IMG/VR virus record: IMGVR_UViG_3300049436_000157
Coordinates: 1 to 56,970 of that record
Length of the DNA: 56,970 bases
Reading direction: 5' to 3' (one strand)
Source: a virus
Lineage: Duplodnaviria; Caudoviricetes
Shown here: positions 1-56,970 of the stretch, piece by piece
How positions within the stretch are numbered: the stretch's first letter is position 1
Layout: each line of letters starts with the position of its first letter
Position numbers and translations under genes: made by a program
Notes under the pieces: generated by a model
Seen by the model: the letters and a program-made list of their open reading frames with translations, nothing else
Databases searched by the model: none
What the model was told of the DNA's origin: nothing

Positions 1-798
1 TCACTCATCTCCACCAGACGCACAACCCGTCGGTGCAGGGGACGCGCCGCAAGCGGCGCTCCCCTGACCTAGTGCGTTGTGCGTCAAAATCCGCCATGCA
101 GCCGCAGCCACTCGCGGAACCTGGGCATTTCCAAGACAGCGCAGTCTGTCCAGCCGGTCGGGAACCCCATCAACCACTCTGCCCACGTTGGGTTCACTCG
201 GCCAGTCGAGGAAGTTTTCAGCCCCTCCACTTCGGCCAACCGGCTTGCCAGTGTGTCCGCCTTGCCCCTGTGTCGGCCGCCGCATTTCCTCCCAATCGAA
301 GCGGTAAGCGTCGGCCAAAATCCAAAGCCTCTTTCTTTCGTGCGGAGCGTCGGCGTTGTCTGCGCCAACAACTCCCCATCGAGCATCAAACCCCAACTCG
401 GCCAGGTCGCCGAGAACTCGGCCCAACCCCCGAGTAGTGAGCGCTGGTGAGTTTTCCACCCACACGAATCGCGGTCGTACTTCGCCAACGATCCGCGCCA
501 TTTCCCGCCATAGGCCGCTTTCAGGCCCGTCAATCCCGGCTCCTGCTCCGGCGACGGAAATGTCCGTGCAGGGGAATCCACCGCTGACAACATGCACACT
601 CCCTGCCCAGGGCTTACCGTCGAAGGTTCGCACATCGTCCCAGATCGGGAAGGCTGGAAGCAGTCCGTCGCGCTGGCGGGCGAACAGCACGCTCCGGGCG
701 TAGGCATCAACTTCAACAGCGCAGACGGTGCGCCATCCAAGGATGGTGCCTCCCAAGATGCCTCCGCCTGCTCCTGCAAAAAGTGCCAACTCATTCAT
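1..798 (-). CDS. C5-cytosine DNA methyltransferase (alpha polypeptide), cassette 1
   Basis: Motif I LFAGAGGG, IV GGFPC, VI ENS, VIII R-x-R, X LGNAQVP. ATG at 798 with AAAGG SD. The C-terminal tail is encoded by attC1. Confidence 0.92.
   Translation of the reverse strand: MNELALFAGAGGGILGGTILGWRTVCAVEVDAYARSVLFARQRDGLLPAFPIWDDVRTFDGKPWAGSVHVVSGGFPCTDISVAGAGAGIDGPESGLWREMARIVGEVRPRFVWVENSPALTTRGLGRVLGDLAELGFDARWGVVGADNADAPHERKRLWILADAYRFDWEEMRRPTQGQGGHTGKPVGRSGGAENFLDWPSEPNVGRVVDGVPDRLDRLRCLGNAQVPRVAAAAWRILTHNALGQGSAACGASPAPTGCASGGDE
20..82 (+). repeat. attC: attC site 1 (63 bp)
   Basis: R'' GCACAAC, 5-nt spacer, L'' GGT[G]CAGG ... L' CCTGACC, 6-nt spacer, R' GTTGTGC; central GCGCCGC-AA-GCGGCGC hairpin. 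Confidence 0.9.
84..794 (-). CDS. Nested alternative-frame beta polypeptide of a two-subunit C5 methyltransferase (M.EcoHK31I-like)
   Basis: 236-aa ORF entirely inside the methyltransferase gene, starting 4 nt after its ATG (ATGAATGAG). Carries motif IX-like RVNPTWAEWLMGFPTGWTD, which the main frame lacks. Confidence 0.75.
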   Translation of the reverse strand: MSWHFLQEQAEASWEAPSLDGAPSALLKLMPTPGACCSPASATDCFQPSRSGTMCEPSTVSPGQGVCMLSAVDSPARTFPSPEQEPGLTGLKAAYGGKWRGSLAKYDRDSCGWKTHQRSLLGGWAEFSATWPSWGLMLDGELLAQTTPTLRTKERGFGFWPTLTASIGRKCGGRHRGKADTLASRLAEVEGLKTSSTGRVNPTWAEWLMGFPTGWTDCAVLEMPRFREWLRLHGGF

Positions 799-819
799 CG
801 TTACCTTTCGTCCGTTGCC

Positions 820-887
820 GCACAACAATTCGTCCAACCGTACCTCGCGCAAAAAGCGCGCGAGGCCGGTTAACTCAATCGTTAGCA
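820..887 (+). repeat. attC: attC site 2 (68 bp)
   Basis: GCACAAC-AATTC-GTCCAACC...GGTTAAC-TCAATC-GTTAGCA; closely resembles the classic 59-base-element pattern AACAATTCGTTCAAGC...GCTTAACTCAAGCGTTAG. Confidence 0.92.
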
Positions 888-1651
888 GGCAAAAGCATGT
901 CGCCCTGCACCGCCGTATCGCCAGCGCCGACTTTTGGTTCAGCGAACATTTGCTCTTGAGCCTGAGCGCCCGTCACCCTCGGCACCGCGATTCCGTGGAA
1001 ATACTCATGCTCGCGCTCAATCCCGATAAATCGCCGCCCCTCCAAGTGCGCCGCCTCGCCAGTGGTTCCGCTTCCCATGAAGCAGTCCAGAACCGTGTCG
1101 CCTGCGTTCGTGGTCAGTCGTATCAGGTGCCGCATCACGTCCACCGGCTTCTCTGCCGCGTGCGCCGTCGTCTTGCTGTTACCGGCCATCCACCGGCAGC
1201 GGTAAATGTCGCTCGCGCTCCGGTTGTCTATCTTGGCGTCTGGCATCCCGGCAAAAAGCACAACCTCGTAAGTCGGGCGCAGTTGGCGCGGCCCTGCTGG
1301 TCCGATCCATTCCTTGTCCCAAATCATCAGCGAGTCCACTTGCCATTTCACCTTAGCAAACGCATAGAGCAGTGTTGGCAGGCTGCGCCAGTTTCCGAAG
1401 ACACAGGCAAACCCATCTTGCTTCAGTGCGCGCCGCGCCAGCTTCAGCCATTCGGCGTACCACCAGGCGCTATTTTCCATGTCAGCCCATCCGCCAGCTT
1501 TCGCGCTTGCGTCGCCGGTCGAGATTGCGCCAATCATGTAGGGCGGGTCGGTTATCACCGCGTCCACGCTCATCGGCGGCAACTCCGCCATCACTTCCAG
1601 GCAGTCGCCTTGCCACAGTTCAGCGTTCCCGATTGTCACTTTCTCAGCCAT
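875..1651 (-). CDS. N4/N6 DNA methyltransferase (beta class), cassette 2
   Basis: GDCLEV, catalytic DPPY N-terminal to H-x-x-EKP and DCFMGSGTT. GGAG SD. Stop codon lies within attC2. Confidence 0.93.
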   Translation of the reverse strand: MAEKVTIGNAELWQGDCLEVMAELPPMSVDAVITDPPYMIGAISTGDASAKAGGWADMENSAWWYAEWLKLARRALKQDGFACVFGNWRSLPTLLYAFAKVKWQVDSLMIWDKEWIGPAGPRQLRPTYEVVLFAGMPDAKIDNRSASDIYRCRWMAGNSKTTAHAAEKPVDVMRHLIRLTTNAGDTVLDCFMGSGTTGEAAHLEGRRFIGIEREHEYFHGIAVPRVTGAQAQEQMFAEPKVGAGDTAVQGDMLLPAND

Positions 1652-1676
1652 CGTCACTCCGTAGTTACCGTTTGCC

Positions 1677-1746
1677 TGCTAACCCATCATTCCAGGGGAC
1701 GCTGCGCGATAAAGCCGCGCATCGCCCCTGAATTCAGGCGTTGTGC
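1677..1746 (+). repeat. attC: attC site 3 (70 bp)
   Basis: TGCTAAC-CCATC-ATT[C]CAGG...CCTGAAT-TCAGGC-GTTGTGC. Confidence 0.92.
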
Positions 1747-2300
1747 GTCTTGCACTTCGCTGCCAGCTCTACCAGCCATTGCGCCAGCTCGGGCGGTGTG
1801 TGCTCTCGTTCGGCCTTTGTGATGTGCGGCCGGTAGTCGTGTCGCTTCCGGCTTTGCACCACATAGGCCGCCTCGCCCATCACGTAGGGCAGCGGCGGTA
1901 TGTCGCCCGGCTCGCACCCCACCACGTAGAACCACGTCGCCTTTTCGGCTTTGTGGCCCCACCACTTCTGCGGCGCGGCCAGTGTCCACCCGCCGTATTG
2001 GTCGCGCTCGCCCGGCATCGGCAGCTTCTGCGCCGGCCAGAGCGTCGAGCCTGCCGGGTGCTCAAGCACGCCGCCAAACTCCCGCACCAGCGCCACCGCA
2101 AGCCGCGCCAGGTTCATCTCGTCGGGTCGTGGCCGTGCGAACGTGCGCAGCCGGCCCCACGCCCTGCAAGGCGGGTGCGCCACTACCGGGCAACCTCCGG
2201 GCCAGCGCCTGGCGTCCCTCTCAGCGTCCCACACGTCCACGCCGGCCAGTGCCTTGTAGTGGCTATCTGCGCGGGCGAAAAGTACTGCAACCGTCATCAC
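1734..2300 (-). CDS. Divergent C5-methyltransferase-like protein, cassette 3
   Basis: VVAHPPC (motif IV-like), VLEHP (VI-like), Q-x-WWGH-x-x-x-KAT (VIII-like), REHTP-x-x-LA (X-like). Canonical FxGxGG is absent. Stop lies within attC3. Confidence 0.6.
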   Translation of the reverse strand: MMTVAVLFARADSHYKALAGVDVWDAERDARRWPGGCPVVAHPPCRAWGRLRTFARPRPDEMNLARLAVALVREFGGVLEHPAGSTLWPAQKLPMPGERDQYGGWTLAAPQKWWGHKAEKATWFYVVGCEPGDIPPLPYVMGEAAYVVQSRKRHDYRPHITKAEREHTPPELAQWLVELAAKCKTHNA

Positions 2301-2770
2301 TCATCTCCACCAGACGCACAACCCGTCGGTGCAGGGGACGCGCCGCAAGCGGCGCTCCCCTGACCTAGTGCGTTGGGCGTCGTCAGCGTGATCCAGCCCC
2401 GTTGCTCTGCGCTGTCGTCGATCCGTCCTTCGTGTCCGATCAGAAGCGCCGCGTCGTTCGCCATGCGCTCTGTGCATTCGTTCTCCACGGCCGGGATGTT
2501 CGGAAGCCAGAAGAACAGCGCATCCTTCAGCCGTTGGTTTTCGGCGCGCAGTTCGTGGTTTGCTTGGTCCTTCTTCGCGTACAGGTCGGCGTCCTTGTTC
2601 GCTTGGGTCAGCGCGTCCCGAAAATCTTCAACAGCGCGGTCGCCGGACTTCACGAGCGCCAGCAGTGCGCCGGCCAAGCTCTCAGCGTCTTCGCGCCGAA
2701 TGAACGATCCATCCTCGCGCTGGTGCATGCTTCCAGGGTATGCGCTGTCGTATGCCTCAATCGTTTTCAC
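2297..2770 (-). CDS. Hypothetical coiled-coil phage protein, cassette 4
   Basis: GTG at 2770 after GGAAGGG. Reads through attC4; its stop overlaps the start of the next gene. Confidence 0.75.
   Translation of the reverse strand: MKTIEAYDSAYPGSMHQREDGSFIRREDAESLAGALLALVKSGDRAVEDFRDALTQANKDADLYAKKDQANHELRAENQRLKDALFFWLPNIPAVENECTERMANDAALLIGHEGRIDDSAEQRGWITLTTPNALGQGSAACGASPAPTGCASGGDE
2316..2378 (+). repeat. attC: attC site 4 (63 bp; same sequence family as attC1 and attC7)
   Basis: GCACAAC-CCGTC-GGT[G]CAGG...CCTGACC-TAGTGC-GTTGGGC. Positions 2297-2375 are identical to 1-79. Confidence 0.9.
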
Positions 2771-2795
2771 GTCGTTTCCCTTCCGGGCGTCCGCC

Positions 2796-2865
2796 GCCCA
2801 ACTCTGCATTCGAGCGGGACTGGCCGCATAAGGCCGCGTCCATCCCCTCAATTTGACTGTTGGGC
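2796..2865 (+). repeat. attC: attC site 5 (70 bp)
   Basis: GCCCAAC-TCTGC-ATT[C]GAGC...CCTCAAT-TTGACT-GTTGGGC. Confidence 0.9.
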
Positions 2866-2869
2866 CTCA

Positions 2870-3097
2870 TTAGTGCGGCATCCTGAATTCGCATGCCGGC
2901 GGGTTTGCCGCAATGTCCGCCAGTGCGCTTTCCAGCCATCCGCGCACGAACTCGTCTCCCTCGGTGGTCCGCAGCAGGTTGTAGCCGGCCAACATCAGCG
3001 CCCCGAGTGCGTCCGACTTCTCGCGCTTCGTTGGCAATTTGTGCATCAGCGCCCCGAGCATGTCGAGCGCCAGCTTGGCAATCTGGTCTTCATTCAT
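2870..3097 (-). CDS. Small hypothetical protein (75 aa), cassette 5
   Basis: GAGGA SD and ATG; helical composition; fills the 325-bp cassette. Confidence 0.8.
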   Translation of the reverse strand: MNEDQIAKLALDMLGALMHKLPTKREKSDALGALMLAGYNLLRTTEGDEFVRGWLESALADIAANPPACEFRMPH

Positions 3098-3125
3098 TTC
3101 GCGTTCCTCTCTTGTTCCGTCTGAG

Positions 3126-3190
3126 GCCCAACAACCGCATCGAGCGGACCGGGCGAAAAGCGGCCCGGCCCCTCATGCGGAGCGTTATAC
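3126..3190 (+). repeat. attC: attC site 6 (65 bp)
   Basis: GCCCAAC-AACCG-CAT[C]GAGC...CCTCATG-CGGAGC-GTTATAC. Confidence 0.9.
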
Positions 3191-3194
3191 GTCT

Positions 3195-3941
3195 TCATGC
3201 CGCTATCACCATTTGCACGGCTTGCGGCTCCCAAAACGTCGTCGCCTGGTGGCTCTCGATCCGCTCACGCATCACCAGCGCCCTGCATTCCTTGCTTGCT
3301 GGCGTGTAGGTGCCGCGCCAGGCCGAATAAATTCCCACGTTCTGCGCGATATTGGTGCTGTCCGCGCTGGCGAACGGCAACCGCGAGAACACATCCGGGT
3401 TCAACATCCGCAGGCCATGCAACTTGCAAACCGGGTTTCCGTTCTTGTCACACACGGCGTTCATGGCTTCGGCGATCCGGTCCCACCATCGTGCATTGCC
3501 AACGGTGGCGTACTGGCCGCTGCTGCCGAGACAGACCCGCTGCCACTCCCGCGCAAGACGCCGTAGCCGATCAATAGATTCGTGCATGTGCCAGACTGGG
3601 GCACCGACCCATCGAGATACCGCATCGACCCAAGGCCATTCAGCCAGCAACTCATCATTGGCTTTCTCATCGCCATCAATCACGTCCGGGATAACTGCAA
3701 AGTCAAAAGACGGGTATCGGTGCAACTCGGCCACCCAAGCGTAATAGCGGCTCCAGTCCGTTACCGGCTCGCCGCTTTTCCACGCCGAGAAAGCGCCGTT
3801 ATCCACCGCGAAGGACTGGCAAACCTCAAGCACAAGTCCCAACTGGTCGGGGTAGCGGAAGGACACAAACGAATGCCCTCCGCTCACTGCGGCGCGAGCT
3901 GCTGTCGCTGGCGTTATCGGTAGGCCGTGGTAGTGGATCAT
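3195..3941 (-). CDS. TGT/DpdA-like (tRNA-guanine transglycosylase-fold) phage protein, cassette 6
   Basis: Start MIHYHG at 3941 (ATGA overlap). Motifs DNGAFS, IPDVI, PVWH, LHGL and SADST resemble TGT-fold DSGxF / HxxG / SxDS motifs. Confidence 0.6.
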   Translation of the reverse strand: MIHYHGLPITPATAARAAVSGGHSFVSFRYPDQLGLVLEVCQSFAVDNGAFSAWKSGEPVTDWSRYYAWVAELHRYPSFDFAVIPDVIDGDEKANDELLAEWPWVDAVSRWVGAPVWHMHESIDRLRRLAREWQRVCLGSSGQYATVGNARWWDRIAEAMNAVCDKNGNPVCKLHGLRMLNPDVFSRLPFASADSTNIAQNVGIYSAWRGTYTPASKECRALVMRERIESHQATTFWEPQAVQMVIAA

Positions 3942-4213
3942 TTGCGCTCCGTGGTCGCAGCCGTATAACCCGTCGGTGCAGGGGACGCGCCGCAAGCGGC
4001 GCTCCCCTGACCTATGGCGTTGGCAGGCAATGGCCGCCATCCCTGCGGCTCGCCATACATGCCGTGCCACGTCCACCCGCCGCCGTTGAAGTCGATCCAT
4101 GTCGCCTCGACAACCTGCTCCCACTGTCGCTTTTCCACGCCCTTTGCGTACTGTCGGTACGGGTGGTGCATCAGCATGTGGATCACCGTTCCATCCTTGG
4201 GTGCCGTTTCCAT
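3938..4213 (-). CDS. DUF551-like phage protein; C-terminus extended through attC7
   Basis: (EWRP)METAPKDG ... P-x-GWRPLP family signature. Start uncertain, because the conserved WRP lies upstream of the only ATG. Confidence 0.7.
   Translation of the reverse strand: METAPKDGTVIHMLMHHPYRQYAKGVEKRQWEQVVEATWIDFNGGGWTWHGMYGEPQGWRPLPANAIGQGSAACGASPAPTGYTAATTERK
3963..4025 (+). repeat. attC: attC site 7 (63 bp)
   Basis: GTATAAC-CCGTC-GGT[G]CAGG...CCTGACC-TATGGC-GTTGGCA. Confidence 0.9.
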
Positions 4214-4265
4214 CGGGCGCCATTCCGTATCGGCTGTTGATTGAGCCTGCTGGAGAAGGGTGTCC

Positions 4266-4607
4266 TTACGCGGTCTTGAGGTTGGCGGTGGTGATGTCGG
4301 TCGTGCTGGGGATGCTCTTCAGGTCGAGCTTGGTCTGGCGCGGATCGTCGGCGACAAGGTGGCCTTCCGGGGTGGCGAACAGCATCGCCTCCATGGGCTC
4401 TTCGGCCGGCTTGGTGAGTTTGACGTTGCCGGTGATGTGCATGGCGCCTCCTCGGGTGGCTTTCTTCACCTTGATTTCGATGACCAGCTTGCCGGCCTTC
4501 CCGCTGCCGTCGACGGCGCTGACCAGTTCGGCCATCTTGTCGCTGGCGGTGTCGATGAAGATCCCGCCGCCGATGTGGCGCAGGGTGTCGGTGATGGGTT
4601 TGCTCAT
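4266..4607 (-). CDS. Hypothetical phage early protein
   Basis: AGGAG SD, start MSKPITDTL, strong GC3 bias. Confidence 0.8.
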   Translation of the reverse strand: MSKPITDTLRHIGGGIFIDTASDKMAELVSAVDGSGKAGKLVIEIKVKKATRGGAMHITGNVKLTKPAEEPMEAMLFATPEGHLVADDPRQTKLDLKSIPSTTDITTANLKTA

Positions 4608-4641
4608 GGCTTCTTCTCCTTCTGGGTGGGTAGTGCTGCCG

Positions 4642-6369
4642 TTAGGCAGCGGCTTGGTAGTGGCTGATCTCGCCCCGTTCCATCCAGAACGCCTGGAAGG
4701 TGTCACCGGGCAGCGTCGGCAGGCCCTTCAGGGTGGCGAAGATCAGGGCCGTGTCGATCTCTCCGGCGGTGGCCAGTCCGTGGAGCCAGCGCAGGAGGGT
4801 GGACCGGTTGCCCATGTCCAGCACATCCATCCGGTCCAGGGCGATCAGGCTCAGGCCGGATACGTGGGCGATGGCCTCGGCCAGGGACGCATCGGCCCGC
4901 CAGCGGGCGGACTCGCTGCACAGGCTGTAGAGCCTGCCGCCGATGCGCACGCTCATGTCGGGATCCACGGCAACCTGTGCCCATCCGGTGGCCGAGGCGG
5001 TAGCGCGCAGCCGGTCGTTGAACGGCTTGATGGCATCTGACAGCAGTTCGCCCGGGATGCCATCCGGAGCCAAGGCGTCGGCGATCTTGAGCCAATCCTT
5101 CAGGTGCTGGTGGTTCTCGGCAGCGGCCCGGGTCTTCTTGTCGGCGGCGGTTGCCTTGCGCTGGGCATCTTCGACGAGACGGATGGCCGCCTGGTGGTTG
5201 GCCGCTTCGTGCTTGAGGTTGGCGATCGAGCTTTCCAGGTCGGCGATCATCTCGGCGGTGACCGTATCCGGCGTGGCCTCGATCTCCTGGAGGGAGGCCG
5301 CGGCGGCCTTGGCTTGCTCCAGGTCGCGCTCTCCGTTGGCCACGGAGCGCACCATGACTTCCAGCGCCCGTTCGTACTCGGGCAGGGCTTCGCGTGCCTC
5401 CGGGTCTGCCTTCTGGGCCGGCGCTTCGTATTCGACCAGAGCGCCGTCGGCGTGCCGGTGCATGAGGATGGATCCGCAGCTCGGGCAGGTGTAGGACGGA
5501 GGGGTTTCGGTGCTTCCGGAGGCCTTCGCCCGGGTGGCTTCCACCTTGGCCTGCCACTCGGCCATGTCGCCCCGGTCCTTCTCAAGCTTGGCGGTGATTC
5601 TGCCGATATTGCCGGCCTGCTCCTGGAGCCCGGCCACCTTGGCGCGACGCTCGTCCTGCTGGCGCTTCATCGCCCGGAGTTCGCCCATACGCTCCGTGTC
5701 GGCGGATATGCGCTCATTCGCGGCAGCCAGGGCCGCCTTGGTTTCGTCCAGGCCGGTGGTGTCGATCGCCGGCTTTTCCGCTTTCCAGGTCTCGGCCTTC
5801 TTTTCGCCGTAGGTCTCGCCGGTGATCTGCTTCCAGGCGCCGCGGCACTCGGTCGCCTTGGTCTTGGCATAGTCATGGGCGGCCGGGAAGCCTGAGACCA
5901 GCAGCGGGGCAACGGCTTCCGCCTTGTCGGCCGAGCAGCCGCGGTCGATCATCTTCTGCCGGATGGCTTTGGGCGCGGCAGAGGATCCGGTCAGGGCAAA
6001 GAGCATGCTGCGGCGCTCGTTGTCCTCGAGGCTGGCGAAGCGCGGCGGATCCAGCACGAATGGCAGGGCGCCGTGGATCGGGTCGCCGCTCATCGTGCGC
6101 TTGCCATCCGGCAGGGTGATGGCCACCTCGCCGGCGGTGTGCTTGATCAGGACCGATGCCGCCTTGGCGCCGTCTCGGACCAGCGCGGGGTAGTCCTTCT
6201 TCAGCTTGACGCGGACCACCTCGCCGGTCATGGCCAGGCGGATGGCCTCCTGCATGCTGGTCTTCCCCTGCTCGTTGCCGCCGGCCACCAGGACGACGGG
6301 CCGGTCGATGGCCAGTCCGATGTCGGTGATGGCCTGGAAGTTCTGGATGTTGATGGCGGTGATCTTCAC
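4642..6369 (-). CDS. Rad50/SbcC-like ABC ATPase
   Basis: IQNFQ, Walker A GGNEQGKTS, coiled coils around a CPSC zinc hook, LCSES signature, Walker B LIALD. Confidence 0.88.
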   Translation of the reverse strand: MKITAINIQNFQAITDIGLAIDRPVVLVAGGNEQGKTSMQEAIRLAMTGEVVRVKLKKDYPALVRDGAKAASVLIKHTAGEVAITLPDGKRTMSGDPIHGALPFVLDPPRFASLEDNERRSMLFALTGSSAAPKAIRQKMIDRGCSADKAEAVAPLLVSGFPAAHDYAKTKATECRGAWKQITGETYGEKKAETWKAEKPAIDTTGLDETKAALAAANERISADTERMGELRAMKRQQDERRAKVAGLQEQAGNIGRITAKLEKDRGDMAEWQAKVEATRAKASGSTETPPSYTCPSCGSILMHRHADGALVEYEAPAQKADPEAREALPEYERALEVMVRSVANGERDLEQAKAAAASLQEIEATPDTVTAEMIADLESSIANLKHEAANHQAAIRLVEDAQRKATAADKKTRAAAENHQHLKDWLKIADALAPDGIPGELLSDAIKPFNDRLRATASATGWAQVAVDPDMSVRIGGRLYSLCSESARWRADASLAEAIAHVSGLSLIALDRMDVLDMGNRSTLLRWLHGLATAGEIDTALIFATLKGLPTLPGDTFQAFWMERGEISHYQAAA

Positions 6370-6611
6370 GCTGCGGCCCTCCTGCTGATGGTCTGGTACT
6401 CGGTGCGGTCGATCATGGTGACGACGTGCCGGCCCGGTGTCGGCGGCTTCTCCTTTGCGTCGGCGTCCCGGTACTGCTGCTGCTGGGAGGCCATGAAGCG
6501 ATCAACATCCCAGGCGCGATGTTGGGTAGCGATGACGGCGCCGGTCTTCGTGTCGGTGACCTTCACGAACACGTCTCGCCCGGTCAGTTCCTGGTTGATG
6601 GAGGCGGCCAT
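6366..6611 (-). CDS. Hypothetical protein
   Basis: Tightly coupled to both neighbours in the recombination operon. Confidence 0.7.
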   Translation of the reverse strand: MAASINQELTGRDVFVKVTDTKTGAVIATQHRAWDVDRFMASQQQQYRDADAKEKPPTPGRHVVTMIDRTEYQTISRRAAA

Positions 6612-6613
6612 GG

Positions 6614-7780
6614 CTATTCCGCCTGGAACATATCGCTGCCACCGGTGCCGGCCGGCTTGGCATTGGCGATGGACACGTTGATCTGACGCTGCTGGTTCTC
6701 CGGCAGGCCGCGGGCGATGTCCCGGGCCATATCGAAGTCGCCGGACTTGACGGCCGACATGGCGTCGTCGAAGGTTGGGGCGCCAGAAGCTGCGCGTACT
6801 GAAGAAACCTCGGCGCTTACCGTCCCTACAGAAACCGTTTCCGCGTCTGCTTCGATGTGGGTGGTCACCGTTTCAACCTCCTGATGCTCCAGCGCAGGAG
6901 GTTCGGCGCCTTCCTCGAACACTTGGCTGATGGTGGCCGGGTCGGCCATGGCGGAAAAATCGACGGCCCGCTCGTCCAGCTGGCTTGCGATGGCGATAGG
7001 GTCGTTTGATGCCAGCGGAAGCCTCGAGTTGATGATCTTCTTGATCACCGTCTTGCTTGCCATGGTGTCCTCGTGCATCACCCATGGCGTGTCGGCGAGT
7101 TTCTGCGCGGCCTTGGCGCGGTCCTTGTCGCTGTCGGCTTGATCGACGGCGCGAACCAGTGAGTTGTAGGTTTCGGACTTGGAGCGCGCCTTGTAGATTT
7201 CGTCGAGCGGCAGGGTCAGGGCTACCTCGTTGCCGTTCTTCATCTTGATGAGGCAGTAGGCGCCGACCAGCGGTCCACGGTCCTTGAGGGCCTTCCTGAA
7301 CCGGACCAGGCCGGTGCTACCCTGCATGTGCTCGAATTCGTCTCGTTCGTGGATCGCCTCGGCCTCGAGGGACGCTACGTTTGGACTGCGGTAGGCCAGG
7401 GTGATGAATCCCTTGTAGCCGATCTGGAATTGGCACTCGGTTCCGATGACGCCCCATTTTCCGTTCGGCAGCTTGCCGCGCTTGTCGTAGGGGATCAGGT
7501 ACGCCTGCCCGGCCGGCGTGTTGGGCTCAAGTCCAAGGGCGGCGGCGGCCATGAACGCACCGAGCACGCTCTGCGGGTCGCACTGGGCGAGCTTCGGGGT
7601 CTTGCGGATCGCATTGACGCAGAGCGCCAGCATGCGGTCTCCGGTCATGTAGCGGCCGGCCATGGCCGTCATCTGCTTCTTGGTCTTCTCGGCGCCGAGC
7701 AATTGCAGGATATTGGCCCGAGGCTGGCTTGCTGCTGGTGTGCCCCCTTCCTTCAGGGTGGCGATGTTGGTCGCGCTCAT
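6614..7780 (-). CDS. recT: RecT-family single-strand annealing protein
   Basis: PKLAQCDPQS...LGLEP...GQAYLIPY...QFQIGYKG...MASKTVIK. Confidence 0.93.
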   Translation of the reverse strand: MSATNIATLKEGGTPAASQPRANILQLLGAEKTKKQMTAMAGRYMTGDRMLALCVNAIRKTPKLAQCDPQSVLGAFMAAAALGLEPNTPAGQAYLIPYDKRGKLPNGKWGVIGTECQFQIGYKGFITLAYRSPNVASLEAEAIHERDEFEHMQGSTGLVRFRKALKDRGPLVGAYCLIKMKNGNEVALTLPLDEIYKARSKSETYNSLVRAVDQADSDKDRAKAAQKLADTPWVMHEDTMASKTVIKKIINSRLPLASNDPIAIASQLDERAVDFSAMADPATISQVFEEGAEPPALEHQEVETVTTHIEADAETVSVGTVSAEVSSVRAASGAPTFDDAMSAVKSGDFDMARDIARGLPENQQRQINVSIANAKPAGTGGSDMFQAE

Positions 7781-7801
7781 GGTCTGGTGGTCTCCAGTGA
7801 A

Positions 7802-8617
7802 TTATTCGTGATAGATACAGGTGTCGAAAACAGGGCAAAACTTCTCCCCGCACATGAAGCTGCGCGGGTTCGGCGGAAACAGTCCGGTGCGGAACATCTC
7901 GGCGGCGAACTGGATCAGGCCCGGCATGGTGTCGGTGCCGACCATGATCCGTTTCGGGTTGATCACCGAGGCGGTGGCCACTTCCAGAGTGCCCTTGGTC
8001 TTGAGGCCGATGATCTCCGCCGGCTCGGTGATGGCCTGGCCGGTGGTGTGCTCGTGCAGAAGCTCATAGGTGCCGAGCTGGGCGCCGTGGCCATCGATCT
8101 TGGCCGCGCCTTTCTGCACCGCCGTGGCGCCGCTTTTCAGGTCGGCGATGCCCAATCCGCTGGTCCCCTGCTTGAGGCGTGAGCGGTCCATCGTGCCGGT
8201 CAGGCGGACGATGACGCCGTTGCCGCAATCAATGTCCATGGGCTTTGTTTCAAGCTCAACCCCGGCGAAGGTGTAGCGCGGGCTGATCTCGGCGCAATAC
8301 TTTGAGTGCAGCGTCAGGCCAATCTTCTCGGCCTCCGGCATGGTCAGATCGTCCAGGTTCATGTCGACCTCGGCGGCCGATTCCTTCAGGGAGTCGACCA
8401 CGGCGCCGGCGGCGTCCGTTGGGGTCAGGCCCTGGCCGTTCATGCGGCTGGTGTCGTAGATGGCCGTGGCCCTGTGGATGGCCGTGCCAAGGGCCATGCG
8501 CAGGCCGATGGGGTTGCGCTTCTTGTCGATGTGGATGGCGTGCCAGCGCATGGCGCAGTCGAATAGCGCGCCCCAGCTGGAGGCGCGGACCGTCATCGAC
8601 GGGGTGATTTCGTTCAT
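7802..8617 (-). CDS. PD-(D/E)XK exonuclease (RecB/Cas4-like)
   Basis: GTAIH, LTGTMD, IADLKSG, QLGTY; one N-terminal plus three C-terminal Cys; adjacent to recT. Confidence 0.85.
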   Translation of the reverse strand: MNEITPSMTVRASSWGALFDCAMRWHAIHIDKKRNPIGLRMALGTAIHRATAIYDTSRMNGQGLTPTDAAGAVVDSLKESAAEVDMNLDDLTMPEAEKIGLTLHSKYCAEISPRYTFAGVELETKPMDIDCGNGVIVRLTGTMDRSRLKQGTSGLGIADLKSGATAVQKGAAKIDGHGAQLGTYELLHEHTTGQAITEPAEIIGLKTKGTLEVATASVINPKRIMVGTDTMPGLIQFAAEMFRTGLFPPNPRSFMCGEKFCPVFDTCIYHE

Positions 8618-8620
8618 TGT

Positions 8621-8827
8621 TCAGTCCTCGTGGTGGTCGTGGTTGACGCCGTGGTTCTTGCAGGCCTTGCAGCGCCTGGCATTACGGTTTTCGTCCTGGG
8701 TCAGGGTCCGGTCGAAGGCGACGCAGTGCGCGGCGCCGAAGATCCGCGCCAGGTGCCCGCAGTGCGCCGGGCAGATTCCGTCGGCCAGGCCCGGGGAGTA
8801 GTTCAGGTGCTCGGCGGTGGTGGTCAT
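8621..8827 (-). CDS. Small Cys-rich protein
   Basis: CPAHC..C..CKAC; ATGA overlap with the upstream gene. Confidence 0.6.
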   Translation of the reverse strand: MTTTAEHLNYSPGLADGICPAHCGHLARIFGAAHCVAFDRTLTQDENRNARRCKACKNHGVNHDHHED

Positions 8828-9108
8828 CGGGTGGCCTCCCATCTCGTCGGGAGCCCGTCAATGCGGCGGACCACTTCGCGCTCAGCCATCCGCCGGCAGA
8901 CATTGGTGATCGTCGACGGGGACATGTCGCCCAGGTCAAAGTAGATGTCGGTGATCGAGGCCTGGCCTATCCGCTTGATGGCCATCAGCACGCGGTCATC
9001 CTTGGCCCGGTCCGACTGGCGGCGCGACTGGATCCGGCGCTGCTTAGCTGTCACTGGAGAAACGAGCGGCTTGCAGCCTCCGATCGCCAGATTCCACATG
9101 GATGTCAT
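8824..9108 (-). CDS. Winged-HTH-like protein
   Basis: VLMAIKRIGQASITDI...SPSTITNVCRRM...V-x-R; ATGA overlaps. Confidence 0.65.
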   Translation of the reverse strand: MTSMWNLAIGGCKPLVSPVTAKQRRIQSRRQSDRAKDDRVLMAIKRIGQASITDIYFDLGDMSPSTITNVCRRMAEREVVRRIDGLPTRWEATR

Positions 9109-9422
9109 CGAACGATGCTCCACAATCCCGGGGTGCCCCATCCCTTCTTCGACCGCTCTGCCTGGCCGCGCTGGAACATGTCGCGCATAATCTCCGCGAC
9201 CGTGTTCCTCGATAGGCCGGAGAGCTTGATGATGGCGTTTTCTGATACCGGACCATGATCGACCAGGATGGAAATCACCTGCTCCCTGTTCATGCCCCGG
9301 ATACGCTTAGCGGCTTGAACGCCAGCACGCTGGCCGGCGGCGATCCTGGCATCAGGAGTTCCCATCATTGGATAGGAAGCAACAGAGGCGAGGCCGGATA
9401 TTTGAGTTAGCCACATGCTCAT
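9105..9422 (-). CDS. Winged-HTH-like protein
   Basis: ILVDHGPVSENAIIKLSGLSRNTVAEIMRDM; GGAGG SD. Confidence 0.7.
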   Translation of the reverse strand: MSMWLTQISGLASVASYPMMGTPDARIAAGQRAGVQAAKRIRGMNREQVISILVDHGPVSENAIIKLSGLSRNTVAEIMRDMFQRGQAERSKKGWGTPGLWSIVR

Positions 9423-9456
9423 GTCGCCTTCCTCCGCACCCATGTGGCCCGGGCAA

Positions 9457-10050
9457 TCACGATGCCGACACAACCACTTTGAGAGCGCCAGCCGCCGAAG
9501 CGATGGCGTCCTTTGCCGCCTTCTCGATGTTCTTGGCGATCACCTTGTTAACGTCTGTCACCGCCTCTTTCGCCGCCTTTTCCATCGTGTCCTTGATGTA
9601 CATCTTCATAAGCACGGTCAGGCGCGGCCCGCACGATCGCCAGTTGTAGGTCGATTCGTTCTTTGCATCCATATCGGCCTTTGAGTTGCCGTGGTAGTCC
9701 ACTTCCTCGGTCATGTAGGTCTCTGCCCGGTGCGCGATGTATTCCTTGAAGGTCATCGACGCCGACTGCGGCTCGCCGTAGCGATTCGTCTTGCGCATGT
9801 CGGCCTTCTCGATCAGTTCGCCAACCCGGGGAACCAAATGCACGGCAGCCAGAGCCGCAATCTTTTCATCGACGGCCTTCTGAATGCGGGCCTCGATTGC
9901 CTTCTTAAACCGCGACTCGTAACGCGTCTCTTGCTCGGTGTCTGGGTCGAATCCGCTAGTGCTCAGCAGCACTTCAACCGCTTGATCTACGATCCGGTCG
10001 CCAAGTGCTTCTGGGCTGATTCCGAGTGCTTCGAGAGTCTTGATGTCCAT
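9457..10050 (-). CDS. Hypothetical phage protein
   Basis: 197-aa helical ORF with AAGGA SD. Confidence 0.8.
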   Translation of the reverse strand: MDIKTLEALGISPEALGDRIVDQAVEVLLSTSGFDPDTEQETRYESRFKKAIEARIQKAVDEKIAALAAVHLVPRVGELIEKADMRKTNRYGEPQSASMTFKEYIAHRAETYMTEEVDYHGNSKADMDAKNESTYNWRSCGPRLTVLMKMYIKDTMEKAAKEAVTDVNKVIAKNIEKAAKDAIASAAGALKVVVSAS

Positions 10051-10133
10051 GTTCTGTGTCCTTGTGTGTTTCGCTAGAGGTTTTGGTGCTGGCTAATCCG
10101 TAAATCAGCCGCCTGTTATTTCGCAGTTATCAA

Positions 10134-10235
10134 TCACAGCAGCAACTCCAGGATGTCCTGTGCTATGCCAGCGACCAGGACGAGGACGCACAGGGAGACA
10201 ATCGCGCGCTCGGCGATTTGGCGGTGGCTACGCAT
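10134..10235 (-). CDS. Small single-TM peptide (33 aa)
   Basis: MRSHRQIAERAIVSLCVLVLVAGIAQDILELLL; GGAG SD; overlaps the upstream stop. Confidence 0.55.
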   Translation of the reverse strand: MRSHRQIAERAIVSLCVLVLVAGIAQDILELLL

Positions 10236-10491
10236 GGCAACGCTCCGCCTTGTCTTCGTCTGCGCAGACCATCAGCATCTTCTCGACAGCCTCACGAATC
10301 CACGGCCATTCATCGCGGCAGATGGCCACTTTGTTCTCTCCGTGGGGGCCGGTGGGTTGAGAGATGAAAACAAACGGACCGGCTGCCTCGTCATCTATTC
10401 CGACCGTTGTTGCCTGCTCCGAGAATGTCGGTTCCGTCTTCGGCTTGACGATCATGGCGCTTGTGATGATGTGGTATTCAGGCACGGTCAT
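10228..10491 (-). CDS. Hypothetical protein
   Basis: 87-aa ORF in the operon. Confidence 0.7.
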   Translation of the reverse strand: MTVPEYHIITSAMIVKPKTEPTFSEQATTVGIDDEAAGPFVFISQPTGPHGENKVAICRDEWPWIREAVEKMLMVCADEDKAERCHA

Positions 10492-10591
10492 CCTCCCGGC
10501 GGCCTGGTCCGCTGCTGACGATGCTGGCGCCGGCCATTAGGCACATGGCGACAACGAAACCGACGATCACAACGACGGCAATCACGGACAT
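10478..10591 (-). CDS. Small single-TM peptide (37 aa)
   Basis: MSVIAVVVIVGFVVAMCLMAGASIVSS...; GGAGG SD; fills the gap between neighbours. Confidence 0.55.
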   Translation of the reverse strand: MSVIAVVVIVGFVVAMCLMAGASIVSSGPGRREDDRA

Positions 10592-10770
10592 GCGATCCTC
10601 CCCATGGTCAATTCGTGCTTATTGATTTCCCGGGCGGTGGCCTGTTCTGCCCTGGCCAGGGTGTAGAGGCGGGCCTGGGCATCAGCGAGCACGGCGCGCG
10701 CCTCGGTCATTTCGCGCTGTAGGCGACGCTGCCGGCGGCGCAGGAACATCAGGCGGATGGCAGGGATCAC
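10582..10770 (-). CDS. Small basic coiled-coil protein
   Basis: GTGA overlap with the upstream gene. Confidence 0.6.
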   Translation of the reverse strand: MIPAIRLMFLRRRQRRLQREMTEARAVLADAQARLYTLARAEQATAREINKHELTMGRIACP

Positions 10771-11123
10771 AGCCCATGCTCCGCGCAGAACTTCATGGCC
10801 GCGTAGCTGGATCCGTTTCCCCAGTCACGGCGAGCAATGATTCCGGCTTCGAGCTTCAGTAGCTCGTTGAGCCGGGTTTGCGCCTGGAAAATCTCCATGC
10901 TGGTGGTTGCCGACTGGAGCGCCCGAATCACGTCCTCTCGGTCCTCGGCCTCGTCCAGCAGGCCGGCCACGTCGGTGAGCAGCAGTTCGGTGGATCTCTC
11001 GCGGAGGAACTGTTCCTCCAACTCGTCCATCAGCCGGTCACGCTCGTCTGCGATCGCGGCGGCCATGGCCCCGATGCCCGGGTCCATCGACAGGGGAACG
11101 GTGATTCCAGATGCAAAGCCCAT
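10767..11123 (-). CDS. Acidic helical hypothetical protein
   Basis: GGAGG SD before the ATG at 11123. Confidence 0.7.
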   Translation of the reverse strand: MGFASGITVPLSMDPGIGAMAAAIADERDRLMDELEEQFLRERSTELLLTDVAGLLDEAEDREDVIRALQSATTSMEIFQAQTRLNELLKLEAGIIARRDWGNGSSYAAMKFCAEHGL

Positions 11124-11125
11124 GA

Positions 11126-11377
11126 CTACTTCCTCCGTGACAGCTTGTTGCGGTTCTTGTTGATGCGCTTCTGCGCCATCCTGCGCACCTGGGCGACAGT
11201 CCATCCCGGTCCGGTGGGGTAGTTCCACACAGAGGATTCTGGCGATGCCGTCGAGATGTGGTTTTCACGACGATCCGCAGCAACAGCCCGAGAAGTCGGC
11301 GTAAGCGCAATTGCTCCCACACCAGATACAGATCCAAGTGCTGCGGCAACAGCCGCCAAAAGAGATGACTTCCGCAT
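11126..11377 (-). CDS. First gene of the PL operon; hydrophobic N-terminus, Arg/Lys-rich C-terminus
   Basis: GGAGG SD; ends RRMAQKRINKNRNKLSRRK. Confidence 0.65.
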   Translation of the reverse strand: MRKSSLLAAVAAALGSVSGVGAIALTPTSRAVAADRRENHISTASPESSVWNYPTGPGWTVAQVRRMAQKRINKNRNKLSRRK

Positions 11378-11593
11378 TACATCCTCCGGTGTTCAGCCTG
11401 GTATCCCGCCAGGACGGGGACCGTCTTCCCGATCTGCCTGCGTGAGCACCCGCCGGTGGTTCCTGCACAATCAGCAGGGGCGATGTGGCCGGTTCATCCG
11501 GCTTGCCGTCGGGGGAAATCCTCCCGCGTCCGGTGGCTCGCTTCCGTTGGCTCACGGAACTATTGCCGGTCACATCCCGCTGCTGACGTGCAC

Positions 11594-11635
11594 AGTATGC
11601 GCAAAAGTTTGCCGCTTCGTCAAGCAAAAGTTTGC
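11594..11635 (-). promoter_or_regulatory. PL promoter with two operators
   Basis: -35 TTGACG (11623-11618), 18-bp spacer, -10 CATACT (11599-11594). GCAAAAGTTTGC at 11601-11612 and 11624-11635. Confidence 0.85.
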
Positions 11636-11680
11636 GCATTTGAAGCGTTGGTGTTGGTGGTGGGGGGCGACGGAGGAAAC

Positions 11681-11709
11681 AAAAAAGCCCGCCGTGGGTG
11701 GGCGGGCTT
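11681..11709 (-). terminator. Intrinsic terminator of the cI operon
   Basis: AAGCCCGCC-loop-GGCGGGCTT followed by a T tract on the minus strand. Confidence 0.85.
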
Positions 11710-11733
11710 GTATCGTTGGAGCTGATGAACTAC

Positions 11734-12075
11734 CTAGTTCTGTGGATCGGCTTGGTCTATGAAGTTACGATCAGCATCCGGGCAGATCATGGAACTGGTA
11801 CGGAACTCTCGGTGGGTGTAGAGAAAGCACTTGGTATCCATCGGTTCGCCCATGGCGCTCGGGATGACCACCAGGCGCACGGTTTCGCCGGGGGCGATCT
11901 CCTTTTCCTTGGCGATGTAAGCCCAATCCTTGAATCGCTGTACATCCGCGGCGTTACGCTGCGCTACCTGGTAGCGATGTCTCTCTGGGGCCGCCACCCA
12001 GGACTGGTATGCCCAAACCGCCAGGCCGGAGGCAACGATGAGCAGCCCAAGTCGAGTCTTGGTCGTCTCGGTCAT
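11734..12075 (-). CDS. Membrane-anchored protein in the immunity region
   Basis: N-terminal TM helix, C-terminal Cys pair; downstream of cI. Confidence 0.75.
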   Translation of the reverse strand: MTETTKTRLGLLIVASGLAVWAYQSWVAAPERHRYQVAQRNAADVQRFKDWAYIAKEKEIAPGETVRLVVIPSAMGEPMDTKCFLYTHREFRTSSMICPDADRNFIDQADPQN

Positions 12076-12296
12076 AACCGATCCCGGAAGCGACGTGCCG
12101 ATGCCTCGCTGATGGTTCGCTCACCAGTCAACTCGGCGATTTCCTCATCGCTGGCGACCACGCCGGTCTTAAGTGATACCCATCCGAACCAGAGGAGAAA
12201 TGCCGCAGGAACGGACAGCCACAAGGTCCAAATCACCATAGCCACTGCTGCAGAAAGGCACACGACGCCGATGATGATGGGAACATGTCGGTTCAC
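12072..12296 (-). CDS. Small membrane protein in the immunity region
   Basis: About 35 hydrophobic residues; AAAGG SD; ATGA overlap with the next gene. Confidence 0.7.
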   Translation of the reverse strand: MNRHVPIIIGVVCLSAAVAMVIWTLWLSVPAAFLLWFGWVSLKTGVVASDEEIAELTGERTISEASARRFRDRL

Positions 12297-12370
12297 TTCT
12301 ATGCCTTTCGTCTAATTCCCAAATTGAATAGCTGTTTGTACTATTCGCTGGCGCCACTCCGCCATGGATA

Positions 12371-12919
12371 TTACGCGGCCTTTGGACTGGGCTTGTTGGT
12401 ATGACGCCGGTTTGAGTCTTCTTTCTCGTCAAGGTACCTTTGAAGCAAGGATCTAAACAAAGATACGTCTTCGTTGCCAACGTACTCTGGGCGGTTAGTT
12501 CGCGCCAGGGCCTCCCGGACCAAGCTGTCCGGTTTCCCGCTTAAATGCTCTCTGAGCTTCTTCTCTCGCTCTGCTCCGGGCGAACTTGCCATTGCAATCT
12601 TGCGTTGGTAGTCCGATTCGATGGCTTGGTACATCTCGCGCTCGCGGATTGAGCGCTCGATGTCTGGGTGGAGGAGCTCCCATACCGCGCAGCCGAGCTT
12701 ATCGCAGATGCTGACGAGCTTGTCCATGGTTGGGAAGCCCTCCAGCTTGGTACTGGTGGTTGTCCTCCGGGATGGATCGAGAAGGTTTCGCACTGTGTTG
12801 GGGGATACCCCAGCCGCAATTCCCAGTGCGTTTGGGTTCTTGTAAGGGCAGGTTTCCCGCCCCATGAAGTAGCGCAGGTTCCTGGCGAGCGTGGCTTGTA
12901 GCTGCCGGTCTTTGGTCAT
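12371..12919 (-). CDS. cI: XRE-family repressor (cI-like) without an S24 peptidase domain
   Basis: LARNLR...LGIAAGVSPNTVRNL...PTMDKLVSICDKLGCAVWELL; divergent from cro across the operators. Confidence 0.8.
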   Translation of the reverse strand: MTKDRQLQATLARNLRYFMGRETCPYKNPNALGIAAGVSPNTVRNLLDPSRRTTTSTKLEGFPTMDKLVSICDKLGCAVWELLHPDIERSIREREMYQAIESDYQRKIAMASSPGAEREKKLREHLSGKPDSLVREALARTNRPEYVGNEDVSLFRSLLQRYLDEKEDSNRRHTNKPSPKAA

Positions 12920-12935
12920 GGCGAGAAACTAGCAC

Positions 12936-12979
12936 TTGACGAGCGCAAAAGTTTGCGTCTAAGATGCGCAAAACTTTGA
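12936..12979 (+). promoter_or_regulatory. PR promoter with operators
   Basis: -35 TTGACG (12936-12941), 18-bp spacer, -10 TAAGAT (12960-12965). GCAAAAGTTTGC at 12945-12956 and variant GCAAAACTTTGA at 12968-12979. Confidence 0.85.
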
Positions 12980-12990
12980 GTGGCCACGCC

Positions 12991-13218
12991 ATGACCGACC
13001 TCGTTAAGGAACTCCAGTCCGAGCTTCAATCCCGCAGGGGCGAATGGAAACTGATCGCCGAGAATGTCCCTGGGGCCTCTTATTCGTGGATATCCAAGGT
13101 TGGGCGCGGAAAGTACACGTCGTCCCCGTCCTACGAACGCATCGTGGCTGTTCTGTCGTTTCTGAAGGGCCTGAGAGGTAGGCCTTTGGTCGATGCGAGG
13201 GTCGGGAAGGCGGCGTGA
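12991..13218 (+). CDS. cro: Cro-like HTH regulator
   Basis: WKLIAENVPGASYSWISKVGRG...SPSYERI; first gene after PR. Confidence 0.8.
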   Translation: MTDLVKELQSELQSRRGEWKLIAENVPGASYSWISKVGRGKYTSSPSYERIVAVLSFLKGLRGRPLVDARVGKAA

Positions 13219-13315
13219 CATGCGACGCTGCGCTGTGACCCTATTCGTTCTCGGCGTCTTCGGTCTGCCGAAATCTCCGTACTGGTGGCGGCAGCAGTAC
13301 CGCCTGGAGCGCTGA

Positions 13316-13585
13316 ATGTCTTCACGGCTGGCGCGCTCAATCCACGGCACCGTGTTGGGGAAATGCACCGACGAGGTGAAGACCAAGGTTCCCGGCGACG
13401 ACAAGGAGGATTTCGACCGGTACTGTCGTTCTGTTGGGACGACGGCTGGGGAGTTGCTGAGAGACTTCATCCTGACAAAGACCCGCGGGGTTGAATTCGT
13501 CCGCAGTCTGTACGAGCGCCGCATGTCTGTCGTGTCCGCAATGGGGCCCGGTGAGGCCCCCGTCGATGGTGGAGGCCATGATTGA
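13316..13585 (+). CDS. Ribbon-helix-helix-like regulator in the cII position
   Basis: EVKTKV...KEDFDRYCRSVGTTAGELLRDFI; GGAG SD. Confidence 0.6.
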   Translation: MSSRLARSIHGTVLGKCTDEVKTKVPGDDKEDFDRYCRSVGTTAGELLRDFILTKTRGVEFVRSLYERRMSVVSAMGPGEAPVDGGGHD

Positions 13586-13953
13586 CCATGGCCGCCCGAG
13601 ACCGGATACGCCTGCCATCCCTGTACCAGCAGTTGATGGCCGCGGCTTCCTGCGCTGCCATGTGCCCAGGATCGCCACGACCTCATTGGCCGACAAACCC
13701 ATTCTCTTCGGGTGTCCGTGTCGGGTCCGTCACCGAGAAGGTGCGGTCCATCCTGGTGGCCAAGCACCCTCGGTGGCTGGAACATCGAGACCTGATGCGG
13801 ATGACCGGAGGATCCCGTGGGGCGATCTCCTGGGCCGTCCGGTACCTGCAGGAACACGGCCTGGCCAGGTCAATTCCATCCACGTCCTGCCGGCCTCAAG
13901 GCGGCGGGCCCCAGCTGCGCCGCTACCAGGCGGTGATCGAAGGATCTGAATGA
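13582..13953 (+). CDS. Winged-HTH-like protein
   Basis: RDLMRMTGGSRGAISWAVRYLQEHGL. Confidence 0.65.
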   Translation: MTMAARDRIRLPSLYQQLMAAASCAAMCPGSPRPHWPTNPFSSGVRVGSVTEKVRSILVAKHPRWLEHRDLMRMTGGSRGAISWAVRYLQEHGLARSIPSTSCRPQGGGPQLRRYQAVIEGSE

Positions 13954-14004
13954 TGGCCAGCAGCAATGATCGGTGCCCGCCGGGCCTGGACGGAGGATGC
14001 GGCC

Positions 14005-15066
14005 ATTAACTACTACGAACATCACATCAGAGACTACGACACGGCCACCGCCCACCTGACGTGGGAGCAGGATCTGGCCTACCGGCGCCTGATCGCGTGG
14101 TACTACCGCAAGGAGGCACCGATCCCGGGCGACATCAAGGAAGCCTGCCGCCAGGTACGGGCCGTCACAAAGCCCCAGCGCGATGCCGTGGCCACCGTCC
14201 TGGCAGAGTTCTTCGACCTGGCGGACGACGGCTGGCACAACGGAACTTGCGACGAGGTGATCGCAGCATTTCACGCCGGAGAGCCCGAGCGGGAGGCGAA
14301 GAAGCGGAACGAGGACACGCGCCTAGCCAAGCATAGAGCCGAGCGGTCAGAGCTTTTCGGGATCATCAACGCCGCAGGAATCCACCTGCCTTGGAATACC
14401 AAGATGGAGGAGTTGCGGACCGTTGCAGACCGGGTTCGGTACGGGAGACCTGAAACACCTGCAACGGCACCTGAAACAAAAACTGCAACGCCTGCAACGC
14501 AACCTGCAACGGCACCTGCAACGCCTGCAACGGCTACCCAGACACCAATACCCAATACCCAATACCCAGAAGGTAAACCTAACTCCGAACAAACGACGTC
14601 AACGACGATACCCGTGTCAACCGCGCAACCTCCCCCGTCGTCGTCGCCGGGATTCGATTCGAGAGCCGAGTCCGTCTGCGCGGTCTTGCGAAAGCTCGAG
14701 GAGGACAGAGGCAAGCGCTGCACGATCCACGCCAAGCACCCGAAGGTGCTGCGATGGGTAGAGGCCGGGATGACGGACGCAGACCTGCGCCAGGCCTACG
14801 ACCTGGCTGTGGCCCAGCGGCATGAGGACGGCGACCAGACCCCCATCAATGCCGGATTCCTCGACCTGTTCGTCGCCAAGGTCATGAACCCCAAGGACTC
14901 GACGAGCGCGGTTACCGCAGTGGCCAAGGCCTGGCACCAGTCCGCCTCCGGGGTCGCTGCCAAGGCGGCGGAGTTGGGGCTGCCTCCGTACCACCCCGAC
15001 AAGTACCCGGGCGGTCAGCCTGAGTTCAAGACTCGTGTGCTTGCAGCGGCGGGGGTTGCACCGTGA
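14005..15066 (+). CDS. YdaU/DUF1376-family replication initiator (start at ATT 14005 or ATG 13966)
   Basis: NYYEHHIRDYDTATAHLTWEQDLAYRRLIAWYY signature; internal iterons; position after cro and the cII-like gene. Confidence 0.85.
   Translation: MNYYEHHIRDYDTATAHLTWEQDLAYRRLIAWYYRKEAPIPGDIKEACRQVRAVTKPQRDAVATVLAEFFDLADDGWHNGTCDEVIAAFHAGEPEREAKKRNEDTRLAKHRAERSELFGIINAAGIHLPWNTKMEELRTVADRVRYGRPETPATAPETKTATPATQPATAPATPATATQTPIPNTQYPEGKPNSEQTTSTTIPVSTAQPPPSSSPGFDSRAESVCAVLRKLEEDRGKRCTIHAKHPKVLRWVEAGMTDADLRQAYDLAVAQRHEDGDQTPINAGFLDLFVAKVMNPKDSTSAVTAVAKAWHQSASGVAAKAAELGLPPYHPDKYPGGQPEFKTRVLAAAGVAP
14449..14565 (+). repeat. Iteron-like repeats, probable replication origin
   Basis: About 8 copies of (C)CTG(C/A)AAC followed by tandem CCAATAC repeats, inside the initiator gene. 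Confidence 0.75.
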
Positions 15067-15293
15067 GCGACCACTCCGGACCACCGATCCGCCCACCCGA
15101 AGCCGATCCGACAGGCTGGACGCAGATCAGCGACATAGCCGTCCGAAAGGGCAGTTGGGTGATCGCCAAGCTGCGCACCGGCGGCCGCCTCGTCTTTCGG
15201 GCCTGGCGCGACATGGATCAGTTCCCGGCGTTTCACGACGCATCGCTGGCGAAGGTCAAGGCCTTTGTCGAATCGAAGGAGTCGAACCCATGA
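15063..15293 (+). CDS. Hypothetical protein
   Basis: GTGA/ATGA overlaps on both sides. Confidence 0.7.
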   Translation: MSDHSGPPIRPPEADPTGWTQISDIAVRKGSWVIAKLRTGGRLVFRAWRDMDQFPAFHDASLAKVKAFVESKESNP

Positions 15294-15562
15294 GCCCGGA
15301 AGACGAAGCGGATCTGCGCCGGCTGGTGCTGGCGGAGTACCACCGGACCCACGAGATGCAGGGGTCTGGCTGCGACGGCAAGGCCTCGTTCGATTCTCCG
15401 GACCTGGCGCGGGAGGTGGCCAAGCGCACCAGGGACATCCACGGTCGGCTGATGACCTACCGCTGCCGCTACTGCGGATCCTGGCACATCGGCAACCACC
15501 TGAGCCCGGCGGCGGCGAACCGCCGGCCGAAGGCCAAGGAATCGCAAAGGAGCATGGCGTGA
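15290..15562 (+). CDS. Small zinc-binding protein
   Basis: CDGKASF...YRCRYCGSWHIG; AAGGAG SD. Confidence 0.75.
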   Translation: MSPEDEADLRRLVLAEYHRTHEMQGSGCDGKASFDSPDLAREVAKRTRDIHGRLMTYRCRYCGSWHIGNHLSPAAANRRPKAKESQRSMA

Positions 15563-15801
15563 GGAACCAGAAATCCAGGATTCAGCTGCTGCGCTCGTTC
15601 AACCGCTGGCGCCGCGGAGGAAGGTGCGCGCCACCGATGGATCCGGCCCCGGTGGGCGACCTGATCGACTGGGCCATCGGCGTCTGCGAGGCGGCCGACA
15701 AGCTGGTCAATGGATCGGGCCGGCAGAAGCCCGATGTGGCGTACCGGACGCTGGAACAGGCGCTCAACGGCAAGGAGGGGAAACCGTGTCAGGACCAGTG
15801 A
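15559..15801 (+). CDS. Hypothetical protein
   Basis: AGGAG SD; GTGA overlap. Confidence 0.65.
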   Translation: MRNQKSRIQLLRSFNRWRRGGRCAPPMDPAPVGDLIDWAIGVCEAADKLVNGSGRQKPDVAYRTLEQALNGKEGKPCQDQ

Positions 15802-16205
15802 AGCTGACCATCATCGGCGAGCCCGCCAGCAAGGCCAACAGCCGCCAGATCGTGCTGATCAAGGGCGTTCCGAAGGTGATCAAGTCGCAGAAGGCCAGAG
15901 ACTTCGAGCGGGATGCGCTGCTCCAGATCCCGCCGGCGGCCAAGGTCATGTTCGACTGCCCGGTGCGCGTGAGCATGCGGATCTTCTACGCCACGGAGCG
16001 CCCCGATCTGGACGAGTCGGTGATCCTAGACGTGCTGCAGGCGAAGTTCGAAGGGTCCGGAAAAGAGCGCAAGTGCATCCGCCGGGGCGTGTATCACAAC
16101 GACCGGCAGGTCCGCGAGAAGCACGTCTTCCATGGAATCGACCGGGCCAAGCCGCGGGCGGAGATCGAGGTGGAGCCGATCGTGGAGCAAGGGAAGCTGC
16201 TGTGA
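15786..16205 (+). CDS. rusA: RusA-like Holliday junction resolvase
   Basis: PASKAN, RPDLD, ILDVL, NDRQV, PRAEIEV. Confidence 0.8.
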   Translation: MSGPVKLTIIGEPASKANSRQIVLIKGVPKVIKSQKARDFERDALLQIPPAAKVMFDCPVRVSMRIFYATERPDLDESVILDVLQAKFEGSGKERKCIRRGVYHNDRQVREKHVFHGIDRAKPRAEIEVEPIVEQGKLL

Positions 16206-16813
16206 CGACACGCAAGGCGGCCAAGCCGAAGAAGCCAGACAACTTGCCAGGCACCAGCAAGCGTGCTGCTCGAGATCGTGAGGCGATGTTCGTCGAGGCC
16301 TACCTGGCCAACGGAAGGAACGGGGCCCAGGCCGCTGTCGCCGCCGGCTTCGCCAAGACCGCAGCGAAGCGCCAAGCCTTGCGACTGCTCGACCGAGATA
16401 GCGTGCGGAAGGCGATCGAGGCCCGCCAGGAGGTGCTGGCGAAGAAGTACGAGCTGACCACCGACGGCGTGATCGGCGAACTGGCGAAGATTGTCCATGC
16501 CGACGTGCGCCAGCTGTTCGACGACGACGGCAGCCTGAAGCCGATTAGCGAGTGGCCGGACGCGATATCCGGGGCCGTGGCCTCGGTGGAGGTGGTCGAA
16601 GAGTTCGCGGGCACCGGCGCCAAGCGGGTGCAGATCGGCTGGGTGAAGAAGGTCAAGCTTTGGGACAAGAACCCTTCGATCGAGAAGGCGATGAAGTTCC
16701 TGGGCATGTTCGAGAAGGACAACAAGCAGAAGACCGACCCGCTGCGCGAGTTCCTGGCGGCGCTGCCTGGGGCGGTGATTGGTGTGGTTGAAGAGCCGGC
16801 CGGGGATGATTGA
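16202..16813 (+). CDS. terS: Terminase small subunit
   Basis: FVEAYLANGRNGAQAAVAAGF...A-x-RLL; KKVKLWDK...LGMF. Confidence 0.88.
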   Translation: MTTRKAAKPKKPDNLPGTSKRAARDREAMFVEAYLANGRNGAQAAVAAGFAKTAAKRQALRLLDRDSVRKAIEARQEVLAKKYELTTDGVIGELAKIVHADVRQLFDDDGSLKPISEWPDAISGAVASVEVVEEFAGTGAKRVQIGWVKKVKLWDKNPSIEKAMKFLGMFEKDNKQKTDPLREFLAALPGAVIGVVEEPAGDD

Positions 16814-16823
16814 GGAGACCACC

Positions 16824-17024
16824 ATGACCGACGACCAGTACGAGCGTGCGAAGGTGCTGCAAGGTGAAATCCGGAATCGAGAGTACATCCTGGCCAACAT
16901 CGAAGAAGACGAAAAGAATTGGATAGGGCTCCCGAAGGAGATGTTTGATCGGCATATGCAGGAGAAGCGGGCATTCGTGCAGGCAGAAATCGAACGCCTG
17001 AAGCAGGAATTCTCCGCGCTGTGA
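16824..17024 (+). CDS. Small hypothetical protein between terS and terL
   Basis: GAGGAG SD; GTGA overlap with terL. Confidence 0.7.
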   Translation: MTDDQYERAKVLQGEIRNREYILANIEEDEKNWIGLPKEMFDRHMQEKRAFVQAEIERLKQEFSAL

Positions 17025-18598
17025 CTGACGTCGCCATCGCCGCCGCCAATCTCTCCAACCCGCTGTGGAGGATCAACAACCTCTACAAGATCATCGTCAA
17101 AGGCGACGACGAGAACGACGACGGCCTGGTGGTGCAGTTCCGCATGAACCGCACCCAGCGGCGCATCGTGGCCAGGCTCTGGAACCGCAACCTGATCCTC
17201 AAGGCCCGGCAGCTCGGCTGCACTACCCTGATCGCCATCCTATGGCTCGACACGGCGCTGTTCTCGCATAGCCCAATCCGCTGCGGCATGATCGCCCAGG
17301 ACAAGGAGGCCGCTGAGTCGATCTTCCGCGACAAGGTGAAGTTCGCCTACATGAACCTGCCCGAGAGCCTGCGCGCGGCCATGCCGCTGGCCAGGGACTC
17401 AGCCTCCGAGCTGCTGTTCGCCCACAACGGCTCGAGCATCCGCGTTGCCACCTCCATGCGCTCCGGAACGATCCACCGGCTGCATGTATCCGAGTTCGGG
17501 AAGATCTGCGCCCAGTCGCCTGACAAGGCTAAGGAGGTGGTGACCGGATCCATTCCCGCTGTGCCGAAGACCGGCATTGTGGTGATCGAGAGCACGGCCG
17601 AGGGCCGGGACGGAGCCTTCTACGACATGACCCAGCGGGCCCAGGCGCTACAGGAGCAGGGCGCCAAGCTGACGCAGAAGGACTACCGCTTCCACTTCTT
17701 CGCTTGGTGGGACGCGCCCGAGTACGAGATCGACCCCGAGGGCGTGCCGATCACCCAGGCCGACCACCGCTACTTCGATGAGGTGGAGGGGAAGACCGGC
17801 GCCAAGTTGTCGATGCGCAAGCGCGCCTGGTACGTGGCCACCCGGGAGGCGGACTTCAGCGGCGATGCCTCGCTGATGTGGCAAGAGTATCCGAGCACGC
17901 CGGAAGAAGCCTTCCAGGTCTCGACCGAGGGCTGCTACTACGCAACGCAGCTGGCCCGCGTGCGCAAGGAGGGCCGCATTGTCCGGGGAATCCCGGTTCT
18001 ACCTATCCCGGTCAACACCTTCTGGGACATCGGCCGCGGCGACATGACCAGCATCTGGAACCACCAGCACGCCAGCATGCAGCATCGCTTCCTGTCCTAC
18101 TACGAGAACTCAGGCGAGGATCTGGTCCACTACGTGCGCCACCTCCAGGAATGGGCCGCGACACGCAATGCGACCTTCGGCACCCACTACCTGCCGCACG
18201 AGGCGGACCACAGGCGCATCGGCGCCACGCCGGACACGTCGAAGACGATCAAGGAGATGCTGGAGGATCTGTGGCCCGGGCAGAAGTTCGAGATCGTGCC
18301 GCGGGTGACCAACCTGCAGGCCGGCATCGAGGCGACCCGGGCCGCCCTGGCGCTGGCTTGGTTCGACGAGGAGGGCACGTTCAAGGGGGTCAAGCGGGCG
18401 TCGAACTACCGGAAGCGCTGGAACACGGCCCAGGGCTGCTGGAGCGACGAGGAGGTGAGCGACGACAACGCCCACGGCGCGGATGCGCTCCGGCAATGGG
18501 CCCAGGAACTGGCGGCCGGGAACCAGTTCAAGAATGGGATGGCGTCTGGGGTGCGGCGCAATGTGGCGCGGCGTAGTGGATCGGCGATGGCGAGATGA
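17021..18598 (+). CDS. terL: Terminase large subunit
   Basis: LKARQLGCTT (Walker A), LHVSE (Walker B), IESTAEG, WDIG nuclease motif, HGADA. Confidence 0.95.
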   Translation: MTDVAIAAANLSNPLWRINNLYKIIVKGDDENDDGLVVQFRMNRTQRRIVARLWNRNLILKARQLGCTTLIAILWLDTALFSHSPIRCGMIAQDKEAAESIFRDKVKFAYMNLPESLRAAMPLARDSASELLFAHNGSSIRVATSMRSGTIHRLHVSEFGKICAQSPDKAKEVVTGSIPAVPKTGIVVIESTAEGRDGAFYDMTQRAQALQEQGAKLTQKDYRFHFFAWWDAPEYEIDPEGVPITQADHRYFDEVEGKTGAKLSMRKRAWYVATREADFSGDASLMWQEYPSTPEEAFQVSTEGCYYATQLARVRKEGRIVRGIPVLPIPVNTFWDIGRGDMTSIWNHQHASMQHRFLSYYENSGEDLVHYVRHLQEWAATRNATFGTHYLPHEADHRRIGATPDTSKTIKEMLEDLWPGQKFEIVPRVTNLQAGIEATRAALALAWFDEEGTFKGVKRASNYRKRWNTAQGCWSDEEVSDDNAHGADALRQWAQELAAGNQFKNGMASGVRRNVARRSGSAMAR

Positions 18599-18915
18599 GA
18601 TATTCGACAAGAATCCGGAGCATCTCCATGGTAGTCAGGAGAGCTAAATCAGGTGTCGTTGATCACTTGGTTGAAATACGTGGGCTTTGGCTGTTCGGTG
18701 GTGCTCTGCGCGGGCAGGACTGCGGTGATATCGATATCGCCTTTGACTTCTCGACTGTTGGCAAGAATCCAGTATGGAGACCTGGTAATACTTGGCGTTG
18801 CCCAGAAAATGTGACGATTGCCCTAATAGAGTTGAGAAGAGGGATCAAGAGAATTGACTTTCATCCTCTTGATGAGATTGAAAGGCTTGGTGCCATCAAG
18901 ATGCGCTTGGTATGA
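18595..18915 (+). CDS. Minimal nucleotidyltransferase-like protein (low-GC insertion)
   Basis: LWLFGGALRG...GDIDIAF resembles the pol-beta hG[GS]..DxD motif; visibly AT-richer than the flanks. Confidence 0.55.
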   Translation: MRYSTRIRSISMVVRRAKSGVVDHLVEIRGLWLFGGALRGQDCGDIDIAFDFSTVGKNPVWRPGNTWRCPENVTIALIELRRGIKRIDFHPLDEIERLGAIKMRLV

Positions 18916-19364
18916 CCACCATCGCCTGGGACGGGACCACCCTTGCCGCCGACCGGTGCAGCTGGGCCGGAAGCGGAATCCGCAGGCGCGCCCGCAAGGT
19001 GTTCAAGGTGAAGGCAGCGGATGGCCGCCTGTTCCTGGTGGCATTTGCTGGTAATGGCGCCTTCGCCCTAGCGGTTCTCGACTGGATGCGCGGTAATCGA
19101 GAGGCTCCGTTCTTCAGGGACTACATGAACGACGGCAGTCCGGACGATACCTGCTGCGTCTGCATCGACGAGCGGCGGCGCGTCTGGGTGCTCAATGCCA
19201 GGCTGTCGTGGATCCAATTTCCAGAGAAGGTGTTTTCCACCGGCGCCGGCCAGGAGTTCGCCTGGGGCGCCCTGGAGGCCGGAGCCTCGGCCAGGCGCGC
19301 GATCGAGATCGCCATGAAGCGCAGCGACTATGCCGGCCTAGGGGTGGATTGCGTAAGGTTCTGA
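18912..19364 (+). CDS. Ntn-hydrolase (proteasome beta/HslV-like) protein
   Basis: N-terminal MTTIAW..LAAD, K, AFAG, STGAG..FA-x-GAL..A..A-x-EIA. Confidence 0.75.
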   Translation: MTTIAWDGTTLAADRCSWAGSGIRRRARKVFKVKAADGRLFLVAFAGNGAFALAVLDWMRGNREAPFFRDYMNDGSPDDTCCVCIDERRRVWVLNARLSWIQFPEKVFSTGAGQEFAWGALEAGASARRAIEIAMKRSDYAGLGVDCVRF

Positions 19365-19374
19365 CCGCCTGATT

Positions 19375-19397
19375 CTCGCGCCATGCGTGGCAGTCTG
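19375..19397 (+). promoter_or_regulatory. Late-gene motif, copy 1
   Basis: CTCGCGCCATGCGTGGCAGTCT, intergenic, upstream of the pre-portal gene. Confidence 0.6.
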
Positions 19398-19426
19398 CCG
19401 GCCAATCCACACGGAGCCGCCGGCAC

Positions 19427-19846
19427 ATGGGAGCAGTCCTCGACCTTTCCAAGGCCTTCAAGCATCGCCAGCACGGCGACCTGCTGGCCATCTACACCTG
19501 GTTCAACGATGAGCGGGCCCTGATCCTGCTCCCCGCCTACCGGAAGAACGCGGCCTGGTTCATCATCCTCGAGCCCGCGGCCTGGAAGTACGACAACCCG
19601 CGCTATCTGGCCCAGCAGGCCGTCAAGGCCTGCGAGGTGGTGGGCATCGAGCCTTCGACCGCGAACTGGCGCCGCATCGCCAACATCATCATCGAGGGCC
19701 TTCCCGACCTGATCGAGATGCCCAGCCAGCCGGATCCGGTCCTGTCCAGGGCGACCATCGGGGAAATGAAGCTCTTCGCCGACGGCGAGCTGCTGGGCGG
19801 CGAGGAAATCCGCCTGGAGGTGGAGACCGGGGCGACCTATGGGTGA
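19427..19846 (+). CDS. Hypothetical protein upstream of the portal
   Basis: GGAG SD; strong codon bias. Confidence 0.8.
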   Translation: MGAVLDLSKAFKHRQHGDLLAIYTWFNDERALILLPAYRKNAAWFIILEPAAWKYDNPRYLAQQAVKACEVVGIEPSTANWRRIANIIIEGLPDLIEMPSQPDPVLSRATIGEMKLFADGELLGGEEIRLEVETGATYG

Positions 19847-22520
19847 GCCCTACGAAATCGGTGTCCGCCATCGGGCGGCCGGCGATCACTACTCCGACTG
19901 GATCGACGAGCGCGCCGACGAGGCGAACATGCTGCCGGCCGGCCACCTGGACTCGCCGCAGTCGCGCAAAGTTCACCGGCGCCTCATGGACTGGTTCTTC
20001 CATGAGCGGTCCAAGCAGGCCGAGAACCGGATGGAGATGGCGCTGGACGCCGACTTCTACGACGGCCTGCAGTGGGATCCGGATGATGCGCAGATCCTGT
20101 CCGACCGCGGCCAGATGCCCCTCGTGTTCAACGAGGTGGCGCCGATGGTCGATTGGCTGATCGGCACCGAGCGCCGGACCCGGGTGGATTGGCGGGTGCT
20201 GCCCCGCACCGAGGACGACGTGTCGCTGGCCGACGTGAAGACCAAGGCATTGAAGTACGTGTCGGACGTCAATCGGGTTCCCTTCGTGCGCTCCAGGGCC
20301 TTCGCCGATTCCGTCAAGGTGGGCGTCGGCTGGGTCGATGACGGGGCCCGGGACGATCCAACCAAGGACATCCTCTATTCCCGCTACGAGGACTGGCGGA
20401 ACGTGCTCTGGGATTCCTCGAGCTACGAGCTGGACCTGTCCGATGCGCGCTTCGTGTTTCGCTGGCGCTGGGTGGATGCGGATATCGCGGCCATGATGTT
20501 CCCGGCCCGCAAGGAACAGATCCGCCGCTCCGTCATTGACGCCGGCACCAGTACCGAGCAGCAACTGGACGCCGACTGGTACCTGGGCGAGCCCCTGTCC
20601 AGCAGCGGCACGCTCTACGCCTCCGGCTCCGGTGTGTATGGGGACGCCAGCAGGCGCCGCATCAAGCTGATCGAGTGCCAGTTCCGCATGCCCACCAAGG
20701 TGCAGATCATCGCCGACGGGCCAATGAAGGGTGTTTTCTTCAACCCGACCGATATTGCCCTCGCTTCCGCGCTCGAGCAGGAGCCGGTGTCGATGATCGA
20801 GAAGGTGATGATGCGCATGCACTTCGCGGTCTTCACCGAGTCTGACTTGATCGCCATGGCGCCGTCGTTCTACCGGCACAATCACTTCACCCTGACGCCA
20901 ATCTGGTGCTATCGCCGCGGCAAGGATCGCCTCCCCTACGGCGCAATCCGCCGCGTCAGGGACATCCAGCGCGACATGAACAAGCGGGCCTCGAAGGCCC
21001 TGTTCCTGTTCAACTCCAACCAGATCATCATGGACAAAGGTGCCGTCGATGACACCGATGCCTTGAGGGAGGAGGCGCAAGCGCCTGACGGCATCATCGA
21101 GAAGGCGGTAGGGAAGGTTCTGGAGATCCGCCGCGATTCCGAGGCAGCTGCCGGCCAGGTCGAGATGATGACCCTCGACGCCAACGCCATTCAGAGAACG
21201 GCCGGCGTCACCGACGAGAATCTGGGGCGGAAGACCAACGCGGTATCCGGCAAGGCCATCGAGGCCCGGCAGCTTCAGGGGTCCGTGGTCACCACTGAGC
21301 CTTTCGACAACCTGCGCTTCGCCACGCAAGTCCAGGGTGAAAAGCAGGTGGCGCTGATCGAGCAGTTCTACACCGAGGCCAAGGTTCTGCGGCTGACCGG
21401 CGCGAAGGGCGCGCTTGAGTGGGTGCGCATCAACCAGCCGGAGATGCAGGCCGACGGCTCGGTGCGCTACCTCAACGACGTGACCGCCAGCCAGGCAGAT
21501 TTCATCGTCTCGGAGCAGGACTACGCCGGCACGCTGCGCCAGGTGATGTTCGAGGGCATCGCCGGAATGGCCCAGAAGCTGCCGCCGGAGATCGCCATCC
21601 GCCTGTTCATCATCGCCATGGAGTTCTCGGACCTGCCGAACAAGGACGAGATCGCCGACGCGGTGCGCAAGGTGATCGGGGAGCGCGACCCGAACAAGCC
21701 GATGACGCCGGAGGAGGCCCAGCAGATGGAGCAGCAGATGACTGCCCAGGCCGAAGCCCTCCAGATGCAGCGCGAGATGGCCATCGCCGCCCTGGACGAG
21801 CAGAAGGCCAAGGTGGCCAAGCTCAACGCCGAGGCCCAGAAGATCCTCGCCGAGGCGCAAGCAGCCGGATCCGTTGTGGATCCAGCCATGGAACAGGCGC
21901 TGCGCCAGATTCAGGAGCAGGCGACCGCCAAGCTCGAGGCGATGGCCGACCAGCTGCGCAAGGTGCAGGCCGAGGCCGCCAACAAGACCCTGGCGATCAA
22001 CAAGGATGCCGACGTGAAGCTGGAAGCCGCCCGGATCGATGCCGCCAGCCGGGAGCGGGTGGCGGAGATCCAGAACGCGGCGGCCAAGCAGATGGATGGC
22101 TTCATGGGTCGCATCGAGGCCCTCGCCCAGTCTGTGGGCGACGTGGCGAAGCAGGCCCAGGAGGCGAACCGCGCCGCGGAGAAGGCGGCCAAAACAGCCG
22201 AGCAGGCGGGTAAGAGCGCCGACGACGCCGCCAGCCAGGCCAAGGAAGCCGGGAAAACTGCCGAGCAGGCAGCGAAGACCGCCGAGAAGGTGGGCAGCGA
22301 AGTGGAGAAGGTGGGTCAGGCGGTGAAGGAATCTGCCGCCAAGGAGCCCGCAAAGGCAGAGCCAGCCCCGCCGCCGCAGATCACCGTGCCGATCACCCTG
22401 GAGGCCGGCGCAATACAGGTCGATGCCCGGCCAGCTGGTGGCGCCAAGACCATCACCCTGACCGCCGGCGACCAGAAGGTCACCGGGACCATCACCACTG
22501 ACAAGGAGCCGACGAAGTGA
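19839..22520 (+). CDS. Portal protein with a long coiled-coil C-terminus
   Basis: DFYDGLQW..RGQMPLVFN, GVGW, YGAIRRVRDIQRDMNKR, AVSGKAIEARQ (P22-like portal). Confidence 0.92.
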   Translation: MGEPYEIGVRHRAAGDHYSDWIDERADEANMLPAGHLDSPQSRKVHRRLMDWFFHERSKQAENRMEMALDADFYDGLQWDPDDAQILSDRGQMPLVFNEVAPMVDWLIGTERRTRVDWRVLPRTEDDVSLADVKTKALKYVSDVNRVPFVRSRAFADSVKVGVGWVDDGARDDPTKDILYSRYEDWRNVLWDSSSYELDLSDARFVFRWRWVDADIAAMMFPARKEQIRRSVIDAGTSTEQQLDADWYLGEPLSSSGTLYASGSGVYGDASRRRIKLIECQFRMPTKVQIIADGPMKGVFFNPTDIALASALEQEPVSMIEKVMMRMHFAVFTESDLIAMAPSFYRHNHFTLTPIWCYRRGKDRLPYGAIRRVRDIQRDMNKRASKALFLFNSNQIIMDKGAVDDTDALREEAQAPDGIIEKAVGKVLEIRRDSEAAAGQVEMMTLDANAIQRTAGVTDENLGRKTNAVSGKAIEARQLQGSVVTTEPFDNLRFATQVQGEKQVALIEQFYTEAKVLRLTGAKGALEWVRINQPEMQADGSVRYLNDVTASQADFIVSEQDYAGTLRQVMFEGIAGMAQKLPPEIAIRLFIIAMEFSDLPNKDEIADAVRKVIGERDPNKPMTPEEAQQMEQQMTAQAEALQMQREMAIAALDEQKAKVAKLNAEAQKILAEAQAAGSVVDPAMEQALRQIQEQATAKLEAMADQLRKVQAEAANKTLAINKDADVKLEAARIDAASRERVAEIQNAAAKQMDGFMGRIEALAQSVGDVAKQAQEANRAAEKAAKTAEQAGKSADDAASQAKEAGKTAEQAAKTAEKVGSEVEKVGQAVKESAAKEPAKAEPAPPPQITVPITLEAGAIQVDARPAGGAKTITLTAGDQKVTGTITTDKEPTK

Positions 22521-22789
22521 AGATCCCGCGCATGTCCGACTGGCTGCTGATCGCCATCATCCTGGCCGTCGTCATCTACCTGGTGGCCCCGCATCAGCTG
22601 CCGGTTACGCTGTACAAGCTCTCCTTGGTCTCCCTGGCCGCGGTGGCCGGGTACTGGGCCGACCGATCGACCTTCCCCTACGCCAGGCCTGACATCTTCT
22701 GGGGGAAGGACACGCTGTTTGCCGCGGCCATGATCCGGCGGGCCATCATCATGGCCGCCTTCGTGGTGGCGGTGTCCCTGGGCGCGTAG
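22517..22789 (+). CDS. Putative holin
   Basis: 2-3 TM segments; GYWADRSTFPYARP..RRAII; precedes the endolysin. Confidence 0.85.
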   Translation: MKIPRMSDWLLIAIILAVVIYLVAPHQLPVTLYKLSLVSLAAVAGYWADRSTFPYARPDIFWGKDTLFAAAMIRRAIIMAAFVVAVSLGA

Positions 22790-22792
22790 GCC

Positions 22793-23446
22793 ATGTGCCA
22801 GGTCAATCACAGCCGCGTGACGTTCTGGGTATCGGTGGTGATCGCCGCCCTGATCATCTCGATCGGCTACGCCTGCGGCGCAGAGATCCCGGCTGACGCC
22901 AACAAGTACCGGCGCGACCTGACCCGCAACGCCCACATGATCTGGGGCCTCTCCGCCCCAGTGGCCACCTTCGCCGCCCAGATCCACCAGGAATCTGGCT
23001 GGCGGCCGGACGCGAGGAGCGCCTATGCCTACGGACTCTCTCAATTCACGCCCGGCACTGCCGAATGGATTGGCACTCTGGACCCTGTACTGGCATGGGC
23101 TGACGCTGGCAACCCTGTTTGGGCTCTCCGCGCTCTGGTGCGCTACGACCGCTGGCTGTGGGATCGCACTACCGTGGCGTCTGCGGCCACGCCTTGTGAT
23201 CGTATGGCGTTCTCCCTGTCGGGCTACAACGGCGGGATCGGCTATGTCATCCGTGAGCAGCGCCTTGCGGCCTCGGCCGGCCTTGCGCCTGATCGCTGGT
23301 GGCAGAACGTCGAACTGACCTGCGTCAAGTCAAGGGCCGAATGGGCCTGCGAGGAAAACCGCGGCTATCCGCGGCGGATCCTGTTGCGCCTGGAGCCGGT
23401 CTATGCCAGGGCCGGGTGGGGCCTCGGTGTGGGGTGCGCGCAATGA
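22793..23446 (+). CDS. SLT-type lytic transglycosylase endolysin with N-terminal TM
   Basis: AQIHQES, GLSQFTP-x-T, YNGG, ENRGY. Confidence 0.9.
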   Translation: MCQVNHSRVTFWVSVVIAALIISIGYACGAEIPADANKYRRDLTRNAHMIWGLSAPVATFAAQIHQESGWRPDARSAYAYGLSQFTPGTAEWIGTLDPVLAWADAGNPVWALRALVRYDRWLWDRTTVASAATPCDRMAFSLSGYNGGIGYVIREQRLAASAGLAPDRWWQNVELTCVKSRAEWACEENRGYPRRILLRLEPVYARAGWGLGVGCAQ

Positions 23447-23628
23447 ATACGCTGCGCTTCATGGGCTGGCTGACGCTGATCATGTTGATCAGCATGCAGA
23501 TCGCCTCCGGCCTGGCTCTGGTCAAGGACGCCATCACGTGGCGCGACTATCTGTCCCTCTGGGCGCCGATCCTGACCATGGCCATGGGCTACTGGTTCGG
23601 CAAGCAGCAGTCCGGGGGTACGCCATGA
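23443..23628 (+). CDS. Small two-TM protein
   Basis: Two hydrophobic helices ending GYWFG; ATGA overlaps. Confidence 0.7.
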   Translation: MNTLRFMGWLTLIMLISMQIASGLALVKDAITWRDYLSLWAPILTMAMGYWFGKQQSGGTP

Positions 23629-24203
23629 CCGACCGAGAGCACATCGCCGCCCTGCTCGCTGCCTGCCTGGCCCTGGCGTTTCTGGCGCTGCTGGGCTGGG
23701 CCATATTCCGTCCCGCGCCGGTGGTCGAGACGCCCGCCGCCGAAGTGCGTCAGGACGATGGCTCGCTGGTCCTGCAGCGCGAGGCCTCCGGACCCATCAC
23801 GCCGGCCACCAAGCCCGCCCACACGATCCCGCCAAGAGCCCGGGTGGAGCGCATCGTCAAGGTGAAGGTGCAGCCGAACCAGCCGCCGGCCGGCCAGCCG
23901 TGCCCGCCGGTGACGGTCGATATGACGCTGGTCCGAGAGCTTGACGGCAGCCGCCGGGTGATCGCCTCGAGCCCGGACGGCCAGGTGGTCGCCGGCATGG
24001 ACATCCCCGTTGAAACCATTTACCCGACGTCGGGCAAATGGGCGGCCGGCCTCAGTCTCGACCCGATCCACCAGGCCCCGGGTGTCTGGCTGGAGCGCGA
24101 TCTGAGTCGTATCCGGGTCGGGGTCGAGATCAATCAGGTGGCCCAGAAGAACGGCGGAACAACGGGCGGGGAGATTCGACTTCGACTGGGGATGACCTGG
24201 TGA
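23625..24203 (+). CDS. Membrane-anchored lysis accessory (spanin candidate)
   Basis: N-terminal TM; C-terminal amphipathic beta strands ending in W. Confidence 0.55.
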   Translation: MTDREHIAALLAACLALAFLALLGWAIFRPAPVVETPAAEVRQDDGSLVLQREASGPITPATKPAHTIPPRARVERIVKVKVQPNQPPAGQPCPPVTVDMTLVRELDGSRRVIASSPDGQVVAGMDIPVETIYPTSGKWAAGLSLDPIHQAPGVWLERDLSRIRVGVEINQVAQKNGGTTGGEIRLRLGMTW

Positions 24204-24212
24204 GGATGAGGA

Positions 24213-24554
24213 ATGAAGAGGATGAGTGATCCCATCGAGCAACGGATAGTCGCCGCTATTGCGGAGATGACGGACCCGAACATGAAGACGGTACTGCTGC
24301 TGCAACTGGGGGTATTGAAGGAACTGGGCGGACGCCTTGATGCCATGCGCGCCGACGAGGCCGGTCTGCGTGAGGCGGTTCTGAATGGGCACAGCAGGGA
24401 CCACGATTCACACCACACCTGGGTGGCCAAGAAGATCAAGGAGGAGGAGGCCGCGGCTCAGGACAACAGGAAGATCCGCGCTGGACTTGTGGAGAAGGTG
24501 CTGTGGTCTCTGCTCGTGCTGGCGGCGAGTTCAGGGTGGTGGCTGCCGAAATAA
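24213..24554 (+). CDS. Coiled-coil protein with C-terminal TM
   Basis: Helical body, hydrophobic C-terminus. Confidence 0.7.
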   Translation: MKRMSDPIEQRIVAAIAEMTDPNMKTVLLLQLGVLKELGGRLDAMRADEAGLREAVLNGHSRDHDSHHTWVAKKIKEEEAAAQDNRKIRAGLVEKVLWSLLVLAASSGWWLPK

Positions 24555-24652
24555 AGACCATTGGAGTGCCGGGTTACTCGGCAATTGCTCCGAATACACC
24601 CCACCCCGAGAGTTGGAACTGAGACTCAACCTGCAACCCTACGGAGAATTCT

Positions 24653-25240
24653 ATGCTCACTGATGCCCGCGTAAATGCAATGCTCGATGCCGAGCTTTCC
24701 GCCAACGACAAGTTGTCCCTTCACACTGCCTACTCGACCACCGGCGCCAACGAAGTCACCGGTGGCAGCTATGCCCGTCAGACCGTGACCTGGGCGGCGG
24801 CGGCAAGCCGTAGCAAGGCCAGTTCCGGAAACGTCGACCTCCAGGTTCCCGCCGGTACCACGGTGGCCTGGATCGGTGTCTGGAACTCGACCGGGACTAC
24901 GTTCCGCGGCATGTTCCCCAACGGCGGCCAGGATCGCAGCTTCCAGGTGGATCTGACGAACAACCGGATCTACTGCGAGGGCCACGGCATGGTCGCCGAC
25001 AACCGCGTGGTCTTCACCGGCGCCACGGTCCCGGCCGGACTGACCGCGGGCACCCACTACTACGTCGTTGGCGTGACCGCTGGCGATCCGGATTACTTCC
25101 AGGTGTCGGCCACCCAGGGCGGCGCGGCCATCGACATCACTGCCCAGGCCTCTGCGGACTGCACGGTATCGAAGATCGTCCTCGAAACCTATGCGGCCGA
25201 TGGTACCCACCGCGTCACGTCCCTGTCGGTGGCGATGTAA
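24653..25240 (+). CDS. Virion structural/fibre-associated protein
   Basis: LSLHT..GANEVTGGSYARQ-x-V-x-W motif, related to 32962-33753; followed by a HG..V-x-F..PAGL..YYV..FQVS module. Confidence 0.75.
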   Translation: MLTDARVNAMLDAELSANDKLSLHTAYSTTGANEVTGGSYARQTVTWAAAASRSKASSGNVDLQVPAGTTVAWIGVWNSTGTTFRGMFPNGGQDRSFQVDLTNNRIYCEGHGMVADNRVVFTGATVPAGLTAGTHYYVVGVTAGDPDYFQVSATQGGAAIDITAQASADCTVSKIVLETYAADGTHRVTSLSVAM

Positions 25241-25255
25241 TCGCCACAATCAATC

Positions 25256-25666
25256 ATGGCTCTCCGCGATGAAATCCTGGTCGCCTTCCCAGGCCTGACT
25301 GCCGCTACTCGGGACGATGGTGCGATTGCCACTGCCCTGAGTGCCGGCCGGACCCGGCTGTGCAAGACCGAGGTCGGATTTGGCACCGTCCTCTCCACGC
25401 TTGGTCCGGTGGATGGGTCTGCGCTGCTGGATACCCTGAGTACCATCAAAGCGACGAACCGGCCGCTCTACTGGGCGTGGTATCTGCTGGAGCGCGGCGT
25501 GTTCGATTTCGGCACGGCGGCCGCGCAGGCCCAGATGGATGGCCTCGTTGCTGCTGGTGTCCTGTCGGCGGTCAATGCTGAGAAGCTGAAAGCCCTTGGC
25601 GTTGAGCCTGTGACCGTATCACCGCAGGAAGTGGCGAAAGCACTGGAGGGCTATTTCGATGCCTAA
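25256..25666 (+). CDS. Hypothetical protein
   Basis: ORF in the operon with typical codon bias. Confidence 0.75.
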   Translation: MALRDEILVAFPGLTAATRDDGAIATALSAGRTRLCKTEVGFGTVLSTLGPVDGSALLDTLSTIKATNRPLYWAWYLLERGVFDFGTAAAQAQMDGLVAAGVLSAVNAEKLKALGVEPVTVSPQEVAKALEGYFDA

Positions 25667-26102
25667 CGTCACTCAAGCAGTCGGCACCCGCACCACTCTC
25701 GGATCGTTGGGCACCCTGGCCAGCGCCACGTACCTCAACGTCGGCACCCTGACTTTCAATACCAACAAGCCCCTGGACGTTGAGCTTGAAGTTTCGGCCA
25801 CCCCTGGCACGGTGAGCGGGAACAAGCAACTCAAGGTGTTTGCCCAACAGTCCCTCGACGGAACGAACTTCGAGACGGGGCCGGTAAGCGGGACCACGAC
25901 GACGGACGAACCCAATCTGACCTTCATTGGCACCGTGCCGCTGAACAGCAACGCCACGCTCCAGCGGAAGGTATTCAAGCTCGCCGCTGCATTCGGCGGG
26001 ACGCTGCCGCACTCCGCGAAGATCATCGTGCTCAATGACAGCGGCGCGGCGCTTTCCTCTGGCTCCGTGGAGTATTCGGAAGTCACCACGACGGTGGCGT
26101 AA
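25659..26102 (+). CDS. Beta-rich putative structural protein
   Basis: Thr/Ser/Gly rich; SLDGTNF motif. Confidence 0.75.
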   Translation: MPNVTQAVGTRTTLGSLGTLASATYLNVGTLTFNTNKPLDVELEVSATPGTVSGNKQLKVFAQQSLDGTNFETGPVSGTTTTDEPNLTFIGTVPLNSNATLQRKVFKLAAAFGGTLPHSAKIIVLNDSGAALSSGSVEYSEVTTTVA

Positions 26103-27964
26103 TGAGCCTGATCCTGCGCCCACCCTGGACGCGGCAGCCCAACGACATTGTTGGGCTGGACATAGCCGGGCCGTTCGCCGCCAACCTCCAGGCTGCCGTG
26201 CTGGTCGGCAGCTTTGGGGCCTACGAGGTAGTGAGCGGCCGGTCATTCTCTCGGCTTGGGTCGGCCACCGGGACGGGGATCGACTCTCGCCAGCAGGGGC
26301 GCGTCGTCACCACCTCTACCGGATCGACGGACGCCTGGGCACTCACCGGTCTTGAGCCTCTTTGTGCGGTCACGGACAAGCTGTCCTGGGTGGTGGGGGC
26401 CTACTCCAACACTGCCGGCATTCTGCGGAAGCGTGCCATCCGGTTCTCGCACAGCACGGCTGGCACGATCATCCCCATCGACTTCTCCGATGGGGTCAGT
26501 GACGTAATCCAGACTGGTGTGCAAGTGTCTGGGGTGACTTTCGCCAACGCTAATTTGGTTGGTCAGGCCCAGGTCGCCGGCAGGCACTTTTTCCTCGGGT
26601 ACAGCTACGACACGAACAACGGCTCGACCCCCTACCTAGCGTCTGTCGACGGGAACACCCAAGCCTTCTCTGTAAATGGCGCTTCGGTCAACAACCTCGC
26701 CAACGTCATCAACCAGATATACCTGGGGAATAGTGGCTCCGGCTTTCCTCTCAACGGCGGCGTCTCGGTGGCGCTGCTTTGGAACTGCCTCTGGTCGCAG
26801 GGGGCGCTCAATGCTCTCACTGCGAACCCGTGGCAGGTATTAGCCCCCATCAAGCGCCGGATTTGGGTTCCGGTAGCGGCTGGCGGAGGCGCGATCAGCA
26901 CCACGGCGGCCGGCCTTGTTGTGCCGCGGGGGGCCGATGCATCAACAAAAACGGGCACCACCTCGTTTGTTGGCCAGATCCTCCATCTGGGCGCGTCCTC
27001 GGCGGCGAAGATAGCCACGGCGTCCCAGGGCGGGTCCGTTCGAACGGTGGCTGCGATCACCGGCGCCAAGGTCGCGGGGTCCTCCGCGGCAGGTTCGGCG
27101 CCTGCCCTGGGCTCCAATGTGGGCGCGAAGATTGCGGCGCATACGTCCGCCGGGATCGATGCTGCGCTGGGCACCGCATCCTGGGCCAAGATCAGTCAGC
27201 CATCCGCGGCGGGCCTCCTGTCGCCCTTCGGTGCCTCGGCCTGGACGAAGACCGGGACCGCTGCATCCGCTGGGTGGGCGGTCCCGGCGGGGGCATCGGC
27301 GGCCGGAAAGGTGTCGGCGAACGTCGTCACGGCCCAGGCCGCGGGATTCATGCCTGGGTTTTCGTCACTGGCCTATGCAAAGGTCGGCGGAGGTGCCGCG
27401 GCGGGGGCCTATCAATCGGTCGGGTCTGCCGCATGGACGAAGGTCGGCACTTCCCAGGCTTCAGGGGCCACCCCCGCCTGGGGCGCTTCGACCCCGACCA
27501 AGATCGTGGGCCACTCGGCGGCTGGCCAGTCAATTCACTATGCCGCGGCCGGCGCCAGGAAGATCGCCGACTATTCCCTGTCCGGGCGCCTCACGCTGGA
27601 GGGCATCGCGTCCGGCGGGCCGGTGGCTGGCGCCTCAATCTCTGCCGCGGCCATGGTCAAGCTGGCCGAGATATGGGCACGGCTGGGCCTGGATGCCGCC
27701 CGGCCGGTCCTGAATTCCTCGACGTCCATCACCTTCGGCACCATCACCCAATCCCTGGCGGATGACGGGTCCAGCGTGACTTGCACCCGGGTAGGGGCCT
27801 CCCTGCCAAGTGGGGATGCTGATGCGCAGATCCTGGACATCTGGCGGCGCCTTGGCCTGGACAGTGATGCGCCCATGGTCACGACCATGACCACAATCAC
27901 GGCCGGGCCTACCGTCACCTTGAACCTGGAGGGCGACCAGGAGATTACGGTGTCTAGGCAATGA
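26102..27964 (+). CDS. Fibre-like protein: LamG-like N-terminus plus ~20-aa Ala/Gly/Ser repeats
   Basis: IYLG..PLNG-x-V..LW..L-x-ANPWQ; about 13 'AAG....G.S...K' repeats; duplicated IW-x-RLGLD module. Confidence 0.7.
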   Translation: MSLILRPPWTRQPNDIVGLDIAGPFAANLQAAVLVGSFGAYEVVSGRSFSRLGSATGTGIDSRQQGRVVTTSTGSTDAWALTGLEPLCAVTDKLSWVVGAYSNTAGILRKRAIRFSHSTAGTIIPIDFSDGVSDVIQTGVQVSGVTFANANLVGQAQVAGRHFFLGYSYDTNNGSTPYLASVDGNTQAFSVNGASVNNLANVINQIYLGNSGSGFPLNGGVSVALLWNCLWSQGALNALTANPWQVLAPIKRRIWVPVAAGGGAISTTAAGLVVPRGADASTKTGTTSFVGQILHLGASSAAKIATASQGGSVRTVAAITGAKVAGSSAAGSAPALGSNVGAKIAAHTSAGIDAALGTASWAKISQPSAAGLLSPFGASAWTKTGTAASAGWAVPAGASAAGKVSANVVTAQAAGFMPGFSSLAYAKVGGGAAAGAYQSVGSAAWTKVGTSQASGATPAWGASTPTKIVGHSAAGQSIHYAAAGARKIADYSLSGRLTLEGIASGGPVAGASISAAAMVKLAEIWARLGLDAARPVLNSSTSITFGTITQSLADDGSSVTCTRVGASLPSGDADAQILDIWRRLGLDSDAPMVTTMTTITAGPTVTLNLEGDQEITVSRQ

Positions 27965-28350
27965 GCCTGTCCGCCCGATCGCTGGCTACCCTGGGGATGG
28001 GATATTTCCCTCGGCTGGTTGCTGCTGTCGGCTTGTGGGCTCCGCCGGTAGTGGAAGCCGCGATTGGAGGTTATGGAGGTCGGGAATCGGCGGGTGATGA
28101 AGCTCAGATCCACCGCGACCACTGGGAATACCTCGACGGCCTGCGCCAGGTCGAAGTCCAGGTGGCCGACGACGTGGCTGGTGTGCGGACCTACCGGATC
28201 CCTGCCGATATGGCGCTTCCTGAAGACCTGGTCGCTCGCGCCATGCGTGGCAGAGTCCGCCCCGGATATCAGCCGACCGTGGCTGACGCCCTGCACGACC
28301 CAGCCATTCTCGCGGCGCTGGTCCTGCTGATCGACGAAGCCGACGAATAG
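27961..28350 (+). CDS. Hypothetical protein
   Basis: ATGA overlap with the upstream gene. Confidence 0.6.
   Translation: MSLSARSLATLGMGYFPRLVAAVGLWAPPVVEAAIGGYGGRESAGDEAQIHRDHWEYLDGLRQVEVQVADDVAGVRTYRIPADMALPEDLVARAMRGRVRPGYQPTVADALHDPAILAALVLLIDEADE
28235..28257 (+). promoter_or_regulatory. Late-gene motif, copy 2
   Basis: CTCGCGCCATGCGTGGCAGAGT, about 100 bp upstream of the gene at 28360. Confidence 0.55.
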
Positions 28351-28359
28351 GAGATTGCC

Positions 28360-28557
28360 GTGGCGAAGAAGCGCAGCCTGGGAACAGTATCGATCAAACC
28401 CGACGAGGAGTGGCGTGTCGAGGACGACATGCGCACGTTGATGAACGCCAAGGAGATCCAGGCCGATCCGAAGCGCATGGCCAAGATCAAGGCCTTGGCC
28501 CGCAAGAAGCTTGAAAGCGTTGCCTCTGTGCTGAGCGAGGCCAGCGAGACCGAGTAG
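28360..28557 (+). CDS. Small hypothetical protein upstream of the scaffold
   Basis: GGGAG SD; W-x-x-EDDMRTL..A-x-EI..DP-x-R. Confidence 0.75.
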   Translation: MAKKRSLGTVSIKPDEEWRVEDDMRTLMNAKEIQADPKRMAKIKALARKKLESVASVLSEASETE

Positions 28558-28594
28558 CACCACCCACCCATCCACCAAGAGCAGGAGTTCTGCT

Positions 28595-29608
28595 ATGAGC
28601 AAAAACGACGATTCCGCCCCCACCGACCGCGATGCCGCACTGGCCGGCCTGACCGACGAGGAGCGCGCGGCCATTGCCGATGACGAGTTCAGCGAAGAAG
28701 AGCGCAACAGGCTGCAGGAGATTGCCGGAGACGACGACTCGGACGACGATGACGACGACGATGGCGAGGACTACGACGAGGGGGGCGGCGCCGCGAGCGG
28801 AGATGCCTCCGGAAAGCCGGCGGCCGGGGCCTCCGATGATGCTGGCGACGGCGGCGACGCGGGAGATGACGGCGCCCCCTCTGGCGAAGACGATGACGAC
28901 GAGAGCTATCGCCCGCGTTATCAGGTCCAACTGCCCGAGGACTTCCAGCAGCGCGTCCAGGCCCTGGAGGAGCAGGAAGTGGAACTGGCGAAGAAGTTCA
29001 GGTCCGGCGAGATCGAAGCCGAGGACTTCCTGGCCGAGAACAAGCGCATCGCCAAGGAGCGCCGCGATCTCGACAAGCTCGAGACGAAGCACGAGATCGC
29101 CGAGGAGTTCAACGCCCAGACCGCAGAGCAGGAGTGGGTGGGCACCGTCAATCGGTTCCTGCGCAAGGTGAAGGCCGAGGAAGGCATTGATTACCGGTCG
29201 GGTGACATGTCCGATGACTTCGACTCCCTGATCAAGACGCTGGCCGCCAACCCGAAGCACCAGGGCAAGAGCTACCAGTTCTTCCTCGAGCAGGCCCACA
29301 AGGCCACCAAGGCGCTGCACGGCATCGGCGACAAGAAGCCTCCCAAGGCGCAGGATGATCCGCACAAGAAACCGGCAGCCGCCGCGGACCCCGGGAAGCC
29401 TGCCCCAAAAGCCGACGGCAAGCCCGCTGCGCGCAAGCCGCCGGTGGATCAGGTGCCCAAGACGCTGGCCAACGTCCCCGGGGGAGAAGGCCCGGGCGAT
29501 GTCGAGGACGAGTTCTCCCACCTCGATTCACTGGACGGCCTGGAGTATGAAACGGCCTTGGCCAGCATGTCGCCCGCCCAGCGCGAGCGGTACCTGAAAG
29601 CCGCGTGA
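28595..29608 (+). CDS. Capsid scaffolding protein
   Basis: Highly acidic, coiled-coil, C-terminal helix pair (MSPAQRERYL); precedes the capsid gene. Confidence 0.8.
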   Translation: MSKNDDSAPTDRDAALAGLTDEERAAIADDEFSEEERNRLQEIAGDDDSDDDDDDDGEDYDEGGGAASGDASGKPAAGASDDAGDGGDAGDDGAPSGEDDDDESYRPRYQVQLPEDFQQRVQALEEQEVELAKKFRSGEIEAEDFLAENKRIAKERRDLDKLETKHEIAEEFNAQTAEQEWVGTVNRFLRKVKAEEGIDYRSGDMSDDFDSLIKTLAANPKHQGKSYQFFLEQAHKATKALHGIGDKKPPKAQDDPHKKPAAAADPGKPAPKADGKPAARKPPVDQVPKTLANVPGGEGPGDVEDEFSHLDSLDGLEYETALASMSPAQRERYLKAA

Positions 29609-29811
29609 TGCCCTCGCCGGCGGTGTCCCAGATGACCGTCGATGTCCGCCCCGGGCAGCATCTGCTGCTCGATGGGCGGCGGATCGTTGTGGAGCTTCTG
29701 GACAAGAGCGGGAAGCTGGCCAGACTGCGGGTGACCGCGCCGCGAGACATGAAGATCGAGAAGGAAGAAGGGGATTCGCCTCGCGCCATGCGTGGCAATG
29801 TAGCGCCGTAG
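29605..29811 (+). CDS. CsrA-like small protein
   Basis: DVRPGQHLLL..IVVELL..GKLARLRVTAPRDMKI resembles the CsrA beta pattern. Confidence 0.5.
   Translation: MMPSPAVSQMTVDVRPGQHLLLDGRRIVVELLDKSGKLARLRVTAPRDMKIEKEEGDSPRAMRGNVAP
29780..29802 (+). promoter_or_regulatory. Late-gene motif, copy 3
   Basis: CTCGCGCCATGCGTGGCAATGT, about 75 bp upstream of the major capsid gene. Confidence 0.6.
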
Positions 29812-29877
29812 TTTGTCGTTCGAATTCAGGGTGCGCAGGAGTGCGCCTGGTTGAGTCACTAACCAAGGAGCCTCCAA

Positions 29878-30993
29878 ATGGCACGCACCATCGTCGGGGT
29901 CAATGACCCCAAGGCAGTCAAGAAGTGGTCCGGCAATCTCGCCCTGGACACCAGCCTGAAGTCGTTCTTCAACACCCGCTTCATGGCCCGCGGCGCCGAG
30001 GCGGAGGTACCCATCCAGATCCTCACGGATCTGGAGTCCGATGCCGGCGAGGAGATCAAGTACGACCTGCTGGCCGAGTTGGTGATGGCCCCGGTCGAGG
30101 GTGAGGATGACCTGGAAGGCAAGGAAGAGCGTCAGCGCTTCTACACCGACTCGGTCTACATCGACCAGGCCCGGTGCGGCGTCAATACCGGCGGCCGCAT
30201 GACCCGCAAGCGCACCCTGCACAACCTGCGCGAGAAGGCCCGGCGCCAGCAGTCCAGCTGGTGGGCCCGCCTTCAGGACGAACTGCTGTTCATCTACCTG
30301 TCTGGAGCCCGCGGTATCAATCCGAACTTCCTGGTTCCGACCGGCTATACCGGACGGGCCAGCAACTCGCTGGTGTCTCCGGACACCAATCACGTGCTGT
30401 ACGGCAACGACGCCACGGCGTTCAACAACATCGATTCCACCGACAAGATGGATCTGGGCATCATCGGCCGGGCGGTTGTGCGCGCCGAGGTCCAGGGCGG
30501 TGGCATCTCGAACATCCCGGTCATGCAGCCCTGCAAGATCGGTGGCGAAGAGTGCTTCGTCATGGTGATGCACACCTGGCAGGAGGACGACCTGCGCAAG
30601 AGCACCGCCACCGGCGACTGGCTGGATCTGCAGAAAGCCGCCGCCGCCGCCGAGGGGCGCAACTCGCCGCTGTTCAAGCGGAACCTGGGCATGCACCGCG
30701 GCTGCGTTCTGCACTCCCACAAGAACGTCATTCGCTTCAACACCGCCGGTTCCGGCGCCAACGTCGAGGCGGCCCGGGCGCTCTTCATGGGAGCCCAGGC
30801 CGGCGTGGTGGCCTTCGGCTCGCCGGGCACCAACCTGCGCTTCGACTGGTTCGAAGAGACCCGCGACAACGGCGACAAGGTGGTGATCTCGACCAGTTCC
30901 ATCTTCGGCTGCAAGAAGACCACCTTCACGACCGAGTCCGGTGCACAGGACTTCGGCATCTTCGCGCTGGATACCGCCTGCGCCTCTCGCTAA
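29878..30993 (+). CDS. Major capsid protein, N4-gp56 family
   Basis: DPKAVKKWS, LEGKEE, IDQARCGV..GRMTRKRT-x-HNLR, RALFMGAQA, D-x-GD, DFG. Confidence 0.92.
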   Translation: MARTIVGVNDPKAVKKWSGNLALDTSLKSFFNTRFMARGAEAEVPIQILTDLESDAGEEIKYDLLAELVMAPVEGEDDLEGKEERQRFYTDSVYIDQARCGVNTGGRMTRKRTLHNLREKARRQQSSWWARLQDELLFIYLSGARGINPNFLVPTGYTGRASNSLVSPDTNHVLYGNDATAFNNIDSTDKMDLGIIGRAVVRAEVQGGGISNIPVMQPCKIGGEECFVMVMHTWQEDDLRKSTATGDWLDLQKAAAAAEGRNSPLFKRNLGMHRGCVLHSHKNVIRFNTAGSGANVEAARALFMGAQAGVVAFGSPGTNLRFDWFEETRDNGDKVVISTSSIFGCKKTTFTTESGAQDFGIFALDTACASR

Positions 30994-31048
30994 TCGGACG
31001 ATGGCCGGCTGAGAACGCCGGCCGTCTCCCTGAAAAGGAGCAACAAAC

Positions 31049-31543
31049 ATGAGCTTCGCAACCAAGAACGACTACATCACCGGCCGCAAGCCGATCGTGT
31101 CGCCCTCCGGCGCCGAGGTGTGCGCCGTCCGTTTCGCCCAGGCCGTGGCCGCCGGCGAAATGGCGCTGAACGCCCTCGACAACATCGGCATCCTGCCGGC
31201 CGGCTGCGTGCCGGTGGCCGTACTGGTGGACTCGGACGACCTGGACACCAACGGCACACCGACGATCCAGTGGGCGTTCGGCGTCTCCAATGCCGCGGTC
31301 ACCAACAACGTGCAGGGGCAAACGCCGACGGACATCTCCACGGCGACGGCCGATGGCGGCGCTGCCTGGGCGACCGGCGTCACGATCTCGCAGGCTGGCG
31401 GCCAGGTGGATGCAGTGAGCAAGGCGCTGTCCCGCGTCCAGGCTGTGAATTACGACCGTTACATCGTGGCCAAGGCAACGACCGCGGCGGCCACCGGTGC
31501 GGCCGGCGAGCTGGGCCTGACGCTCCTGTACCGGCCCGCGTAA
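31049..31543 (+). CDS. Capsid decoration/cement-like protein
   Basis: LPAG...DDLDTNG-x-PT; follows the capsid gene; AAGGAG SD. Confidence 0.7.
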   Translation: MSFATKNDYITGRKPIVSPSGAEVCAVRFAQAVAAGEMALNALDNIGILPAGCVPVAVLVDSDDLDTNGTPTIQWAFGVSNAAVTNNVQGQTPTDISTATADGGAAWATGVTISQAGGQVDAVSKALSRVQAVNYDRYIVAKATTAAATGAAGELGLTLLYRPA

Positions 31544-31586
31544 CGACCAGTCCTCTGAGGGGTAGGCCCTCGTCGGGCCTTTGACG

Positions 31587-31615
31587 AAGGGGGCGGAGAT
31601 CGCCCCCTTTCTTTT
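31587..31615 (+). terminator. Intrinsic terminator after the capsid genes
   Basis: AAGGGGGCG-GAGAT-CGCCCCCTT-TCTTTT. Confidence 0.85.
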
Positions 31616-31630
31616 GACTAGGAGCAGAGC

Positions 31631-31960
31631 ATGAAGCTTTCTACCGACATCAAGCCGCGCAAAGACGGGACCGTCAAGGTCACCGTGCCGGACGGTACCG
31701 AATACAAGTTTTCCGTCGATGGCGACGGCCAGCTGTCTGCCGAAGTCGCCAATGCCGACCACATCGGCTTCCTTCTGGATACCGGCAATTTCTACCCGGT
31801 TGAAGAGGACGACATTGACGCAGGCCTCAAGCTCGTGGCCGGCGGTGACGACGACGCGCAAGCGGATGATCAGCCGGATGGTGCGGTCGATCACGTCGCC
31901 TATCCCCTTGCTGCGGCCGGCGAGACCGAAGCGAAGCCGGCGCCCAAGAAGAAGAAGTAA
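31631..31960 (+). CDS. Hypothetical protein
   Basis: AGGAG SD; acidic with a KKKK tail. Confidence 0.75.
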   Translation: MKLSTDIKPRKDGTVKVTVPDGTEYKFSVDGDGQLSAEVANADHIGFLLDTGNFYPVEEDDIDAGLKLVAGGDDDAQADDQPDGAVDHVAYPLAAAGETEAKPAPKKKK

Positions 31961-31963
31961 GCG

Positions 31964-32605
31964 ATGCCGAAGAAGTGGTCGGACTTCTACAACGACCTGG
32001 TGCCGTCGCTGCCCGGGGTAGGGCTGCCGCTGCTCGAGCATGAGCTGCGGCGGGCCGCCCAGGACTTCTTCTCGGGGTCGCGCGCCTGGCGGATTGTGCT
32101 GGACCCGATCGGCACCGAGGCGGGGGTCTTCGAATACCAAATGATGGCGGACGACCGCGGCCAGGACGTGGTGAGGATAGAGGCCGCCGCCTATCTTTCT
32201 GGCGGTCTTGATGTGCTGACGCTTCCCGATGTCGTCACGCGCTACGGGGCGGATTGGTGGAATGCCTCTGGATCCCCGGCAGCGGTGACCCAACTGCGAC
32301 CCGGCTATATCTCGCTTTGTCCGACGCCAGATGCGGCCGTCGCTGATGCGCTGGTGCTGACCGTTTCAGTGCGGCCGTCGGATACATCAACCGGGATCGA
32401 TGATGACTTGGCGATCAAGTTTCGCTCGGCCCTGATCGACGGCGCCAAGGGACGATTGATGCTGATGCCAAAGAAGCCGTGGACAGATTTTCAGCTGGGC
32501 AGCGTGCTATCTGCGCGTTTCGGCGACAAGGTTGATGATGCCCGGTCCAAGGCGGAGCGCGCCTATGGTCGTGGTCGGGTGCGGTCCCGGCCCCAGTGGT
32601 GTTGA
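31964..32605 (+). CDS. Putative head-tail adaptor
   Basis: Position; AAQDF..S-x-AW, L-x-PTPD, I-x-DGA..RL..P..PW pattern. Confidence 0.7.
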   Translation: MPKKWSDFYNDLVPSLPGVGLPLLEHELRRAAQDFFSGSRAWRIVLDPIGTEAGVFEYQMMADDRGQDVVRIEAAAYLSGGLDVLTLPDVVTRYGADWWNASGSPAAVTQLRPGYISLCPTPDAAVADALVLTVSVRPSDTSTGIDDDLAIKFRSALIDGAKGRLMLMPKKPWTDFQLGSVLSARFGDKVDDARSKAERAYGRGRVRSRPQWC

Positions 32606-32613
32606 GGTAGGCC

Positions 32614-32943
32614 ATGGCCACGATGCAGGACGTCCTCAACCGATCCCGGATCCCGCTCAACGACGACGAGAAGATCCGCTACACCGACGAGCGGGCGCTG
32701 GAGTTCGCCAATACCGCCATCGCCAGGGCCTATCAGGTCCGTCCCGATCTGCGCTTCGGTTCCTATGGGACCGCCTTCACGCCGCTTGCTGTGGGGGCTG
32801 ACTTCCCGCTGCCCTACCAGCATGTCCAGTCCGTGGCCGACTACGTGACCGGCCGGCTCCAGACCATTGATGAAGAGGCAACGGCAGCCGAGAAGGCCGT
32901 TGCCTATATGTCCGCTTTCGAGAGTGCGCTTGCCAGCGCCTAG
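32614..32943 (+). CDS. Adaptor-like structural protein
   Basis: LND....RYTD..L..N-x-A....RPD. Confidence 0.65.
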   Translation: MATMQDVLNRSRIPLNDDEKIRYTDERALEFANTAIARAYQVRPDLRFGSYGTAFTPLAVGADFPLPYQHVQSVADYVTGRLQTIDEEATAAEKAVAYMSAFESALASA

Positions 32944-32961
32944 CCAGGAGATCACCAGACC

Positions 32962-33753
32962 ATGAGCGCCGCATCCACCTATCTGGCCCAGGCCATCATC
33001 GGCCATGTTCTGCGCAGCCAGGCCTACACCCCGCCGGCCGGCATCTACCTAGCCCTGGCCGTGGATAGTCTGACCGACGACAACGACACCACCAAGGAAC
33101 TCTCCGCTTCCTGGTACGCCCGCAAGCAGATCGCCAGTTGGGCGGCGCCCACCGGCTCCGGCATGAGCACGTCGAACTCCAACGCCGTGACCTTCGACCG
33201 GGTGACAGGAAGCGCCGTGACCGTGCCCAACTGGGGGCTCTACGATGCCGCCAGCGGTGGCAACCTGATCGCTCATGGGGCCTTCGACGCGGCGAAGGTC
33301 GCCAACGTCAACAACGTCCTGCGGGTTGGCGCCAACGAGCTGGTCATCACCTTCGGTGGCATGTTCTCGGTGCACCTTGCCCAGGCCCTGATCAACCTCA
33401 TTTTCCGCAGCGTCGCCTACACGCCGCCGAGCCCGCGCCTCGCGCTCTACACGGCCGACCCCACGGCATCGGATGTCACGGCCAACGAGGTATCGGCAGC
33501 CTGGTATGCCCGGCAGGCCATCTCCGCATGGACCGCGCCGACCGGAACTGGCAATTCGTCGGCGAACTCGGCCGCCTTCGCCTTCCCGGCAGTGACCGGC
33601 GTTGCCAATGTGCCGGTGACGCACTGGGGCCTGAAGGATGCAGCGACGCTGGGCAACCTGCTGTTCAGCAAGGCGCTGCCGACGACCGAGACGCTGAACC
33701 CTGCCGACATCTTCGCCGGTGATCCTGGCGACCTTGTGGTGCAGATCCTGTGA
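32962..33753 (+). CDS. Tail-associated protein with an internal tandem duplication
   Basis: Two ~130-aa repeats (S-x-YLAQA-x-I...WYAR-x-x-I..W-x-APTG...WGL-x-DAA..GNL). Confidence 0.8.
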   Translation: MSAASTYLAQAIIGHVLRSQAYTPPAGIYLALAVDSLTDDNDTTKELSASWYARKQIASWAAPTGSGMSTSNSNAVTFDRVTGSAVTVPNWGLYDAASGGNLIAHGAFDAAKVANVNNVLRVGANELVITFGGMFSVHLAQALINLIFRSVAYTPPSPRLALYTADPTASDVTANEVSAAWYARQAISAWTAPTGTGNSSANSAAFAFPAVTGVANVPVTHWGLKDAATLGNLLFSKALPTTETLNPADIFAGDPGDLVVQIL

Positions 33754-34247
33754 ATCGGTCCGCCCTAAACTCCGCAGTCGTCGGGTCCGGAAACACGCCG
33801 GCCTGGACGCTGCTGTCGGCGCACGGGATCGTCCAGGCGGTTGGCGATCTGTCGGTATCCCTGACCAAGCGGGTCAGTGCCACGGCCCAGGTAGTGGCCG
33901 GCGGCGCCTGCACGGCGATGCACGTCATTGCCTCGAGAATGACGGCCCTGGTGGCTGCCGCGGGCAGCCTGACGGTGCAGCGGCTGATACCCCTGGACGT
34001 GTCGGCAATGGCCTTCGTCGGTGCGTCTGTCGATCTGCGCCCCATGCGGGTGCGCGTGGTGGGGGGAACAGGGCTGGCGATTGCCGATGGCAGCCTGACA
34101 CCGAAGATCATGCGCGGCCTGTCCGGGTCCGGCGTGGTGGTGGCCGATGGCTACTGCCTGGCCATCGACATCTACACCGGGCCGGCGCCTGCCGAGCGGA
34201 CCAGCTACCTCGATGGCGGCGACCGCACTTCTTACCTGACGAGGTAA
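33750..34247 (+). CDS. Tail-associated protein
   Basis: MN..LN N-terminus; Ala/Val-rich repeats. Confidence 0.65.
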   Translation: MNRSALNSAVVGSGNTPAWTLLSAHGIVQAVGDLSVSLTKRVSATAQVVAGGACTAMHVIASRMTALVAAAGSLTVQRLIPLDVSAMAFVGASVDLRPMRVRVVGGTGLAIADGSLTPKIMRGLSGSGVVVADGYCLAIDIYTGPAPAERTSYLDGGDRTSYLTR

Positions 34248-34253
34248 CGCGAC

Positions 34254-34556
34254 ATGGCCGTCATCGGTTCCTACTCAATGCAGCCTCACGAGCGGCTGGA
34301 CTTCGACACCAACTGCACCGACCTGGTGGGCATCGATGACCAGGTGAGCGAGGTCACGGCGGTCGTGACCCCGGCCACCGGCCTGGACCTGAACGTGTTG
34401 ATCAACCCGAGCAAGACGGGCGTGAAAACCTGGGTAGGGCCCAGCGCCCCGGGCGCCCTCAGCACGCCGGGGAGCTACAAGGTCGATCTGCGCATCAAGA
34501 CCCTCCTGGGCCGCACTCGGGAAGGCGAACTGAAGTTCAAGATCAAGGAGGTGTGA
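34254..34556 (+). CDS. Fibre adaptor-like protein
   Basis: QP-x-E-x-LDFD...K-x-W....YKV....T..GR..E-x-E. Confidence 0.7.
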   Translation: MAVIGSYSMQPHERLDFDTNCTDLVGIDDQVSEVTAVVTPATGLDLNVLINPSKTGVKTWVGPSAPGALSTPGSYKVDLRIKTLLGRTREGELKFKIKEV

Positions 34557-34557
34557 C

Positions 34558-35475
34558 GTGGAGCAGCTTCTATTCACCAACAACGCCACGGCCACCCTCA
34601 ATGGATCGCTGACGCAGGGCGGCACCACGATGGTCCTGGCGACCGGCCTGGGCGACAAGTTCCCGGCTCCAGGCGCCGGCCAGGCCTTCCTGGCGACGAT
34701 CTACGAACTCGACCTGTCCAGCAACGAAACCCGCATCGAGATCGTCAAGTGCACGGCGCGGACCGCTGACACGCTGACCATTGAGCGGGACGTGGAGGAA
34801 ACGGTGGGCGTGGTGGGCGGCTATGCCTACCCGTCCGCGCCCGGGCAGACGGTCTATGTCGCCCTGCGCTGGACCGCGGCCGGCGCCCATGAAATGCTCC
34901 AGGCGAACAAGAACCTGGCGGACCTAGCCAGCGCGGCGACGGCCCGCACCAGCCTGGGCCTTGGGGATGCCGCGACCAAGAACACGGGCACCGGTGCCAG
35001 CACGGTGGCCGCTGGGGATCACAATCACACCGGCGTCTATGAGCCGGCCGATGCGACCATCCTCAAGAGTGCCGCCATCGGCGTGTCGGTCCAGGCCTAC
35101 GATGCCAACACCACGAAGAACAACGTGGCCAACACCTTCACGGCCGCGCAAACCTTTGGCGCCTCGGTGAAGGAGAAGAAGACGGCCATGGCCGCCAACG
35201 ACATCGACCTGTCGGCGGGGAACTTCTTCAGCAAGACCATTTCCGGGAATACCACCCTAACGGTCAGCAACGTCCCGACGACCGGAACGGTAGGCAGCTT
35301 CATCCTCGATCTGACCAACGGCGGCAGCGCCACTATTACATGGTGGTCCGGCATGAAGTGGGCCGCGGGGGTGGCGCCGACCCTCACGGCCGCCGGGCGT
35401 GACGTGCTTGGGTTCTTCACCCATGACGCCGGAACCACCTGGACCGGCCTGGTGCTCGGCAGGGACGTGAAGTGA
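34558..35475 (+). CDS. Tail fibre protein
   Basis: FTNNA..L, EIVKCTAR..DTLTI-x-R, NLADL...TAR..LGLG; C-terminal IDLS-x-GN-x-F..W..G-x-APTLT..G-x-D. Confidence 0.85.
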   Translation: MEQLLFTNNATATLNGSLTQGGTTMVLATGLGDKFPAPGAGQAFLATIYELDLSSNETRIEIVKCTARTADTLTIERDVEETVGVVGGYAYPSAPGQTVYVALRWTAAGAHEMLQANKNLADLASAATARTSLGLGDAATKNTGTGASTVAAGDHNHTGVYEPADATILKSAAIGVSVQAYDANTTKNNVANTFTAAQTFGASVKEKKTAMAANDIDLSAGNFFSKTISGNTTLTVSNVPTTGTVGSFILDLTNGGSATITWWSGMKWAAGVAPTLTAAGRDVLGFFTHDAGTTWTGLVLGRDVK

Positions 35476-36131
35476 TCCACGACATCATCATGGCGGCTGC
35501 CGGGGCGGTCAGGGACCGACCCACCTACGTCGCTGGGGTGGCGTTTGGTGAAAACACAGCTTCAAGCACCCTCACGATCAACAAGCCGAGTGGTGTCGTT
35601 GAGGGCGATCTGCTGGTCGCCATTACCGCCTTCGGTAGCCTGACCGACTCCAACAACGCAACATGGACCGGCGACACAGGATGGACCGAGGCGTATGACC
35701 AGGGGGCCAATCCAAACATCCGCGTAGCCTGGAAGGTCGCGGGTGCGAGTGAGCCGGCGTCGTACACCTTCACGACCAGCCTCACGTCCGGTGGGCATGG
35801 AGGCGTGGTCCTGGCCTTTCGTGGTGCGGCCTTCGACGTGTGCGGGACTGCCGTGGTGGCCGCGAGCGGTGGCAACGTCACGGCATCCGCGATCACGGTG
35901 TCCGAGGCCAATTCCATCCTGCTCGGCTTCTGGTTTGAGTACGCCAACATCGCATCGTTCTCCACGCCTTCCGGGATGACGCTGCTGCTCGACGGGTCCG
36001 GTAGTGCCGCCCCTGACTTCGACACCTTCTACCAGAACGTCGACGCCGGATCGAGTGGCACGAAGACGAGCGGACCGGGCGCCGGGACGCGCAACGTCGG
36101 CGGGATCCTTCTCTCCATCAAACCCAAGTAG
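35472..36131 (+). CDS. Fibre tip/receptor-binding candidate
   Basis: P-x-GV-x-EGDLLVA...WKVAGASEP-x-SYTF beta-sandwich pattern. Confidence 0.7.
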   Translation: MIHDIIMAAAGAVRDRPTYVAGVAFGENTASSTLTINKPSGVVEGDLLVAITAFGSLTDSNNATWTGDTGWTEAYDQGANPNIRVAWKVAGASEPASYTFTTSLTSGGHGGVVLAFRGAAFDVCGTAVVAASGGNVTASAITVSEANSILLGFWFEYANIASFSTPSGMTLLLDGSGSAAPDFDTFYQNVDAGSSGTKTSGPGAGTRNVGGILLSIKPK

Positions 36132-36139
36132 AGGAACTC

Positions 36140-36631
36140 ATGGCTCTATACGTTCGATCCTCTGACAATGCGGTGGTTGGGATCGTCGAGATCCGCGCTG
36201 CCCATCCCGACAAGTCGATCCCGGACGGCATTGATCACGCCGACCTGGGGTTCCCGCTTCTGGTCGATGCTGCCCAGCCTGCGCCGTTGCCGTGGCATCG
36301 CGTCGTCGCCGGCCCCGTGGTGGGAAACGCTACTACCTGGGTGCAGCAGCCGATGTCCGCCGCTGACATCGAGGCCATCCTGGTGGCTGCGCTTGATGCT
36401 CACTTCGACGCTACCGCAAATCAGCGGCGCTACCGTGACCGCTACACATGCAGCGTTCGGGCGGGGTATGTCGGGCCGTTCCAGGCCGAGGGCGTGGCCT
36501 TCGCCACCTGGATGGACGCCTGCAACGCGCTGGGCTACCAGATCATGGCCGAGGTTAAGGCCGGGACGCGGGCGATTCCGACGCCGGCCGAACTGGTGGC
36601 CGCTATGCCGGCGATGGTGTGGCCAGCATGA
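36140..36631 (+). CDS. Tail fibre assembly-like protein
   Basis: LD..A..R-x-Y...FQAEG-x-AF..W-x-D..P...WP C-terminus. Confidence 0.7.
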   Translation: MALYVRSSDNAVVGIVEIRAAHPDKSIPDGIDHADLGFPLLVDAAQPAPLPWHRVVAGPVVGNATTWVQQPMSAADIEAILVAALDAHFDATANQRRYRDRYTCSVRAGYVGPFQAEGVAFATWMDACNALGYQIMAEVKAGTRAIPTPAELVAAMPAMVWPA

Positions 36632-37110
36632 AGTACAGCCAGGTCCGCGACAAGATCAAGACCGGTGACGCGCTGGTCTTTTCCACCACCACCTGGAACG
36701 GGTTCTGGGATTGGCTGGCGCAGCTCGTCCGCATCAAGCGCCGCTCGAAGTGGTCGCACATCGGCATGGCTGTCGTGTGGGCAGGGCGCGTGTGGGTACT
36801 GGAGGCTACGCGGCATGGGGTATGGCCGATCCCGTTGTCGAACAAGAAGCAGGATTTTGGATGGATTCCATGCTCTGAACTCGGGGACGCAGAGCTGGAG
36901 CGTGCCTTCTCGATTGTCGGTGACGGCTATGGGTGGCTGGATGCCTACGAGGCTGATCAGGGCACGCTGACGCCAGGGGCGAACCGGCTCTGGGAATGCG
37001 CCGAGGCGTTCTGCTGGTGGCGTGACATCTGGGGCGTGCAGTACGTGCCTGATGCGGTTGTCGATTACCTGCTCAAGGGTGATGTGTCGCTTACGGAGGT
37101 GCAACTATGA
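36628..37110 (+). CDS. Permuted papain-like NlpC/P60 (YiiX-like) enzyme
   Basis: KTGD-x-L, WSHIG, VLEA, Y, CAE, PD; His precedes Cys. Confidence 0.75.
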   Translation: MKYSQVRDKIKTGDALVFSTTTWNGFWDWLAQLVRIKRRSKWSHIGMAVVWAGRVWVLEATRHGVWPIPLSNKKQDFGWIPCSELGDAELERAFSIVGDGYGWLDAYEADQGTLTPGANRLWECAEAFCWWRDIWGVQYVPDAVVDYLLKGDVSLTEVQL

Positions 37111-37703
37111 TTGATCGATCGCTCATGGAATCGGACATTGCCGAGTCCAAGCGGATGCTCAAGGGGAAGATCACCGCCATGCTGTGGGTGGTCCTGATGA
37201 CCCCCGTCGCCATGCTGTTCGCCATCGGCAAGGATGGCCCGTTCCCTCGGGACTCCTGGCTTTGGCCGTTCCAGGAATGGAAGTGGGGCATCAACGGGGA
37301 TCCCTACTGGCAGGCCAAGTATGGCGACCGGGTGAAGTCCTGGTGGGTCCGCTGTTTGTGGGTCTGGCGCAACGCCAACATGGAAGATTCCCTGCTCGGG
37401 GTGGACGCCAACAACATCGTCAGGCTGGAATACGACGGCGATCCTTGGGTCAGCAATCACCCGCTGCATGAGGGCTGCCTGGACATCCACGCATGGGACA
37501 AGGACGGCCGGCGCTACTGGGCCTACTACGATGTCCATCGCAACCCGGATCCGCCCGGCAGGTGCTACCGCAGCTACATCGGGTGGAAGCTCCAGGAAGT
37601 GCTGCACAACCACCTGAAGACCGGCAGCTACGTCGGCACCGGCGACCCGATCATGCCGGCCGTGTATTCGGTCAATCCGCTCATGGGGTACACGACGGAA
37701 TGA
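37107..37703 (+). CDS. Trp-rich hypothetical protein with N-terminal TM
   Basis: W-x-WRN and IGWKL motifs; ATGA overlaps. Confidence 0.7.
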   Translation: MIDRSLMESDIAESKRMLKGKITAMLWVVLMTPVAMLFAIGKDGPFPRDSWLWPFQEWKWGINGDPYWQAKYGDRVKSWWVRCLWVWRNANMEDSLLGVDANNIVRLEYDGDPWVSNHPLHEGCLDIHAWDKDGRRYWAYYDVHRNPDPPGRCYRSYIGWKLQEVLHNHLKTGSYVGTGDPIMPAVYSVNPLMGYTTE

Positions 37704-37822
37704 GAGAGATCGCCGACGGCATCACCTATGTCCTGATCGCCGGGGCCGCGGGCCTCGTGGCGCTGGCCGTCGTCGCGGTGTGGTTCCTCTGGTCGCTGGC
37801 ACGGAGCAAGTCCGCAAAATGA
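37700..37822 (+). CDS. Small single-TM peptide
   Basis: ATGA overlaps on both sides. Confidence 0.55.
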   Translation: MREIADGITYVLIAGAAGLVALAVVAVWFLWSLARSKSAK

Positions 37823-40218
37823 TCATCCCCATCCGGCAATTCTCCGGCGAGTTCCCCCGCGTCCTGCCGCACCAGTTGCCGGACGGGGCGGCGCAATACA
37901 CTCAGTCGCTGGACATTGCCCGGGGCAACCTGTCGGGCCTTGCCGATGATCTTCCGGCGCCCATCGGCCCGGCTGCCTCGACTGTGCGCTCCCTGTTCAT
38001 GCCAGAGAGCAATGCCTACCTGGGCGTGACCTTCGCGTGGTACGCCTGGGACCGGGAGGTCGACGCCGTGCGCGGGCCGACCGTCGATGACCAATACACC
38101 CGCTTCTACTGGTCGGACGGCACCGGGTTCTATGTTTCCCAGGCCAAGCTGGGCGGCTACGGCCGGGAGCCCAACGCAGCGACGAATCGCTGGAAGGTCG
38201 GGGTGCCGCAGCCGGCGACGCCCATGGCCCAGGTCAATACCGGCTTCCAGATCCCGGGCATCACCGACTATTCCTTCTCCGCCTTCTGCGAGGGTACGGA
38301 CGGCGCCAGGCTGAACAAGACCGCGGCGCTGATCCACAACTACGACAGCAATGCCGTGCTGCCCAGCATGGTGAGCCGCCGGTGGATGCTCTACCCGGAG
38401 GGCCTGGACTGCATGAGCAATGCCGCGGCCTCGTCCGGATCCAGCACCTCCACCACCACGACGGAGCAGGCCACTCTCGAGAATATGGCCTTCTATGGGG
38501 TGGCGCCGATTGTGCCCGGCGGAGGTGGTTCGATAGGCGCCGCGCAGGCTACCGTGTCCGTCCCGATCTACAAGGCCAGCGGGTCCGACACCTTCTACTT
38601 CCACTGGGCCGATTGGGAATCCGCGCCGCTGGCCGGGTCCGCGTCCTGGACCGACGATGTGACCATCCGCACCTTCAGCCACATCGGCAGCGGCTGGTAC
38701 TCGACCAATTCGTCGGCGACGGCGCCCAACACGGGCGGCGCATCCGCCGTGGCTTCCGTGACCTACACGCCGGCCCTGGAAGTCACGATGACCCGCGACG
38801 ATGGCTCCACCGTCGTGGCCGTCCTGCGCACCGATGCCGCGGCCAATTCCTGGCCGGCCGAGCTTTCCGGGTACTCGGCTTCTCTGTCCATCAAGGAACA
38901 GGCCCGCGTACAGCCGACCGACCCCATCACCTACTACATGGAGGTGGAGCTTCATTCGCGCACGGACTACCTAACCAGCCGGGCCTACTCCTACTCCTAC
39001 GTCAATGTGTGGGGCGAAGAGGGGGCCCTGGCGGATCCGCTCCTGATCGAGGACATCATCGAGGGGCAGCAGGTGAAGCTGTCCTACACGCCGCCGCCGG
39101 CCGGGCACGGCTACTGCCCCATCCAGAAGGTCCGCATCTACCGGACGGCCACCGGCAGCGGTGGCACCGATTACCTGTTCGTGGCGGATGTCGATCCGAT
39201 CAACACCTCCGAGCCCTATTTCCTGGACACGCTCACCGGCGACCAGTTGGGCGAGTCGGCGCAGACGGTTGATTTCCTGCCTCCTCCCCAGAATCTAAAA
39301 GGCCTGGCGATGCTGCCCAACGGGATCCTGGCCGGGTTCGTGGCCAACGAGATCTACCTGATGGAGCCGTACCTGCCGTATGCCTGCGTCCGCAAGAACA
39401 TCAAGACGCTGCCCTACAACATCGTGTCCCTGCTGGCCGGCGAAACCGGGCTCTATGCGGTCACCTCGGCGCATCCCTACCTGCTGTCCGGGGTCACGCC
39501 GGACTCCATCGTGCCGCAGAAGATCGCGGCCATCCAGGGCGGGGTTTCGCGCAAGTCCATCTGCGATGCTGGGCAGGTGGCGATCTACGCCTCCCGGGAT
39601 GGGCTGGTCATGCTGCGCGGTCTGGATGCCAGCCTCGATGGGTCGTTCAAGCTATTCACCCGCGAGAAGTGGCTGGAGTTCGTGGGCGGCGAGGCGAACC
39701 TGCAACACCTGCACCTGTGCGCCCACGATGGCGCGGTCCTCGGCTGGTTCGACAACGGGTACGCTGGATTCCTGGTCCGCCTGGACGAGGCCCAGGGCCT
39801 GACGCGGATCCCGAATTCCGGGATTACCGCGTCCCTGGTGTCTCCCGAGGACGATGCCCTGTACCTCGCCAAGGGGACCAGCATCGCCGTCTTCCGCAAG
39901 GGCACGACTCGGCGGCAATGGCAGTGGTGGAGCAAGGACTACATCGTTCCCAAGCCAACGAACTTCGGGGCGCTCCAGGTCGTGGGCGATGGCCCGGTGT
40001 CCATTCAGGTGGCGGCCGATGGCCAGATCATCCACACCATCCCCACCCAGGACATGACGCCCGAGGTCAACGGCAAGCGCCAGGACCAGATGATTTTCCG
40101 CCTGCCACCCGGATTCAAGGCCCGCCGCTGGATGGCCCTGGCCATCGGCGAGGCCGGGTATTCCGAGGTGCGCGAAATCTACCTGGCCGAGACAGTCCAG
40201 GAACTGCGGAATGTCTGA
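37819..40218 (+). CDS. Tail nozzle/head-stabilisation protein
   Basis: FSGE-x-PR..P..LP..AQ, R-x-Y-x-YSYVN-x-WGEEG, RIYRT, NGILAGF, YAS-x-DGLV, W-x-SK, FRLP-x-G. Confidence 0.8.
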   Translation: MIIPIRQFSGEFPRVLPHQLPDGAAQYTQSLDIARGNLSGLADDLPAPIGPAASTVRSLFMPESNAYLGVTFAWYAWDREVDAVRGPTVDDQYTRFYWSDGTGFYVSQAKLGGYGREPNAATNRWKVGVPQPATPMAQVNTGFQIPGITDYSFSAFCEGTDGARLNKTAALIHNYDSNAVLPSMVSRRWMLYPEGLDCMSNAAASSGSSTSTTTTEQATLENMAFYGVAPIVPGGGGSIGAAQATVSVPIYKASGSDTFYFHWADWESAPLAGSASWTDDVTIRTFSHIGSGWYSTNSSATAPNTGGASAVASVTYTPALEVTMTRDDGSTVVAVLRTDAAANSWPAELSGYSASLSIKEQARVQPTDPITYYMEVELHSRTDYLTSRAYSYSYVNVWGEEGALADPLLIEDIIEGQQVKLSYTPPPAGHGYCPIQKVRIYRTATGSGGTDYLFVADVDPINTSEPYFLDTLTGDQLGESAQTVDFLPPPQNLKGLAMLPNGILAGFVANEIYLMEPYLPYACVRKNIKTLPYNIVSLLAGETGLYAVTSAHPYLLSGVTPDSIVPQKIAAIQGGVSRKSICDAGQVAIYASRDGLVMLRGLDASLDGSFKLFTREKWLEFVGGEANLQHLHLCAHDGAVLGWFDNGYAGFLVRLDEAQGLTRIPNSGITASLVSPEDDALYLAKGTSIAVFRKGTTRRQWQWWSKDYIVPKPTNFGALQVVGDGPVSIQVAADGQIIHTIPTQDMTPEVNGKRQDQMIFRLPPGFKARRWMALAIGEAGYSEVREIYLAETVQELRNV

Positions 40219-41386
40219 GCCCGTCGTCCCGAGCCTGCCGCCCCTGTCGGGCATCAAGGATCCCGCCACCCGGGCCGCGTTCCAGGCGCTCTACGATCAG
40301 TTGCGGGTGCGCAACGGAGAGGTGGGCACCGGCGAGAACCGCTTTCTCACGGAGAAGGATCTGGTGGCCGGCGTGTCGTCTGCGGTTCGCGGGGCCGGAT
40401 CCGGCGGCAGGCGTACCGGCATGTCGGGGTCCGGCAGCCGCGGCGGGATCTCCGGCGCCATCCAGGACATTGTGGACAAGGTGGCGGAAGAGATTGCCGG
40501 CTCCTGGATCTACAAGCAGTTGAAGGAACGGCTGGAGTGGATCGAAACCCCGGACTGGTTCCTGGGCAAGTTCGGCGCAGCCATCCAGCAGGAAACCACC
40601 ATCCGGGAGTCCCAACTACAGGCCCAGGCGACGTGGACCAATACGGCCGTCGCCGACATCAACGGCAACATCGCCCTGGCCCAGGAGCGCATCACGGTCA
40701 TGTCGGATGCCGCAAGTGCGCTGGCTCAGAAGGTAACGACGGTCCAGACCCAGGTGGATGGGGTCCAGGTGATCGCCCAGGAAGGATTGAGTGTCGCCCA
40801 GGACGCCAAGGGCAACATCAATGGCGCCTGGTCGGTGAAGTTCGATGCCAATGGCTACGTCGCCGGCATCGGCCTGGGGGTGGAGAAAAAGCCCAACGCG
40901 CCGCCTCAATCGAAGTTCATCATCAACGTCGACAAGTTCGCCGTCGCCGCGCCCGGCGCCGCTCCCTACTTCCCCTTTGTGGTCAACGCCAATCCTTCGC
41001 CAGGGGATCCGGCCGTCGTGGTCAACGGCGACATGGTGGTCAACGGCACCATTACTGCCAAGAAGATCGCCAACAACTCCGTCAGCCGTCCGATGGCCGG
41101 CGGAGCGGTGGCACTGGCCGAGGGAGAAGAGGCCACGATCATCCTGTTTGGCGGCGCCAACTGGTTGTCGTCTGGGGGTGCGGATTACAGCTTCTACGTC
41201 TCCATCAGCGGGACCAACGGGGTAGGGGTGTCGCAGAAAGGCGGGTTCTCCACCGGCGCTTCTACGTCGGCCGTCTTCCATAGAACCGGGCCGGGATTGT
41301 TCCTCTTCAGCTTGGACAAGTCAGTCACGACGACGGACGGAAGCTGGGGGTCTTCGTGGCTCAACGGCGTTGCCTTCCTGAAGTAG
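40211..41386 (+). CDS. Tail tip/fibre protein (DUF1983-like region)
   Basis: Coiled coil then WSVK-x-DANGYVAGIGL..F....DKFAV..PF....GTITA-x-KI. Confidence 0.78.
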   Translation: MSEPVVPSLPPLSGIKDPATRAAFQALYDQLRVRNGEVGTGENRFLTEKDLVAGVSSAVRGAGSGGRRTGMSGSGSRGGISGAIQDIVDKVAEEIAGSWIYKQLKERLEWIETPDWFLGKFGAAIQQETTIRESQLQAQATWTNTAVADINGNIALAQERITVMSDAASALAQKVTTVQTQVDGVQVIAQEGLSVAQDAKGNINGAWSVKFDANGYVAGIGLGVEKKPNAPPQSKFIINVDKFAVAAPGAAPYFPFVVNANPSPGDPAVVVNGDMVVNGTITAKKIANNSVSRPMAGGAVALAEGEEATIILFGGANWLSSGGADYSFYVSISGTNGVGVSQKGGFSTGASTSAVFHRTGPGLFLFSLDKSVTTTDGSWGSSWLNGVAFLK

Positions 41387-41393
41387 GTGGCGC

Positions 41394-41413
41394 CGCCCCA
41401 TGCGTGGCAGAGT
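41394..41413 (+). promoter_or_regulatory. Late-gene motif, copy 4
   Basis: CGCCCCATGCGTGGCAGAGT, intergenic. Confidence 0.6.
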
Positions 41414-41437
41414 TGGGGTGCTCATATGGGAGATGCT

Positions 41438-41851
41438 ATGCCGCTCGTCAGTATTGACCCTCGCTATCTAGATCAAGTCTGGCCAGCCGTGTCGTCCATG
41501 CTGGCTGTGGCCGTCGCTCATGCCGACGAGGACATCACCCTGGATCAGCTGCAGTACCGCATCCGCCGGGGCGAGTCGATCCTGCTGATCTGGATTGCCG
41601 ATGATGGCGAGTTGATTATCGGTGCCGCCACCGTCGAGTTCAAGGAGTACCCACGGCAGCGGGTGGCGCTGGTGTCGTTTGTCGGCGGAGACTCCGGACT
41701 GACGGATCAAAGCAAGTTCGACGTGCTGGCACAGTGGTGCAGAGAGCGCGGCGCCTCGGCGATCGAGGCCTGGTGTCGGCCGGTTGCCGCCCGTCTGTTC
41801 GAGAAGAACGGATTTCAGCAGAAGTACATCGTGACGAGGTGCGCACTATGA
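41438..41851 (+). CDS. GNAT-like protein preceding the ejection genes
   Basis: F-x-GG..W...G...IE..R....RL....GF pattern. Confidence 0.65.
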   Translation: MPLVSIDPRYLDQVWPAVSSMLAVAVAHADEDITLDQLQYRIRRGESILLIWIADDGELIIGAATVEFKEYPRQRVALVSFVGGDSGLTDQSKFDVLAQWCRERGASAIEAWCRPVAARLFEKNGFQQKYIVTRCAL

Positions 41852-44562
41852 CGATCTCCAGAAAGCAGCTGTATGCGGCCGGCGAGCCGTTCGGCAATTC
41901 ATGCACCCGGTTCGATGGCTGCCGGCGCGTCTATGGTGGCGGCGGTTCGGATGGTGGCAGCAACAACTACTACGCCAACCAGGACCGCCTGCTCGGCGTC
42001 CAGGCTGACATCGCCCAGGGAATCTACAACGACATCTACCAGCCGAACGCCCCGGGCGCTGTGGCCAAGTTGGCGGGAATGGTCGATGAGGCGAACAGCG
42101 GGGCGCTGACCCAGAGAGCGCGGGATACCGCCGGCGCCGATGCTGGGCAGGCGCTCGGCGATGGGATCGCCGCGTCGAACCGGAACCTTGCCCGCTACGG
42201 CCTGGACCCGCATCGTTTTGCCGGCGACAGCAACTCGATCGCCCTGGGCGGCGCCGCCATGAAGGCGGAGGGGATGAACAAGGCGCAGCAGTGGGGGGAG
42301 GGGCAGAAGTGGGGCCGTACCTACGACTTCTACAATGCGTTGTCGGGCATCCCATCCCAGGCCTCGGCTTCTCTTGGAAGCGCAGCTGCAGGCTATGGAA
42401 CGATGGGGCGCGGTGCGGATGACAACGCCAACGCCAATGCGGCCGGATGGGGTAAGGCCGGCGGGTTCATTGGCCGGTCTCTGTTTGCGGCCCGTGGCGG
42501 CAAGGTGTCGAAGCGTGGCGATCGGGCAGCAATCGTTCGTCGAGGCGTCAAGCCGGTGGCCATGGCCTGCGGCGGCAAGGTCAAGAAGGGCGTGGTGCAC
42601 ATGGCTGCCGGAGGCCTGATGAAGTTGCCCGACTGGAGAACCAGGCCGTCTAATGTCCGCTCCGGAGGTGGCGCCAATCCGATGGAGGCCTTCATGACGT
42701 CGGCGGCATTGGCGGCAGGCGGCCAGGCGGTGAAGGGCATCGGCAAGCAGGTGTTGCGCGGGGCATTCGACAAGATGACGTCGCAGGCGCCCGCGCCGGT
42801 CTCTACCGCTACACCGGCAGCCGTGCAGAACCCCGGTGTGGCTACCGCTTCCGAGCAGGGCGCGAATGGCCTCGGCGACACGGCAGACGCCACCCAGGCC
42901 GCGGCCCCGGTTACCACGGCGACCACCACGCCGGTTGAAGGGGCGACTACCGGCGTGGAAGGTGCCACCCCCTACGGGGCCATCCTGAATGCGGGCATCA
43001 ACATCGCCAACGGCCAGGATGTGGGCTCGTCGGTTGCCAACGCCGCGGGCAGCTACGCGGGTGCGGAGGCTGGTGCACAGGTGGGCACGGCCATCATGCC
43101 GGGGGTGGGGACCGTGGTCGGCGGCCTGGCGGGCGGTCTGCTGGGCGGTTCGTTCTTCGCCAAGGGCGGGAAGGTTGCCGCCATCCAGCGCGGCATCCAC
43201 CGCCAGGACATGACCCCGGGCGGCAAGGTGTCGGGCCCGGGCGGCCCCACCGAGGACAAGGTACCGGCACAGCTATCCGATGGGGAGGTAGTCGAGAGCG
43301 CGGCCGCCGTCAATCTGCCGGTTAGCGAAACGCAGAAGATCATCCAGAAGTGGGCGCAATCGGGCGGGACTACCGAGGATCTGCTGATCGGCATCAACGA
43401 TGCCGGGCAGGAGCGCGGTGGCGATGCTCAGACCACGATCCAGGCCGACGGTATTCATGCGGCCGGAGGCCTTGGCGTTGCCATGGGCGCGGCGGTGGAC
43501 GAGATCAACCGGCAGAAGGAGCAGGAACGTCAGGACAAGGCTTCGTCCCGTGCCGATGAGCAACTGGACGTCCTCAAGAAGACTGCAGCCCAAGAGCAGG
43601 AACTGCGCGGCATCAAGATCAAGGAAGCCACCCAGGCGCAGGACGAGGCGACAGCCGTCCGCGAACACCTGAAGTCGTGGCAGCAGGGGCGCCAGAAGAT
43701 TCTGGCAGGTGATATGTCGCCGTTCGCTGCGGAGGTGGAGAACTACAACCGCAATGCGGATGCCTACGCCGACGGGAATCAGCTGGTAGCCCAGAACACG
43801 CCAAACGGCCCAGTTCTGAATCACATTGATGCGCAAGGGCGCGTCATGAATACCTACACCCCCGATCAAGGGCTGACGCTGTTCGATGCCGGCATGGCCA
43901 AGAAACTGCAGTTCCTGTCTCCGCACTACTTCGAAGCGGCGCAGAAAGCTTCAGCCGAGGCGGCGCAGAAGAAGGCCGAGATGGATAGCCGCGAGAAGAT
44001 CGCCACCATCGGCGCGGAATCCCACCGGTACACCGCCGACAAGACCTACGAGGTGGGCATGAAGAATGCAGATGCCCATCGGATATCTGCGGGGGCATCC
44101 GCGGCGCAGGCGGGCATTGCTGCCGACAAGTGGCGGATGGAGAAGCCGGCCGCGCAGACCGATGCCCAGTTGGCGGCCACCCTGGGAACGATGAGGATTG
44201 CGGCGGCCAACGAGACGGACCCCGCGGCCCGGGCGGCGATCAACGATCGCATTGCCGCAATCACCGTCGGTACTGGCGCCGGGAAGGACGCGCCAGCCGA
44301 GGTGAAGCTGTCCCAGGCTTTCATGCGCTCCGGGTTGGCCAAGACTGAAGCCGACGCACTGCGCATGGCAACCCACGCCAAGGATCTGTCGCCGGAGAAG
44401 ATGCGCTTCGAGTTGATGAAGGGGGCGCTGCAATCCACGATGGGCGATCAGAAGCGCTCCGAGAAGATGGTGGAGGAGTCAATGCGGTTCCTTGGTCAGG
44501 GCGCGGCACCAGCGCCCGCCGCGAGCCAGAAGCCCGGCTGGGGAATCAAGCCGATTCCTTGA
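41848..44562 (+). CDS. Internal virion/ejection protein
   Basis: Gly/Ala/Gln rich; glycine-zipper segment; repeated AxGGKV; GPGGPTEDKVPA-x-LSDGE motif. Confidence 0.75.
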   Translation: MTISRKQLYAAGEPFGNSCTRFDGCRRVYGGGGSDGGSNNYYANQDRLLGVQADIAQGIYNDIYQPNAPGAVAKLAGMVDEANSGALTQRARDTAGADAGQALGDGIAASNRNLARYGLDPHRFAGDSNSIALGGAAMKAEGMNKAQQWGEGQKWGRTYDFYNALSGIPSQASASLGSAAAGYGTMGRGADDNANANAAGWGKAGGFIGRSLFAARGGKVSKRGDRAAIVRRGVKPVAMACGGKVKKGVVHMAAGGLMKLPDWRTRPSNVRSGGGANPMEAFMTSAALAAGGQAVKGIGKQVLRGAFDKMTSQAPAPVSTATPAAVQNPGVATASEQGANGLGDTADATQAAAPVTTATTTPVEGATTGVEGATPYGAILNAGINIANGQDVGSSVANAAGSYAGAEAGAQVGTAIMPGVGTVVGGLAGGLLGGSFFAKGGKVAAIQRGIHRQDMTPGGKVSGPGGPTEDKVPAQLSDGEVVESAAAVNLPVSETQKIIQKWAQSGGTTEDLLIGINDAGQERGGDAQTTIQADGIHAAGGLGVAMGAAVDEINRQKEQERQDKASSRADEQLDVLKKTAAQEQELRGIKIKEATQAQDEATAVREHLKSWQQGRQKILAGDMSPFAAEVENYNRNADAYADGNQLVAQNTPNGPVLNHIDAQGRVMNTYTPDQGLTLFDAGMAKKLQFLSPHYFEAAQKASAEAAQKKAEMDSREKIATIGAESHRYTADKTYEVGMKNADAHRISAGASAAQAGIAADKWRMEKPAAQTDAQLAATLGTMRIAAANETDPAARAAINDRIAAITVGTGAGKDAPAEVKLSQAFMRSGLAKTEADALRMATHAKDLSPEKMRFELMKGALQSTMGDQKRSEKMVEESMRFLGQGAAPAPAASQKPGWGIKPIP

Positions 44563-44623
44563 TAGGACCGTCGCCCAATGCAAGGGTGTTGCTTTTTCAC
44601 GATTGACGAATAGGAGTATCGAT

Positions 44624-46129
44624 ATGGGGCAACTTCAGGAAACGATGTTCCGTGAGTATCCATTTGTGGTCAGGGACGTGACGGCTGCGCAATTTGCTGT
44701 TCTTTCAGCAAGCGCTCCTCAGAATCCTGGGGTGATGTACCGGGTCGATGGAGCGTTCGTGTATCGCTACAACGGTACAACGTGGGTTGACCACGCCGCG
44801 GAGCATGCGGCGATGGGTGCCGACTATCGACAGATAGGCGTATCAGTCGCCGGTGTAACGTCGATGTGCCTTTTCGACCAACTTCAGACTGGCGAGTTTG
44901 TTTGTGGCGACACCGACAATGGTGACTGGGGACGGAAGCTGTTCCTGTTCTCCGGTAACCCATTGACGAAGGCAGGAACAGTCACGGCGCTGGCTCAGAC
45001 GAGCTGCACTGCTGGTAACGGACTCAAGGACACGGCGGGCAATGCGGTTCCGTTCGACTCGGCAACCAAGATCGTCAATGCTTGGGCAGTATCGAACGGT
45101 GACATCTATTTCCTGACGTTCGATACCGGCTTGAAAAATCACCTGTGGCGGGCGAAGGCTGGAACCTACACCGTTGGCTCCGATGCCGCCTACAGCAACA
45201 AGCAGGCATGCGTCGACCTCGGTCTGCACTCCGGGGTCCAGTCGACAAACATCCGCTCGCTCTCGCACCGGACATTCCTGGAGGCCACCGTTGGCGGCGC
45301 GTCCCATTTATTCCTGTGCGAGTACAACGTGAACGGTGCTCGCACCCCGGGTTCAGGTGGGGCTGGCGCTGACCAGGCCGTCGTGTGGAGATCCACGGAC
45401 GGCGGAAATACCTGGGCGATTTTCATGGAATTCAACACTGGCGGCGCGCATCAGGCCGCCCACTTCCACGGCGCAGTCCAAGACCCCTATACCGGCTGGA
45501 TCTATTTCATGCTGGGCGATTTCACCACCGAGCCGGCGCTAATTGCATACAACGGGACGGCGTCGGCTCTGGCGGCAAATACCCCGTATGCCACCATTGC
45601 GACGACGCCTGGATACAAAGTCATCTCCGGGTCTGAATTGAACCGGTATTGCGACCTGTGTTTCTCTGATGCTGGAATCTTCTCGATCCCCGACTCGGAC
45701 TCCGAGGGAGCTGACACATCAGCAACGTCCTACGTGTCGACGCTCATTCCAAGGACGCTCGACTATGTGATGTCCAAGAGTGCAGTGGAGAGGGCGACTA
45801 ACGCCCCGCCGGTGATCGCCGCGAAGGGCCAGGATTTCGCCCTGTTCGCCAGCTTCTTCAGTTCCAGTGGAGACTCCAAGCGCCACAATATTTGGGCGGC
45901 GGATTCAAAAACGGGCGGCTGGACACTCGTCGCCAAGATCAAGAACAACTCTGCAGCCGCAACCTGTGTTCCTGCGAACTTCTTCGTCGACAAGCTCAAT
46001 CCGGACAACATCTGGCTTTCGTTCGGGTACGCCCAGGGCGGGTACGTCACCGCAGCTTCGCAGAGTGGAAGTAGCGTTTTGTTAAATCCATCACGGCGCG
46101 GTGGAGTTGTCACGTATGCGGCCAGTTGA
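44624..46129 (+). CDS. BNR/sialidase-like beta-propeller protein
   Basis: AGGAG SD; Asp-box VWRSTDGGNTW; HFHGAVQDPYTG. Confidence 0.75.
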   Translation: MGQLQETMFREYPFVVRDVTAAQFAVLSASAPQNPGVMYRVDGAFVYRYNGTTWVDHAAEHAAMGADYRQIGVSVAGVTSMCLFDQLQTGEFVCGDTDNGDWGRKLFLFSGNPLTKAGTVTALAQTSCTAGNGLKDTAGNAVPFDSATKIVNAWAVSNGDIYFLTFDTGLKNHLWRAKAGTYTVGSDAAYSNKQACVDLGLHSGVQSTNIRSLSHRTFLEATVGGASHLFLCEYNVNGARTPGSGGAGADQAVVWRSTDGGNTWAIFMEFNTGGAHQAAHFHGAVQDPYTGWIYFMLGDFTTEPALIAYNGTASALAANTPYATIATTPGYKVISGSELNRYCDLCFSDAGIFSIPDSDSEGADTSATSYVSTLIPRTLDYVMSKSAVERATNAPPVIAAKGQDFALFASFFSSSGDSKRHNIWAADSKTGGWTLVAKIKNNSAAATCVPANFFVDKLNPDNIWLSFGYAQGGYVTAASQSGSSVLLNPSRRGGVVTYAAS

Positions 46130-46317
46130 TCCCAGTGAGCACGTCCCCGCATTGCCGCCAGTGCCCGCGGGCCGAATGCTCGGCGCAGATACCGACCGAC
46201 GCCGAGGTGGCGTTCGTGGCCGAGTTTGGCGAACAGCCGGATGGGCCAGTGCGGCATCTGTGGGAAGCCGCTCTTGCGATCTGGTGCCGTGCGTGGCTGG
46301 CTTGCATTGGTAGGTAG
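46126..46317 (+). CDS. Possible small Cys-containing protein
   Basis: TTGA overlap with the upstream stop; CRQCPRAEC. Confidence 0.35.
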   Translation: MIPVSTSPHCRQCPRAECSAQIPTDAEVAFVAEFGEQPDGPVRHLWEAALAIWCRAWLACIGR

Positions 46318-46344
46318 AGTAGGTGGCAGGGACTAAGTAGACAG

Positions 46345-46366
46345 TCGCCCCATGCGTGGCAGAGTC
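46345..46366 (+). promoter_or_regulatory. Late-gene motif, copy 5
   Basis: TCGCCCCATGCGTGGCAGAGTC, about 30 bp upstream of the giant gene. Confidence 0.6.
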
Positions 46367-46392
46367 GCCGCATTCCATAGTGGGGTGCGACG

Positions 46393-49300
46393 ATGGCTCG
46401 ATACGAGATCACTTCTCCCGACGGGCGCCGGTTCGAGGTAACGGCGCCCGACGACGCCGGCCAGGACGATGTTCTGGCCTACGCCCAATCGAATTTCGGC
46501 AGCAAAGATCAGGACGGTGGTGGGCGCTCCGTTCTCGATGTCGTTTCGGCCGGTATCCACGGAATCGTTGACGATGTGCGCGGCGGAATATCCAGGATCG
46601 ACGCCAGGCGGCGCGAGGAATCGATTGCTCGCAGCAATGCGGCCAATCAAGAAATGCTGGCCACCAGCAGAGCATCCGGAACCTCTGCTGAACTCGAGCG
46701 TCAGGCGTTGGCCAAAGACGCGGCAGCCAGGTACCAAAATGATCCGGTGAAGCGCGGAATCGACTTCGGCCGTGATCTTGCATTGAGCAGTGCGCAAGGG
46801 GTAGTCGGACTAGGCGAGGCGGCCGTCGGTATCGGCGATCTGGCCACCGGCTGGACCGGATATACGCCGGGCCAGGCGCTGAAGGATACCGTTGGGTACG
46901 ATCCAGAGCGCACCAAGTCTTCGATCATTGGCGACCTGAAGAGCGATTCCGGCAAGGCCCGGGATGCAATCTACCAGGGCACCAAGGGATTCACCGAGAC
47001 ACTGCTGACCCTGGGCGCCGATCCGGCAATGCTGGCCGACAAGATCACCGAGTCGCTGGCGGGAACGGTTGGGGCTGGCGCCATCGGCGGCAAGGTGGTG
47101 CAGATGGCGCTGCCCAGGGTCACAGCTGCCGCGTCGGCGGCCGGGTTGTCTGGGGCCGAAGCCGAGGCCTTTATTGCCGACCGCCTGGCCAAGATCGCCA
47201 TTGGTGCCTCTGCTGGTGCGGAAGGGGCGCAGCAGGCTGGCAACCTCGCGGAGACAGCGCGCCAAGGGGGGAAGTCTTGGCGTGACTACGCGCTGCCGGC
47301 CATTGCCTCCGGGATTGGCACGGGCGCCATTGCCGCCGGTTCTGGCGCCTTGGCCAAGAAGATCGGTATCGGCGACATCGAATCGGACATTGCCCTGCGC
47401 GGGCAGCGGCCGGGCCTCAAGACTGACCATGGGTTCGCCGTGAATCGTGCCGCCATCGAGGGCATCAAAGAGGGTTCCCTGGAGGAGATGCCGCAGTCCG
47501 TCCAGGAATCGGCCTGGGAGAACGTCGCCATGGGGCGGCCGTGGGACGAGGGGCTGGGCAAGGCTGCGGCCTCTGGCCTGGCAACTGGCGCAGGAATGGG
47601 TGGCGGTCACGCCGCGGTCAGCCGGCCATCGGAGTCAGTACCATCCGAGCCGCTGGCAAATACCGCAGGCGGGGGTAATGCAATCCATGCGGGTGATGTG
47701 CTCGGCTCGCCGGTGGTTGAGGCTTCGCCGGGAGCGGGTAGTGCGCCGGCGGTGGCCGCCGTGCCGACGGAATCCGACAAGGCGCTCTACACGCCCAAGA
47801 GCCTGACGGCCCTCGACAGGGTTCAGGAAATCGACATGCGCCTGGCGGCGCCCGATCTTGCCCAGGGCGAGGCCCAGTCGCTGAGCGCGGAACGGGACGG
47901 AATCACGGCGTCCTGGCCCACGGCAACGCCAGGCGTGCCCACGTCCTTTTCCACGGAGACCGGAGCCCGCATCAACGGCCAGTACGCCCTGATGGAAGCC
48001 GGAGACCTGACCACTTCCCACGACGAGAACCTGCGGCCGGTCGGCACGTACCCGGTGGAGCTTCAGCCCCGCGAGCGGGAACGCCATGCCTCGGAGATGC
48101 AGGTCCAGCAGATCGTCGGCAAACTGGATCCGGCCCGGCTGGGCGAATCGGCAGACGCCGCCACCGGCGCGCCGATCGTTGGTGCCGACGGGCTGGTGGA
48201 ATCCGGAAACGCCCGGACCATTGCCCTGAAGCGCGTCTACCAGGCCAACGGCCAGAAGGCGCTCGACTACCGGCAGTTCCTGAAGGACAACGCCGGGCGC
48301 TTCGGTATCACACCAGAATCCGTCGATGCCCTGCAGAAGCCTGTGCTGGTGCGGGTGCGCAGCACCCCGGTGAATCGGGCCGAGTTCGCGCGCCAGGCCA
48401 ACGCCTCGACCGTGGCGCGCATGAGCCCGTCCGAGCAGGCGAGGTCCGACGCCGCGGCGATCGACAGCCTGGACGACCTGAACCCGGACGACGCGGGAGA
48501 TTTCACGTCCGGAAGCTCGCGGCCGTTTATCCGCCGCTTCCTGGCCAAGTTGCCAGGCACCGAGCAGGCCGGCATGATCGACGCCGGCGGGCAACTCTCC
48601 CAGGCCGGCTATGCGCGGATCCGCAATGCGGTGCTGGCCAAGGCCTACGGCGACTCGCCAGTGCTGCTGCGCATGGTGGAAAGCCTCGACAACAACCTGC
48701 GCAACGTCACGGCCGGCCTGATGCGCGTGGCTCCCCAGGTGGCCAAGGCCCGCGAGGCCATCGCCGATGGCGCCCTGTTCGATGCCGACATCACCCAGGA
48801 TCTGATGGCCGCCGTCGAGGAGCTGGCGACCTTGCGCGACAAGGGCACCTCGGTGGCCGACTACCTGGCGCAGTCCAGCATGTTCGGCGACAGCCTGTCG
48901 CCGGAGGGCCGCGAGCTTCTGATGTTCCTCGCGGACAATATCCGCAGTCCCCGGCGCATCGCCGAATTCATCCAAGCATACCTTGAAGCCCTGACGGCCG
49001 CCGGCAACCCGGCCCAGGGCTCCGTGTTCGGCGAGCAGCAGGCGCCGGCCAAGGCCGATCTCATGGCTGCCGCTGCAAGGAGTCAAGGCGATGCCAAGCA
49101 ACCAGGATCCACTGATGCCGGTCAAGTTGCCGGGAACCAAGGCGCTATTGGACAAGGTGAAGGCCAGCCCGCGAATCAGGCAGGCGATCCGCGCGGCGCT
49201 CAAGGCGATGCGGGCGCCAGCGAATGGGTAGCCTTCCCGCCTGAGAGCGGCACGCTCGGCATCCCCCGGGCGGACATGCCACAGATCAAGGGCGAGCACC

Positions 49301-52300
49301 GTGGCGCGTTGATACAGTTCCTGGCTGGGCAGGGGATCACCCACGAGACCGTGGAGATGACGGCCGACCAATTGAAGCCGACCCAGGCCGAGTTTTCCAC
49401 CAAGAAGGCGGAGGGTTGGAAGGAGGTCCGCGAGGGTTCCGACCGATCTGTGCTGGCCTCGTCGGACGGGTACATCCTGGATGGCCATCACCAGTGGGTG
49501 GCCGCGCTGGCCCAGGGAGAGACCGAGAAGGTGATCCTGTTCAATGCGCCGATCCGGGAACTGCTGGCGGCGACGTACCAATTCCCGAGCGCCAAGCGGT
49601 CAGATGGCGCAACGGTGTCGGAACTGAGATCCAAGTCGCGCCAGGACTTCAAGGACGCGCTGGCAGACCTCGCTCAGATTGCGACCCGCCACACCCGGGC
49701 GGCGATGATGCCCGAGGACACGCCGAACCTGATGCCTACCTTGGTTCGTCTATTCGACGCCGGCATCAAGGAGGTTGGCTACGGCCTCCAGGATCTGATT
49801 GCCTACGTGAAGAAGGCGCTACGCGCCGACGAGAAGCTCAGGACGTTCTGGAACAAGATCGACAACGCGACCTATCGCAAGGCCGCGAAGCAGGCGATAG
49901 ACCAGGAGAGCACGCAGCGCGTTGATGACCTGTTCGCCGCGGCCACGTCACGCAAAGAAGACATCGGCGAGACCGGAAATGAGCCCAAGGGGGATGTCTC
50001 CAATAGCGACCAGCAGGCAGCGGAGACGGATGGTTCGGAAGTCTATCTCAGCGAGAACCTTTCCCAGGAGTCTAGGCAAGGTAAGGAAACGCCTGGAACT
50101 TTAAATAGCGGAGACGCTACCGAGTCAGGCACAACCACAGACGCTGTGGCAGAAGCGAACTCCCCGATCGAGATCATCCAGAGGGTGGCGAAGTCCCGGC
50201 CGTTCGATAAGTTCGATGAGGTCCGGTCATCGGCCTTCGACCAATTGCGAGAGAAGACCGGGAAGGATGCTGCCGACCACGATGAATTGCGCGGGTCCAT
50301 GATGCGCGATCCGGTGGCAGAGGCTATCCACGAGGGGCAGTTTCAGGGGCAAGTCGAGTACGCGAAAACCCTGCCGGTACACATCTCGCCGACGGCTATC
50401 TCCATGCACGATGCGGCGGCAGCCTTCAGTGGAACCTCTCATTCTCCCGAGCAGAGAGGCGCCGGAGTTCGGCGCGGGCTGTTCCAGGACCTGCTATCGC
50501 TCTGGCGGATGTTCGAAGTCAAGTACCAGGCCACTGACGCCCAGAAACAAGCCGAATTCGCAAAGGCCTTCGACGATGTGGCAGCGCGCTACACGGACCT
50601 GACGCGGGCCTATCTCGCTTCACACGGGCGCGTCATGTCGGCCATGATTGTTGGGCCGGCGAGGTTCCCGGTGGCCGCCAACCTGAAGCGCTCTGATGCA
50701 GCCAGCCGCCGGGCGCAGGACGCCAGTGACTACCTGGCCAAGGCGCCGCGCATGCTCGAGCGTGTGCTGCATGGTGCCACGGACAATTCAGTGTCGTCCC
50801 AACTGGCCGAGGCCAGGCAGAAACTAGCCGAACGCGAGAAGCTGCAGGAGACCATGAAGGCCGCCAACGCAGCCATCAGAAAGGGCGATGATGAGGCCCT
50901 GCGGGGGCTTGGGTTTGACGATGACCGGATCGCTCAGCTCAAGAAGCCGGACTTCTCCGGACGACGCGGATTTGCCGACTATCATCTTGCCAACAACAAC
51001 GCCGAGATCAAGCGCATCCGCCAGCGCGTGGAAGACTTGCAGGCCCGCGCCGCGGAGGCGGATGCCGAAACGGAGTCGGGTCGGCAGGTAGCACCTGGTG
51101 TGCGCATGGTCAAGAACACCCAGGACAACCGGCTGCAGCTGTTCTTCGATGGCAAGCCGGCAGATGATGTCCGAGCAGACCTTCGGGCGAATGGGTTCAA
51201 GTGGGCGCCATCGGTATCTGCTTGGCAGCGGCAGTTGACCGCGAACGCCATCTCATCCGCAGAGCGCATTGTCGGTAAGCACTTCGGAACGACTGATGAT
51301 GCCGGCGCCGATGTGGCGCCCGTGTCATTCTTGGCGCGGAGTGGTGACGATGCCTCCGGCCCTGCACTGGCCATCGGTCGTGAGAACGCGGAATCCGTGG
51401 TCAACGACGTCAGAACGTCTTTCGGCCCGGATGCTCGCTTCCAATTGCATCTGGTGGAGTCGTTCGATGCGCTTCCGGCGGATGCGCAGCAGGATGCCCG
51501 CGACCAAGGCGGAAACGAGCGCAACACCAAGGGCCTCATTCATCGTGACGGTTCAATCTGGGTGATCCGGACGAACCATTCTACCGCCGCTGATCTGGAG
51601 GAAACCGTACTCCATGAACTGCGCGGCCACCTGGGAACGCGCAAGCTGTTCGGTAGGTCGTTCGTGACTCAGCTCAACAACCTCTTTGATCGGCTCGGTG
51701 GATGGGGTGGGTTGAAGACGCTGGCCAGGAAGTATGGCGAACAGGATGCGATCGAGACCTACCGGAAGTCACTCTTCATTCCCGGAAAGGCGCCTGACTG
51801 GGATCTGGAGGTGAAGATAGCGGTGCTGACCGACGAGTTGATGGCGCGTATCGCTCAACGTCGTCCCTCCATTGCCACGACGATGAAGGAGATCATCGGA
51901 GGAATCCGTCACGCTCTCCGCAAGCATGGGCTGGCTCAGCTTGCCGATTATGGCGACACGGATCTGGCCTACCTGATCAAGCGTGGAACCGAGGCGCTGC
52001 GCAATCCGGAAACGCCGGGCGGATACACGGTGTTGAACCGAGACACGAATCCGCGACGCGGACCTACCGGAGAAGATATTGAGAAAATCCGGTCTCGCTT
52101 CTCATGGAACGCCACCGGAAAGAACGAGACCGGCCCCATGTTCTCTGGCGAATCTTTCTCTCTGGAGCCTGTAACGAAAGTCGAATTCGGTTCAGACGTC
52201 ACGGACTTTCCTGAAAGCGGGGAATGGCCTCTTGGCCATGCCCGAGCTGTCGAAAATTCGGATGGAGTCTTCTGGTTCGAGATTCGTGACAGGTCAGACG

Positions 52301-55300
52301 GATGGGCCAACGGGCGCTATCTGGGGCAGATGCTCGCCGAGGTCAATGACTTTGGTGAAATATCCGCCATCCATGACATGGTGGTTGAACCTCAGTTCCG
52401 TGGGCGCTATATTGGACAGGAGGTCGTCGCAACGATCGCTGCAAACGCGCCAGATGGCGTCAGGATCGTCGAAGCCCTCGATCAAGCGAAGGGATTTTGG
52501 AATAGCCTCGGGGCAAGAGATGACTACGACACCTACCAAGACGGACGAATTACCTGGAATGACACGGTCCGGTCCGTTCTCGGACTCCAGGGAAGAGATG
52601 CGCGCCAGGGTGAAGAAGCTGGCGCTCGAGTACAACCAGACGCATCCCGTTCCGTTCGGCCCGGAGCAGCAAGGTTCCTCGGAAAATTCAGATCAGGGCA
52701 AGCTGGACTAGGCAATTCCGAAGACCTCGGAAGCAACAGTCTTTCCCGCCTGAACCAGTCACGTCCCGATACCGGACGCCGCATCCATCTAGAAGACCTG
52801 ACGGCCGTTGCCCAGGCATTCCGGTCCGCCTTCCCTGGCCTACCGGTGCATGCGTTGGAGACCGAGCGCCAGGCGCCAAAGGAATTGCTCCAGTGGATCG
52901 GCAGCCAGAATGCCCGCGGAGATTGGAGCGCGGCCGTTCACAAGGGCGAGGTCTACCTGCTGCGCTCCGGACTCATGGACGCAGAGCACGCCATGGAGAT
53001 CGCTATCCACGAGGCAGAGCATGCCGGTCTGGAGCGTATGTTCGGCCAGCAGATCGACGGCGTGATGCTGGACATCTATCGCAGCAACCCATCGGTGAAG
53101 GCCCAGGCAGACGCCATCATGGCGAAATACCGCTACTCGGCGGTTCGCGCGGCCAACGAGGTGCTGGCCGACATGGGACCGACGGCACGGAATCTGAGCG
53201 GGTGGCGGAAACTCTTGGCGAAGGTGCGCGACATCCTGCGCAGCATCCGCATCGCCGGAAAGCCGCTGGTCATGAAGTGGAGCGACAGCGATGTGGAGGC
53301 ATTGGTGCTGCGCGCGCTCGCCGCAGCGAAGCGCCAAGCTGGGAAGCATGTGTCGACGGGGACGTGGACGGCGCTGGCGCGCCAAGGAGCGCATGACTTT
53401 GCGGCCGCGGTGCGGCAGGTGGTTGCCGACAGCGTCGCTGGACGAAATTTGCAGGCATATCCAGTTCATGTCATGGACAGCACCCCGGCGACGCTGCGCG
53501 CTTTCGGGTGGGACGATCTTCCGGTGTCGATGAACCCAAAGGAAATCGACAAGGTGCATTTCGACCACGGGATGACTGCTGACCGTATCGCACAGTTGGT
53601 GCCGGAAACTCTGGAGCGGCCATCGCTCATGCTGCGTTCTACTACTAGGGAAGGTCGCATGGTGATGGTCGCCAACGAGTACAGCGGAAAGCCGGTGCTG
53701 CTCGTCGTTTCGCCGGGGGCCGACACACCGGCTGGAAAGCGGCAGCTCGTGGTGTCGATGTACCCGAAAGGCGAGGGGTGGGATTGGGTCGCGCGCCAGA
53801 TTCGTTCCGGGAATCTGCTCTACAGAGATCCGCAGTCTCCGGTGGCGCCAAAGGTCGCCGGTGCTGTGGCGGACGCGCAAAAGAAATTCGCCCAGATCGG
53901 ACGCCTCCTGACAGGTCCAATTCCTGAAAGTAGCGCCGTCCGGGACAAACTGAAGGGTCAAATCCCCAAGAGTGGCCCCGGCAACCTGAGCGAGGCCTAC
54001 AAGGTACTCCTTCCGTCCGACTTGCGCAAGGTTGAGGAAGATGCAAGACTCGTCGCCATCAAGGAATTGGAGTCACGCCATGGGGCAGAACTACGGGAAA
54101 TCATCGGCATCGAGCCCGGCGCCCTCACGTCCAGCGAAGCCCAATACCTCCTCGGTTTCCGAACGACTGACGAACTCCGAAATCGAGTCGCTAAGGCAGG
54201 ACAAGAAAGACTCGCTCGCCTCCGCTCAAAAGGCCTTCTTCCCGAAGGCCAGGATCCGCAAGGCGGCGTAACCCGCCTTTCCCGCGTCGGCCAGGCCGGC
54301 GTGGCTCCGACTGTTGAACAGCGGGCCGAGGCCATCATCCAGCAGAAGGCGGCTACCCCAAGGCCCGTCGACGATCTTCTTCGCAAAGCGACCGAGATCA
54401 GCCGCGCCGACATCGGCATCCGCAAGGCCTTCGATGTGGCAGCCAGCGTCATCGACCGATTCACCCCGGAGACAGTCAAGGCCGGCGTGATCTCCGACTA
54501 CGGAGTTCCCGAGGCGGTGATCGACCAGCGTTCCATGATGGTGGGCCGACAGAAGCGCGAGCTGCGCGCCGCCGGCGCCCTGATTGAGAAGCTGGCCACC
54601 CTGACCCGGGCCGAAAGCCGGGTTGCCTACGAGTGGATGAATTCGGACAACCCGCAGGCGGCCGACTACTTCCGCGATCAGCTACCGCCGGAGTCCATCA
54701 AGACCCTGGCCGAGGTGGAGAAGATGATCGATCAGCTGTCCGCCGAGGCGGTGCGCCTGGGGCAGCTGACGCCGGAAGCCCGGGATCGCAACCGCTTCGC
54801 CTACCTGCACCGGTCCTATGTGAAGCACACCGCTGAACTGACCGCCGGGGAGGCGCAGAGCCGGGCCAGGGCGATTGCCGTGCTGGGCGACCAGTACAAG
54901 GGTCGCGGCATGACCGATGGCGCTGATATGGCGAAGATCAAGAACACGGCCCCCGAGTGGTGGAACCGGAAGCTCAAGGCGGGCCAGGCCGACAAGCAAC
55001 TGGTGGGCGAGCGGTTCATCCGCCTGGAGCGCCGGGCCGCCACCGGCGAGGGCACCACGGCACTGCCCGGCATGGGCGAGAAGGGCCGCGGCCGGCTGCT
55101 GGAGGTGGCCTATTGGCCGGCGGCCGAGCCGATGCCGGCCAGGTATGGTGCCTGGGATCAGGCCGGAACCTGGGAGGCCAGGGACACCAAGGGCGGCAAA
55201 CTGATCCTCTGGCGCGACTTCACCAAGCAGGAGCGGGAGGCCTTGGGCGAGATCGACGAGGTGCGCTACGCCATCGCCAAGACCCTGCACGGCATGATCC

Positions 55301-56970
55301 ACGACGTGGAGGTGGGGCACTATCTGGAGTGGCTGGCCCAGCGCTACGCCAAGAAGGAGGGCGAGATGATCGACGGCCAGGTGGTCGAGGCCTCCGAGCG
55401 CATGCGCGATACCTTCAAGCCTGGCGAGTGGGTGAAGGTGCCTGACACGACAATCCCCGGGACCAAGGCCAAGCGCTACGGTGTGCTGTCTGGCCGGTAC
55501 CTGCCGGGCCCCATCTGGAACGACGTGCGCCAGGTGGCCGGAGGCGCCTACCGGCCGCTGGGCGAAGTGGGGGCACAGATCCTGCGCGCTTGGAAGACTT
55601 CGAAGACCGCGCTGTCCCCGGCGGTGCACATGAACAACGTCATGTCGAACTTCGTGATGGCGGACTGGCACGATGTCTCGGCCGGACACATCCTGAAGGC
55701 ACTGCGCCTGATGACTTCGAAGGACGCGGCGGCCCAGGAGGTGATGAACCGCTACGAGGACTCCGGCGGTGGAATCGGCACCTGGGCAACGAAAGAGCTT
55801 AAGGATGAGCAGCTGCGGCCGCTGATCGAGTCGCTGGAGAAGGAACTGGGCGCGGCCGGGCAGACGCCGGGCGTCCAGGTGGGTGCCATGTCGGCGGTGA
55901 ATCTGCTGGTCCACGGAAAGTTCGGCGCGTCCTGGGACGCCATCAAGCCGACGACTGCCGGAAGATTCACCGGCAAAGCGGTGCAGAAGATGATCGACAT
56001 GTACCAGGCAGAGGACGACGTATTCCGTCTGGCCGCCTGGCTGAAGGCCAAGGAGAACGGTGCCTCCGATCAAGATGCAGGTAAGGTCGCGCGCAAGTCC
56101 TTCCTGGACTACAGCATCAACGCGCCATGGATTCAGGCCATGCGGAGCACGGCCTTCCCGTTCATCGCCTTCACCTACCGGGCGGTGCCGATGATGCTGT
56201 CCACCATGCGCGACAAGCCGTGGAAGCTGGCCAAGTTGGCCAGTTTCGTCGGCGTCCTGAATGCGCTGGGCTACCTGCTGTCTGGCGGGGGCGAGGACGA
56301 CGAGCGCAAACTGCTACCCGAGGAGAAGGCTGGGCGGGTCTGGGGTCTGGTCCCCAAGTTGGTGAGGATGCCGTGGAATGATGGTAACGGATCCCCGGTG
56401 TTCCTGGACATCCGTCGCTGGATCCCGGTGGGCGACGTGCTCGACGTCGGCCAGACCCACACGGCCATCCCGGTGCTGCCGGTGGCCGTGCCCGGCGGTC
56501 CGCTCGCCTTGCTCATGGAATTGGCCGCCAACAAGAGCCAGTTCACCGGGCGGGAGATCACCCTGGAGACGGACACACCTGCCGAGAAGGCCGGCAAGGT
56601 GATCGACCACCTATGGAAGGCCTTCGCGCCGAACCTGCCAGGACTTCCCGGCACCTACTCGACGACCGCTATCGTCAATTCCGGCAGCGGCAAGACGGAC
56701 GCCTTCGGCAGGGAGCAGAGCCTGACCCAGGCGGTGGTCTCGTCGATCGGAATCAAGGTGGGCAGCTACCCGACTGACGTGCTGCGTCAGAACGCCCAGC
56801 GGGCAGCCCAGGCTAAGATGATGGAGATCGACCGAAACATCACCAGGTTGAAGCGAGAGCGTCAGGCGAACGGAATCGACGCCGAGGACTTCCAGGATAG
56901 GGTGCGGGCCCAGCAGGAGAAGAAGCGGAAGATCCAGATGGACCTGGCAGCGAAGGTAGCCGGCGGGTGA
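46393..56970 (+). CDS. Giant polyvalent internal virion protein (3525 aa)
   Basis: ddrB-like ParB (ELQPRER..GAPIV..VESGNAR), second ParB-like (LKPTQ..ILDGHHQW), DUF3560-like, two zincin-like motifs (HELRGH, HEAEH), GNAT (V-x-PQFRGR-x-IG..GFW), PBECR-like region, helical C-terminus. Confidence 0.85.
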   Translation: MARYEITSPDGRRFEVTAPDDAGQDDVLAYAQSNFGSKDQDGGGRSVLDVVSAGIHGIVDDVRGGISRIDARRREESIARSNAANQEMLATSRASGTSAELERQALAKDAAARYQNDPVKRGIDFGRDLALSSAQGVVGLGEAAVGIGDLATGWTGYTPGQALKDTVGYDPERTKSSIIGDLKSDSGKARDAIYQGTKGFTETLLTLGADPAMLADKITESLAGTVGAGAIGGKVVQMALPRVTAAASAAGLSGAEAEAFIADRLAKIAIGASAGAEGAQQAGNLAETARQGGKSWRDYALPAIASGIGTGAIAAGSGALAKKIGIGDIESDIALRGQRPGLKTDHGFAVNRAAIEGIKEGSLEEMPQSVQESAWENVAMGRPWDEGLGKAAASGLATGAGMGGGHAAVSRPSESVPSEPLANTAGGGNAIHAGDVLGSPVVEASPGAGSAPAVAAVPTESDKALYTPKSLTALDRVQEIDMRLAAPDLAQGEAQSLSAERDGITASWPTATPGVPTSFSTETGARINGQYALMEAGDLTTSHDENLRPVGTYPVELQPRERERHASEMQVQQIVGKLDPARLGESADAATGAPIVGADGLVESGNARTIALKRVYQANGQKALDYRQFLKDNAGRFGITPESVDALQKPVLVRVRSTPVNRAEFARQANASTVARMSPSEQARSDAAAIDSLDDLNPDDAGDFTSGSSRPFIRRFLAKLPGTEQAGMIDAGGQLSQAGYARIRNAVLAKAYGDSPVLLRMVESLDNNLRNVTAGLMRVAPQVAKAREAIADGALFDADITQDLMAAVEELATLRDKGTSVADYLAQSSMFGDSLSPEGRELLMFLADNIRSPRRIAEFIQAYLEALTAAGNPAQGSVFGEQQAPAKADLMAAAARSQGDAKQPGSTDAGQVAGNQGAIGQGEGQPANQAGDPRGAQGDAGASEWVAFPPESGTLGIPRADMPQIKGEHRGALIQFLAGQGITHETVEMTADQLKPTQAEFSTKKAEGWKEVREGSDRSVLASSDGYILDGHHQWVAALAQGETEKVILFNAPIRELLAATYQFPSAKRSDGATVSELRSKSRQDFKDALADLAQIATRHTRAAMMPEDTPNLMPTLVRLFDAGIKEVGYGLQDLIAYVKKALRADEKLRTFWNKIDNATYRKAAKQAIDQESTQRVDDLFAAATSRKEDIGETGNEPKGDVSNSDQQAAETDGSEVYLSENLSQESRQGKETPGTLNSGDATESGTTTDAVAEANSPIEIIQRVAKSRPFDKFDEVRSSAFDQLREKTGKDAADHDELRGSMMRDPVAEAIHEGQFQGQVEYAKTLPVHISPTAISMHDAAAAFSGTSHSPEQRGAGVRRGLFQDLLSLWRMFEVKYQATDAQKQAEFAKAFDDVAARYTDLTRAYLASHGRVMSAMIVGPARFPVAANLKRSDAASRRAQDASDYLAKAPRMLERVLHGATDNSVSSQLAEARQKLAEREKLQETMKAANAAIRKGDDEALRGLGFDDDRIAQLKKPDFSGRRGFADYHLANNNAEIKRIRQRVEDLQARAAEADAETESGRQVAPGVRMVKNTQDNRLQLFFDGKPADDVRADLRANGFKWAPSVSAWQRQLTANAISSAERIVGKHFGTTDDAGADVAPVSFLARSGDDASGPALAIGRENAESVVNDVRTSFGPDARFQLHLVESFDALPADAQQDARDQGGNERNTKGLIHRDGSIWVIRTNHSTAADLEETVLHELRGHLGTRKLFGRSFVTQLNNLFDRLGGWGGLKTLARKYGEQDAIETYRKSLFIPGKAPDWDLEVKIAVLTDELMARIAQRRPSIATTMKEIIGGIRHALRKHGLAQLADYGDTDLAYLIKRGTEALRNPETPGGYTVLNRDTNPRRGPTGEDIEKIRSRFSWNATGKNETGPMFSGESFSLEPVTKVEFGSDVTDFPESGEWPLGHARAVENSDGVFWFEIRDRSDGWANGRYLGQMLAEVNDFGEISAIHDMVVEPQFRGRYIGQEVVATIAANAPDGVRIVEALDQAKGFWNSLGARDDYDTYQDGRITWNDTVRSVLGLQGRDARQGEEAGARVQPDASRSVRPGAARFLGKFRSGQAGLGNSEDLGSNSLSRLNQSRPDTGRRIHLEDLTAVAQAFRSAFPGLPVHALETERQAPKELLQWIGSQNARGDWSAAVHKGEVYLLRSGLMDAEHAMEIAIHEAEHAGLERMFGQQIDGVMLDIYRSNPSVKAQADAIMAKYRYSAVRAANEVLADMGPTARNLSGWRKLLAKVRDILRSIRIAGKPLVMKWSDSDVEALVLRALAAAKRQAGKHVSTGTWTALARQGAHDFAAAVRQVVADSVAGRNLQAYPVHVMDSTPATLRAFGWDDLPVSMNPKEIDKVHFDHGMTADRIAQLVPETLERPSLMLRSTTREGRMVMVANEYSGKPVLLVVSPGADTPAGKRQLVVSMYPKGEGWDWVARQIRSGNLLYRDPQSPVAPKVAGAVADAQKKFAQIGRLLTGPIPESSAVRDKLKGQIPKSGPGNLSEAYKVLLPSDLRKVEEDARLVAIKELESRHGAELREIIGIEPGALTSSEAQYLLGFRTTDELRNRVAKAGQERLARLRSKGLLPEGQDPQGGVTRLSRVGQAGVAPTVEQRAEAIIQQKAATPRPVDDLLRKATEISRADIGIRKAFDVAASVIDRFTPETVKAGVISDYGVPEAVIDQRSMMVGRQKRELRAAGALIEKLATLTRAESRVAYEWMNSDNPQAADYFRDQLPPESIKTLAEVEKMIDQLSAEAVRLGQLTPEARDRNRFAYLHRSYVKHTAELTAGEAQSRARAIAVLGDQYKGRGMTDGADMAKIKNTAPEWWNRKLKAGQADKQLVGERFIRLERRAATGEGTTALPGMGEKGRGRLLEVAYWPAAEPMPARYGAWDQAGTWEARDTKGGKLILWRDFTKQEREALGEIDEVRYAIAKTLHGMIHDVEVGHYLEWLAQRYAKKEGEMIDGQVVEASERMRDTFKPGEWVKVPDTTIPGTKAKRYGVLSGRYLPGPIWNDVRQVAGGAYRPLGEVGAQILRAWKTSKTALSPAVHMNNVMSNFVMADWHDVSAGHILKALRLMTSKDAAAQEVMNRYEDSGGGIGTWATKELKDEQLRPLIESLEKELGAAGQTPGVQVGAMSAVNLLVHGKFGASWDAIKPTTAGRFTGKAVQKMIDMYQAEDDVFRLAAWLKAKENGASDQDAGKVARKSFLDYSINAPWIQAMRSTAFPFIAFTYRAVPMMLSTMRDKPWKLAKLASFVGVLNALGYLLSGGGEDDERKLLPEEKAGRVWGLVPKLVRMPWNDGNGSPVFLDIRRWIPVGDVLDVGQTHTAIPVLPVAVPGGPLALLMELAANKSQFTGREITLETDTPAEKAGKVIDHLWKAFAPNLPGLPGTYSTTAIVNSGSGKTDAFGREQSLTQAVVSSIGIKVGSYPTDVLRQNAQRAAQAKMMEIDRNITRLKRERQANGIDAEDFQDRVRAQQEKKRKIQMDLAAKVAGG
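49091..49231 (+). CDS. Nested +1-frame ORF (46 aa) inside the giant gene
   Basis: AGGAG 8 nt before ATG; codons mostly G/C-ending in this frame; amphipathic helix KALLDKVKASPRIRQAIRAALKAM. Confidence 0.55.
   Translation: MPSNQDPLMPVKLPGTKALLDKVKASPRIRQAIRAALKAMRAPANG
52520..52711 (+). CDS. Nested +1-frame ORF (63 aa) inside the giant gene
   Basis: Follows the GNAT domain; SREEMRARVKKLALEYNQTHP helix; weak SD. Confidence 0.4.
   Translation: MTTTPTKTDELPGMTRSGPFSDSREEMRARVKKLALEYNQTHPVPFGPEQQGSSENSDQGKLD
54080..54271 (+). CDS. Nested +1-frame ORF (63 aa) inside the giant gene
   Basis: GGAG 7 nt before ATG; LTNSEIESLRQDKKDSLASAQKAF helix; follows the PBECR-like region. Confidence 0.45.
   Translation: MGQNYGKSSASSPAPSRPAKPNTSSVSERLTNSEIESLRQDKKDSLASAQKAFFPKARIRKAA

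What the first reader, a model, noticed from the sequence alone, without database searches (positions are those of the whole stretch)
20..4025. Integron attC cassette array embedded in a phage early operon
Seen: seven 63-70 bp imperfect palindromes at 20, 820, 1677, 2316, 2796, 3126 and 3963. All have the same orientation and the same architecture: NNNNAAC, 5-nt spacer, 8-nt L'' with one extra base, variable hairpin, 7-nt L', 6-nt spacer, GTTNNNN. One main gene sits between each pair. Established: this is the attC architecture recombined by integron integrase IntI, normally found in chromosomal or plasmid integrons. Inference: the phage's variable accessory region is organised as IntI-type mobile cassettes carrying typical phage genes, i.e. 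a phage-borne cassette-shuffling system. I do not know this arrangement as a described phage feature, but novelty needs a literature check.
Basis: partly seen in the sequence, partly recalled or inferred. Interest (0 to 1): 0.96.

Follow-up and report, generated by a model that had tools for sequence, protein, structure and literature searches.

The report
Backwards integron cassette array in phage
A temperate phage carries six small genes, mostly DNA-modifying enzymes, each bounded by a genuine integron recombination site, but with the genes facing the opposite way from those in bacterial integrons, so the phage's own early transcription would read them.

Summary

They are integron attC sites:
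- They have the AAC/GTT cores, 6/5-nt spacers, and an extrahelical base plus a T spaced 6 nt apart.
- A covariance model built from them finds all three textbook attC sites of a class 1 integron, and finds arrays beside chromosomal intI genes.
- R' of each site is complementary to R'' of the next.
- In 23 other contexts, conservation around one cassette stops exactly at G|TT.

The array abuts a phage early recombination operon (SbcC-like, RecT, exonuclease) and runs in the same direction.

That is inverted relative to the class 1 and chromosomal integron controls.

The window has no intI or attI; array polarity places them beyond the left record end. Other viral contigs carry full-length IntI (82-90% alike, 53% to IntI1). 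In one (L065) IntI follows attI and a 7-site array of Mtase, Mom-like and PAPS-reductase-like cassettes, flanked by phage genes.

Phage-borne integrons and CALINs are already in print (Qi et al. 2023). The inverted, early-operon-embedded layout and this IntI group turned up in none of four literature searches.

The parts
20..82 (+). attC site 1 (top strand on +; the folding bottom strand is the - strand). R'' GCACAAC, R' GTTGTGC. The core is the same as in sites 4 and 7.
   Evidence: 82.0 bits. It lies in the 1-85 repeat of 2297-2381.
820..887 (+). attC site 2. R'' GCACAAC, R' GTTAGCA. The extrahelical base in L'' of the bottom strand is G.
   Evidence: (67.8 bits).
1677..1746 (+). attC site 3. 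R'' TGCTAAC, R' GTTGTGC. Extrahelical G and T are 6 nt apart on the bottom strand.
   Evidence: 68.9 bits. Its core has 153-265x word depth in four bioreactor runs, against about 3-20 beside it.
2316..2378 (+). attC site 4. Same core as site 1. R' GTTGGGC.
   Evidence: 82.2 bits.
2796..2865 (+). attC site 5. R'' GCCCAAC, R' GTTGGGC.
   Evidence: 56.6 bits.
3126..3190 (+). attC site 6. R'' GCCCAAC, R' GTTATAC.
   Evidence: 65.4 bits.
3963..4025 (+). attC site 7, the distal end of the array. Same core as sites 1 and 4. R'' GTATAAC, R' GTTGGCA. No matching R'' follows it.
   Evidence: (75.8 bits).
84..794 (-). ORF of cassette A (cassette 77-881): DNA methyltransferase-like, 236 aa.
   Evidence: phrog_1008, E 5e-21. 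No Pfam or NCBIfam hit. Homologues at 31-41% aa identity in 30 metagenome contigs.
875..1657 (-). ORF of cassette B (882-1740): N6/N4 DNA methyltransferase, 260 aa. Its stop codon lies in the spacer of the neighbouring attC.
   Evidence: PF01555, E 6e-39; phrog_67, E 6e-62.
1734..2300 (-). ORF of cassette C (1741-2372): phrog_12600 protein of unknown function, 188 aa.
   Evidence: phrog_12600, E 2e-70. 76% aa identity to a cassette in L039.
2297..2770 (-). ORF of cassette D (2373-2859): unknown, 157 aa. It reads through attC site 4 and ends in a GTGA overlap with the start of the next gene.
   Evidence: No family hit. The strand call rests on frame, third-position GC and operon continuity only.
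2870..3097 (-). ORF of cassette E (2860-3184): unknown, 75 aa.
   Evidence: GC3 0.81, against 0.65 for the + strand ORF. No family hit.
3195..3941 (-). ORF of cassette F (3185-4019): DpdA / queuine tRNA-ribosyltransferase-like, 248 aa.
   Evidence: phrog_887, E 2e-75.
4266..8617 (-). Phage backbone next to the array, co-directional with it: phrog_204 protein (4266-4706), SbcC-like ATPase (4642-6369), RecT (6614-7780), PD-(D/E)XK exonuclease (7802-8617).
   Evidence: Window 4296-4599 is 81% identical to Ralstonia phage YO158_1.

Best explanation
Window 20-4025 is a genuine integron-type cassette array inside a temperate phage genome. It holds six cassettes bounded by seven attC sites.

Shown:
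- Each cassette runs from the TT of one R' (G|TTNNNN) to the G of the next.
- The sites have the structure that integron integrases recognise on the folded bottom strand, which here is the - strand.
- The array continues the phage's leftward early operon: exonuclease, RecT, SbcC-like ATPase, then the cassettes.
- The cassette genes lie on the attC bottom strand, the reverse of bacterial integrons. Four of the six have family hits on that strand: two DNA methyltransferases, a DpdA-like protein and phrog_12600. The other two have no family hit, and their strand rests on frame and third-position GC only.

Inferred:
- The cassettes are expressed by read-through from the phage early promoter, not from an integron Pc.
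- Array polarity puts attI and intI just left of position 1, outside the record. This is the layout seen in relatives: recombination genes, then cassettes, then attI, then about 60 nt, then intI, all co-directional. IntI would then be the last gene of the early transcript, and cassette capture or shuffling would happen during infection or induction.
- The cargo mostly modifies phage DNA, so the array would serve as an exchangeable anti-restriction kit shared between otherwise unrelated phages of bioreactor and sludge communities.

The confidence given is for the shown tier (genuine attC cassettes embedded in the phage, ORFs inverted). The inferred tier I put at about 0.55.
For: Site structure:
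- Bottom strands read RYYYAAC-like R', 6 nt, 7-nt L', stem-loop, 8-nt L'' with one extra base, 5 nt, then GTT. The extra base is G in 4 sites and C in the 3 copies of one core.
- A T lies 6 nt before that extra base in all seven (alignment).
- This matches the features described in the introduction of Nivina et al. 2016 (PMC5027507, introduction read).

Cross-recognition by model R1, built from the seven sites:
- It finds exactly the catB3, aadA5 and dfrA1 attC sites of plasmid pAPEC-O2-R at 43.4, 36.8 and 21.0 bits, all on the intI1 strand. The only other site it reports there scores 15.1 bits, apart from an 18.9-bit echo of the catB3 site on the other strand.
- It finds 13 and 9 sites beside chromosomal intI genes in genomes G186 and G121, again all on the intI strand.

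Cassette logic:
- In 98 distinct adjacent site pairs (window, 2 viral contigs, 31 metagenome contigs), R'(n) and R''(n+1) are complementary at a mean of 5.61 of 7 variable positions, and 66 of 98 reach 6 or more. Controls: own site 3.67 (16 of 123), n versus n+2 3.88 (10 of 66). The window gives 6, 7, 7, 6, 7, 6.
- The start of cassette A occurs behind 23 distinct left contexts in 30 loci. Column conservation is 100% from TT rightwards for the 27 selected bases and high after that. Left of the G it is 26-60%.
- attI in L065, L063 and G007-C74 is conserved up to GGAG|TT and diverges after it.

Phage context:
- The window encodes TerL, portal, major head, internal virion and tail proteins.
- L065: RecE-like exonuclease, then 7 attC sites with phrog_1008 and phrog_954 methyltransferases, a Mom-like protein and a PAPS-reductase-like protein, then attI and full-length IntI (TIGR02249, 464.6 bits, cut-off 265), then HNH, SSB and tail genes.
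- L066: an SbcC-like protein (37% identical to the window's), a methyltransferase, a PAPS reductase, 2 attC sites, an intI fragment and a phage integrase.
- G002: 3 sites between TerL and portal.

Inversion:
- The longest ORF is on the top strand in 11 of 12 (G186), 7 of 8 (G121) and 2 of 2 (class 1) intervals. It is on the bottom strand in 6 of 6 intervals of L065.
- In the window, 4 of 6 cassette ORFs have family hits on the bottom strand.
Against: - No intI, no other tyrosine recombinase and no attI motif in the window. For this phage the platform is inferred, not seen.
- IMG/VR classes the record as a provirus, and the array sits at its left edge. The first 85 nt repeat 2297-2381. The left end could therefore be an assembly break inside a repeat.
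- Logan contigs of four runs break at the attC cores. No contig joins across alternative cassette orders and no excision joints were seen. Cassette order rests on the original assembly.
- IntegronFinder's own attC model could not be run.
- No recombination or expression data exist.
- The strand of cassettes D and E rests on codon statistics only.
- My crude ORF-strand heuristic over 91 distinct metagenome and viral cassettes called 62 bottom and 29 top. Most top calls were short, weak ORFs, and one was a known false call (the methyltransferase cassette in L034), but some cassettes may truly be top-strand.
- L063 has intI and attI but no detectable attC upstream.
Confidence: 0.85

Rival explanations
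1. The array is a CALIN with no integrase of its own. The cassettes were laid down in the past, or are moved only in trans by a host or co-infecting element's IntI, and nothing integron-related lies left of position 1.
For: - No intI or attI in the window.
- None of the 5 viral records that share the site-1 core has an IntI hit.
- G002 carries three sites between TerL and portal, with no IntI hit anywhere in that record.
- Cassette A sits behind several left contexts that do not look like attC, as expected for insertion at secondary sites.
- Most phage cases in Qi et al. 2023 were CALINs (17 CALINs against 3 complete integrons; results section read).
Against: - Array polarity points to a platform on the left, and the array clearly continues past the record end.
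- L039 independently shows the phrog_12600 cassette followed by cassette A, the order implied at the window's left end.
- L065, L066 and L035 show intI, or its remnant, at the corresponding end of arrays that adjoin recombination genes.
Confidence: 0.3
2. The cassettes belong to a host chromosomal integron that merely adjoins the prophage. The provirus boundary was drawn too far to the left.
For: - The record is a provirus cut from a longer contig, and the array is at its edge.
- Chromosomal integrons are common in the relevant class: 147 of 401 sampled genomes have an IntI hit.
Against: - All cassette ORFs run with the phage early operon, with no gap or strand switch.
- Four of the six have phage-family hits.
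- ORFs are inverted relative to the two chromosomal integrons examined.
- The same site family is flanked by phage genes on both sides in L065 and G002.
Confidence: 0.06
3. The palindromes are ordinary intergenic hairpins (terminators, REP-like repeats or RNA stabilisers) that only resemble attC.
For: - They are GC-rich hairpins between genes.
- On this strand they are transcribed as the sense RNA.
- Two of them are even read through by ORFs.
Against: - None is called terminator-like, and none is followed by a T-run.
- The model built from them finds textbook attC sites and arrays beside intI.
- Chained R'/R'' complementarity and G|TT breakpoints are not properties of terminators or REPs.
Confidence: 0.02
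4. Metagenome mis-assembly: cassettes from other elements were stitched onto the phage backbone through the shared attC cores.
For: - Short-word contigs break at the attC cores.
- The core of site 3 is 10-30 times deeper than its flanks.
- Loose ends show other sequences joined to the same cores.
- The record starts inside a repeat.
Against: - In run X1 the cassette pieces have depths of 11.2-19.3, against 11.2 for the 39.7-kb backbone contig that starts inside site 7. In X2 and X3 the pieces are also at backbone-like depth, 5-13 against about 7-9.
- Independent contigs show the same kind of junction with recombination genes.
Confidence: 0.05

Closest known systems
Integrons and CALINs reported in phage genomes (Qi, Rajabal, Ghaly, Tetu, Gillings 2023, PMC9892861; abstract and results section read)
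   Same: attC clusters lie inside phage genomes. DNA methyltransferase cassettes are noted there too. The authors propose the same idea, that phages reach the cassette pool to counter restriction. Five of six phage attC sites recombined with attI1 under IntI1.
   Different: - Their CALINs had a minimum of two predicted sites each; the figures describe 2-3.
- Their complete integrons were pieces of host chromosomal or class 1 integrons.
- Here the array has 7 sites (up to 13 in a related viral contig), with chained R'/R'' complementarity.
- It sits in the early recombination operon.
- Its ORFs are on the bottom strand.
- Relatives carry a distinct IntI group, 82-90% identical among themselves. 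The 'phages' collection has nothing above 53% identity to it.
Sedentary chromosomal integrons of Pseudomonadota (examples examined here: G186, G121)
   Same: The attC family is the same by model R1. The attC orientation relative to intI is the same. Both have multi-cassette arrays of small genes.
   Different: - Chromosomal cassette ORFs lie on the top strand (11 of 12 and 7 of 8 intervals) and are read away from intI.
- The phage cassettes lie on the bottom strand and are read towards intI.
- The phage-linked IntI is at most 63-64% identical to the best IntI in 400 other sampled genomes of the class.
Class 1 mobile integron (pAPEC-O2-R, dfrA1-catB3-aadA5)
   Same: R1 finds all three of its attC sites. 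The phage-clade IntI is 52.8% identical to IntI1.
   Different: - Its cargo is resistance genes, co-oriented with the top strand and driven by Pc.
- The platform sits on a transposon or plasmid.
Accessory ('moron') regions at the end of the leftward early operon of lambdoid phages, between the recombination genes and int (recalled knowledge, not tested here)
   Same: The position in the genome and the co-transcription logic are the same. Variable, non-essential genes lie downstream of exo/bet-type genes.
   Different: Here the variable genes are individually bounded by site-specific recombination sites of the integron type.
'Inverted integrase' integrons such as Treponema (recalled knowledge, not tested here)
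   Same: intI and the cassette ORFs are on the same strand.
   Different: - In that group, as I recall it, intI itself is flipped and reads towards the array.
- Here intI keeps the canonical position and reads away from the array, and it is the ORFs that are flipped relative to attC.

Membership tests
integron attC recombination site | Inverse core R'' (RYYYAAC) and core R' (GTTRRRY) with conserved AAC and GTT | tested here: met
   AAC and GTT are invariant in all 7 sites, and present in 134 and 136 of 138 sites of the wider set. The RRRY part is only loosely kept (for example GTTAGCA, GTTATAC).
integron attC recombination site | Imperfect hairpin of the bottom strand, with an L box, an unpaired central spacer of 5-6 nt, an extrahelical base in L'' (usually G) and a conserved T 6 bp away | tested here: met
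   Spacers are 6 and 5 nt and L'' is 8 nt against a 7-nt L'. The extra base is G in 4 sites and C in the 3 copies of one core. T-6nt-extra base is present in all 7. Folds. Feature list from PMC5027507 (introduction read).
integron attC recombination site | Detected by the curated attC covariance model (IntegronFinder / HattCI) | not testable with these tools
   That model is not available here, and Rfam has no attC family. Substitute test: the model built from these sites finds 3 of 3 textbook attC sites of a class 1 integron, and 22 sites beside two chromosomal intI genes, all on the expected strand.
integron attC recombination site | Cassette boundaries at G|TT: R'' of a site matches the R' half carried by the preceding site, and exchange breakpoints fall at G|TT | tested here: met
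   (5.61 of 7, against 3.4-3.9 in controls). (23 contexts). (attI).
integron attC recombination site | Recombined by an integron integrase | not testable with these tools
   Needs an attC x attI or excision assay.
complete integron (intI + attI + array) | intI (TIGR02249) next to the array | tested here: not met
   0 candidates in the window. Met in relatives: L065 464.6 bits, L063 459, L064 454. The record is cut within the array, so absence from the phage itself is not shown.
complete integron (intI + attI + array) | attI at the proximal end of the array | tested here: not met
   The attI motif shared by L065, L063 and G007 has 0 matches in the window at up to 3 mismatches.
complete integron (intI + attI + array) | Promoterless cassette ORFs co-oriented with the attC top strand, so that Pc reads them | tested here: not met
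   Window ORFs are on the bottom strand; 4 of 6 are backed by family hits. The control integrons are on the top strand.
CALIN (cluster of attC sites lacking an integrase) | Two or more attC sites with no intI nearby | tested here: met
   7 sites and no intI in 57 kb. This is inconclusive for the true element, because the record ends inside the array.

The most novel reading that the evidence does not exclude
A distinct lineage of integron integrases lives in temperate phages and runs a 'backwards' integron. intI and attI keep their canonical geometry, but the cassette pool carries its ORFs on the attC bottom strand. The phage early promoter would then read the recombination genes, the cassettes and finally intI as one transcript. 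The cassettes are mainly DNA-modification and likely anti-restriction genes, and they are exchanged at G|TT between otherwise unrelated phages of wastewater bioreactor communities. That would make this the phage-side counterpart of bacterial chromosomal integrons that stockpile anti-phage defence systems.
Probability: 0.5. Interest if true: 0.88.

Novelty: new variant of a known kind. Interest (0 to 1): 0.78.

Why it matters
Integrons are known as bacterial gene-capture devices. Their chromosomal arrays were recently reported to stockpile anti-phage defences (bioRxiv 10.1101/2024.07.02.601686 and 10.1101/2024.07.02.601719; abstracts seen in the listing).

This locus and its relatives suggest that phages use the same machinery in mirror image. 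The array is placed in the early operon, and its cassettes are oriented for phage transcription. They are loaded with methyltransferases, Mom-like, DpdA-like and PAPS-reductase-like genes.

If that holds, three things follow:
- It gives a concrete mechanism for the rapid turnover of phage counter-defence genes.
- It identifies a cassette pool that a bacterial Pc promoter would not be expected to express.
- It offers a natural test of how attC strand choice and cassette orientation evolve.

It also matters in practice. Provirus boundary callers and short-read assemblers break exactly at these arrays, so such elements are probably under-counted.

Tried and rejected
- Rfam scan of the window: 0 matches at gathering thresholds. 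Rfam has no attC family, so this says nothing either way.
- Close relatives of the window phage:
  - Megablast against deposited phages gave only a TerL match and a 300-nt match.
  - The search for related loci with the SbcC-like protein found no relative in viral contigs.
  - I therefore could not compare cassette content at the same junction in a sister phage.
- The five viral records that share the site-1 core have no nucleotide similarity to the window outside the attC sites, and almost no protein similarity.
- Terminator reading: rejected. Of the 10 terminator-like sites in 1-9500, none coincides with an attC, and the count is not above shuffles. No sigma-70-like promoter was called either.
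- A matching R'' for the last R' (GTTGGCAGGC) to the right of 4025: none in the expected orientation. Site 7 is therefore the distal end.
- Virus Rctr41k, a deposited record with an IntI-like gene (47.6% identity): 0 R1 hits in its first 13.6 kb.
- L063: no R1 hit upstream of intI, even at E 5.
- ARAGORN: no tRNA in the window or in L035. By eye, a stretch after the truncated intI of L035 looked like a tRNA 3' end. It is not a whole tRNA gene, and I make no claim from it.
- Sequencing runs: 16 coded bioreactor or sludge runs hold part of window 1-6000. Laying the contigs of 4 of the 16 showed no joints, that is, no excision or re-ordering forms. Contigs drop rare variants, so this is not evidence against recombination. 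X1 may be the source sample and is not independent.
- ORF-strand heuristic: over 91 distinct cassettes it called 62 bottom and 29 top. It is crude, gave at least one false top call and is unreliable for short cassettes. I rely on family hits and on the control comparison instead.
- Rows dropped before the counts:
  - L048 and L040, which duplicate sites of L043 and L033.
  - The weaker opposite-strand echoes of the same sites.
  - Sites within 3 nt of a locus end.
- Supplementary tables of PMC9892861 (the list of the 17 CALINs and their contexts) could not be seen. They might include arrays with inverted ORFs.
- Literature: four searches found no paper other than PMC9892861 on phage-borne attC arrays. 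None described inverted cassette arrays in a phage early operon. Subscription journals are not covered.
- The class search flagged genomes G304, G047, G316 and G149 as unpublished. No claim here rests on them.

Full report
**What is there**

The window is one IMG/VR record of 56,970 nt. It is classed as a provirus and estimated 100% complete. It encodes a terminase large subunit, portal, major head protein, internal virion protein, tail proteins and a 3,525-aa protein with phage-family hits.

- All seven read on the + strand as NNNNAAC, 5 nt, an 8-nt L'', stem-loop, a 7-nt L', 6 nt, GTTNNNN.
- The - strands fold as DNA hairpins of -16.6 to -24.4 kcal/mol (z -2.7 to -4.8).
- The consensus fold has 21 pairs, 11 of them with compensatory changes.
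- A covariance model of the - strand (R1) finds these seven and nothing else in the window. The next unrelated match scores 15.4 bits.

**Are they attC sites?**

Four independent lines say yes.

1. The fine structure matches the published description, which I read in the introduction of Nivina et al. 2016 (PMC5027507).
   - The description: a 5-6-nt unpaired spacer, an extrahelical base in L'' of the bottom strand that is usually G, and a conserved T separated from it by a 6-bp stem.
   - Here the extra base is G in four sites and C in the three copies of one core.
   - T-6nt-extra base is present in all seven.

2. R1 recognises textbook sites. On plasmid pAPEC-O2-R it returns the attC sites of catB3, aadA5 and dfrA1 (43.4, 36.8 and 21.0 bits), all on the intI1 strand. 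The only other site it reports there scores 15.1 bits, apart from an 18.9-bit opposite-strand echo of the catB3 site. Beside chromosomal intI genes of two genomes it returns 13 and 9 sites, all on the intI strand.

3. The arrays obey cassette logic.
   - R' of a site is complementary to R'' of the next site at 6, 7, 7, 6, 7 and 6 of 7 variable positions in the window.
   - Over 98 distinct adjacent pairs the mean is 5.61 of 7. Controls give 3.67 for a site's own R''/R' and 3.88 for n versus n+2.

4. Exchange breakpoints lie at G|TT.
   - A 27-nt word at the start of cassette A occurs in 35 metagenome contigs.
   - In the 30 with full flanks there are 23 distinct left contexts. Conservation falls from 100% to background (26-60%) immediately left of the G. 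The right side is conserved partly by selection of the word; the left side was free.
   - Likewise the attI regions of L065, L063 and the MAG contig G007-C74 are identical up to GGAG|TT and unrelated after it.

**Is it in the phage?**

To the right, the last attC abuts genes on the same strand: phrog_204, an SbcC-like ATPase, RecT and a PD-(D/E)XK exonuclease. Window 4296-4599 is 81% identical to a Ralstonia phage.

The cassette genes are phage-typical:
- phrog_1008 methyltransferase-like;
- PF01555 N6/N4 methyltransferase;
- phrog_12600;
- phrog_887, DpdA-like;
- two unknowns.

Other viral contigs settle the general point.
- In G002 three sites lie between the terminase and the portal genes.
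- In L065 the layout is: a RecE-like exonuclease; seven sites with two methyltransferases, a Mom-like protein and a PAPS-reductase-like protein; attI; a full-length IntI (TIGR02249 464.6 bits, cut-off 265); then HNH, SSB and tail genes.
- In L066 the layout is: an SbcC-like protein 37% identical to the window's; a methyltransferase; a PAPS reductase; two sites; an intI fragment; and a separate phage integrase.
- In the metagenome contig L035, a RecT homologue and seven sites are followed by an intI truncated after residue 254.

The five viral records that share the site-1 core share nothing else with the window at the nucleotide level. The sites are therefore conserved independently of cargo and backbone.

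R1 models the recombinogenic bottom strand. In the class 1 integron and in both chromosomal integrons, that strand is the intI strand, and the cassette genes lie on the other strand. The longest ORF is on the top strand in 2 of 2, 11 of 12 and 7 of 8 intervals.

In the window the bottom strand is the gene strand. Four of the six ORFs have family hits there.

In L065 the bottom strand is both the intI strand and the cassette-gene strand: 6 of 6 intervals, four of them with PHROG hits.

In 33 of the 35 metagenome loci that have R1 hits, the better-scoring strand is the strand of the methyltransferase gene.

So intI, attI and attC keep the canonical geometry, and the ORFs are flipped. They are read towards attI and intI. 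In L065 the crossover point is only about 60 nt from the intI start codon.

**How it most likely works**

Shown:
- attC-bounded cassettes with G|TT boundaries, embedded in phage genomes;
- a cargo dominated by DNA-modification genes;
- ORFs on the bottom strand;
- in relatives, intact intI and attI at the operon's end.

Inferred:
- Transcription from the phage early promoter runs through the recombination genes, the cassettes and, where present, intI. No promoter-like site or terminator-like attC was called in 1-9500.
- IntI is therefore made when the phage is active and single-stranded DNA is plentiful. It inserts incoming cassettes at attI and excises or shuffles resident ones.
- The cassettes protect phage DNA from restriction.
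- For this window, polarity predicts attI and intI to the left of position 1. The array plainly continues there:
  - Window 1-85 is 99% identical to 2297-2381, the end of the phrog_12600 cassette.
  - Contig L039 independently shows that cassette followed by cassette A.

**Limits**

- The window has no intI, no other tyrosine recombinase and no attI motif.
- Short-word contigs of four bioreactor runs break at the attC cores. The core of site 3 is 153-265x deep, against about 3-20x beside it. No excision joints were seen.
- Cassette pieces and backbone have similar depth in runs X1-X3, which argues against a chimera. The cassette order still rests on the original assembly.
- There is no experimental evidence of recombination or expression.
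- IntegronFinder's model was not available.

**Comparison with what is known**

Qi et al. 2023 (PMC9892861; abstract and results read) screened 10,705 phage genomes. They reported 3 complete integrons, one In0 and 17 CALINs. They noted methyltransferase cassettes and showed IntI1-dependent recombination for five of six phage attC sites. The idea of phage-borne attC cassettes is thus in print.

What four searches did not find in print:
- a long chained array inside the early recombination operon;
- cassette ORFs systematically on the bottom strand;
- a phage-linked IntI group.

On that IntI group:
- Its members are 82-90% identical to the MAG copy.
- It is 52.8% identical to IntI1.
- It has no relative above 53% identity among deposited phages.
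- It is at most 63-64% identical to IntI in 400 other sampled genomes of the class.

I could not see that paper's supplementary tables.

**Verdict**

- The attC and phage-cassette interpretation is supported.
- The instance is a new variant of a known kind.
- The bolder reading is a phage-resident, backwards-built integron that shuffles anti-restriction cassettes. It is plausible (about 0.5) and directly testable.

Noticed in passing
window 2297-2378 and 3938-4025: Two ORFs read straight through the attC core shared by sites 4 and 7, in the same frame: cassette D's ORF, and the backbone ORF 3938-4213. Each ends in a stop that overlaps the next gene's start (GTGA at 2297-2300, ATGA at 3938-3941). 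This looks like translational coupling across an attC hairpin.
   Followed up: partly
window 46393-56970: A single 3,525-aa ORF ends on the last base of the record. It has PHROG hits to large phage proteins (phrog_5143, residues 520-890) and a primase-like stretch (phrog_19458, residues 1382-1627).
   Followed up: partly
window 14450-14548: A cluster of short direct repeats (CTGCAACG-type units, family D2) lies inside the primosomal/replication-protein gene 13966-15066. It looks iteron-like and may mark the phage origin.
   Followed up: no
window 11599-11634 and 12943-12978: A repeated GCGCAAAAGTTTGC-type motif (family D20) lies in the divergent regulatory region between the leftward and rightward operons. 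These may be repressor operators.
   Followed up: no
window 1690-1736 (core of attC site 3): In four bioreactor runs this core has 153-265x summed word depth, against about 3-20x for its flanks. Loose ends show other sequences joined to it. The same attC core is therefore shared by many other cassettes in those communities.
   Followed up: partly
L035 7200-8300: An integron integrase gene is intact to residue 254. It then switches, in another frame, to what reads like the C-terminal end of a different tyrosine recombinase. This could be a deletion fusing two integrase genes, or an assembly chimera.
   Followed up: partly
L009 (G002) 8351-9049: Three attC sites with very short cassettes (spacers 281 and 185 nt) lie between the terminase large subunit and the portal gene of an unrelated phage. 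The same arrangement occurs in G005 and probably also in G003 and G004, going by the site scores and ORF layout. No IntI hit in any of these records.
   Followed up: partly
L069 (Virus Rctr41k, KX853513.1) 4680-5678: A deposited phage record annotated 'xerD integrase-like' is 47.6% identical to the phage-clade IntI. It sits in a run of small co-directional genes that includes methyltransferase-like genes. R1 finds no attC there.
   Followed up: partly
L033/L040, L058, L062, L041, L046, L029, L044 (left of the cassette A start): In several metagenome contigs the methyltransferase cassette is preceded not by an attC but by other sequence ending in G. Two of these left contexts resemble each other. 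They may be other attI types or secondary insertion sites.
   Followed up: no

What the first reader, a model, noticed from the sequence alone, without database searches (positions are those of the whole stretch)
76..4019. Each cassette's two ends are complementary to each other: evidence of real circular intermediates
Seen, left R' versus own R'' extension: C1 GTTGTGCG (8 bp, 11/12 extended); C2 GTTAGCAGGCAAA / TTTGCCTGCTAAC (13 bp perfect); C3 GTTGTGCGTCT (11 bp); C4 GTTGGGCG (8 bp); C5 GTTGGGCCTCA (11 bp); C6 GTTATACG (8 bp). In the linear array, attC2, 3, 4, 6 and 7 have mismatched R''/R' pairs (e.g. GCACAAC/GTTAGCA). Established: in integrated cassettes the R' after G|TT comes from the next cassette. 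Inference: 6/6 matches mean these units were inserted as circles by site-specific recombination and are not terminators or REP elements. The lack of decay suggests recent activity.
Basis: partly seen in the sequence, partly recalled or inferred. Interest (0 to 1): 0.88.

Follow-up and report, generated by a model that had tools for sequence, protein, structure and literature searches.

The report
Phage-borne integron cassettes, genes reversed
Six small mobile gene cassettes of the integron type, carrying DNA-modification genes, sit at the end of a prophage's early operon; their matching ends are the textbook mark of insertion by site-specific recombination, but their genes lie backwards relative to ordinary integron cassettes.

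Summary
Seven attC-like hairpin sites (17-4028, all on the + strand) delimit six units of 805, 859, 632, 487, 325 and 835 bp. The 8-13 nt after each GTT pair with the arm before the next AAC. Only 1 of 720 pairings gives this fit. The rule holds in related arrays: 54 of 69 unique cassettes against 5.8% of non-cognate pairs.

This is the known signature of integron cassettes, in which the R' box is a chimera made by exchange at G|TT. The principle is not new. Circles are inferred, not seen; contigs of four runs showed no junction.

What is unusual:
- The array lies in a P22-like prophage and carries phage-type cargo: C5 and N6 DNA methyltransferases, a DpdA-like protein and phrog_12600.
- Every gene confirmed by homology lies antisense to the canonical attC top strand. 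An aadA1/R100 control fixes that orientation.
- The record has no integrase, but it is cut inside the array.
- 59 IMG/VR contigs hold a genuine IntI. In the closest one the order is phage int, intI, three cassettes (one 87% identical to C3's protein), then phrog_204, as in the window.

Verdict: a new variant of a known kind, a phage integron with mirror-oriented cassettes.

The parts
1..76 (+). End of a seventh cassette (C0) cut by the start of the record: the gene start on the minus strand plus its attC up to the G of R'
   Evidence: 1-85 matches 2297-2381 at 99%, so this is a second copy of the end of C3.
17..85 (+). attC site 1 (R'' 20-26 GCACAAC; R' 76-82 GTTGTGC)
   Evidence: Model R1 scores 87.1 bits on + and 35.4 on -. 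The hairpin has bulged bases on the 5' arm.
77..881 (+). Cassette C1, 805 bp. Cargo on the minus strand: C5 cytosine DNA methyltransferase (ORF 1-798)
   Evidence: PF00145 at 1.6e-24 and phrog_363 at 3.4e-56. The ends match over 8 nt, 11 of 12 extended.
817..890 (+). attC site 2 (R'' 820-826; R' 881-887 GTTAGCA)
   Evidence: R1 scores 68.8 bits on + and 17.6 on -. R''/R' within the site match over the 3 nt GTT only.
882..1740 (+). Cassette C2, 859 bp. Cargo on the minus strand: N6/N4 DNA methyltransferase (875-1657)
   Evidence: PF01555 at 6.4e-39 and phrog_67 at 5.5e-62. The ends are 13 nt perfect.
1674..1749 (+). attC site 3 (R'' 1677-1683 TGCTAAC; R' 1740-1746)
   Evidence: R1 scores 71.2 bits on + and 20.8 on -.
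1741..2372 (+). Cassette C3, 632 bp. Cargo on the minus strand: phrog_12600 protein of unknown function (1734-2300)
   Evidence: phrog_12600 at 1.7e-70. The ends match over 11 nt. An 87%-identical protein lies in the cassette array next to intI in G009.
2313..2381 (+). attC site 4 (R'' 2316-2322; R' 2372-2378 GTTGGGC)
   Evidence: R1 scores 87.2 bits on + and 35.3 on -.
2373..2859 (+). Cassette C4, 487 bp. Minus-strand ORF 2297-2770 of unknown function, open through attC site 4
   Evidence: ORF list. Only a weak phrog_25267 hit at 1.4e-4. The ends match over 8 nt.
2793..2868 (+). attC site 5 (R'' 2796-2802; R' 2859-2865)
   Evidence: R1 scores 61 bits on +.
2860..3184 (+). Cassette C5, 325 bp. 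Minus-strand ORF 2870-3097 (75 aa), no family
   Evidence: Codon-position GC points to the minus strand. The ends match over 11 nt.
3123..3193 (+). attC site 6 (R'' 3126-3132; R' 3184-3190 GTTATAC)
   Evidence: R1 scores 66.8 bits on + and 20.9 on -.
3185..4019 (+). Cassette C6, 835 bp. Cargo on the minus strand: DpdA-like / queuine tRNA-ribosyltransferase-like protein (3195-3941)
   Evidence: phrog_887 at 2.2e-75. The ends match over 8 nt.
3960..4028 (+). attC site 7, the last site of the array (R'' 3963-3969; R' 4019-4025 GTTGGCA)
   Evidence: R1 scores 80.2 bits on + and 27 on -. No further site in the window except one weak hit at E 0.45.
3938..4607 (-). First phage genes beyond the array, on the same strand as the cassette genes: 91-aa ORF 3938-4213 and phrog_204 protein 4266-4607. 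An SbcC-like ATPase (4642-6369) and RecT (6614-7780) follow.
   Evidence: A phrog_204 homologue (72% identical) holds the same place beside the array in G009.

Best explanation
Positions 1-4028 are the distal part of an integron cassette array carried inside a temperate, P22-like phage.

Seven attC hairpin sites, whose canonical top strand is the + strand, separate six complete cassettes and the end of a seventh. Each site in the linear array is a chimera. Its R''-L''-loop-L'-G belongs to the cassette on its left, and the TTRRRY with what follows belongs to the cassette on its right. This arises because an integron integrase exchanges the folded bottom strand (here the minus strand) between A and C of AAC, which is G|TT on the + strand. 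That is why the two ends of each unit pair with each other while the two ends of most sites do not.

The cargo is phage counter-restriction equipment: two orphan DNA methyltransferases, a DpdA-like protein, and small unknowns.

Unlike ordinary cassettes, each ORF lies antisense to its attC top strand. Its start codon sits next to its own R''. The array is therefore read from the phage early-left operon (RecT, SbcC-like, phrog_204) through the cassettes towards attI and intI.

Shown: the sites, the chimerism, the crossover point, the linkage of each attC to the gene on its left, the antisense ORFs, and the phage setting.

Inferred: the integrase is the phage's own IntI, lying just beyond the left end of the record. 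Free circles are the intermediate. Transcription comes from the phage early promoter.
For: Sites. A covariance model of the seven sites finds only these seven in 56,970 bp at E below 0.01, all on +. The folds show single-base bulges on the 5' arm of the + strand.

Orientation control. The same model hits the attC of aadA1 in plasmid R100 on the strand of aadA1 (40 bits against 5.5) and opposite to intI1.

Chimerism:
- In the window, 1 of 720 pairings reaches the observed fit.
- In array G001, 11 of 12 cassettes match over at least 4 nt beyond GTT, and 0 of 100,000 shuffles reach the total.
- Over 40 loci with 127 sites, 54 of 69 unique cassettes match, against 267 of 4,592 non-cognate pairs.

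The unit of movement. I examined 40 occurrences of the identical 38-nt interior.
- They fall into 17 left-flank clusters and 35 right-flank clusters.
- 109 pairs have the same left and a different right flank; 1 pair is the reverse.
- L005 equals L004 plus one 345-bp TT...G unit, with 621 identical nt to the left and 200 of 200 to the right.

Antisense genes.
- Pfam and PHROG hits for four window genes lie on the minus strand.
- Four more lie on the antisense strand in other arrays.
- 11 of 12 tblastn hits of window cassette proteins in IntI loci run with intI and lie upstream of it.
- Codon-position GC gives 27 antisense against 3 sense among the strongly periodic cassettes, and 15 against 2 in IntI-linked arrays.

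Phage setting.
- RecT, an SbcC-like ATPase, a P22-type portal and a MuF/ddrB-ParB giant protein are in the window.
- In G002/G003/G005 a mini-array lies between the terminase and the portal.

IntI nearby in relatives.
- 59 IMG/VR loci carry IntI relatives.
- 7 of 7 tested score 450-479 bits against the TIGR02249 cut-off of 265.
- 87 of 89 attC hits lie upstream of intI on the opposite strand.
- G009 reads phage int, intI, three cassettes (one encoding an 87%-identical phrog_12600 protein), then phrog_204.
Against: - No tyrosine recombinase of any kind is in the record, so the recombinase for this array is unseen.
- No circle or cassette-skipping junction was seen. Only assembled contigs were available, which is inconclusive.
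- 15 of 69 related cassettes match over fewer than 4 nt beyond GTT, as do 14 of 40 in IntI-linked arrays.
- The codon-position method is about 80% accurate on 300-nt pieces (43 of 54). It miscalls the window's own C1. It gives 21 of 67 and 13 of 40 sense calls when weakly periodic cassettes are included.
- The window's phage shares only two genes with G009.
- No close relative of the window's phage was found.
- The record is labelled a provirus, so its left boundary is a software call and the array could in principle lie outside the phage.
Confidence: 0.8

Rival explanations
1. The array is an inert fossil, a CALIN. The cassettes were once inserted by an integron integrase, but this phage has no integrase acting on them now, and the end complementarity is only a historical trace.
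For: No integrase is in the record. No junction reads were found. The same linear order was seen in contig pieces of four other runs. CALINs without an integrase are known in phages (Qi et al. 2023, PMC9892861, section 3.4 read).
Against: The record is cut inside the array. Related phages have an intact IntI at the matching place. The copy of C3's end differs at 1 of 85 positions. Cassette presence or absence differs between near-identical phage contigs.
Confidence: 0.2
2. The array is part of a host chromosomal integron that lies beside the prophage and was swept into the provirus call. It is not phage DNA.
For: The record is a software-delimited provirus whose left edge falls in the array. 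Chromosomal integrons are common in Proteobacteria (recalled).
Against: The cassette genes match phage families (phrog_363, 67, 12600, 887). They are contiguous and co-directional with the phage early genes. In G009 the integron lies between the phage integrase and the early genes. In G011, 100% complete by CheckV's estimate, intI lies about 13 kb into a 42.7-kb contig. In G002/G003/G005 the sites lie between the terminase and the portal.
Confidence: 0.07
3. The cassettes are ordinary (gene followed by its own attC, read on the minus strand). Exchange happens at the other end of each site, so nothing is inverted.
For: End complementarity fits this reading equally well (a logical consequence). 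Stop codons of genes 2 and others fall in the adjacent site, as in many ordinary cassettes.
Against: The bulged bases are on the wrong arm for that reading. The model's strand agrees with aadA1 and with the intI geometry. The attC interior travels with the gene whose start faces it: 109 pairs against 1. The indel boundaries are TT...G on the + strand. Variant junctions (GAT or AAT in place of GTT) occur only at the R' end.
Confidence: 0.03
4. The hairpins are transcription terminators or REP-like palindromes, and the matching ends are chance or plain hairpin symmetry.
For: They are G+C-rich intergenic hairpins with z-scores of -1.5 to -6.3.
Against: No T run follows any site. Within-site arms are mismatched in 5 of 7 sites, while the between-site pairing is unique among 720 permutations. 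The model matches a proven attC. There are no Rfam matches.
Confidence: 0.01

Closest known systems
Gene cassettes of mobile integrons (example: aadA1 in In2/Tn21 on plasmid R100)
   Same: The sites share the attC anatomy: an AAC...GTT frame, bulged bases on the R''/L'' arm, 5- and 6-nt spacers, and a length of 63-70 nt. The model built here scores the aadA1 attC at 40 bits. The crossover is at G|TT. R' is a chimera, so the start of a cassette pairs with its own R''. That principle is recalled from Hall and Stokes, 1991-1997, and was not seen in a call. The bottom-strand mechanism comes from passages of Nivina et al. 2016 (PMC5027507).
   Different: The ORF lies antisense to the attC top strand, and no Pc-type expression is possible. 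The cargo is phage DNA-modification genes, not resistance genes. The carrier is a phage.
Integrons and CALINs in phage genomes (Qi, Rajabal, Ghaly, Tetu, Gillings 2023, Front Microbiol, PMC9892861)
   Same: attC clusters lie inside phage genomes. Orphan DNA methyltransferases are among the cargo (five in that study). Phage attC sites are recombined by IntI1. I read sections 3.1, 3.3 and 3.4.
   Different: That study found 17 CALINs and a few complete integrons, mostly captured pieces of host or class 1 integrons. Here an IntI lineage recurs in 59 IMG/VR contigs. In three of them (L070, L091, L105) a second, phage-type integrase lies within about 3 kb of intI, and in G009 one lies beside it.
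Sedentary chromosomal integrons with occasional inverted cassettes (Vibrio cholerae superintegron)
   Same: They have long arrays of similar attC sites, and a minority of cassettes (toxin-antitoxin pairs) carry genes in reverse with their own promoters (recalled). The strand that carries the folded bottom strand controls the excision rate (passages of PMC13108822).
   Different: Here reversal is the rule, not the exception. No promoter-like site lies in the array (0 found against 1.0 expected).
'Inverted integrase' integrons (Treponema denticola type; recalled, no call)
   Same: intI and the cassette ORFs point the same way.
   Different: There intI itself is turned, so that it reads towards the array. 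Here intI keeps the usual divergent place next to attI (its start codon faces the array). It is the ORFs that are turned, reading towards intI.
Accessory 'ea/b' (moron) region of lambdoid phages between the recombination genes and int (recalled)
   Same: It holds the same place in the genome and the same kind of dispensable cargo, transcribed with the early-left operon.
   Different: Here the region is built from attC-bounded units that a dedicated recombinase can swap.

Membership tests
Integron attC site (59-base element) | Inverse core ...AAC at one end and core GTT... at the other (consensus RYYYAAC / GTTRRRY) | tested here: met
   AAC and GTT are present in 7 of 7 sites. The four degenerate positions fit only partly; for example GCACAAC has A where Y is expected.
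Integron attC site (59-base element) | Imperfect hairpin with extrahelical bases on the R''/L'' arm and unequal spacers (unpaired central spacer) | tested here: met
   DNA folds show one to three single-base bulges on the 5' arm of the + strand in all six distinct sites folded (site 4 has the same interior as site 1). The spacers are 5 nt on the left and 6 nt on the right.
Integron attC site (59-base element) | Likeness to an experimentally proven attC | tested here: met
   Model R1 finds the aadA1 attC of R100 at 40 bits, E 3.3e-9, on the strand of aadA1.
Integron attC site (59-base element) | Recombined by an integron integrase | not testable with these tools
   This needs an attC x attI or attC x attC assay. 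Only the footprint of exchange at G|TT is seen.
Integron gene cassette | R' of each site belongs to the next cassette, so the two ends of a cassette are complementary | tested here: met
   6 of 6 in the window, with 1 of 720 permutations reaching the fit. 54 of 69 unique cassettes in related arrays.
Integron gene cassette | The unit occurs in different contexts and orders | tested here: met
   One gene-plus-attC unit has 15 different right neighbours. A one-cassette indel separates L004 and L005. A copy of C3's end lies at 1-85.
Integron gene cassette | Promoterless ORF on the attC top strand, followed by its attC | tested here: not met
   The ORFs lie on the opposite strand, with the start codon facing their own R''.
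Integron gene cassette | Free circular intermediate | tested here: inconclusive
   Only Logan contigs could be laid. There was no junction at G|TT, and contigs cannot show absence.
Complete integron (intI, attI, Pc, array) | Integron integrase next to the array | tested here: not met
   The 56,970-bp record has no TIGR02249 or PF00589 match, but the record is cut inside the array. The feature is met in relatives: 7 of 7 IntI above the cut-off, and 34 of 59 IntI loci have attC hits.
Complete integron (intI, attI, Pc, array) | Pc promoter near attI reading into the cassette ORFs | tested here: not met
   The ORFs point towards the attI side, so a Pc would give antisense RNA. No sigma-70-like site lies in 1-4700.
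CALIN (cluster of attC sites lacking an integrase) | Two or more attC sites with no intI nearby | tested here: inconclusive
   The feature is formally met within the record, but the left end of the array is missing.
Intrinsic terminator / REP-type repeat | Hairpin followed by a T run, or a plain palindrome whose own two arms match | tested here: not met
   None of the 5 terminator-like hits lies at a site. The outer arms are mismatched in 5 of 7 sites.

The most novel reading that the evidence does not exclude
A lineage of temperate phages owns a complete, working integron built as a mirror image of the bacterial one. The cassette ORFs lie on the recombinogenic bottom strand and are read from the phage early-left promoter through the array into intI and then the phage int. 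Infection or induction would then do two things at once. It would express an exchangeable counter-restriction arsenal (orphan methyltransferases, DpdA and others). By making the bottom strand the non-template strand, it would also expose the attC hairpins for shuffling. Because these cassettes would be silent if captured at a bacterial attI, phages and bacteria would share the recombination chemistry but keep separate cassette pools.
Probability: 0.4. Interest if true: 0.85.

Novelty: new variant of a known kind. Interest (0 to 1): 0.66.

Why it matters
Integrons are known as bacterial devices, lately shown to store anti-phage defence genes. Phage-borne attC clusters have been reported only as rare finds.

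Here the same machinery appears on the phage side in a recurrent form. 59 IMG/VR contigs hold a genuine IntI, and the window's attC type turned up in 34 metagenome loci. The cargo is DNA-modification genes that defeat restriction.

The gene orientation breaks the rule that the integron model rests on, namely expression from Pc in the 'correct' orientation. If this holds, it gives a testable case of how a phage swaps counter-defence genes as modules. It also offers a natural experiment on what attC strand choice and transcription direction do to cassette dynamics.

Tried and rejected
- Terminator or REP reading: rejected.
- Ordinary orientation, with the gene followed by its own attC on the minus strand: considered seriously, because end complementarity fits it equally well. 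Rejected.
- Longest-ORF comparison to call the coding strand: uninformative at 64% G+C (28 undecided, 23 minus, 18 plus). Replaced by codon-position G+C with controls and by homology.
- Reads: the look-up of sequencing runs gave 24 runs, all kept as Logan contigs.
  - I laid 4 of them (X2, X4, X6, X8). Short contig pieces reproduce the window's order.
  - The three listed joints (45>910, 936>1626, 936>1681) are not at G|TT boundaries and have short sides. They probably come from other cassettes that share the ends.
  - There was no circle or skip junction. This says nothing about absence.
- Close relatives of the window's phage: none among cultured phages (one 304-nt match to a Ralstonia phage). 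Plasmids gave only gene-level matches. A 30-nt window pattern gave none in IMG/VR, and the SbcC-like protein gave none.
- Rfam: no family anywhere in the window.
- Integrase hunt in the flanks of metagenome loci by Pfam: none. It found DNA polymerase A, a UvrD-like helicase and an HNH endonuclease instead.
- Literature:
  - Searches found no description of arrays whose ORFs are all antisense to attC, nor of this phage IntI lineage. The library lacks most subscription journals, and supplements were closed. Tables S1, S2 and S4 of Qi et al. 2023 may list ORF orientations that I could not see.
  - I found no open passage that states the end-complementarity principle. I cite it from memory (Hall, Brookes and Stokes 1991; Stokes et al. 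1997).
  - Loot et al. 2024 on attG sites was seen only as a citation.

Full report
WHAT IS THERE

The window is a complete IMG/VR record labelled 'provirus' (56,970 bp). I read 1-6000 and located the R'' and R' boxes.

There are seven attC-like sites: 20-82, 820-887, 1677-1746, 2316-2378, 2796-2865, 3126-3190 and 3963-4025. All have ...AAC on the left and GTT... on the right of the + strand.

A covariance model built from them (R1) finds these seven and nothing else credible in the window. Scores are 61-87 bits on + and 17-35 bits on -, with one stray hit at E 0.45.

THE OBSERVATION

- The sequence after each GTT, compared with the reverse complement of the arm before the next AAC, runs perfectly for 8, 13, 11, 8, 11 and 8 nt.
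- The two ends of the same site run 10, 3, 3, 4, 7, 3 and 3 nt.
- The unit lengths are 805, 859, 632, 487, 325 and 835 bp.
- Of the 720 possible pairings of six left ends with six right ends, only the real one reaches the observed total. Non-cognate pairs average 1.0 nt beyond GTT.
- C1 alone is not discriminating, because three sites share GTTGTGCG.

DOES IT GENERALISE

The 38-nt interior of sites 1, 4 and 7 occurs exactly in 6 loci of 5 other IMG/VR contigs, in 3 MAG contigs and in 34 metagenome loci.
- In one of the contigs (G001, 14 sites), 11 of 12 testable cassettes match over at least 4 nt beyond GTT, and 0 of 100,000 shuffles reach the total.
- Over 40 loci with 127 sites, no locus has sites on both strands.
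- 76 consecutive pairs were in register, 69 of them unique.
- 54 of the 69 match over at least 4 nt, against 267 of 4,592 non-cognate pairs. 0 of 20,000 shuffles reach the total. This set includes the window.

WHAT THE RULE MEANS, AND WHAT IT CANNOT TELL

This is the classical signature of integron cassettes. Exchange happens between G and TT of the core site, so in a linear array the last six bases of each R' come from the next cassette. A cassette's own start therefore pairs with its own inverse core. I recall this from Hall and Stokes and found no open passage that states it. The bottom-strand mechanism and the role of the extrahelical bases are in passages of Nivina et al. 2016.

The same pair of sequences flanks each gene whichever way the array is read. 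The complementarity alone therefore does not say which attC travels with which gene. This matters here, because all the genes lie on the minus strand.

ORIENTATION

Three independent lines agree that the + strand is the canonical top strand and that each attC belongs to the gene on its left.

(i) Folds. They show the single-base bulges on the 5' arm of the + strand, which is the R''/L'' arm.

(ii) Model strand.
- R1 hits the attC of aadA1 in R100 on the strand of aadA1 (40 bits against 5.5) and opposite to intI1.
- In 59 IMG/VR loci oriented by their IntI, 88 of 89 R1 hits lie on the strand opposite to intI.
- By my reading of that table, 87 of the 89 lie upstream of intI. L066 is downstream on the opposite strand, and L121 is downstream on the same strand.

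(iii) Linkage.
- Among 40 occurrences of the identical interior with both flanks readable, there are 17 kinds of left flank and 35 kinds of right flank.
- 109 pairs share the left flank and differ on the right. Only 1 pair does the reverse.
- One left gene with this attC has 15 different right neighbours, and the sequences diverge at the G|TT.
- Two contigs of one phage differ by a single 345-bp unit that starts with TT and ends with G. They have 621 identical nt on the left and 200 of 200 on the right.
- Five loci have GAT or AAT in place of GTT at this junction only. That would fit insertion at secondary sites.

THE GENES ARE BACKWARDS

Window cargo on the minus strand:
- a C5 methyltransferase (PF00145 at 1.6e-24, phrog_363);
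- an N6/N4 methyltransferase (PF01555 at 6.4e-39, phrog_67);
- a phrog_12600 protein (1.7e-70);
- a DpdA-like protein (phrog_887 at 2.2e-75);
- two small or unknown ORFs.

In other arrays, two N6_N4 methyltransferases, an MT-A70 enzyme and a weak DHH/DHHA1 protein also lie antisense to the attC model. The other six ORFs tested had no family.

Codon-position G+C was used as a strand test.
- Controls: 8 of 8 whole genes and 43 of 54 pieces of 300 nt were called on the right strand.
- In the metagenome set it cassettes antisense, 21 sense and 2 too short. With strong periodicity only, it against 3.
- It miscalls the window's C1.

No promoter-like site lies in 1-4700 (0 found against 1.0 expected). 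None of the five terminator-like hits is at a site.

PHAGE OR HOST

The array is contiguous and co-directional with a phrog_204 protein, an SbcC-like ATPase and RecT. Further on lie a P22-type portal and a giant ORF of at least 3,525 aa with ddrB-ParB and MuF_C domains.

In another phage (G002/G003/G005) a two- or three-site array lies between the large terminase and the adaptor, portal, protease and major head genes. So these sites sit inside phage genomes.

WHERE IS THE INTEGRASE

The record has none, and neither do the five viral records found first. But positions 1-85 repeat 2297-2381 at 99%, so the record is cut inside the array.

- MAG G007, which holds a contig with the same attC, has a true IntI (457 bits) in the usual divergent place. 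Its first two cassettes read towards intI; I read the RBS and ATG next to R'' in the sequence.
- The same holds in G006, beside tailspike-like and giant-protein genes.
- Searching IMG/VR with that IntI gave 59 loci at 45-90% identity.
- 7 of 7 tested score 450-479 bits against the TIGR02249 cut-off of 265. None reaches the 435 of the class 1-type equivalog.
- 34 of the 59 loci have R1 hits.
- In these arrays 26 of 40 unique cassettes obey the end rule, against 85 of 1,538 non-cognate pairs. Strand calls are 27 antisense to 13 sense, or 15 to 2 with strong periodicity.
- Window cassette proteins have 12 tblastn hits there. 11 are co-directional with intI and upstream of it. One lies 3.4 kb downstream on the other strand.
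- Three of these records are 96-100% complete by CheckV's estimate.
- A second, ordinary phage integrase lies 160 bp downstream of intI in L070, about 3 kb downstream in L091, and beside intI on the opposite strand in L105. L067 has a J-like tail protein converging.

The closest record, G009, reads phage int (PF00589), intI, three attC-bounded cassettes, a few genes, then phrog_204. The third cassette encodes a protein 87% identical to that of the window's C3. The phrog_204 protein is 72% identical. The order and strand are the same as in the window. By this collinearity the window's intI most likely lies just beyond position 1. This is inference.

MECHANISM

Shown: exchange at G|TT of folded attC-type sites, units made of an antisense gene plus the distal attC, and movement of such units between contexts.

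Inferred:
- An IntI of the phage lineage is the recombinase.
- Excision gives circles, as in the standard model. Passages of Larouche and Roy 2011 describe excision by attC x attC.
- Expression comes from the phage early-left promoter, since there is no room or signal for promoters in the array.
- With the ORFs on the bottom strand, transcription would leave the recombinogenic strand as the displaced one. This speculation is prompted by the effect of strand exposure on excision in Vibrio (passages of PMC13108822).

READS

All 24 runs offered were assembled contigs, mostly from bioreactor metagenomes. Four were laid. Their pieces reproduce the window's order and show no junction at G|TT. The summed depth over site 3 is 165-832 against 3-10 elsewhere, so that attC type is shared by many other contigs in those communities. 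Nothing can be said about circles.

NOVELTY

Phage-borne CALINs and a few phage integrons, including methyltransferase cassettes, were described by Qi et al. 2023 (sections read). The text I could read and search does not mention antisense ORFs.

Five literature searches turned up no account of arrays in which the ORFs as a rule lie antisense to attC, nor of a recurrent phage IntI lineage with a phage int beside or near intI. I therefore rate this a new variant of a known kind.

The caveats are that the library is incomplete, the supplements were closed, the window's own integrase is unseen, and the strand statistics outside the homology-confirmed genes rest on a method that is about 80% accurate.

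Noticed in passing
window 1-85 and 2297-2381: An 85-nt block (gene start, RBS, whole attC and the first bases of R') occurs twice at 99% identity. The record therefore starts inside a second copy of cassette C3.
   Followed up: partly
window 1-798, 2297-2770 and 3938-4213 (minus strand): Three ORFs have no stop before the adjacent attC (sites 1, 4, 7, which share one interior) and stay open through it. They gain the same tail (...GQGSAACGASPAPTG...). The first two end at a TGA that overlaps the start of the next gene (GTGATG), which looks like translational coupling across an attC.
   Followed up: no
window 46393-56970 (+): A giant ORF of at least 3,525 aa has a ddrB-like ParB domain (3e-34) and a MuF C-terminal domain (4.5e-9) and runs off the right end of the record. 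A stretch of about 370 aa is 47-53% identical to a gene on the integron-bearing phage-like contig G006:C6.
   Followed up: partly
loci L021, L026, L031, L032, L037, L045 (metagenome contigs): The same attC ends in G|AT or A|AT instead of G|TT and is followed by sequence that is not a cassette end. This may be insertion at secondary (attG-like) sites.
   Followed up: no
window 1585-1728 (site 3) and 865-1008, in runs X2, X4, X6, X8: Summed contig depth is 165-832 over site 3 and 10-46 over the start of C2, against 3-10 elsewhere. These end sequences are shared by many other contigs in bioreactor communities.
   Followed up: no
L052 3217-3315 (MAG G007, second cassette): A 99-nt attC holds an RBS and an ATG inside its variable loop, from which a minus-strand ORF of about 160 aa starts. 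The gene begins inside its own attC.
   Followed up: no
L007 3125-3200 (G001): One site has lost its GTT (R' reads ...TCGTGCGTCAAA), and the neighbouring cassette 3 fails the end rule. Its R' instead matches the R'' of the last site of that array over 10 nt beyond the GTT, which suggests a past rearrangement.
   Followed up: no
L012 16853-17271 / L004 793-1473 (phage G005/G003): A two- or three-site attC array sits between the large terminase (plus two small genes) and the head-tail adaptor and portal genes. That is an unusual place for accessory cargo.
   Followed up: partly

What the first reader, a model, noticed from the sequence alone, without database searches (positions are those of the whole stretch)
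1..4213. All cassette genes are antisense to the canonical attC polarity and lie in the PL operon
Seen: the extra L'' base fixes attC polarity on the + strand, yet all genes are on the - strand, co-directional with the PL operon. Each SD and start codon sits just inside R''. Established: integron cassette ORFs normally read toward their own attC from Pc. Inference: these cassettes are formatted for phage expression and would be silent, antisense passengers in a host integron, so host arrays could act as a hidden reservoir. The recombinogenic bottom strand would be the lagging-strand template for a fork moving left from the origin at about 14.5 kb, an orientation that favours attC folding.
Basis: partly seen in the sequence, partly recalled or inferred. 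Interest (0 to 1): 0.8.

Follow-up and report, generated by a model that had tools for sequence, protein, structure and literature searches.

The report
Backwards-wired integron in a prophage
The left end of this prophage holds a real integron cassette array whose genes, mostly DNA-modifying enzymes, all read against the normal cassette direction, and dozens of other phage contigs that carry their own integron integrase share this layout.

Summary
A covariance model built from nine class 1 integron attC sites, oriented on the sense strand of the resistance genes, finds seven sites in the 57 kb window. All seven lie on the + strand at 20-4025 (19.5-38.3 bits); the - strand scores at most 9.1 bits there. 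The real genes are on the - strand: C5 and N6/N4 DNA methyltransferases, a DpdA/TGT-like protein and phrog_12600. They run the same way as the leftward RecT/exonuclease genes.

This is not a one-off. Fifty-nine viral contigs encode an IntI1-like integrase. 69 of 71 attC hits lie upstream of intI and point away from it. The cassette ORFs nevertheless read towards intI: 42 PHROG families on that strand against 0 on the attC top strand. Fourteen bacterial chromosomal integrons with related IntI are canonical: 22 Pfam families against 2, both transposases. 38 viral IntI plus one MAG IntI form a clade.

So "formatted for phage expression" is supported. The "hidden host reservoir" idea is not. I found no description of this layout in five literature searches.

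The parts
20..82 (+). attC E1 (R'' GCACAAC, R' GTTGTGC). Near-identical copy of E4 and E7. Translated in frame as the C-terminal tail of gene A.
   Evidence: R1 38.3 bits on +; repeat family D1; fold
820..887 (+). attC E2 (R'' GCACAAC, R' GTTAGCA). Arms resemble those of aadA-type attCs. The stop of gene B is the TGA formed by TCA in the right spacer.
   Evidence: R1 29.5 bits on +; compared with aadA1 attC
1677..1746 (+). attC E3 (R'' TGCTAAC, R' GTTGTGC). Extra C and A on the top strand, 6 bp apart (G and T on the bottom strand, the canonical pair).
   Evidence: R1 37.7 bits on +; Nivina 2016 passages
2316..2378 (+). attC E4 (E1 type, R' GTTGGGC). Translated as the tail of gene D.
   Evidence: R1 35.2 bits on +
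2796..2865 (+). attC E5 (R'' GCCCAAC, R' GTTGGGC)
   Evidence: R1 30.8 bits on +, 9.1 bits on -
3126..3190 (+). attC E6 (R'' GCCCAAC, R' GTTATAC). Arms resemble the aacA4 attC.
   Evidence: R1 19.5 bits on +, E 0.01
3963..4025 (+). attC E7 (E1 type, R'' GTATAAC, R' GTTGGCA). Distal end of the array. Translated as the tail of backbone gene G.
   Evidence: R1 29.2 bits on +
1..798 (-). Cassette gene A: C5 cytosine DNA methyltransferase. Reads through E1 and stops at 3..1.
   Evidence: PF00145 1.6e-24; phrog_363 3.4e-56 over residues 1-238 of 265
875..1651 (-). Cassette gene B: N6/N4 DNA methyltransferase
   Evidence: PF01555 6.2e-39; phrog_67 1.3e-61
1734..2297 (-). Cassette gene C: phrog_12600, function unknown. 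Widespread in viral contigs.
   Evidence: phrog_12600 3.3e-70; 116 relatives confirmed, the best 80 loci kept
2297..2771 (-). Cassette gene D, unknown function. Start uncertain: GTG 2771 with an SD, or upstream to 2851. Reads through E4. Its TGA overlaps the ATG of C.
   Evidence: ORF list; one weak PHROG hit, 1.8e-4
2870..3097 (-). Cassette gene E, 75 aa, unknown function
   Evidence: ORF; no family
3195..3941 (-). Cassette gene F: DpdA / queuine tRNA-ribosyltransferase-like
   Evidence: phrog_887 2.2e-75
3938..4213 (-). Gene G: backbone gene next to the array, no attC on its 5' side. Reads through E7. ATGA overlap with F.
4266..8617 (-). Leftward early genes: phrog_204, SbcC-like ATPase, RecT-like, exonuclease
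13966..15066 (+). Replication/primosomal protein gene. Iteron-like repeats at 14450-14548 are a likely origin.

Best explanation
Positions 1-4025 are the distal part of an integron cassette array carried by a lambda-like temperate phage. The seven attC sites are genuine and have canonical polarity: top strand = + strand, pointing away from where intI lies in relatives. Each cassette gene, however, is encoded on the attC bottom strand, with its ribosome-binding site and start codon next to R''. The mobile unit is TTRRRY, then the antisense gene, its 5' UTR, R'' and the rest of the attC up to G. The genes are packed head to tail and partly coupled in translation. They run the same way as the leftward early recombination genes and, in relatives, as intI and the phage integrase. 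I infer that they are transcribed as the tail of the early-left operon, towards attI and intI, and not from a Pc promoter. The cargo is DNA modification (C5 and N6/N4 methyltransferases, a DpdA-like enzyme), which probably protects phage DNA from host restriction. Shown: the sites, their polarity, the coding strand, the generality across viral contigs, and the contrast with chromosomal integrons. Inferred: an intI just left of the window, transcription from the early-left promoter, present-day cassette mobility, and the anti-restriction role.
For: Polarity: (7 of 7 on +). Model controls: of 5 attCs left out of the model, blaCARB-2 and blaIMP-4 were found on the gene-sense strand and dfrA1, dfrA15 and catB11 were missed. 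Two hits in a Kovacikia plasmid integron lie on the strand of its cassette genes. Wrong-strand scores at training sites were at most 16.9 bits against 72-76. Extra-base rule. Coding strand. Cassette unit: L010 and L008/L009/L011 share the left gene plus attC and diverge just after the GTT of R'. E1 and E4 are identical from at least 19 nt left of R'' up to GTTG in R'. Gene C in the window and in L060 (87% aa identity) keeps a related attC on its 5' side, while the attCs on its 3' side are unrelated; homology starts at the TT of R'. Link to intI: MAG G002 has a true intI (457 bits, cut-off 265), 55% identical to IntI1. Its two attCs point away from intI and the ORFs read towards it. Viral contigs: 59 loci; 69 of 71 attC hits upstream of intI on the opposite strand; 42 against 0 PHROG families for 64+64 ORFs; 79 of 79 attC hits antisense to gene C in 80 loci. 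Relative L060 reads p204 (72%), C (87%), three attCs, intI. L042 reads CII-like gene, early genes, cassettes, intI, a second integrase, tail genes. Chromosomal controls: 57 of 57 attCs canonical relative to intI, 22 against 2 Pfam families. Clade: 38 viral IntI plus G002, support 100/97.
Against: The window holds no intI and no other tyrosine recombinase, so as given it is formally a CALIN. The left flank could not be recovered: two metagenome scans found nothing. No promoter was identified, and a strong terminator-like hairpin (11709-11685, -) followed by a promoter-like site (11623-11594, -) lies between the divergent region and the array. Transcription from 'PL' proper is therefore unproven, and cassette-internal promoters are not excluded. 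Strand of expression was not measured: RNA-library contigs match genes B, C and F exactly, but contigs carry no strand and may derive from DNA. The viral loci were fetched with peptides of one IntI, and the chromosomal set is 14 arrays from relatives of one MAG, so the contrast rests on biased samples and on different libraries (PHROGs against Pfam). The model missed 3 of 5 held-out class 1 attCs, so arrays are under-called.
Confidence: 0.72

Rival explanations
1. The array is a host chromosomal integron or CALIN that merely abuts the prophage and was swept in by the provirus caller. It is not phage DNA.
For: The window has no intI. The record is a trimmed provirus that starts inside the array. 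Cassette genes have lower GC3 than the phage core. Integrons are common in the bacterial group of MAG G002: 33 of 61 genomes.
Against: The array is joined without a gap to the early-left genes through gene G, which is fused in frame to the last attC. Relatives on viral contigs have the same order, with phage early genes on one side and intI, phage integrase and tail genes on the other. Host arrays of related IntI are canonical in gene orientation, unlike this one. The cargo matches phage families.
Confidence: 0.12
2. Polarity is mis-assigned: the - strand is the true top strand and these are ordinary cassettes, each gene followed by its own attC.
For: The R''/R' complementarity rule is symmetric. 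Under this reading 4 of 7 genes (B, C, E, F) lie wholly inside their cassette, against 2 of 7 under the + reading. Genes end in or just before the neighbouring site, as canonical cassette genes often do.
Against: The model scores 19.5-38.3 bits on + and at most 9.1 on -. The extra bases sit on the AAC arm of the + strand in 7 of 7 sites (rule). In relatives the same polarity points away from intI, as in every canonical integron examined here. Flank comparisons place the crossover at the right box.
Confidence: 0.04
3. The array is real and phage-borne, but it is a fossil. The cassettes are no longer mobile, and each is expressed from its own or local promoters rather than from the early-left operon.
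For: No intI in the window. The last attC in relative L060 has a degenerate R' (ATTGAGT). A terminator-like site lies upstream of the region.
Against: 6 of 6 neighbouring R'/R'' pairs are perfect. Cassette content differs among close relatives with break points at R'. intI reading frames are intact in most viral loci: 51 of the 59 gave stop-free matches of at least 280 residues. Stop/start overlaps (TGATG, ATGA) leave no room for promoters between several genes. No promoter-like site was found on the - strand within 1-4213.
Confidence: 0.12

Closest known systems
Class 1 and other soil/freshwater-type integrons (IntI1; attC = 59-base elements)
   Same: The attC architecture matches closely enough for a class 1 model to find all seven sites. 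The IntI of the relatives is 55% identical to IntI1. The array lies on the 5' side of intI, with the attC top strand pointing away from it.
   Different: Cassette genes lie on the attC bottom strand and read towards attI/intI, so a Pc promoter could not express them. The host is a temperate phage. The cargo is DNA modification rather than resistance.
Integron parts and CALINs in phage genomes (Qi et al. 2023, PMC9892861; outline, section 3.4 and passages read)
   Same: attC clusters in phages, several carrying DNA methyltransferase cassettes. Phage attCs were shown to recombine with attI1.
   Different: That paper reports 21 phages, largely captured pieces of host integrons or short CALINs, and calls the co-oriented arrays typical. 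In the parts I read it does not describe genes antisense to attC polarity or a phage-specific IntI clade.
Treponema-type 'inverted integrase' integrons (PMC3607928, passages read)
   Same: intI and the cassette genes point the same way.
   Different: There intI is transcribed towards attI and the cassettes lie downstream of it. Here intI is transcribed away from attI, as in canonical integrons, and it is the cassette genes that are turned round to read towards attI.
Single reverse-oriented cassettes with their own promoters, such as toxin-antitoxin cassettes
   Same: The gene is antisense to the array. One example turned up here: a Phd/YoeB cassette in a class 1 array (L027).
   Different: Those are isolated exceptions that carry their own promoters (Richard et al. 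2024, passage). Here every cassette of the array is reversed and the genes are packed as an operon.

Membership tests
Integron attC recombination site | Imperfect inverted repeat with R'' RYYYAAC and R' GTTRRRY boxes, L''/L' boxes and an unpaired central spacer | tested here: met
   7 of 7 sites; read; R1 hits at E 1.5e-7 to 0.01; fold z-scores -1.8 to -4.8
Integron attC recombination site | Extrahelical bases on one arm only: on the AAC arm of the top strand, opposite the AAC of the bottom strand | tested here: met
   Extra bases on the 5' (AAC) arm of the + strand in 7 of 7. First base C in 4 sites and G in 3; G also occurs in the cmlA6 attC.
Integron attC recombination site | In an array, R' of one site matches R'' of the next (crossover at G|TT) | tested here: met
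   6 of 6 neighbouring pairs complementary at 7 of 7 positions
Integron attC recombination site | Recombined by an integron integrase as a folded bottom strand | not testable with these tools
   Needs an attC x attI assay
Complete integron (intI + attI + cassettes) | Integron integrase gene next to the array | tested here: not met
   No TIGR02249 or other tyrosine-recombinase match in the window. The record is cut inside the array. Met in relatives L060, L042 and L025.
Complete integron (intI + attI + cassettes) | Cassette genes on the attC top strand, expressed from Pc | tested here: not met
   Genes on the bottom strand. The same holds in viral relatives.
CALIN (cluster of attC sites lacking an integrase) | Two or more attC sites with no intI nearby (definition recalled from Cury et al. 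2016, not read here) | tested here: inconclusive
   Formally met within the record, but the left flank is missing, so the absence of intI cannot be asserted.
Treponema-type inverted-integrase integron | intI transcribed towards attI, cassettes downstream of intI | tested here: not met
   In relatives the array lies on the 5' side of intI (69 of 71 hits). Definition taken from PMC3607928.

The most novel reading that the evidence does not exclude
A clade of temperate phages carries its own integron wired backwards. A phage-specific IntI lineage sits at the end of the early-left operon, before the phage integrase. Cassettes are captured at attI with normal attC polarity, but they encode their genes on the bottom strand, so the phage's own early transcription expresses them towards intI. 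Cassette genes cross the recombination point in a fixed frame (AAC read as Asn) and borrow their stop codon from the neighbouring attC. This would be a dedicated, exchangeable anti-restriction toolkit for phages, with a cassette pool separate from that of bacterial integrons.
Probability: 0.55. Interest if true: 0.88.

Novelty: new variant of a known kind. Interest (0 to 1): 0.8.

Why it matters
Integrons are taught as bacterial gene-capture devices in which cassette polarity guarantees expression from Pc. This array keeps the recombination geometry but turns every gene round, and the host is a temperate phage. If it is active, phages have their own cassette exchange system for DNA-modification genes, the counterpart of the anti-phage defence cassettes recently reported in bacterial integrons (titles and abstracts seen). 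It would also show that cassettes can be made in either gene orientation, which bears on the open question of how cassettes arise. Tools that assume genes follow attC polarity would mis-annotate these arrays. The system can be tested directly with standard recombination and induction assays.

Tried and rejected
Rfam has no hit in the window at gathering thresholds, so I built my own attC model.

No near match of 1-4300 was found in the phage collection. A blastn of E2 against plasmids gave only chance hits.

A codon-usage classifier for the coding strand was dropped. It called 5 of 6 window cassettes correctly but failed on gene A and on low-GC control cassettes. I used family searches instead.

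Comparing the attCs on the 5' and 3' sides of gene C across many loci was not decisive, because both sets are diverse. Only close pairs were informative.

Two metagenome scans for the missing left flank found nothing.

Laying Logan contigs of three DNA runs and one RNA run:
- The contigs break at the attCs.
- The three listed joints (45>910, 936>1626, 936>1681) have short sides of 25-56 letters, do not sit at attC boundaries and probably come from repeats. I draw nothing from them.
- Parts without RNA cover say nothing.
- RNA-library contigs matching B, C and F with no differences are only a weak hint of expression, and they carry no strand.
- Runs with small shares (X12-X24) were not used for habitat.

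The 'hidden reservoir' idea was tested on 14 host arrays, where the antisense ORFs matched only transposase families. That is a small sample.

The library lacks most subscription journals, and supplements were closed.

Full report
WHAT THE RECORD IS. The window is a whole IMG/VR provirus record of 56,970 bp. It starts exactly at the stop codon of the first gene (TCA at 1-3). It ends inside an open frame of more than 3,500 codons. Both ends are therefore cuts and not biological ends.

Genes run leftward up to about 13.9 kb and rightward after that. The leftward set holds an exonuclease (7805-8617), a RecT-like protein (6617-7780), an SbcC-like ATPase (4645-6369) and phrog_204. The rightward set starts with a replication/primosomal protein (13966-15063) and the small terminase. 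The AT skew changes sign at about 14 kb. This is a lambda-like layout.

THE SITES. Reading 1-4500 and the repeat search show seven imperfect palindromes. Each has the form RYYYAAC, 5 nt, 3 bp, one extra base, 6-7 bp, a second extra base, stem-loop, 3 bp, 6 nt, GTTRRRY. Three of them (E1, E4, E7) are near-identical. The right box of each site is the exact complement of the left box of the next site in 6 of 6 pairs. Boxes within one site often do not match (E2, E3, E6, E7). That pattern is what G|TT crossovers between cassettes leave behind. I worked through both orientations and found the rule symmetric, so it says nothing about polarity.

POLARITY. Rfam has no attC family hit, so I built a reference.

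- Source of the reference sites. Using the IntI of a MAG found later as a protein query, I located class 1 integrons on plasmids and fetched annotated arrays. I cut out the attC sites that follow known resistance genes, in the sense orientation of those genes.
- The model. Nine of these sites were aligned (A1) and turned into covariance model R1 with a hand-set structure.
- Result on the window. With filters off, R1 gives seven hits at E<=0.01, all on the + strand, at 19.5-38.3 bits. The next hit anywhere scores 14.4 bits, and the - strand reaches 9.1 bits at one site only.
- Controls. Of five class 1 attCs left out of the model, two (blaCARB-2, blaIMP-4) were found on the correct strand and three (dfrA1, dfrA15, catB11) were missed. 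Two hits in a Kovacikia plasmid integron lie on the strand of its cassette genes. Training sites score 72-76 bits on the right strand and at most 16.9 on the wrong one.
- Extra-base rule. Nivina et al. 2016 state that the extrahelical bases lie on the same arm as AAC in the top strand and opposite it in the bottom strand, and that bottom strands fold about 2.1 kcal/mol better (passages). Here the + strand carries the extra bases on the AAC arm in 7 of 7 sites. The - strand fold is the more stable in 6 of 7, by a mean of 2.1 kcal/mol.
- Identity of the first extra base. It is C in four sites and G in the three E1-type sites. G also occurs in the cmlA6 attC, so this is within the normal range.

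The + strand is the top strand.

THE GENES. On the - strand:
- Gene A matches C5 DNA methylase (PF00145 1.6e-24; phrog_363 3.4e-56).
- Gene B matches N6_N4_Mtase (6.2e-39).
- Gene C matches phrog_12600 (3.3e-70).
- Gene F matches phrog_887, queuine tRNA-ribosyltransferase/DpdA-like (2.2e-75).
- D, E and G have no convincing match.

The three longest + strand ORFs have no match. Start codons lie 19-29 nt from R'' with an SD-like motif between them in 6 of 6 cassettes. Gene G has no attC on its 5' side, so it is backbone, and E7 is the distal end of the array.

WHICH attC TRAVELS WITH WHICH GENE. Three comparisons place the crossover at the right box, so each gene travels with the attC at its 5' end.

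- The E1-type core occurs in six other viral loci and three MAG contigs. L010 shares the left gene and the whole attC with L008, L009 and L011, then diverges straight after the GTT of R'.
- E1 and E4 are identical from at least 19 nt left of R'' up to GTTG of R', and differ after that.
- Gene C is 87% identical in L060. There, as in the window, the attC on its 5' side begins GCACAACCCGTC and has a related left arm. The attCs on its 3' side are unrelated, and homology starts at the TT of R'.

A LINK TO intI. MAG G002, which holds one E1-type site, has a true integron integrase (457 bits, cut-off 265) that is 55% identical to IntI1. Its two attCs point away from intI, as in any integron. The ORFs, however, start next to R'' and read towards intI, across a GTTCGGC box about 60 nt from the intI start. 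The flank holds a spanin-like gene and an HNH endonuclease.

GENERALITY.
- Searching viral contigs with this IntI gave 59 loci at 45-90% identity.
- R1 found 71 attCs at E<=0.01 in 31 of them. 69 lie upstream of intI on the opposite strand, one lies downstream on that same strand (L038), and one lies downstream on the intI strand (L093).
- From 65 distinct inter-attC segments I took the longest open frame on each strand, which gave 64 of at least 60 aa per strand.
- The frames that run the same way as intI matched 42 PHROG families at 1e-5. These include PAPS reductase, many DNA methyltransferases, Mom-like proteins, a DHH phosphoesterase, phrog_12600 and phrog_887. The frames on the attC top strand matched none.
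- In five cassettes from the E1-core loci, 3 of 5 bottom-strand and 0 of 5 top-strand frames had hits.
- Around 80 homologues of gene C, all 79 of 79 attC hits lie on the strand opposite the gene.

CONTRAST WITH BACTERIA. 33 of 61 relatives of G002 have an intI above the cut-off. I fetched 20 array-side stretches and searched 14 of them; the other six were short or pushed the call over the size limit. All 57 attC hits have canonical polarity relative to intI. For 56 segments, the top-strand frames matched 22 Pfam families typical of cassettes, such as glyoxalase, GNAT, HigB and PIN. The 51 antisense frames matched two families, both DDE transposases. These arrays are therefore ordinary, and they hold no hidden phage-format cassettes that Pfam can see.

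TREE. A tree of 74 IntI rows (51 viral, 20 chromosomal, plus IntI1, Kovacikia and G002) has a clade of 38 viral rows plus G002 with support 100/97 and no chromosomal row inside it. L060 belongs to this clade. Both samples are biased by how they were fetched.

ARCHITECTURE IN RELATIVES.
- L060 reads p204 homologue (72%), membrane gene, last attC with a degenerate R', gene C, attC, cassette, attC, cassette, a GTTGGGC box, intI.
- L042 reads CII-like regulator (divergent), early genes, cassettes, intI, a second tyrosine integrase, and convergent tail genes.
- L063 has intI, a ParB/methyltransferase-like gene and an integrase.

The integron thus sits where lambda has xis-int, at the far end of the early-left operon. 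For the window this predicts intI and int just beyond position 1. I could not check that.

EXPRESSION (INFERRED). Genes D/C and G/F overlap stop with start (TGATG, ATGA). No promoter-like site lies on the - strand within 1-4213. Read-through from the early-left promoter is the simplest reading. Against it stand a terminator-like hairpin at 11709-11685 and a promoter-like site at 11623-11594. An RNA library holds exact contigs for parts of B, C and F, but without strand information and possibly derived from DNA.

A FRAME RULE. Genes A, B, C, D and G all read the AAC of the box as an Asn codon. B and C then stop at AAC-NNN-TGA, where the TGA is the TCA of the right spacer; TCA is also present in 6 of the 9 class 1 sites. 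A, D and G read through the whole E1-type attC to a stop at the next gene's start.

Across 95 cassettes from the window and the loci:
- 45 of the longest bottom-strand frames reach the box.
- 32 of those 45 read AAC in frame: 14 stop at the spacer TGA and 18 read further.
- 8 stop at TAA formed from the TTA of the box.
- 5 use another frame.
- 18 more stop 1-5 nt before the box.
- The remaining 32 frames end more than 100 nt away and probably are not the last gene of their cassette.

Many cassette genes therefore lack a stop codon of their own and borrow one from the neighbouring attC.

REPLICATION CLAIM. Five iteron-like repeats at 14450-14548 lie inside the replication gene. For a fork moving left from there, the lagging-strand template is the strand that runs 5'-3' leftward. 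That is the - strand, the attC bottom strand. Richard et al. 2024 say this orientation favours folding and excision (passage). The geometry is right. Whether it matters in a prophage, which the host fork replicates, or during rolling-circle replication is unknown.

COMPARISON WITH THE LITERATURE.
- Qi et al. 2023 report integron parts in 21 phages, including methyltransferase cassettes and recombination-proficient attCs.
- Treponema integrons have intI turned towards attI, which is a different topology.
- Reverse toxin-antitoxin cassettes with their own promoters are known, and one appeared in L027.
- Searches found no account of whole arrays with reversed genes or of a phage IntI clade. The library is incomplete and supplements were closed.

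VERDICT. The expression-format idea is supported by comparison. The reservoir idea is not. The mechanism of expression and present-day mobility remain inferences.

Noticed in passing
window 46381-56970 (+): One open frame of more than 3,500 codons runs off the right end of the record, downstream of the tail genes. It may be a giant tail-fibre or adhesin-like gene, or host DNA.
   Followed up: no
window 14450-14548: Five iteron-like direct repeats (CTGCAACG-type, spaced 12 and 21 nt) inside the replication-protein gene. A likely origin, as in the lambda O gene.
   Followed up: partly
window 1671-1837 (attC E3): In three DNA runs and one RNA library the summed contig depth over the E3 core is 100-725, against about 2-10 beside it, with many different loose ends on both sides. 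This attC type seems to sit in many different cassettes of the same communities.
   Followed up: no
window and 95 cassettes of related loci: Bottom-strand cassette genes cross the recombination box in a fixed frame: AAC read as Asn in 32 of 45 that reach it. They often end at a TGA formed by the TCA of the neighbouring attC's right spacer.
   Followed up: partly
window 11709-11685 (-) and 11623-11594 (-): A strong terminator-like hairpin with a T run, followed by a promoter-like site, inside the leftward gene block. It may split the 'PL operon' or mark an antitermination point.
   Followed up: no
L013 (MAG contig), about 2290-2210 as printed: The 3' part of a tRNA gene (T arm and acceptor end) lies between phage lysis genes and an attC array with no integrase between them. 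It may be a phage attachment site.
   Followed up: no
L027 4746-5248: In a class 1 array on an Aeromonas plasmid, a Phd/YoeB toxin-antitoxin cassette lies opposite to the other cassette genes while its attC keeps the array's polarity.
   Followed up: no
L042 9165-10364; L063 11953-13194: Phage contigs with intI also encode a second, ordinary tyrosine integrase a short way downstream on the same strand.
   Followed up: partly
window 1-3000 against 4000-9000: Cassette genes have lower third-position GC (about 0.62-0.82) than the neighbouring early genes (0.81-0.87), which fits foreign origin.
   Followed up: no

Follow-up and report, generated by a model that had tools for sequence, protein, structure and literature searches.

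Gene content at the left end of the prophage

The window, by which we mean the whole 56,970-nucleotide stretch of the virus record IMGVR_UViG_3300049436_000157, carries an array of small genes at the left end of a prophage, where every gene of positions 1-4213 lies on the minus strand. Six single-ORF cassettes (C1 to C6) are interspersed there with seven hairpins, each bounded by AAC...GTT, which occupy every gene junction of the array and are seen nowhere else in the 57 kb. The cassettes come last in the early-left operon, with the genes for RecT and an exonuclease upstream of them. The provirus record is cut at a stop codon at each end, so that the array's outer end lies outside it. At the inner boundary is a 91-aa ORF (3938..4213, minus strand) that reads into hairpin 7. 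It has no match in family searches, and the region upstream of it showed no hairpin. A cassette ORF of a related array, L044, that is itself bounded by hairpins has 34% identity to it.

DNA-modifying enzymes are encoded by four of the six cassettes, all of them on the minus strand. C1 (1..798; 265 aa from an ATG at 798) is a C5 cytosine DNA methyltransferase (PF00145, 1.9e-24; phrog_363, 5.5e-57) with the motifs FAGAGGG, GFPC, ENSP and GNAQVP, and its last 25 codons traverse hairpin 1. C2 (875..1657) is an N6-adenine/N4-cytosine DNA methyltransferase of the beta class (PF01555 N6_N4_Mtase, 6.4e-39; phrog_67, 5.5e-62) with the motifs DPPY and FMGSGTT; adenine-specific models, e.g., CcrM, match it partially and under the curated cut-off (2.9e-24). 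Both assignments bear out the initial annotation, which had read these genes as a C5 and an N4/N6 methyltransferase. As intact orphan enzymes, C1 and C2 would be expected to give the phage DNA C5-methylated cytosine and N6-methylated adenine (or N4-methylated cytosine).

The third cassette, C3 (1734..2300, minus strand; 188 aa), encodes a minimal C5-methyltransferase-fold protein that gave no hits in Pfam or NCBIfam and belongs to phrog_12600 (1.7e-70). Its AlphaFold model (pLDDT 95.7) has C5 cytosine methyltransferases as its only structural matches: the top Foldseek match is M.HaeIII (1dct, E 5e-4), and all 50 of the rows listed by VIA-align are such enzymes (best Z 9.4, over residues 1-182). 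C3 retains HPPC and LEHP, i.e., the PC and E motifs with the catalytic Cys and Glu, and is devoid of both the glycine SAM loop and a target-recognition domain. Because the SAM-binding glycine loop is absent, C3 may not be a methyltransferase; its earlier description as a PPC-motif C5-methyltransferase-like protein holds as regards the fold and the PC motif.

C6 (3195..3941, minus strand; 248 aa) is a solo DpdA-type 7-deazaguanine DNA transglycosylase (phrog_887, 2.4e-75), in agreement with its original reading as TGT/DpdA-like. It shares 42.6% identity with DpdA from Pantoea phage MED16 and 53% with a protein of phage BTP1, has matches in 105 phage records and displays the invariant motifs DNG and SADST. 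Although its structural model is weak (pLDDT 63.8) and Foldseek returned generic TIM barrels only, the best structural match among 48,161 solved chains is the DNA preQ0 insertase DpdA (7ui4, Z 9.4). The start of the gene is at 3941 rather than at 4223. P22-like phages carry a solo DpdA along with other accessory genes in the map position of the array.

The remaining two cassettes code for C4 (2297..2770, minus strand; 157 aa from a GTG at 2770), a protein with a coiled-coil-like middle and a tail encoded by hairpin 4, and the 75-aa C5 (2870..3097, minus strand). At the thresholds used, C4 fell into no family of Pfam, NCBIfam or PHROG, with a single weak match to phrog_25267 (1.8e-4), and only 30 homologs were found, none of them named; C5 was likewise without a family match in Pfam, PHROGs and NCBIfam. 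The initial annotation had put both forward as candidate new anti-defense genes, by their position in the array only. The profiles of Pfam, PHROG and NCBIfam assigned no nuclease family to C4, C5 or the 91-aa ORF, a result that amounts to absence of a match only, and the earlier claim that the array has no cognate restriction nuclease accordingly holds in the sense that family searches recognize none. The searches of the array and of the window likewise gave no dpdB/dpdC-like ATPase and no nuclease partner.

Hairpins and cassette boundaries

The covariance model R1 has seven hits in the 57-kb window, all on the gene strand and within 16-4029, with the best score elsewhere being 12.4 bits. These minus-strand attC-like hairpins fall into several sequence types. 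Hairpin 1 (16..86, core AAC..GTT at 24-78; 90.1 bits, E 2.9e-22), placed after C1 at the window edge, matches the strict pattern and folds as single-stranded DNA at -30.2 kcal/mol (z -5.4), while hairpin 4 (2312..2382) scores 87.6 bits and hairpin 7 (3959..4029), upstream of C6 at the inner end of the array, 80.9 bits. Hairpin 3 (1673..1750; 80.6 bits) is of a second type with a different terminal stem, and its body recurs beside other neighbor genes in five further loci (L001, L003, L006, L008 and L012). A third type comprises hairpin 5 (2792..2869; 44.1 bits, E 1.4e-9), whose boxes GCCCAAC / GTTGGGC fit the consensus RYYYAAC / GTTRRRY, and hairpin 6 (3122..3194; 25.6 bits, E 1.8e-4). Hairpin 2 (816..891; 32.6 bits, E 2.1e-6), between C2 and C1, is diverged. 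The limits first given for the cassette region, 77 and 4019, mark the G|TT of the first and of the last hairpin, read on the plus strand.

The hairpins far exceed what chance would give. The strict pattern has four matches as against none in 100 shuffles; pairing in the inner helix reaches 95.3% over 20 distinct hairpin copies, seven pairs being changed on both sides, and the covariation score of 0.208 (0.099 in shuffles) was equaled by none of 500 shuffles. Moreover, the cassettes carry a boundary signature, in which the bases after GTT at the cassette start are the reverse complement of those before AAC at its own end. It is seen in all six cassettes of the window, extending at least 5 nt past the triplet (e.g., GTTGTGCG / CGCACAAC for hairpin 2 and GTTGGGCCTCA / TGAGGCCCAAC for hairpin 6), and, by recount, in 32 of the 46 cassettes from all arrays excluding L043, a duplicate of L044. 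The controls gave 23/416 for non-adjacent pairs and 6/63 for the two ends of one hairpin.

The hairpins always share the orientation of transcription (4/4 strict copies in the window and 12/12 viral loci) and sit immediately 5' of ribosome-binding sites. This arrangement would also suit an ordinary accessory ("ea"-type) region of a lambdoid prophage, with hairpins that are regulatory or act at the RNA level and with genes exchanged as the repeats recombine homologously, perhaps through the phage RecT, rather than by integron-type recombination. The RecT/exonuclease pair indeed adjoins the array; the P22-like phage BTP1 has its solo DpdA at the map position of C6, between recombination genes and xis/int, with no need for cassettes; and T4-type PeSL repeats are described as shuffling genes and forming mini-circles (PMC2839356). 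Nevertheless, we regard this explanation as unlikely: homologous exchange does not predict that a cassette's start should be reverse-complementary to the end of that cassette, nor a break in homology exactly at AAC (see below), and within 1-4700 no sigma-70-like promoter was found (1.0 expected) and none of the five terminator-like sites coincides with a hairpin. Were the region of this kind, the hairpins might serve as processing sites, stabilizers or promoter-terminator units like the T4-type PeSLs.

Cassette turnover among related arrays, and integrons of the host lineage

Related phage arrays have up to 13 hairpins and almost wholly different genes; in an all-against-all comparison of 46 cassette ORFs, DpdA alone was common to different arrays at high identity. 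Two of these, L044 and L045, have in common one 851-nt block, 94.8% identical and with unrelated flanks, which begins at the AAC of the upstream hairpin of DpdA and ends at that of the hairpin following it, i.e., a cassette-precise swap. The cargo itself is uneven. DNA modification accounts for five of nine cassettes in one relative; most cassettes elsewhere are small ORFs of no known function, and in relatives found by the hairpin alone the 37 bounded cassettes include four methyltransferases and 29 without a known function. A Lar-like restriction-alleviation cassette (2.5e-7) occurs in the array of one relative. The initial annotation had pictured a swappable library dominated by DNA-modification enzymes: such dominance applies to the window and one relative but not elsewhere, whereas its swappable nature is supported by the hairpin-bounded cassettes, their boundary signature and the L044/L045 exchange, with the absence of a recombinase from the record counting against it.

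The record codes for no tyrosine recombinase or Y1 transposase in any frame and has no intI, attI or Pc; the array is a cluster of attC-like sites without an integron integrase of its own. The only integrase adjoining such an array, that of L006, is of the ordinary phage type (29 bits on the integron-integrase model, cut-off 265), and a 99%-complete hairpin-carrying relative has no tyrosine recombinase at all. Integron integrases above the curated cut-off of 265 are present in two of four hairpin-bearing bacterial MAGs (479.8 and 457.2 bits) and in none of 14 control genomes. Two sites beside one MAG intI fit the phage hairpin model R1 (40.6 bits, E 2.4e-9; 22.3 bits), which again speaks against a plain "ea"-type region. 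As no recombinase is found in the record, we infer its identity: the catalyst would most likely be a host integron integrase, acting site-specifically at the AAC/GTT boxes to recombine a mobile unit made up of a hairpin and its downstream ORF. Counting against the integron reading, the array ORFs lie on what would be the attC bottom strand, opposite to classical cassettes.

Such host-lineage integrons with like sites, together with the location of the array at the extreme left of a record that is cut at gene boundaries and has no integrase or att site, could also mean that host chromosomal integron DNA was wrongly included at the prophage edge, the methyltransferases and DpdA being host cassettes. 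This is very improbable, given that the array continues directly from the phage early operon in the same orientation, with only ~50 nt between the phrog_204 gene and the 91-aa ORF; that the C3 and C6 families are phage-typical; and that 185,579 species genomes contain only five stretches with the strict hairpin pattern. Furthermore, phage genes flank the related arrays on both sides: the L045 array has terminase/portal genes on one side and lysis/DnaB genes on the other, L006 has the order array, xis, int and then tail genes, and in L005, L007, L010 and L011 the arrays lie between terminase and portal.

Predicted role of the cassettes

Taken as a whole, we think that positions 1-4030 are probably an integron-type cassette array in a temperate phage whose host is uncultured and Burkholderiales-like, exchangeable, rich in modifiers and anti-restriction in function. 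C1, C2, C3 and C6 would jointly, and most likely, mask the phage DNA from the restriction systems of new hosts. Genes for preQ0 synthesis, QueC included, are absent from the phage record, and hence the substrate of C6 should come from the host; two of the four hairpin-bearing MAGs clearly encode QueC, the enzyme that makes preQ0. C6 is accordingly predicted to swap some guanines for a host-made preQ0-derived 7-deazaguanine. Phage dpdA expressed alone was reported to yield dPreQ0 in DNA, and the hosts of the DpdA-only phages described there mostly make preQ0 (PMC6884629).

Alternatively, the array could be real but with modification genes that serve the lysogen, in epigenetic regulation or in self-marking with a nuclease encoded elsewhere, such as a host- or prophage-borne Dpd-like or type IV-related system. 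Bacterial DpdA is described as part of a restriction-modification system (PMC10164549), and defense systems are reported as common in bacterial integron cassettes (bioRxiv 10.1101/2024.07.02.601686). The closest tested solo DpdA, that of MED16, gave low-level dADG, with ~0.13% of G modified and the restriction enzymes tried visibly unaffected in the reported tests, and the DNA of Orion, a DpdA-only phage, was reported as unmodified (PMC8306585); both results also weigh against the anti-restriction role proposed above. We nonetheless judge this option improbable, with the genes placed in an early lytic operon, neither a nuclease nor a dpdB/dpdC-like ATPase found beside them, and the Lar-like cassette of a relative pointing to counter-defense.

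Comparison with known systems

Like the array, the T4-type PeSLs described by Arbiol et al. in 2010 are repeated stem-loops that flank non-essential ORFs in plastic regions and mediate modular shuffling and circle formation; however, they are presented as promoter and terminator units acting through homologous recombination (PMC2839356), whereas the window hairpins have no promoter or T-run and instead bear AAC/GTT boxes as well as the boundary signature of integrons. The solo DpdA phages (BTP1, MED16 and Salmonella phage 7-11) resemble our phage in being without preQ0 synthesis genes, but C6 is a discrete hairpin-bounded cassette, while 71 of the 80 loci encoding close DpdA relatives are without such hairpins at E 0.01 or better.

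With sedentary chromosomal integrons of bacteria the array shares AAC/GTT boxes, an unpaired spacer, a bulged inner stem and a terminal stem that varies. In both, unrelated cassettes of one lineage have sites that are nearly identical, the small ORFs, most of them of no known function, are closely packed, and the start of a cassette is complementary to the inverse core of that cassette. The array departs from these integrons in being phage-borne, read from the phage early operon and free of intI, attI and Pc, and in that the unit exchanged is a hairpin with its downstream ORF rather than an ORF with its downstream attC.

Phage cassette arrays with orphan methyltransferases have been known since 2023, when Qi et al. 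described phage attC clusters (CALINs) carrying five such cassettes, with phage attC sites that recombine with attI1 via the class 1 integrase (PMC9892861). As described there, these too combine attC sites without intI, single-ORF cassettes and orphan methyltransferases as notable cargo, with escape from restriction proposed as the benefit. The present array is richer: at least two attC sites were required in that study, with three in TJE1, as against seven sites and six cassettes here and up to 13 sites in the relatives. To the phage CALINs as reported, it adds DpdA, a C5-methyltransferase fold without the SAM loop, ORFs that would lie on the attC bottom strand, and a site type common to integrons of the host lineage.

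An array of attC-like hairpins

Our analysis indicates that the minus-strand array at the left end of the window is made up of genuine integron-type cassettes. An ~85-nt repeat occurs four times in the window, and a covariance model built from 20 distinct hairpin copies recovers seven sites on the gene strand within 16–4029, one per gene junction and spaced by 250–780 nt, with nothing above 12.4 bits in the rest of the 57 kb. With seven hairpins on one strand within 4 kb, the array agrees with the definition of a CALIN by at least two clustered, co-oriented attC sites. Such sites carry conserved AAC and GTT triplets in the inverse-core and core boxes, a spacer that stays unpaired, a bulged inner stem and a variable terminal stem. 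The phage hairpins display this anatomy: they have AAC and GTT ends and an unpaired spacer, a base bulges out of the inner stem on its 3′ side, and their terminal stems vary in both length and sequence. The elements AACG, TCAGGGG, TCCCCTG and GGGTT are invariant across the 20 copies. The structure itself is supported by compensatory changes, as the inner helix is 95.3% paired with seven pairs changed on both sides, and the covariation score of the alignment was reached by none of 500 shuffles.

The hairpin does not come near the gathering score of any Rfam family (the sole match is at 23.3 bits, E = 0.56), and a scan for promoters and terminators revealed no association with it. The strict hairpin pattern was found in 12 stretches of viral contigs; the reading that it is a REP-like or MITE element of the host is rejected because only five stretches among 185,579 species genomes contain it.

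Some of the cassette ORFs (C1–C6) extend into the hairpins. C1, C4 and the 91-aa ORF that marks the array boundary read through the hairpin in one common frame (window 1–85, 2297–2381 and 3938–4028, minus strand), so that the hairpin would give all three a common predicted tail (...NALGQGSAACGASPAPTG...). In C3, this frame is likewise used on entry into the hairpin (..THNA) but terminates immediately. A probable cassette ORF next to the integron integrase gene (intI) of a bacterial locus, L110, behaves likewise (..LTPNV..).

Cassette boundaries, the exchanged unit and its polarity

In integron cassettes, complementarity between the cassette start following the G|TT and the cassette's own inverse core is the classical trace of a circular intermediate. 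All six window cassettes bear such complementarity: the 5–10 bases after the starting GTT can pair without mismatch, as the reverse complement, with those preceding the cassette's own terminal AAC. Across eight arrays (leaving out locus L043, a duplicate of L044), a boundary complement of at least 5 nt is seen in 32 of 46 cassettes as against 23 of 416 non-adjacent controls; between the two ends of one and the same hairpin it occurs in 6 of 63 comparisons.

The unit of exchange emerges from the related loci L044 and L045, which share a single 851-nt block of 94.8% identity with unrelated DNA on both sides. The limits of this block are the AAC of the hairpin preceding the DpdA gene and the AAC of the next hairpin; therefore, the exchanged unit is a hairpin together with its downstream ORF. 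In six further hairpin pairs the downstream flank is shared and the upstream flank differs, and no pair shows the opposite. The classical cassette plan, wherein the hairpin belongs to the ORF upstream of it, is rejected on the basis of the shared block and these flank pairs; the expected arrangement of an ORF on the attC top strand with its own attC downstream is not seen. The bulged bases sit in the 3′ arm of the coding strand. Taken together with the shared block and the flank pairs, their position suggests that the cassette ORFs lie on the attC bottom strand, which is how we take the coding strand of the hairpin to be named, in the reverse of the orientation of classical cassettes.

At the left edge of the window, positions 1–23 are identical to 2297–2319, i.e., the leader and ribosome-binding site of C3. 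This match of 23 bases makes it probable that the array continues past the left cut with a minimum of one further cassette whose start resembles that of C3.

Genome context and recombinases

CheckV rates the 56,970-bp window as a 100% complete provirus. The record starts with the stop codon of C1 and ends with that of a 3,525-aa ORF, which means that the cuts follow gene boundaries. A temperate-type layout emerges when the called ORFs are compared with PHROG and Pfam. The minus strand, read from 9141 to 1, encodes a PD-(D/E)XK exonuclease, RecT, an SbcC-like ATPase and a phrog_204 protein ahead of the cassette array, and from ~13 kb the plus strand codes for replication, terminase, portal, lysis, head, tail and internal-virion proteins. 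A near-identity DNA search of 1–9000 against 50,697 phage records returned a single 300-nt match, 81% identical, in a Ralstonia phage.

Several genes outside the array also deserve mention. The 3,525-aa ORF (46393–56970, plus strand) contains ddrB-ParB (3e-34) and MuF_C (4.5e-9) domains and also matches a primase-like PHROG and, weakly, GNAT. It has the appearance of those polyvalent proteins delivered with the virion that have been linked to counter-defence. Adjoining the portal gene, a 139-aa ORF (19427–19846, plus strand) matches a PHROG named DNA methyltransferase (phrog_10057, 1.9e-12) and nothing in Pfam or NCBIfam; it may be an extra modification gene. Within the structural region there are also genes for an HslV-family peptidase-like protein (18912–19364, plus strand; phrog_1040, 3.5e-26) and a CsrA-like regulator (29605–29811, plus strand; phrog_8397, 8.4e-10).

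A search with the tyrosine recombinase/integrase profile PF00589 gave no matches at E-values up to 1 in the six frames of the record, which is cut at its left end; nor did any frame yield a Y1 transposase or QueC. No intI adjoining the array was found in this left-truncated record, and the array as recovered is not a complete integron. A hairpin-bearing relative that is 99% complete likewise has no tyrosine recombinase. At the related locus L006, where the array is followed by xis, int and tail genes, the integrase was considered as a candidate integron integrase; at 29 bits against a cut-off of 265, it is an ordinary phage integrase.

The hairpin is also found in four bacterial MAGs. In two of them, an integron integrase scores well above the curated cut-off, and the other two have only fragments of one; no integron integrase above the cut-off was detected in 14 control genomes. 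Two sites adjoining the intI of one MAG match the phage hairpin model with E-values of 2.4e-9 and 2.7e-4. L110 (1492–3314, MAG G008) is an integron with an intI above the curated cut-off, and its adjoining attC sites match the phage model on the strand directed toward intI. The probable ORFs there are placed after the hairpins in the orientation of the latter and run toward intI, not away from it; one has a good ribosome-binding site. The whole host lineage may use such “reversed” cassettes. Because the record has no recombinase, MAGs with the hairpin encode intI and the intI-side sites fit the phage model, the action of a host integrase on the phage arrays is the leading, if unproven, mechanism.

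Modification enzymes among the window cassettes

Two cassettes code for conventional methyltransferases. C1 (1–798, minus strand) is a C5 cytosine methyltransferase (PF00145, 1.9e-24, 87.2 bits against a cut-off of 22; phrog_363, 5.5e-57), with readily discerned FxGxG, PC, ENV and GN motifs, which we take to be motifs I, IV, VI and X. C2 (875–1657, minus strand) is a beta-class N6/N4 methyltransferase (PF01555, 6.4e-39, 134.6 bits against a cut-off of 26.7) that displays DPPY and FMGSGTT motifs; its partial matches are to adenine-specific models, and either N6 or N4 methylation is possible. The initial annotation had stated that no cognate restriction nuclease accompanies these enzymes. This agrees with the lack of any nuclease family in C4 (2297–2770, minus strand), C5 (2870–3097, minus strand) and the 91-aa ORF (3938–4213, minus strand) in a sequence-family search, a kind of search that can miss small proteins such as these. 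Pfam, PHROG and NCBIfam scans place none of the three in a recognizable family. For C4, the best named neighbor in the Atlas is Ead/Ea22 at 0.82, below the lead level, and its 30 homologs are all unnamed and convey no function.

C3 (1734–2300, minus strand) encodes a 188-aa protein belonging to a very large family of unnamed proteins; at E = 0.001, one library yields >7,600 members and another 1,895 representative clusters. Neither PF00145 nor any other Pfam or NCBIfam model matches it with an E-value of 0.01 or below; among solved structures, a single-sequence search gave no matches and a profile search one chance match (E = 1.8). A profile–profile comparison of the C3 family with C1 by hhalign gave a probability of just 1.8%, though it aligned HPPC with the GFPC of C1. 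In structural terms, its predicted model is confident (pLDDT 95.7), and C5 cytosine methyltransferases are the only proteins that it resembles, along its full length (Z 9.4 for DNMT3A/B and 9.2 for M.HhaI, residues 1–184); the 50 matches listed are all of this type. The model accordingly has the predicted fold of the catalytic domain with the motif IV Cys and motif VI Glu. Among 61 sequences, P43 and P44 are invariant and H42, C45, E80 and H81 are conserved in at least 90%; the family motifs HPPC and LEHP correspond to the catalytic PC and ENV motifs. At the FxGxG position, C3 has VLFARADSHY (family consensus LFxxxDSxYK); thus, it has neither the glycine-rich SAM loop of motif I nor a target-recognition domain, for which 188 residues leave no room. 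The likeness to C5 methyltransferases proposed earlier from its PPC motif is therefore upheld by HPPC, LEHP and the predicted fold, but methyl transfer as such is doubtful since the SAM loop and target-recognition domain are absent.

Four of 18 longer C3 relatives that were scanned show domain fusions (two to D12 N6-methyltransferases, one to a weakly matching ParB_N and one to a GHKL ATPase), which as functional clues are suggestive only. Genes of the family are also seen in Microviridae (Tortoise microvirus 37, Rhodobacter phage Ebor and a Ciona-associated microvirus), an 11-kb Xanthomonas phage and Mu-like Pseudomonas phages; the annotations of phage relatives vary among hypothetical, putative DNA methylase and ParB-like. 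C3 represents a minimal, SAM-loop-less C5-methyltransferase fold that is widespread and, singled out by the array, worth testing.

C6 (3195–3941, minus strand, with its start at 3941) is a solo DpdA-type transglycosylase, as anticipated when it was described as TGT/DpdA-like. Its match to phrog_887, which bears the name queuine tRNA-ribosyltransferase, has an E-value of 2.4e-75. Relatives of C6 occur in 105 phage records, and C6 is 53% identical to the solo gene of the P22-like BTP1, which lies between the recombination genes and xis/int. It is also homologous to an experimentally linked DpdA, gp38 of MED16 (tblastn 2e-42, 42.6% identity). Its predicted model is weak (pLDDT 63.8); in an exhaustive alignment with 48,161 solved chains, the best match is the DpdA 7ui4 (Z 9.4, rmsd 3.5, 161 residues), and the top four, namely this DpdA, the archaeosine TGT, the bacterial TGT and QTRT2, are the only chains with Z of at least 8. 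On this model, C6 is predicted to adopt the TGT-type barrel. Foldseek recovered only generic TIM barrels (E = 0.026 or worse), the Pfam TGT family (PF01702) was not matched, nor was any Pfam family at E = 0.01 or better, and sequence searches of solved structures returned no matches with the single sequence and the profile alike. Three aspartates, D47 (DNG), D86 and D194 (SADST), are family-invariant and may correspond to the catalytic residues of TGTs.

A phage dpdA expressed alone inserts dPreQ0 into DNA, and the hosts of DpdA-only phages are usually preQ0 makers (PMC6884629); QueC is clearly present in two of the four MAGs holding the hairpin. The DNA of MED16 carries dADG, and the replacement amounts to only ~0.13% of G, with the tested restriction enzymes not blocked (PMC8306585); by analogy, this would speak against a strong effect of C6. 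A hairpin at E = 0.01 or better lies near the gene in only 9 of 80 DpdA loci. The cassette-borne solo DpdA, isolated by the array, is an enzyme worth testing.

Cargo and turnover in related arrays

Arrays recovered from relatives by the hairpin model have 4 to 13 sites and are embedded in phage genomes; that of L045 lies between the terminase/portal genes and the lysis/DnaB genes. The initial annotation's claim that DNA-modification enzymes dominate the cargo is borne out in the window, where they account for four of the six cassettes, but does not hold generally: methyltransferases are the commonest recognizable cargo and the typical cassette is a small ORF of unknown function. Thus, in the arrays found through the hairpin only, 4 of the 37 bounded cassettes encode methyltransferases, 4 have other named functions (a DHH phosphoesterase, an HNH endonuclease, a Lar-like restriction-alleviation protein and an RNA ligase) and 29 are without a named function. 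Two methyltransferases and one DpdA in these arrays adjoin an outermost hairpin rather than being bounded by two. The arrays reached through DpdA queries are a biased set: among the nine cassettes of L040 are four methyltransferases and a DpdA, and among the twelve of L044 are a DpdA, a radical-SAM protein and a PAPS-reductase-like protein, with a methyltransferase just past the last hairpin.

Examples of such cargo are the Lar-like protein of L012 (2029–2301, minus strand; 2.5e-7), the radical-SAM and PAPS-reductase-like proteins of L044 (2710–3693 and 7599–8456, plus strand), and the HNH endonuclease and RNA ligase of L001 (6995–7591 and 7682–8422, plus strand).

When the 46 cassette ORFs were compared, DpdA alone was common to arrays at high identity; the gene content between arrays turns over almost completely.

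Possible cassette banks in phages and known CALINs

Integrons are bacterial gene banks for antibiotic resistance and, as recognized more recently, anti-phage defence. Here, a phage lineage bears long arrays built on the site type of its host integrons, with DNA-masking enzymes as the most frequent recognizable cargo. We propose a combined model, speculative as a whole and in our estimate rather unlikely to hold in every part: temperate phages of uncultured Burkholderiales-like hosts hold banks of reversed cassettes that the host integrase shuffles to and from the bacterial integron, and the C3 family performs a non-methyl modification of cytosine. Under this model, the phages would keep integron-type cassette banks but not recombine them themselves. 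Since their ORFs would occupy the attC bottom strand and follow the hairpin, the reversed cassettes could be read from the phage early promoter, and the C3 family, with its catalytic Cys and Glu and no SAM loop, would modify cytosine other than by methylation. Given shuffling by the host integrase, the system in which bacteria store their anti-phage cassettes would be a source of counter-defence genes for the phage as well. If host integrases indeed move the cassettes, phage and host would share one recombination system at opposite ends of their arms race, and the many small unknown cassettes would be a ready candidate list of counter-defence genes.

Orphan methyltransferases and 7-deazaguanines are established to protect phage DNA (PMC6884629, PMC9892861); for the window phage, we infer both the activity of these enzymes and protection from restriction. 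Qi et al. 2023 scanned phage genomes and described 17 integrase-less attC clusters and five methyltransferase cassettes, demonstrated recombination of some of the phage attC sites with attI1, and proposed the same benefit (PMC9892861). A full-text literature search found no later work on phage attC arrays nearer than theirs. Compared with their CALINs, what is added by the window phage lineage is how long the arrays are, the presence of DpdA and the C3 family among the cassettes, direct evidence from comparison that cassettes are replaced precisely, the reversed polarity of the genes and the link to host-lineage integrons.
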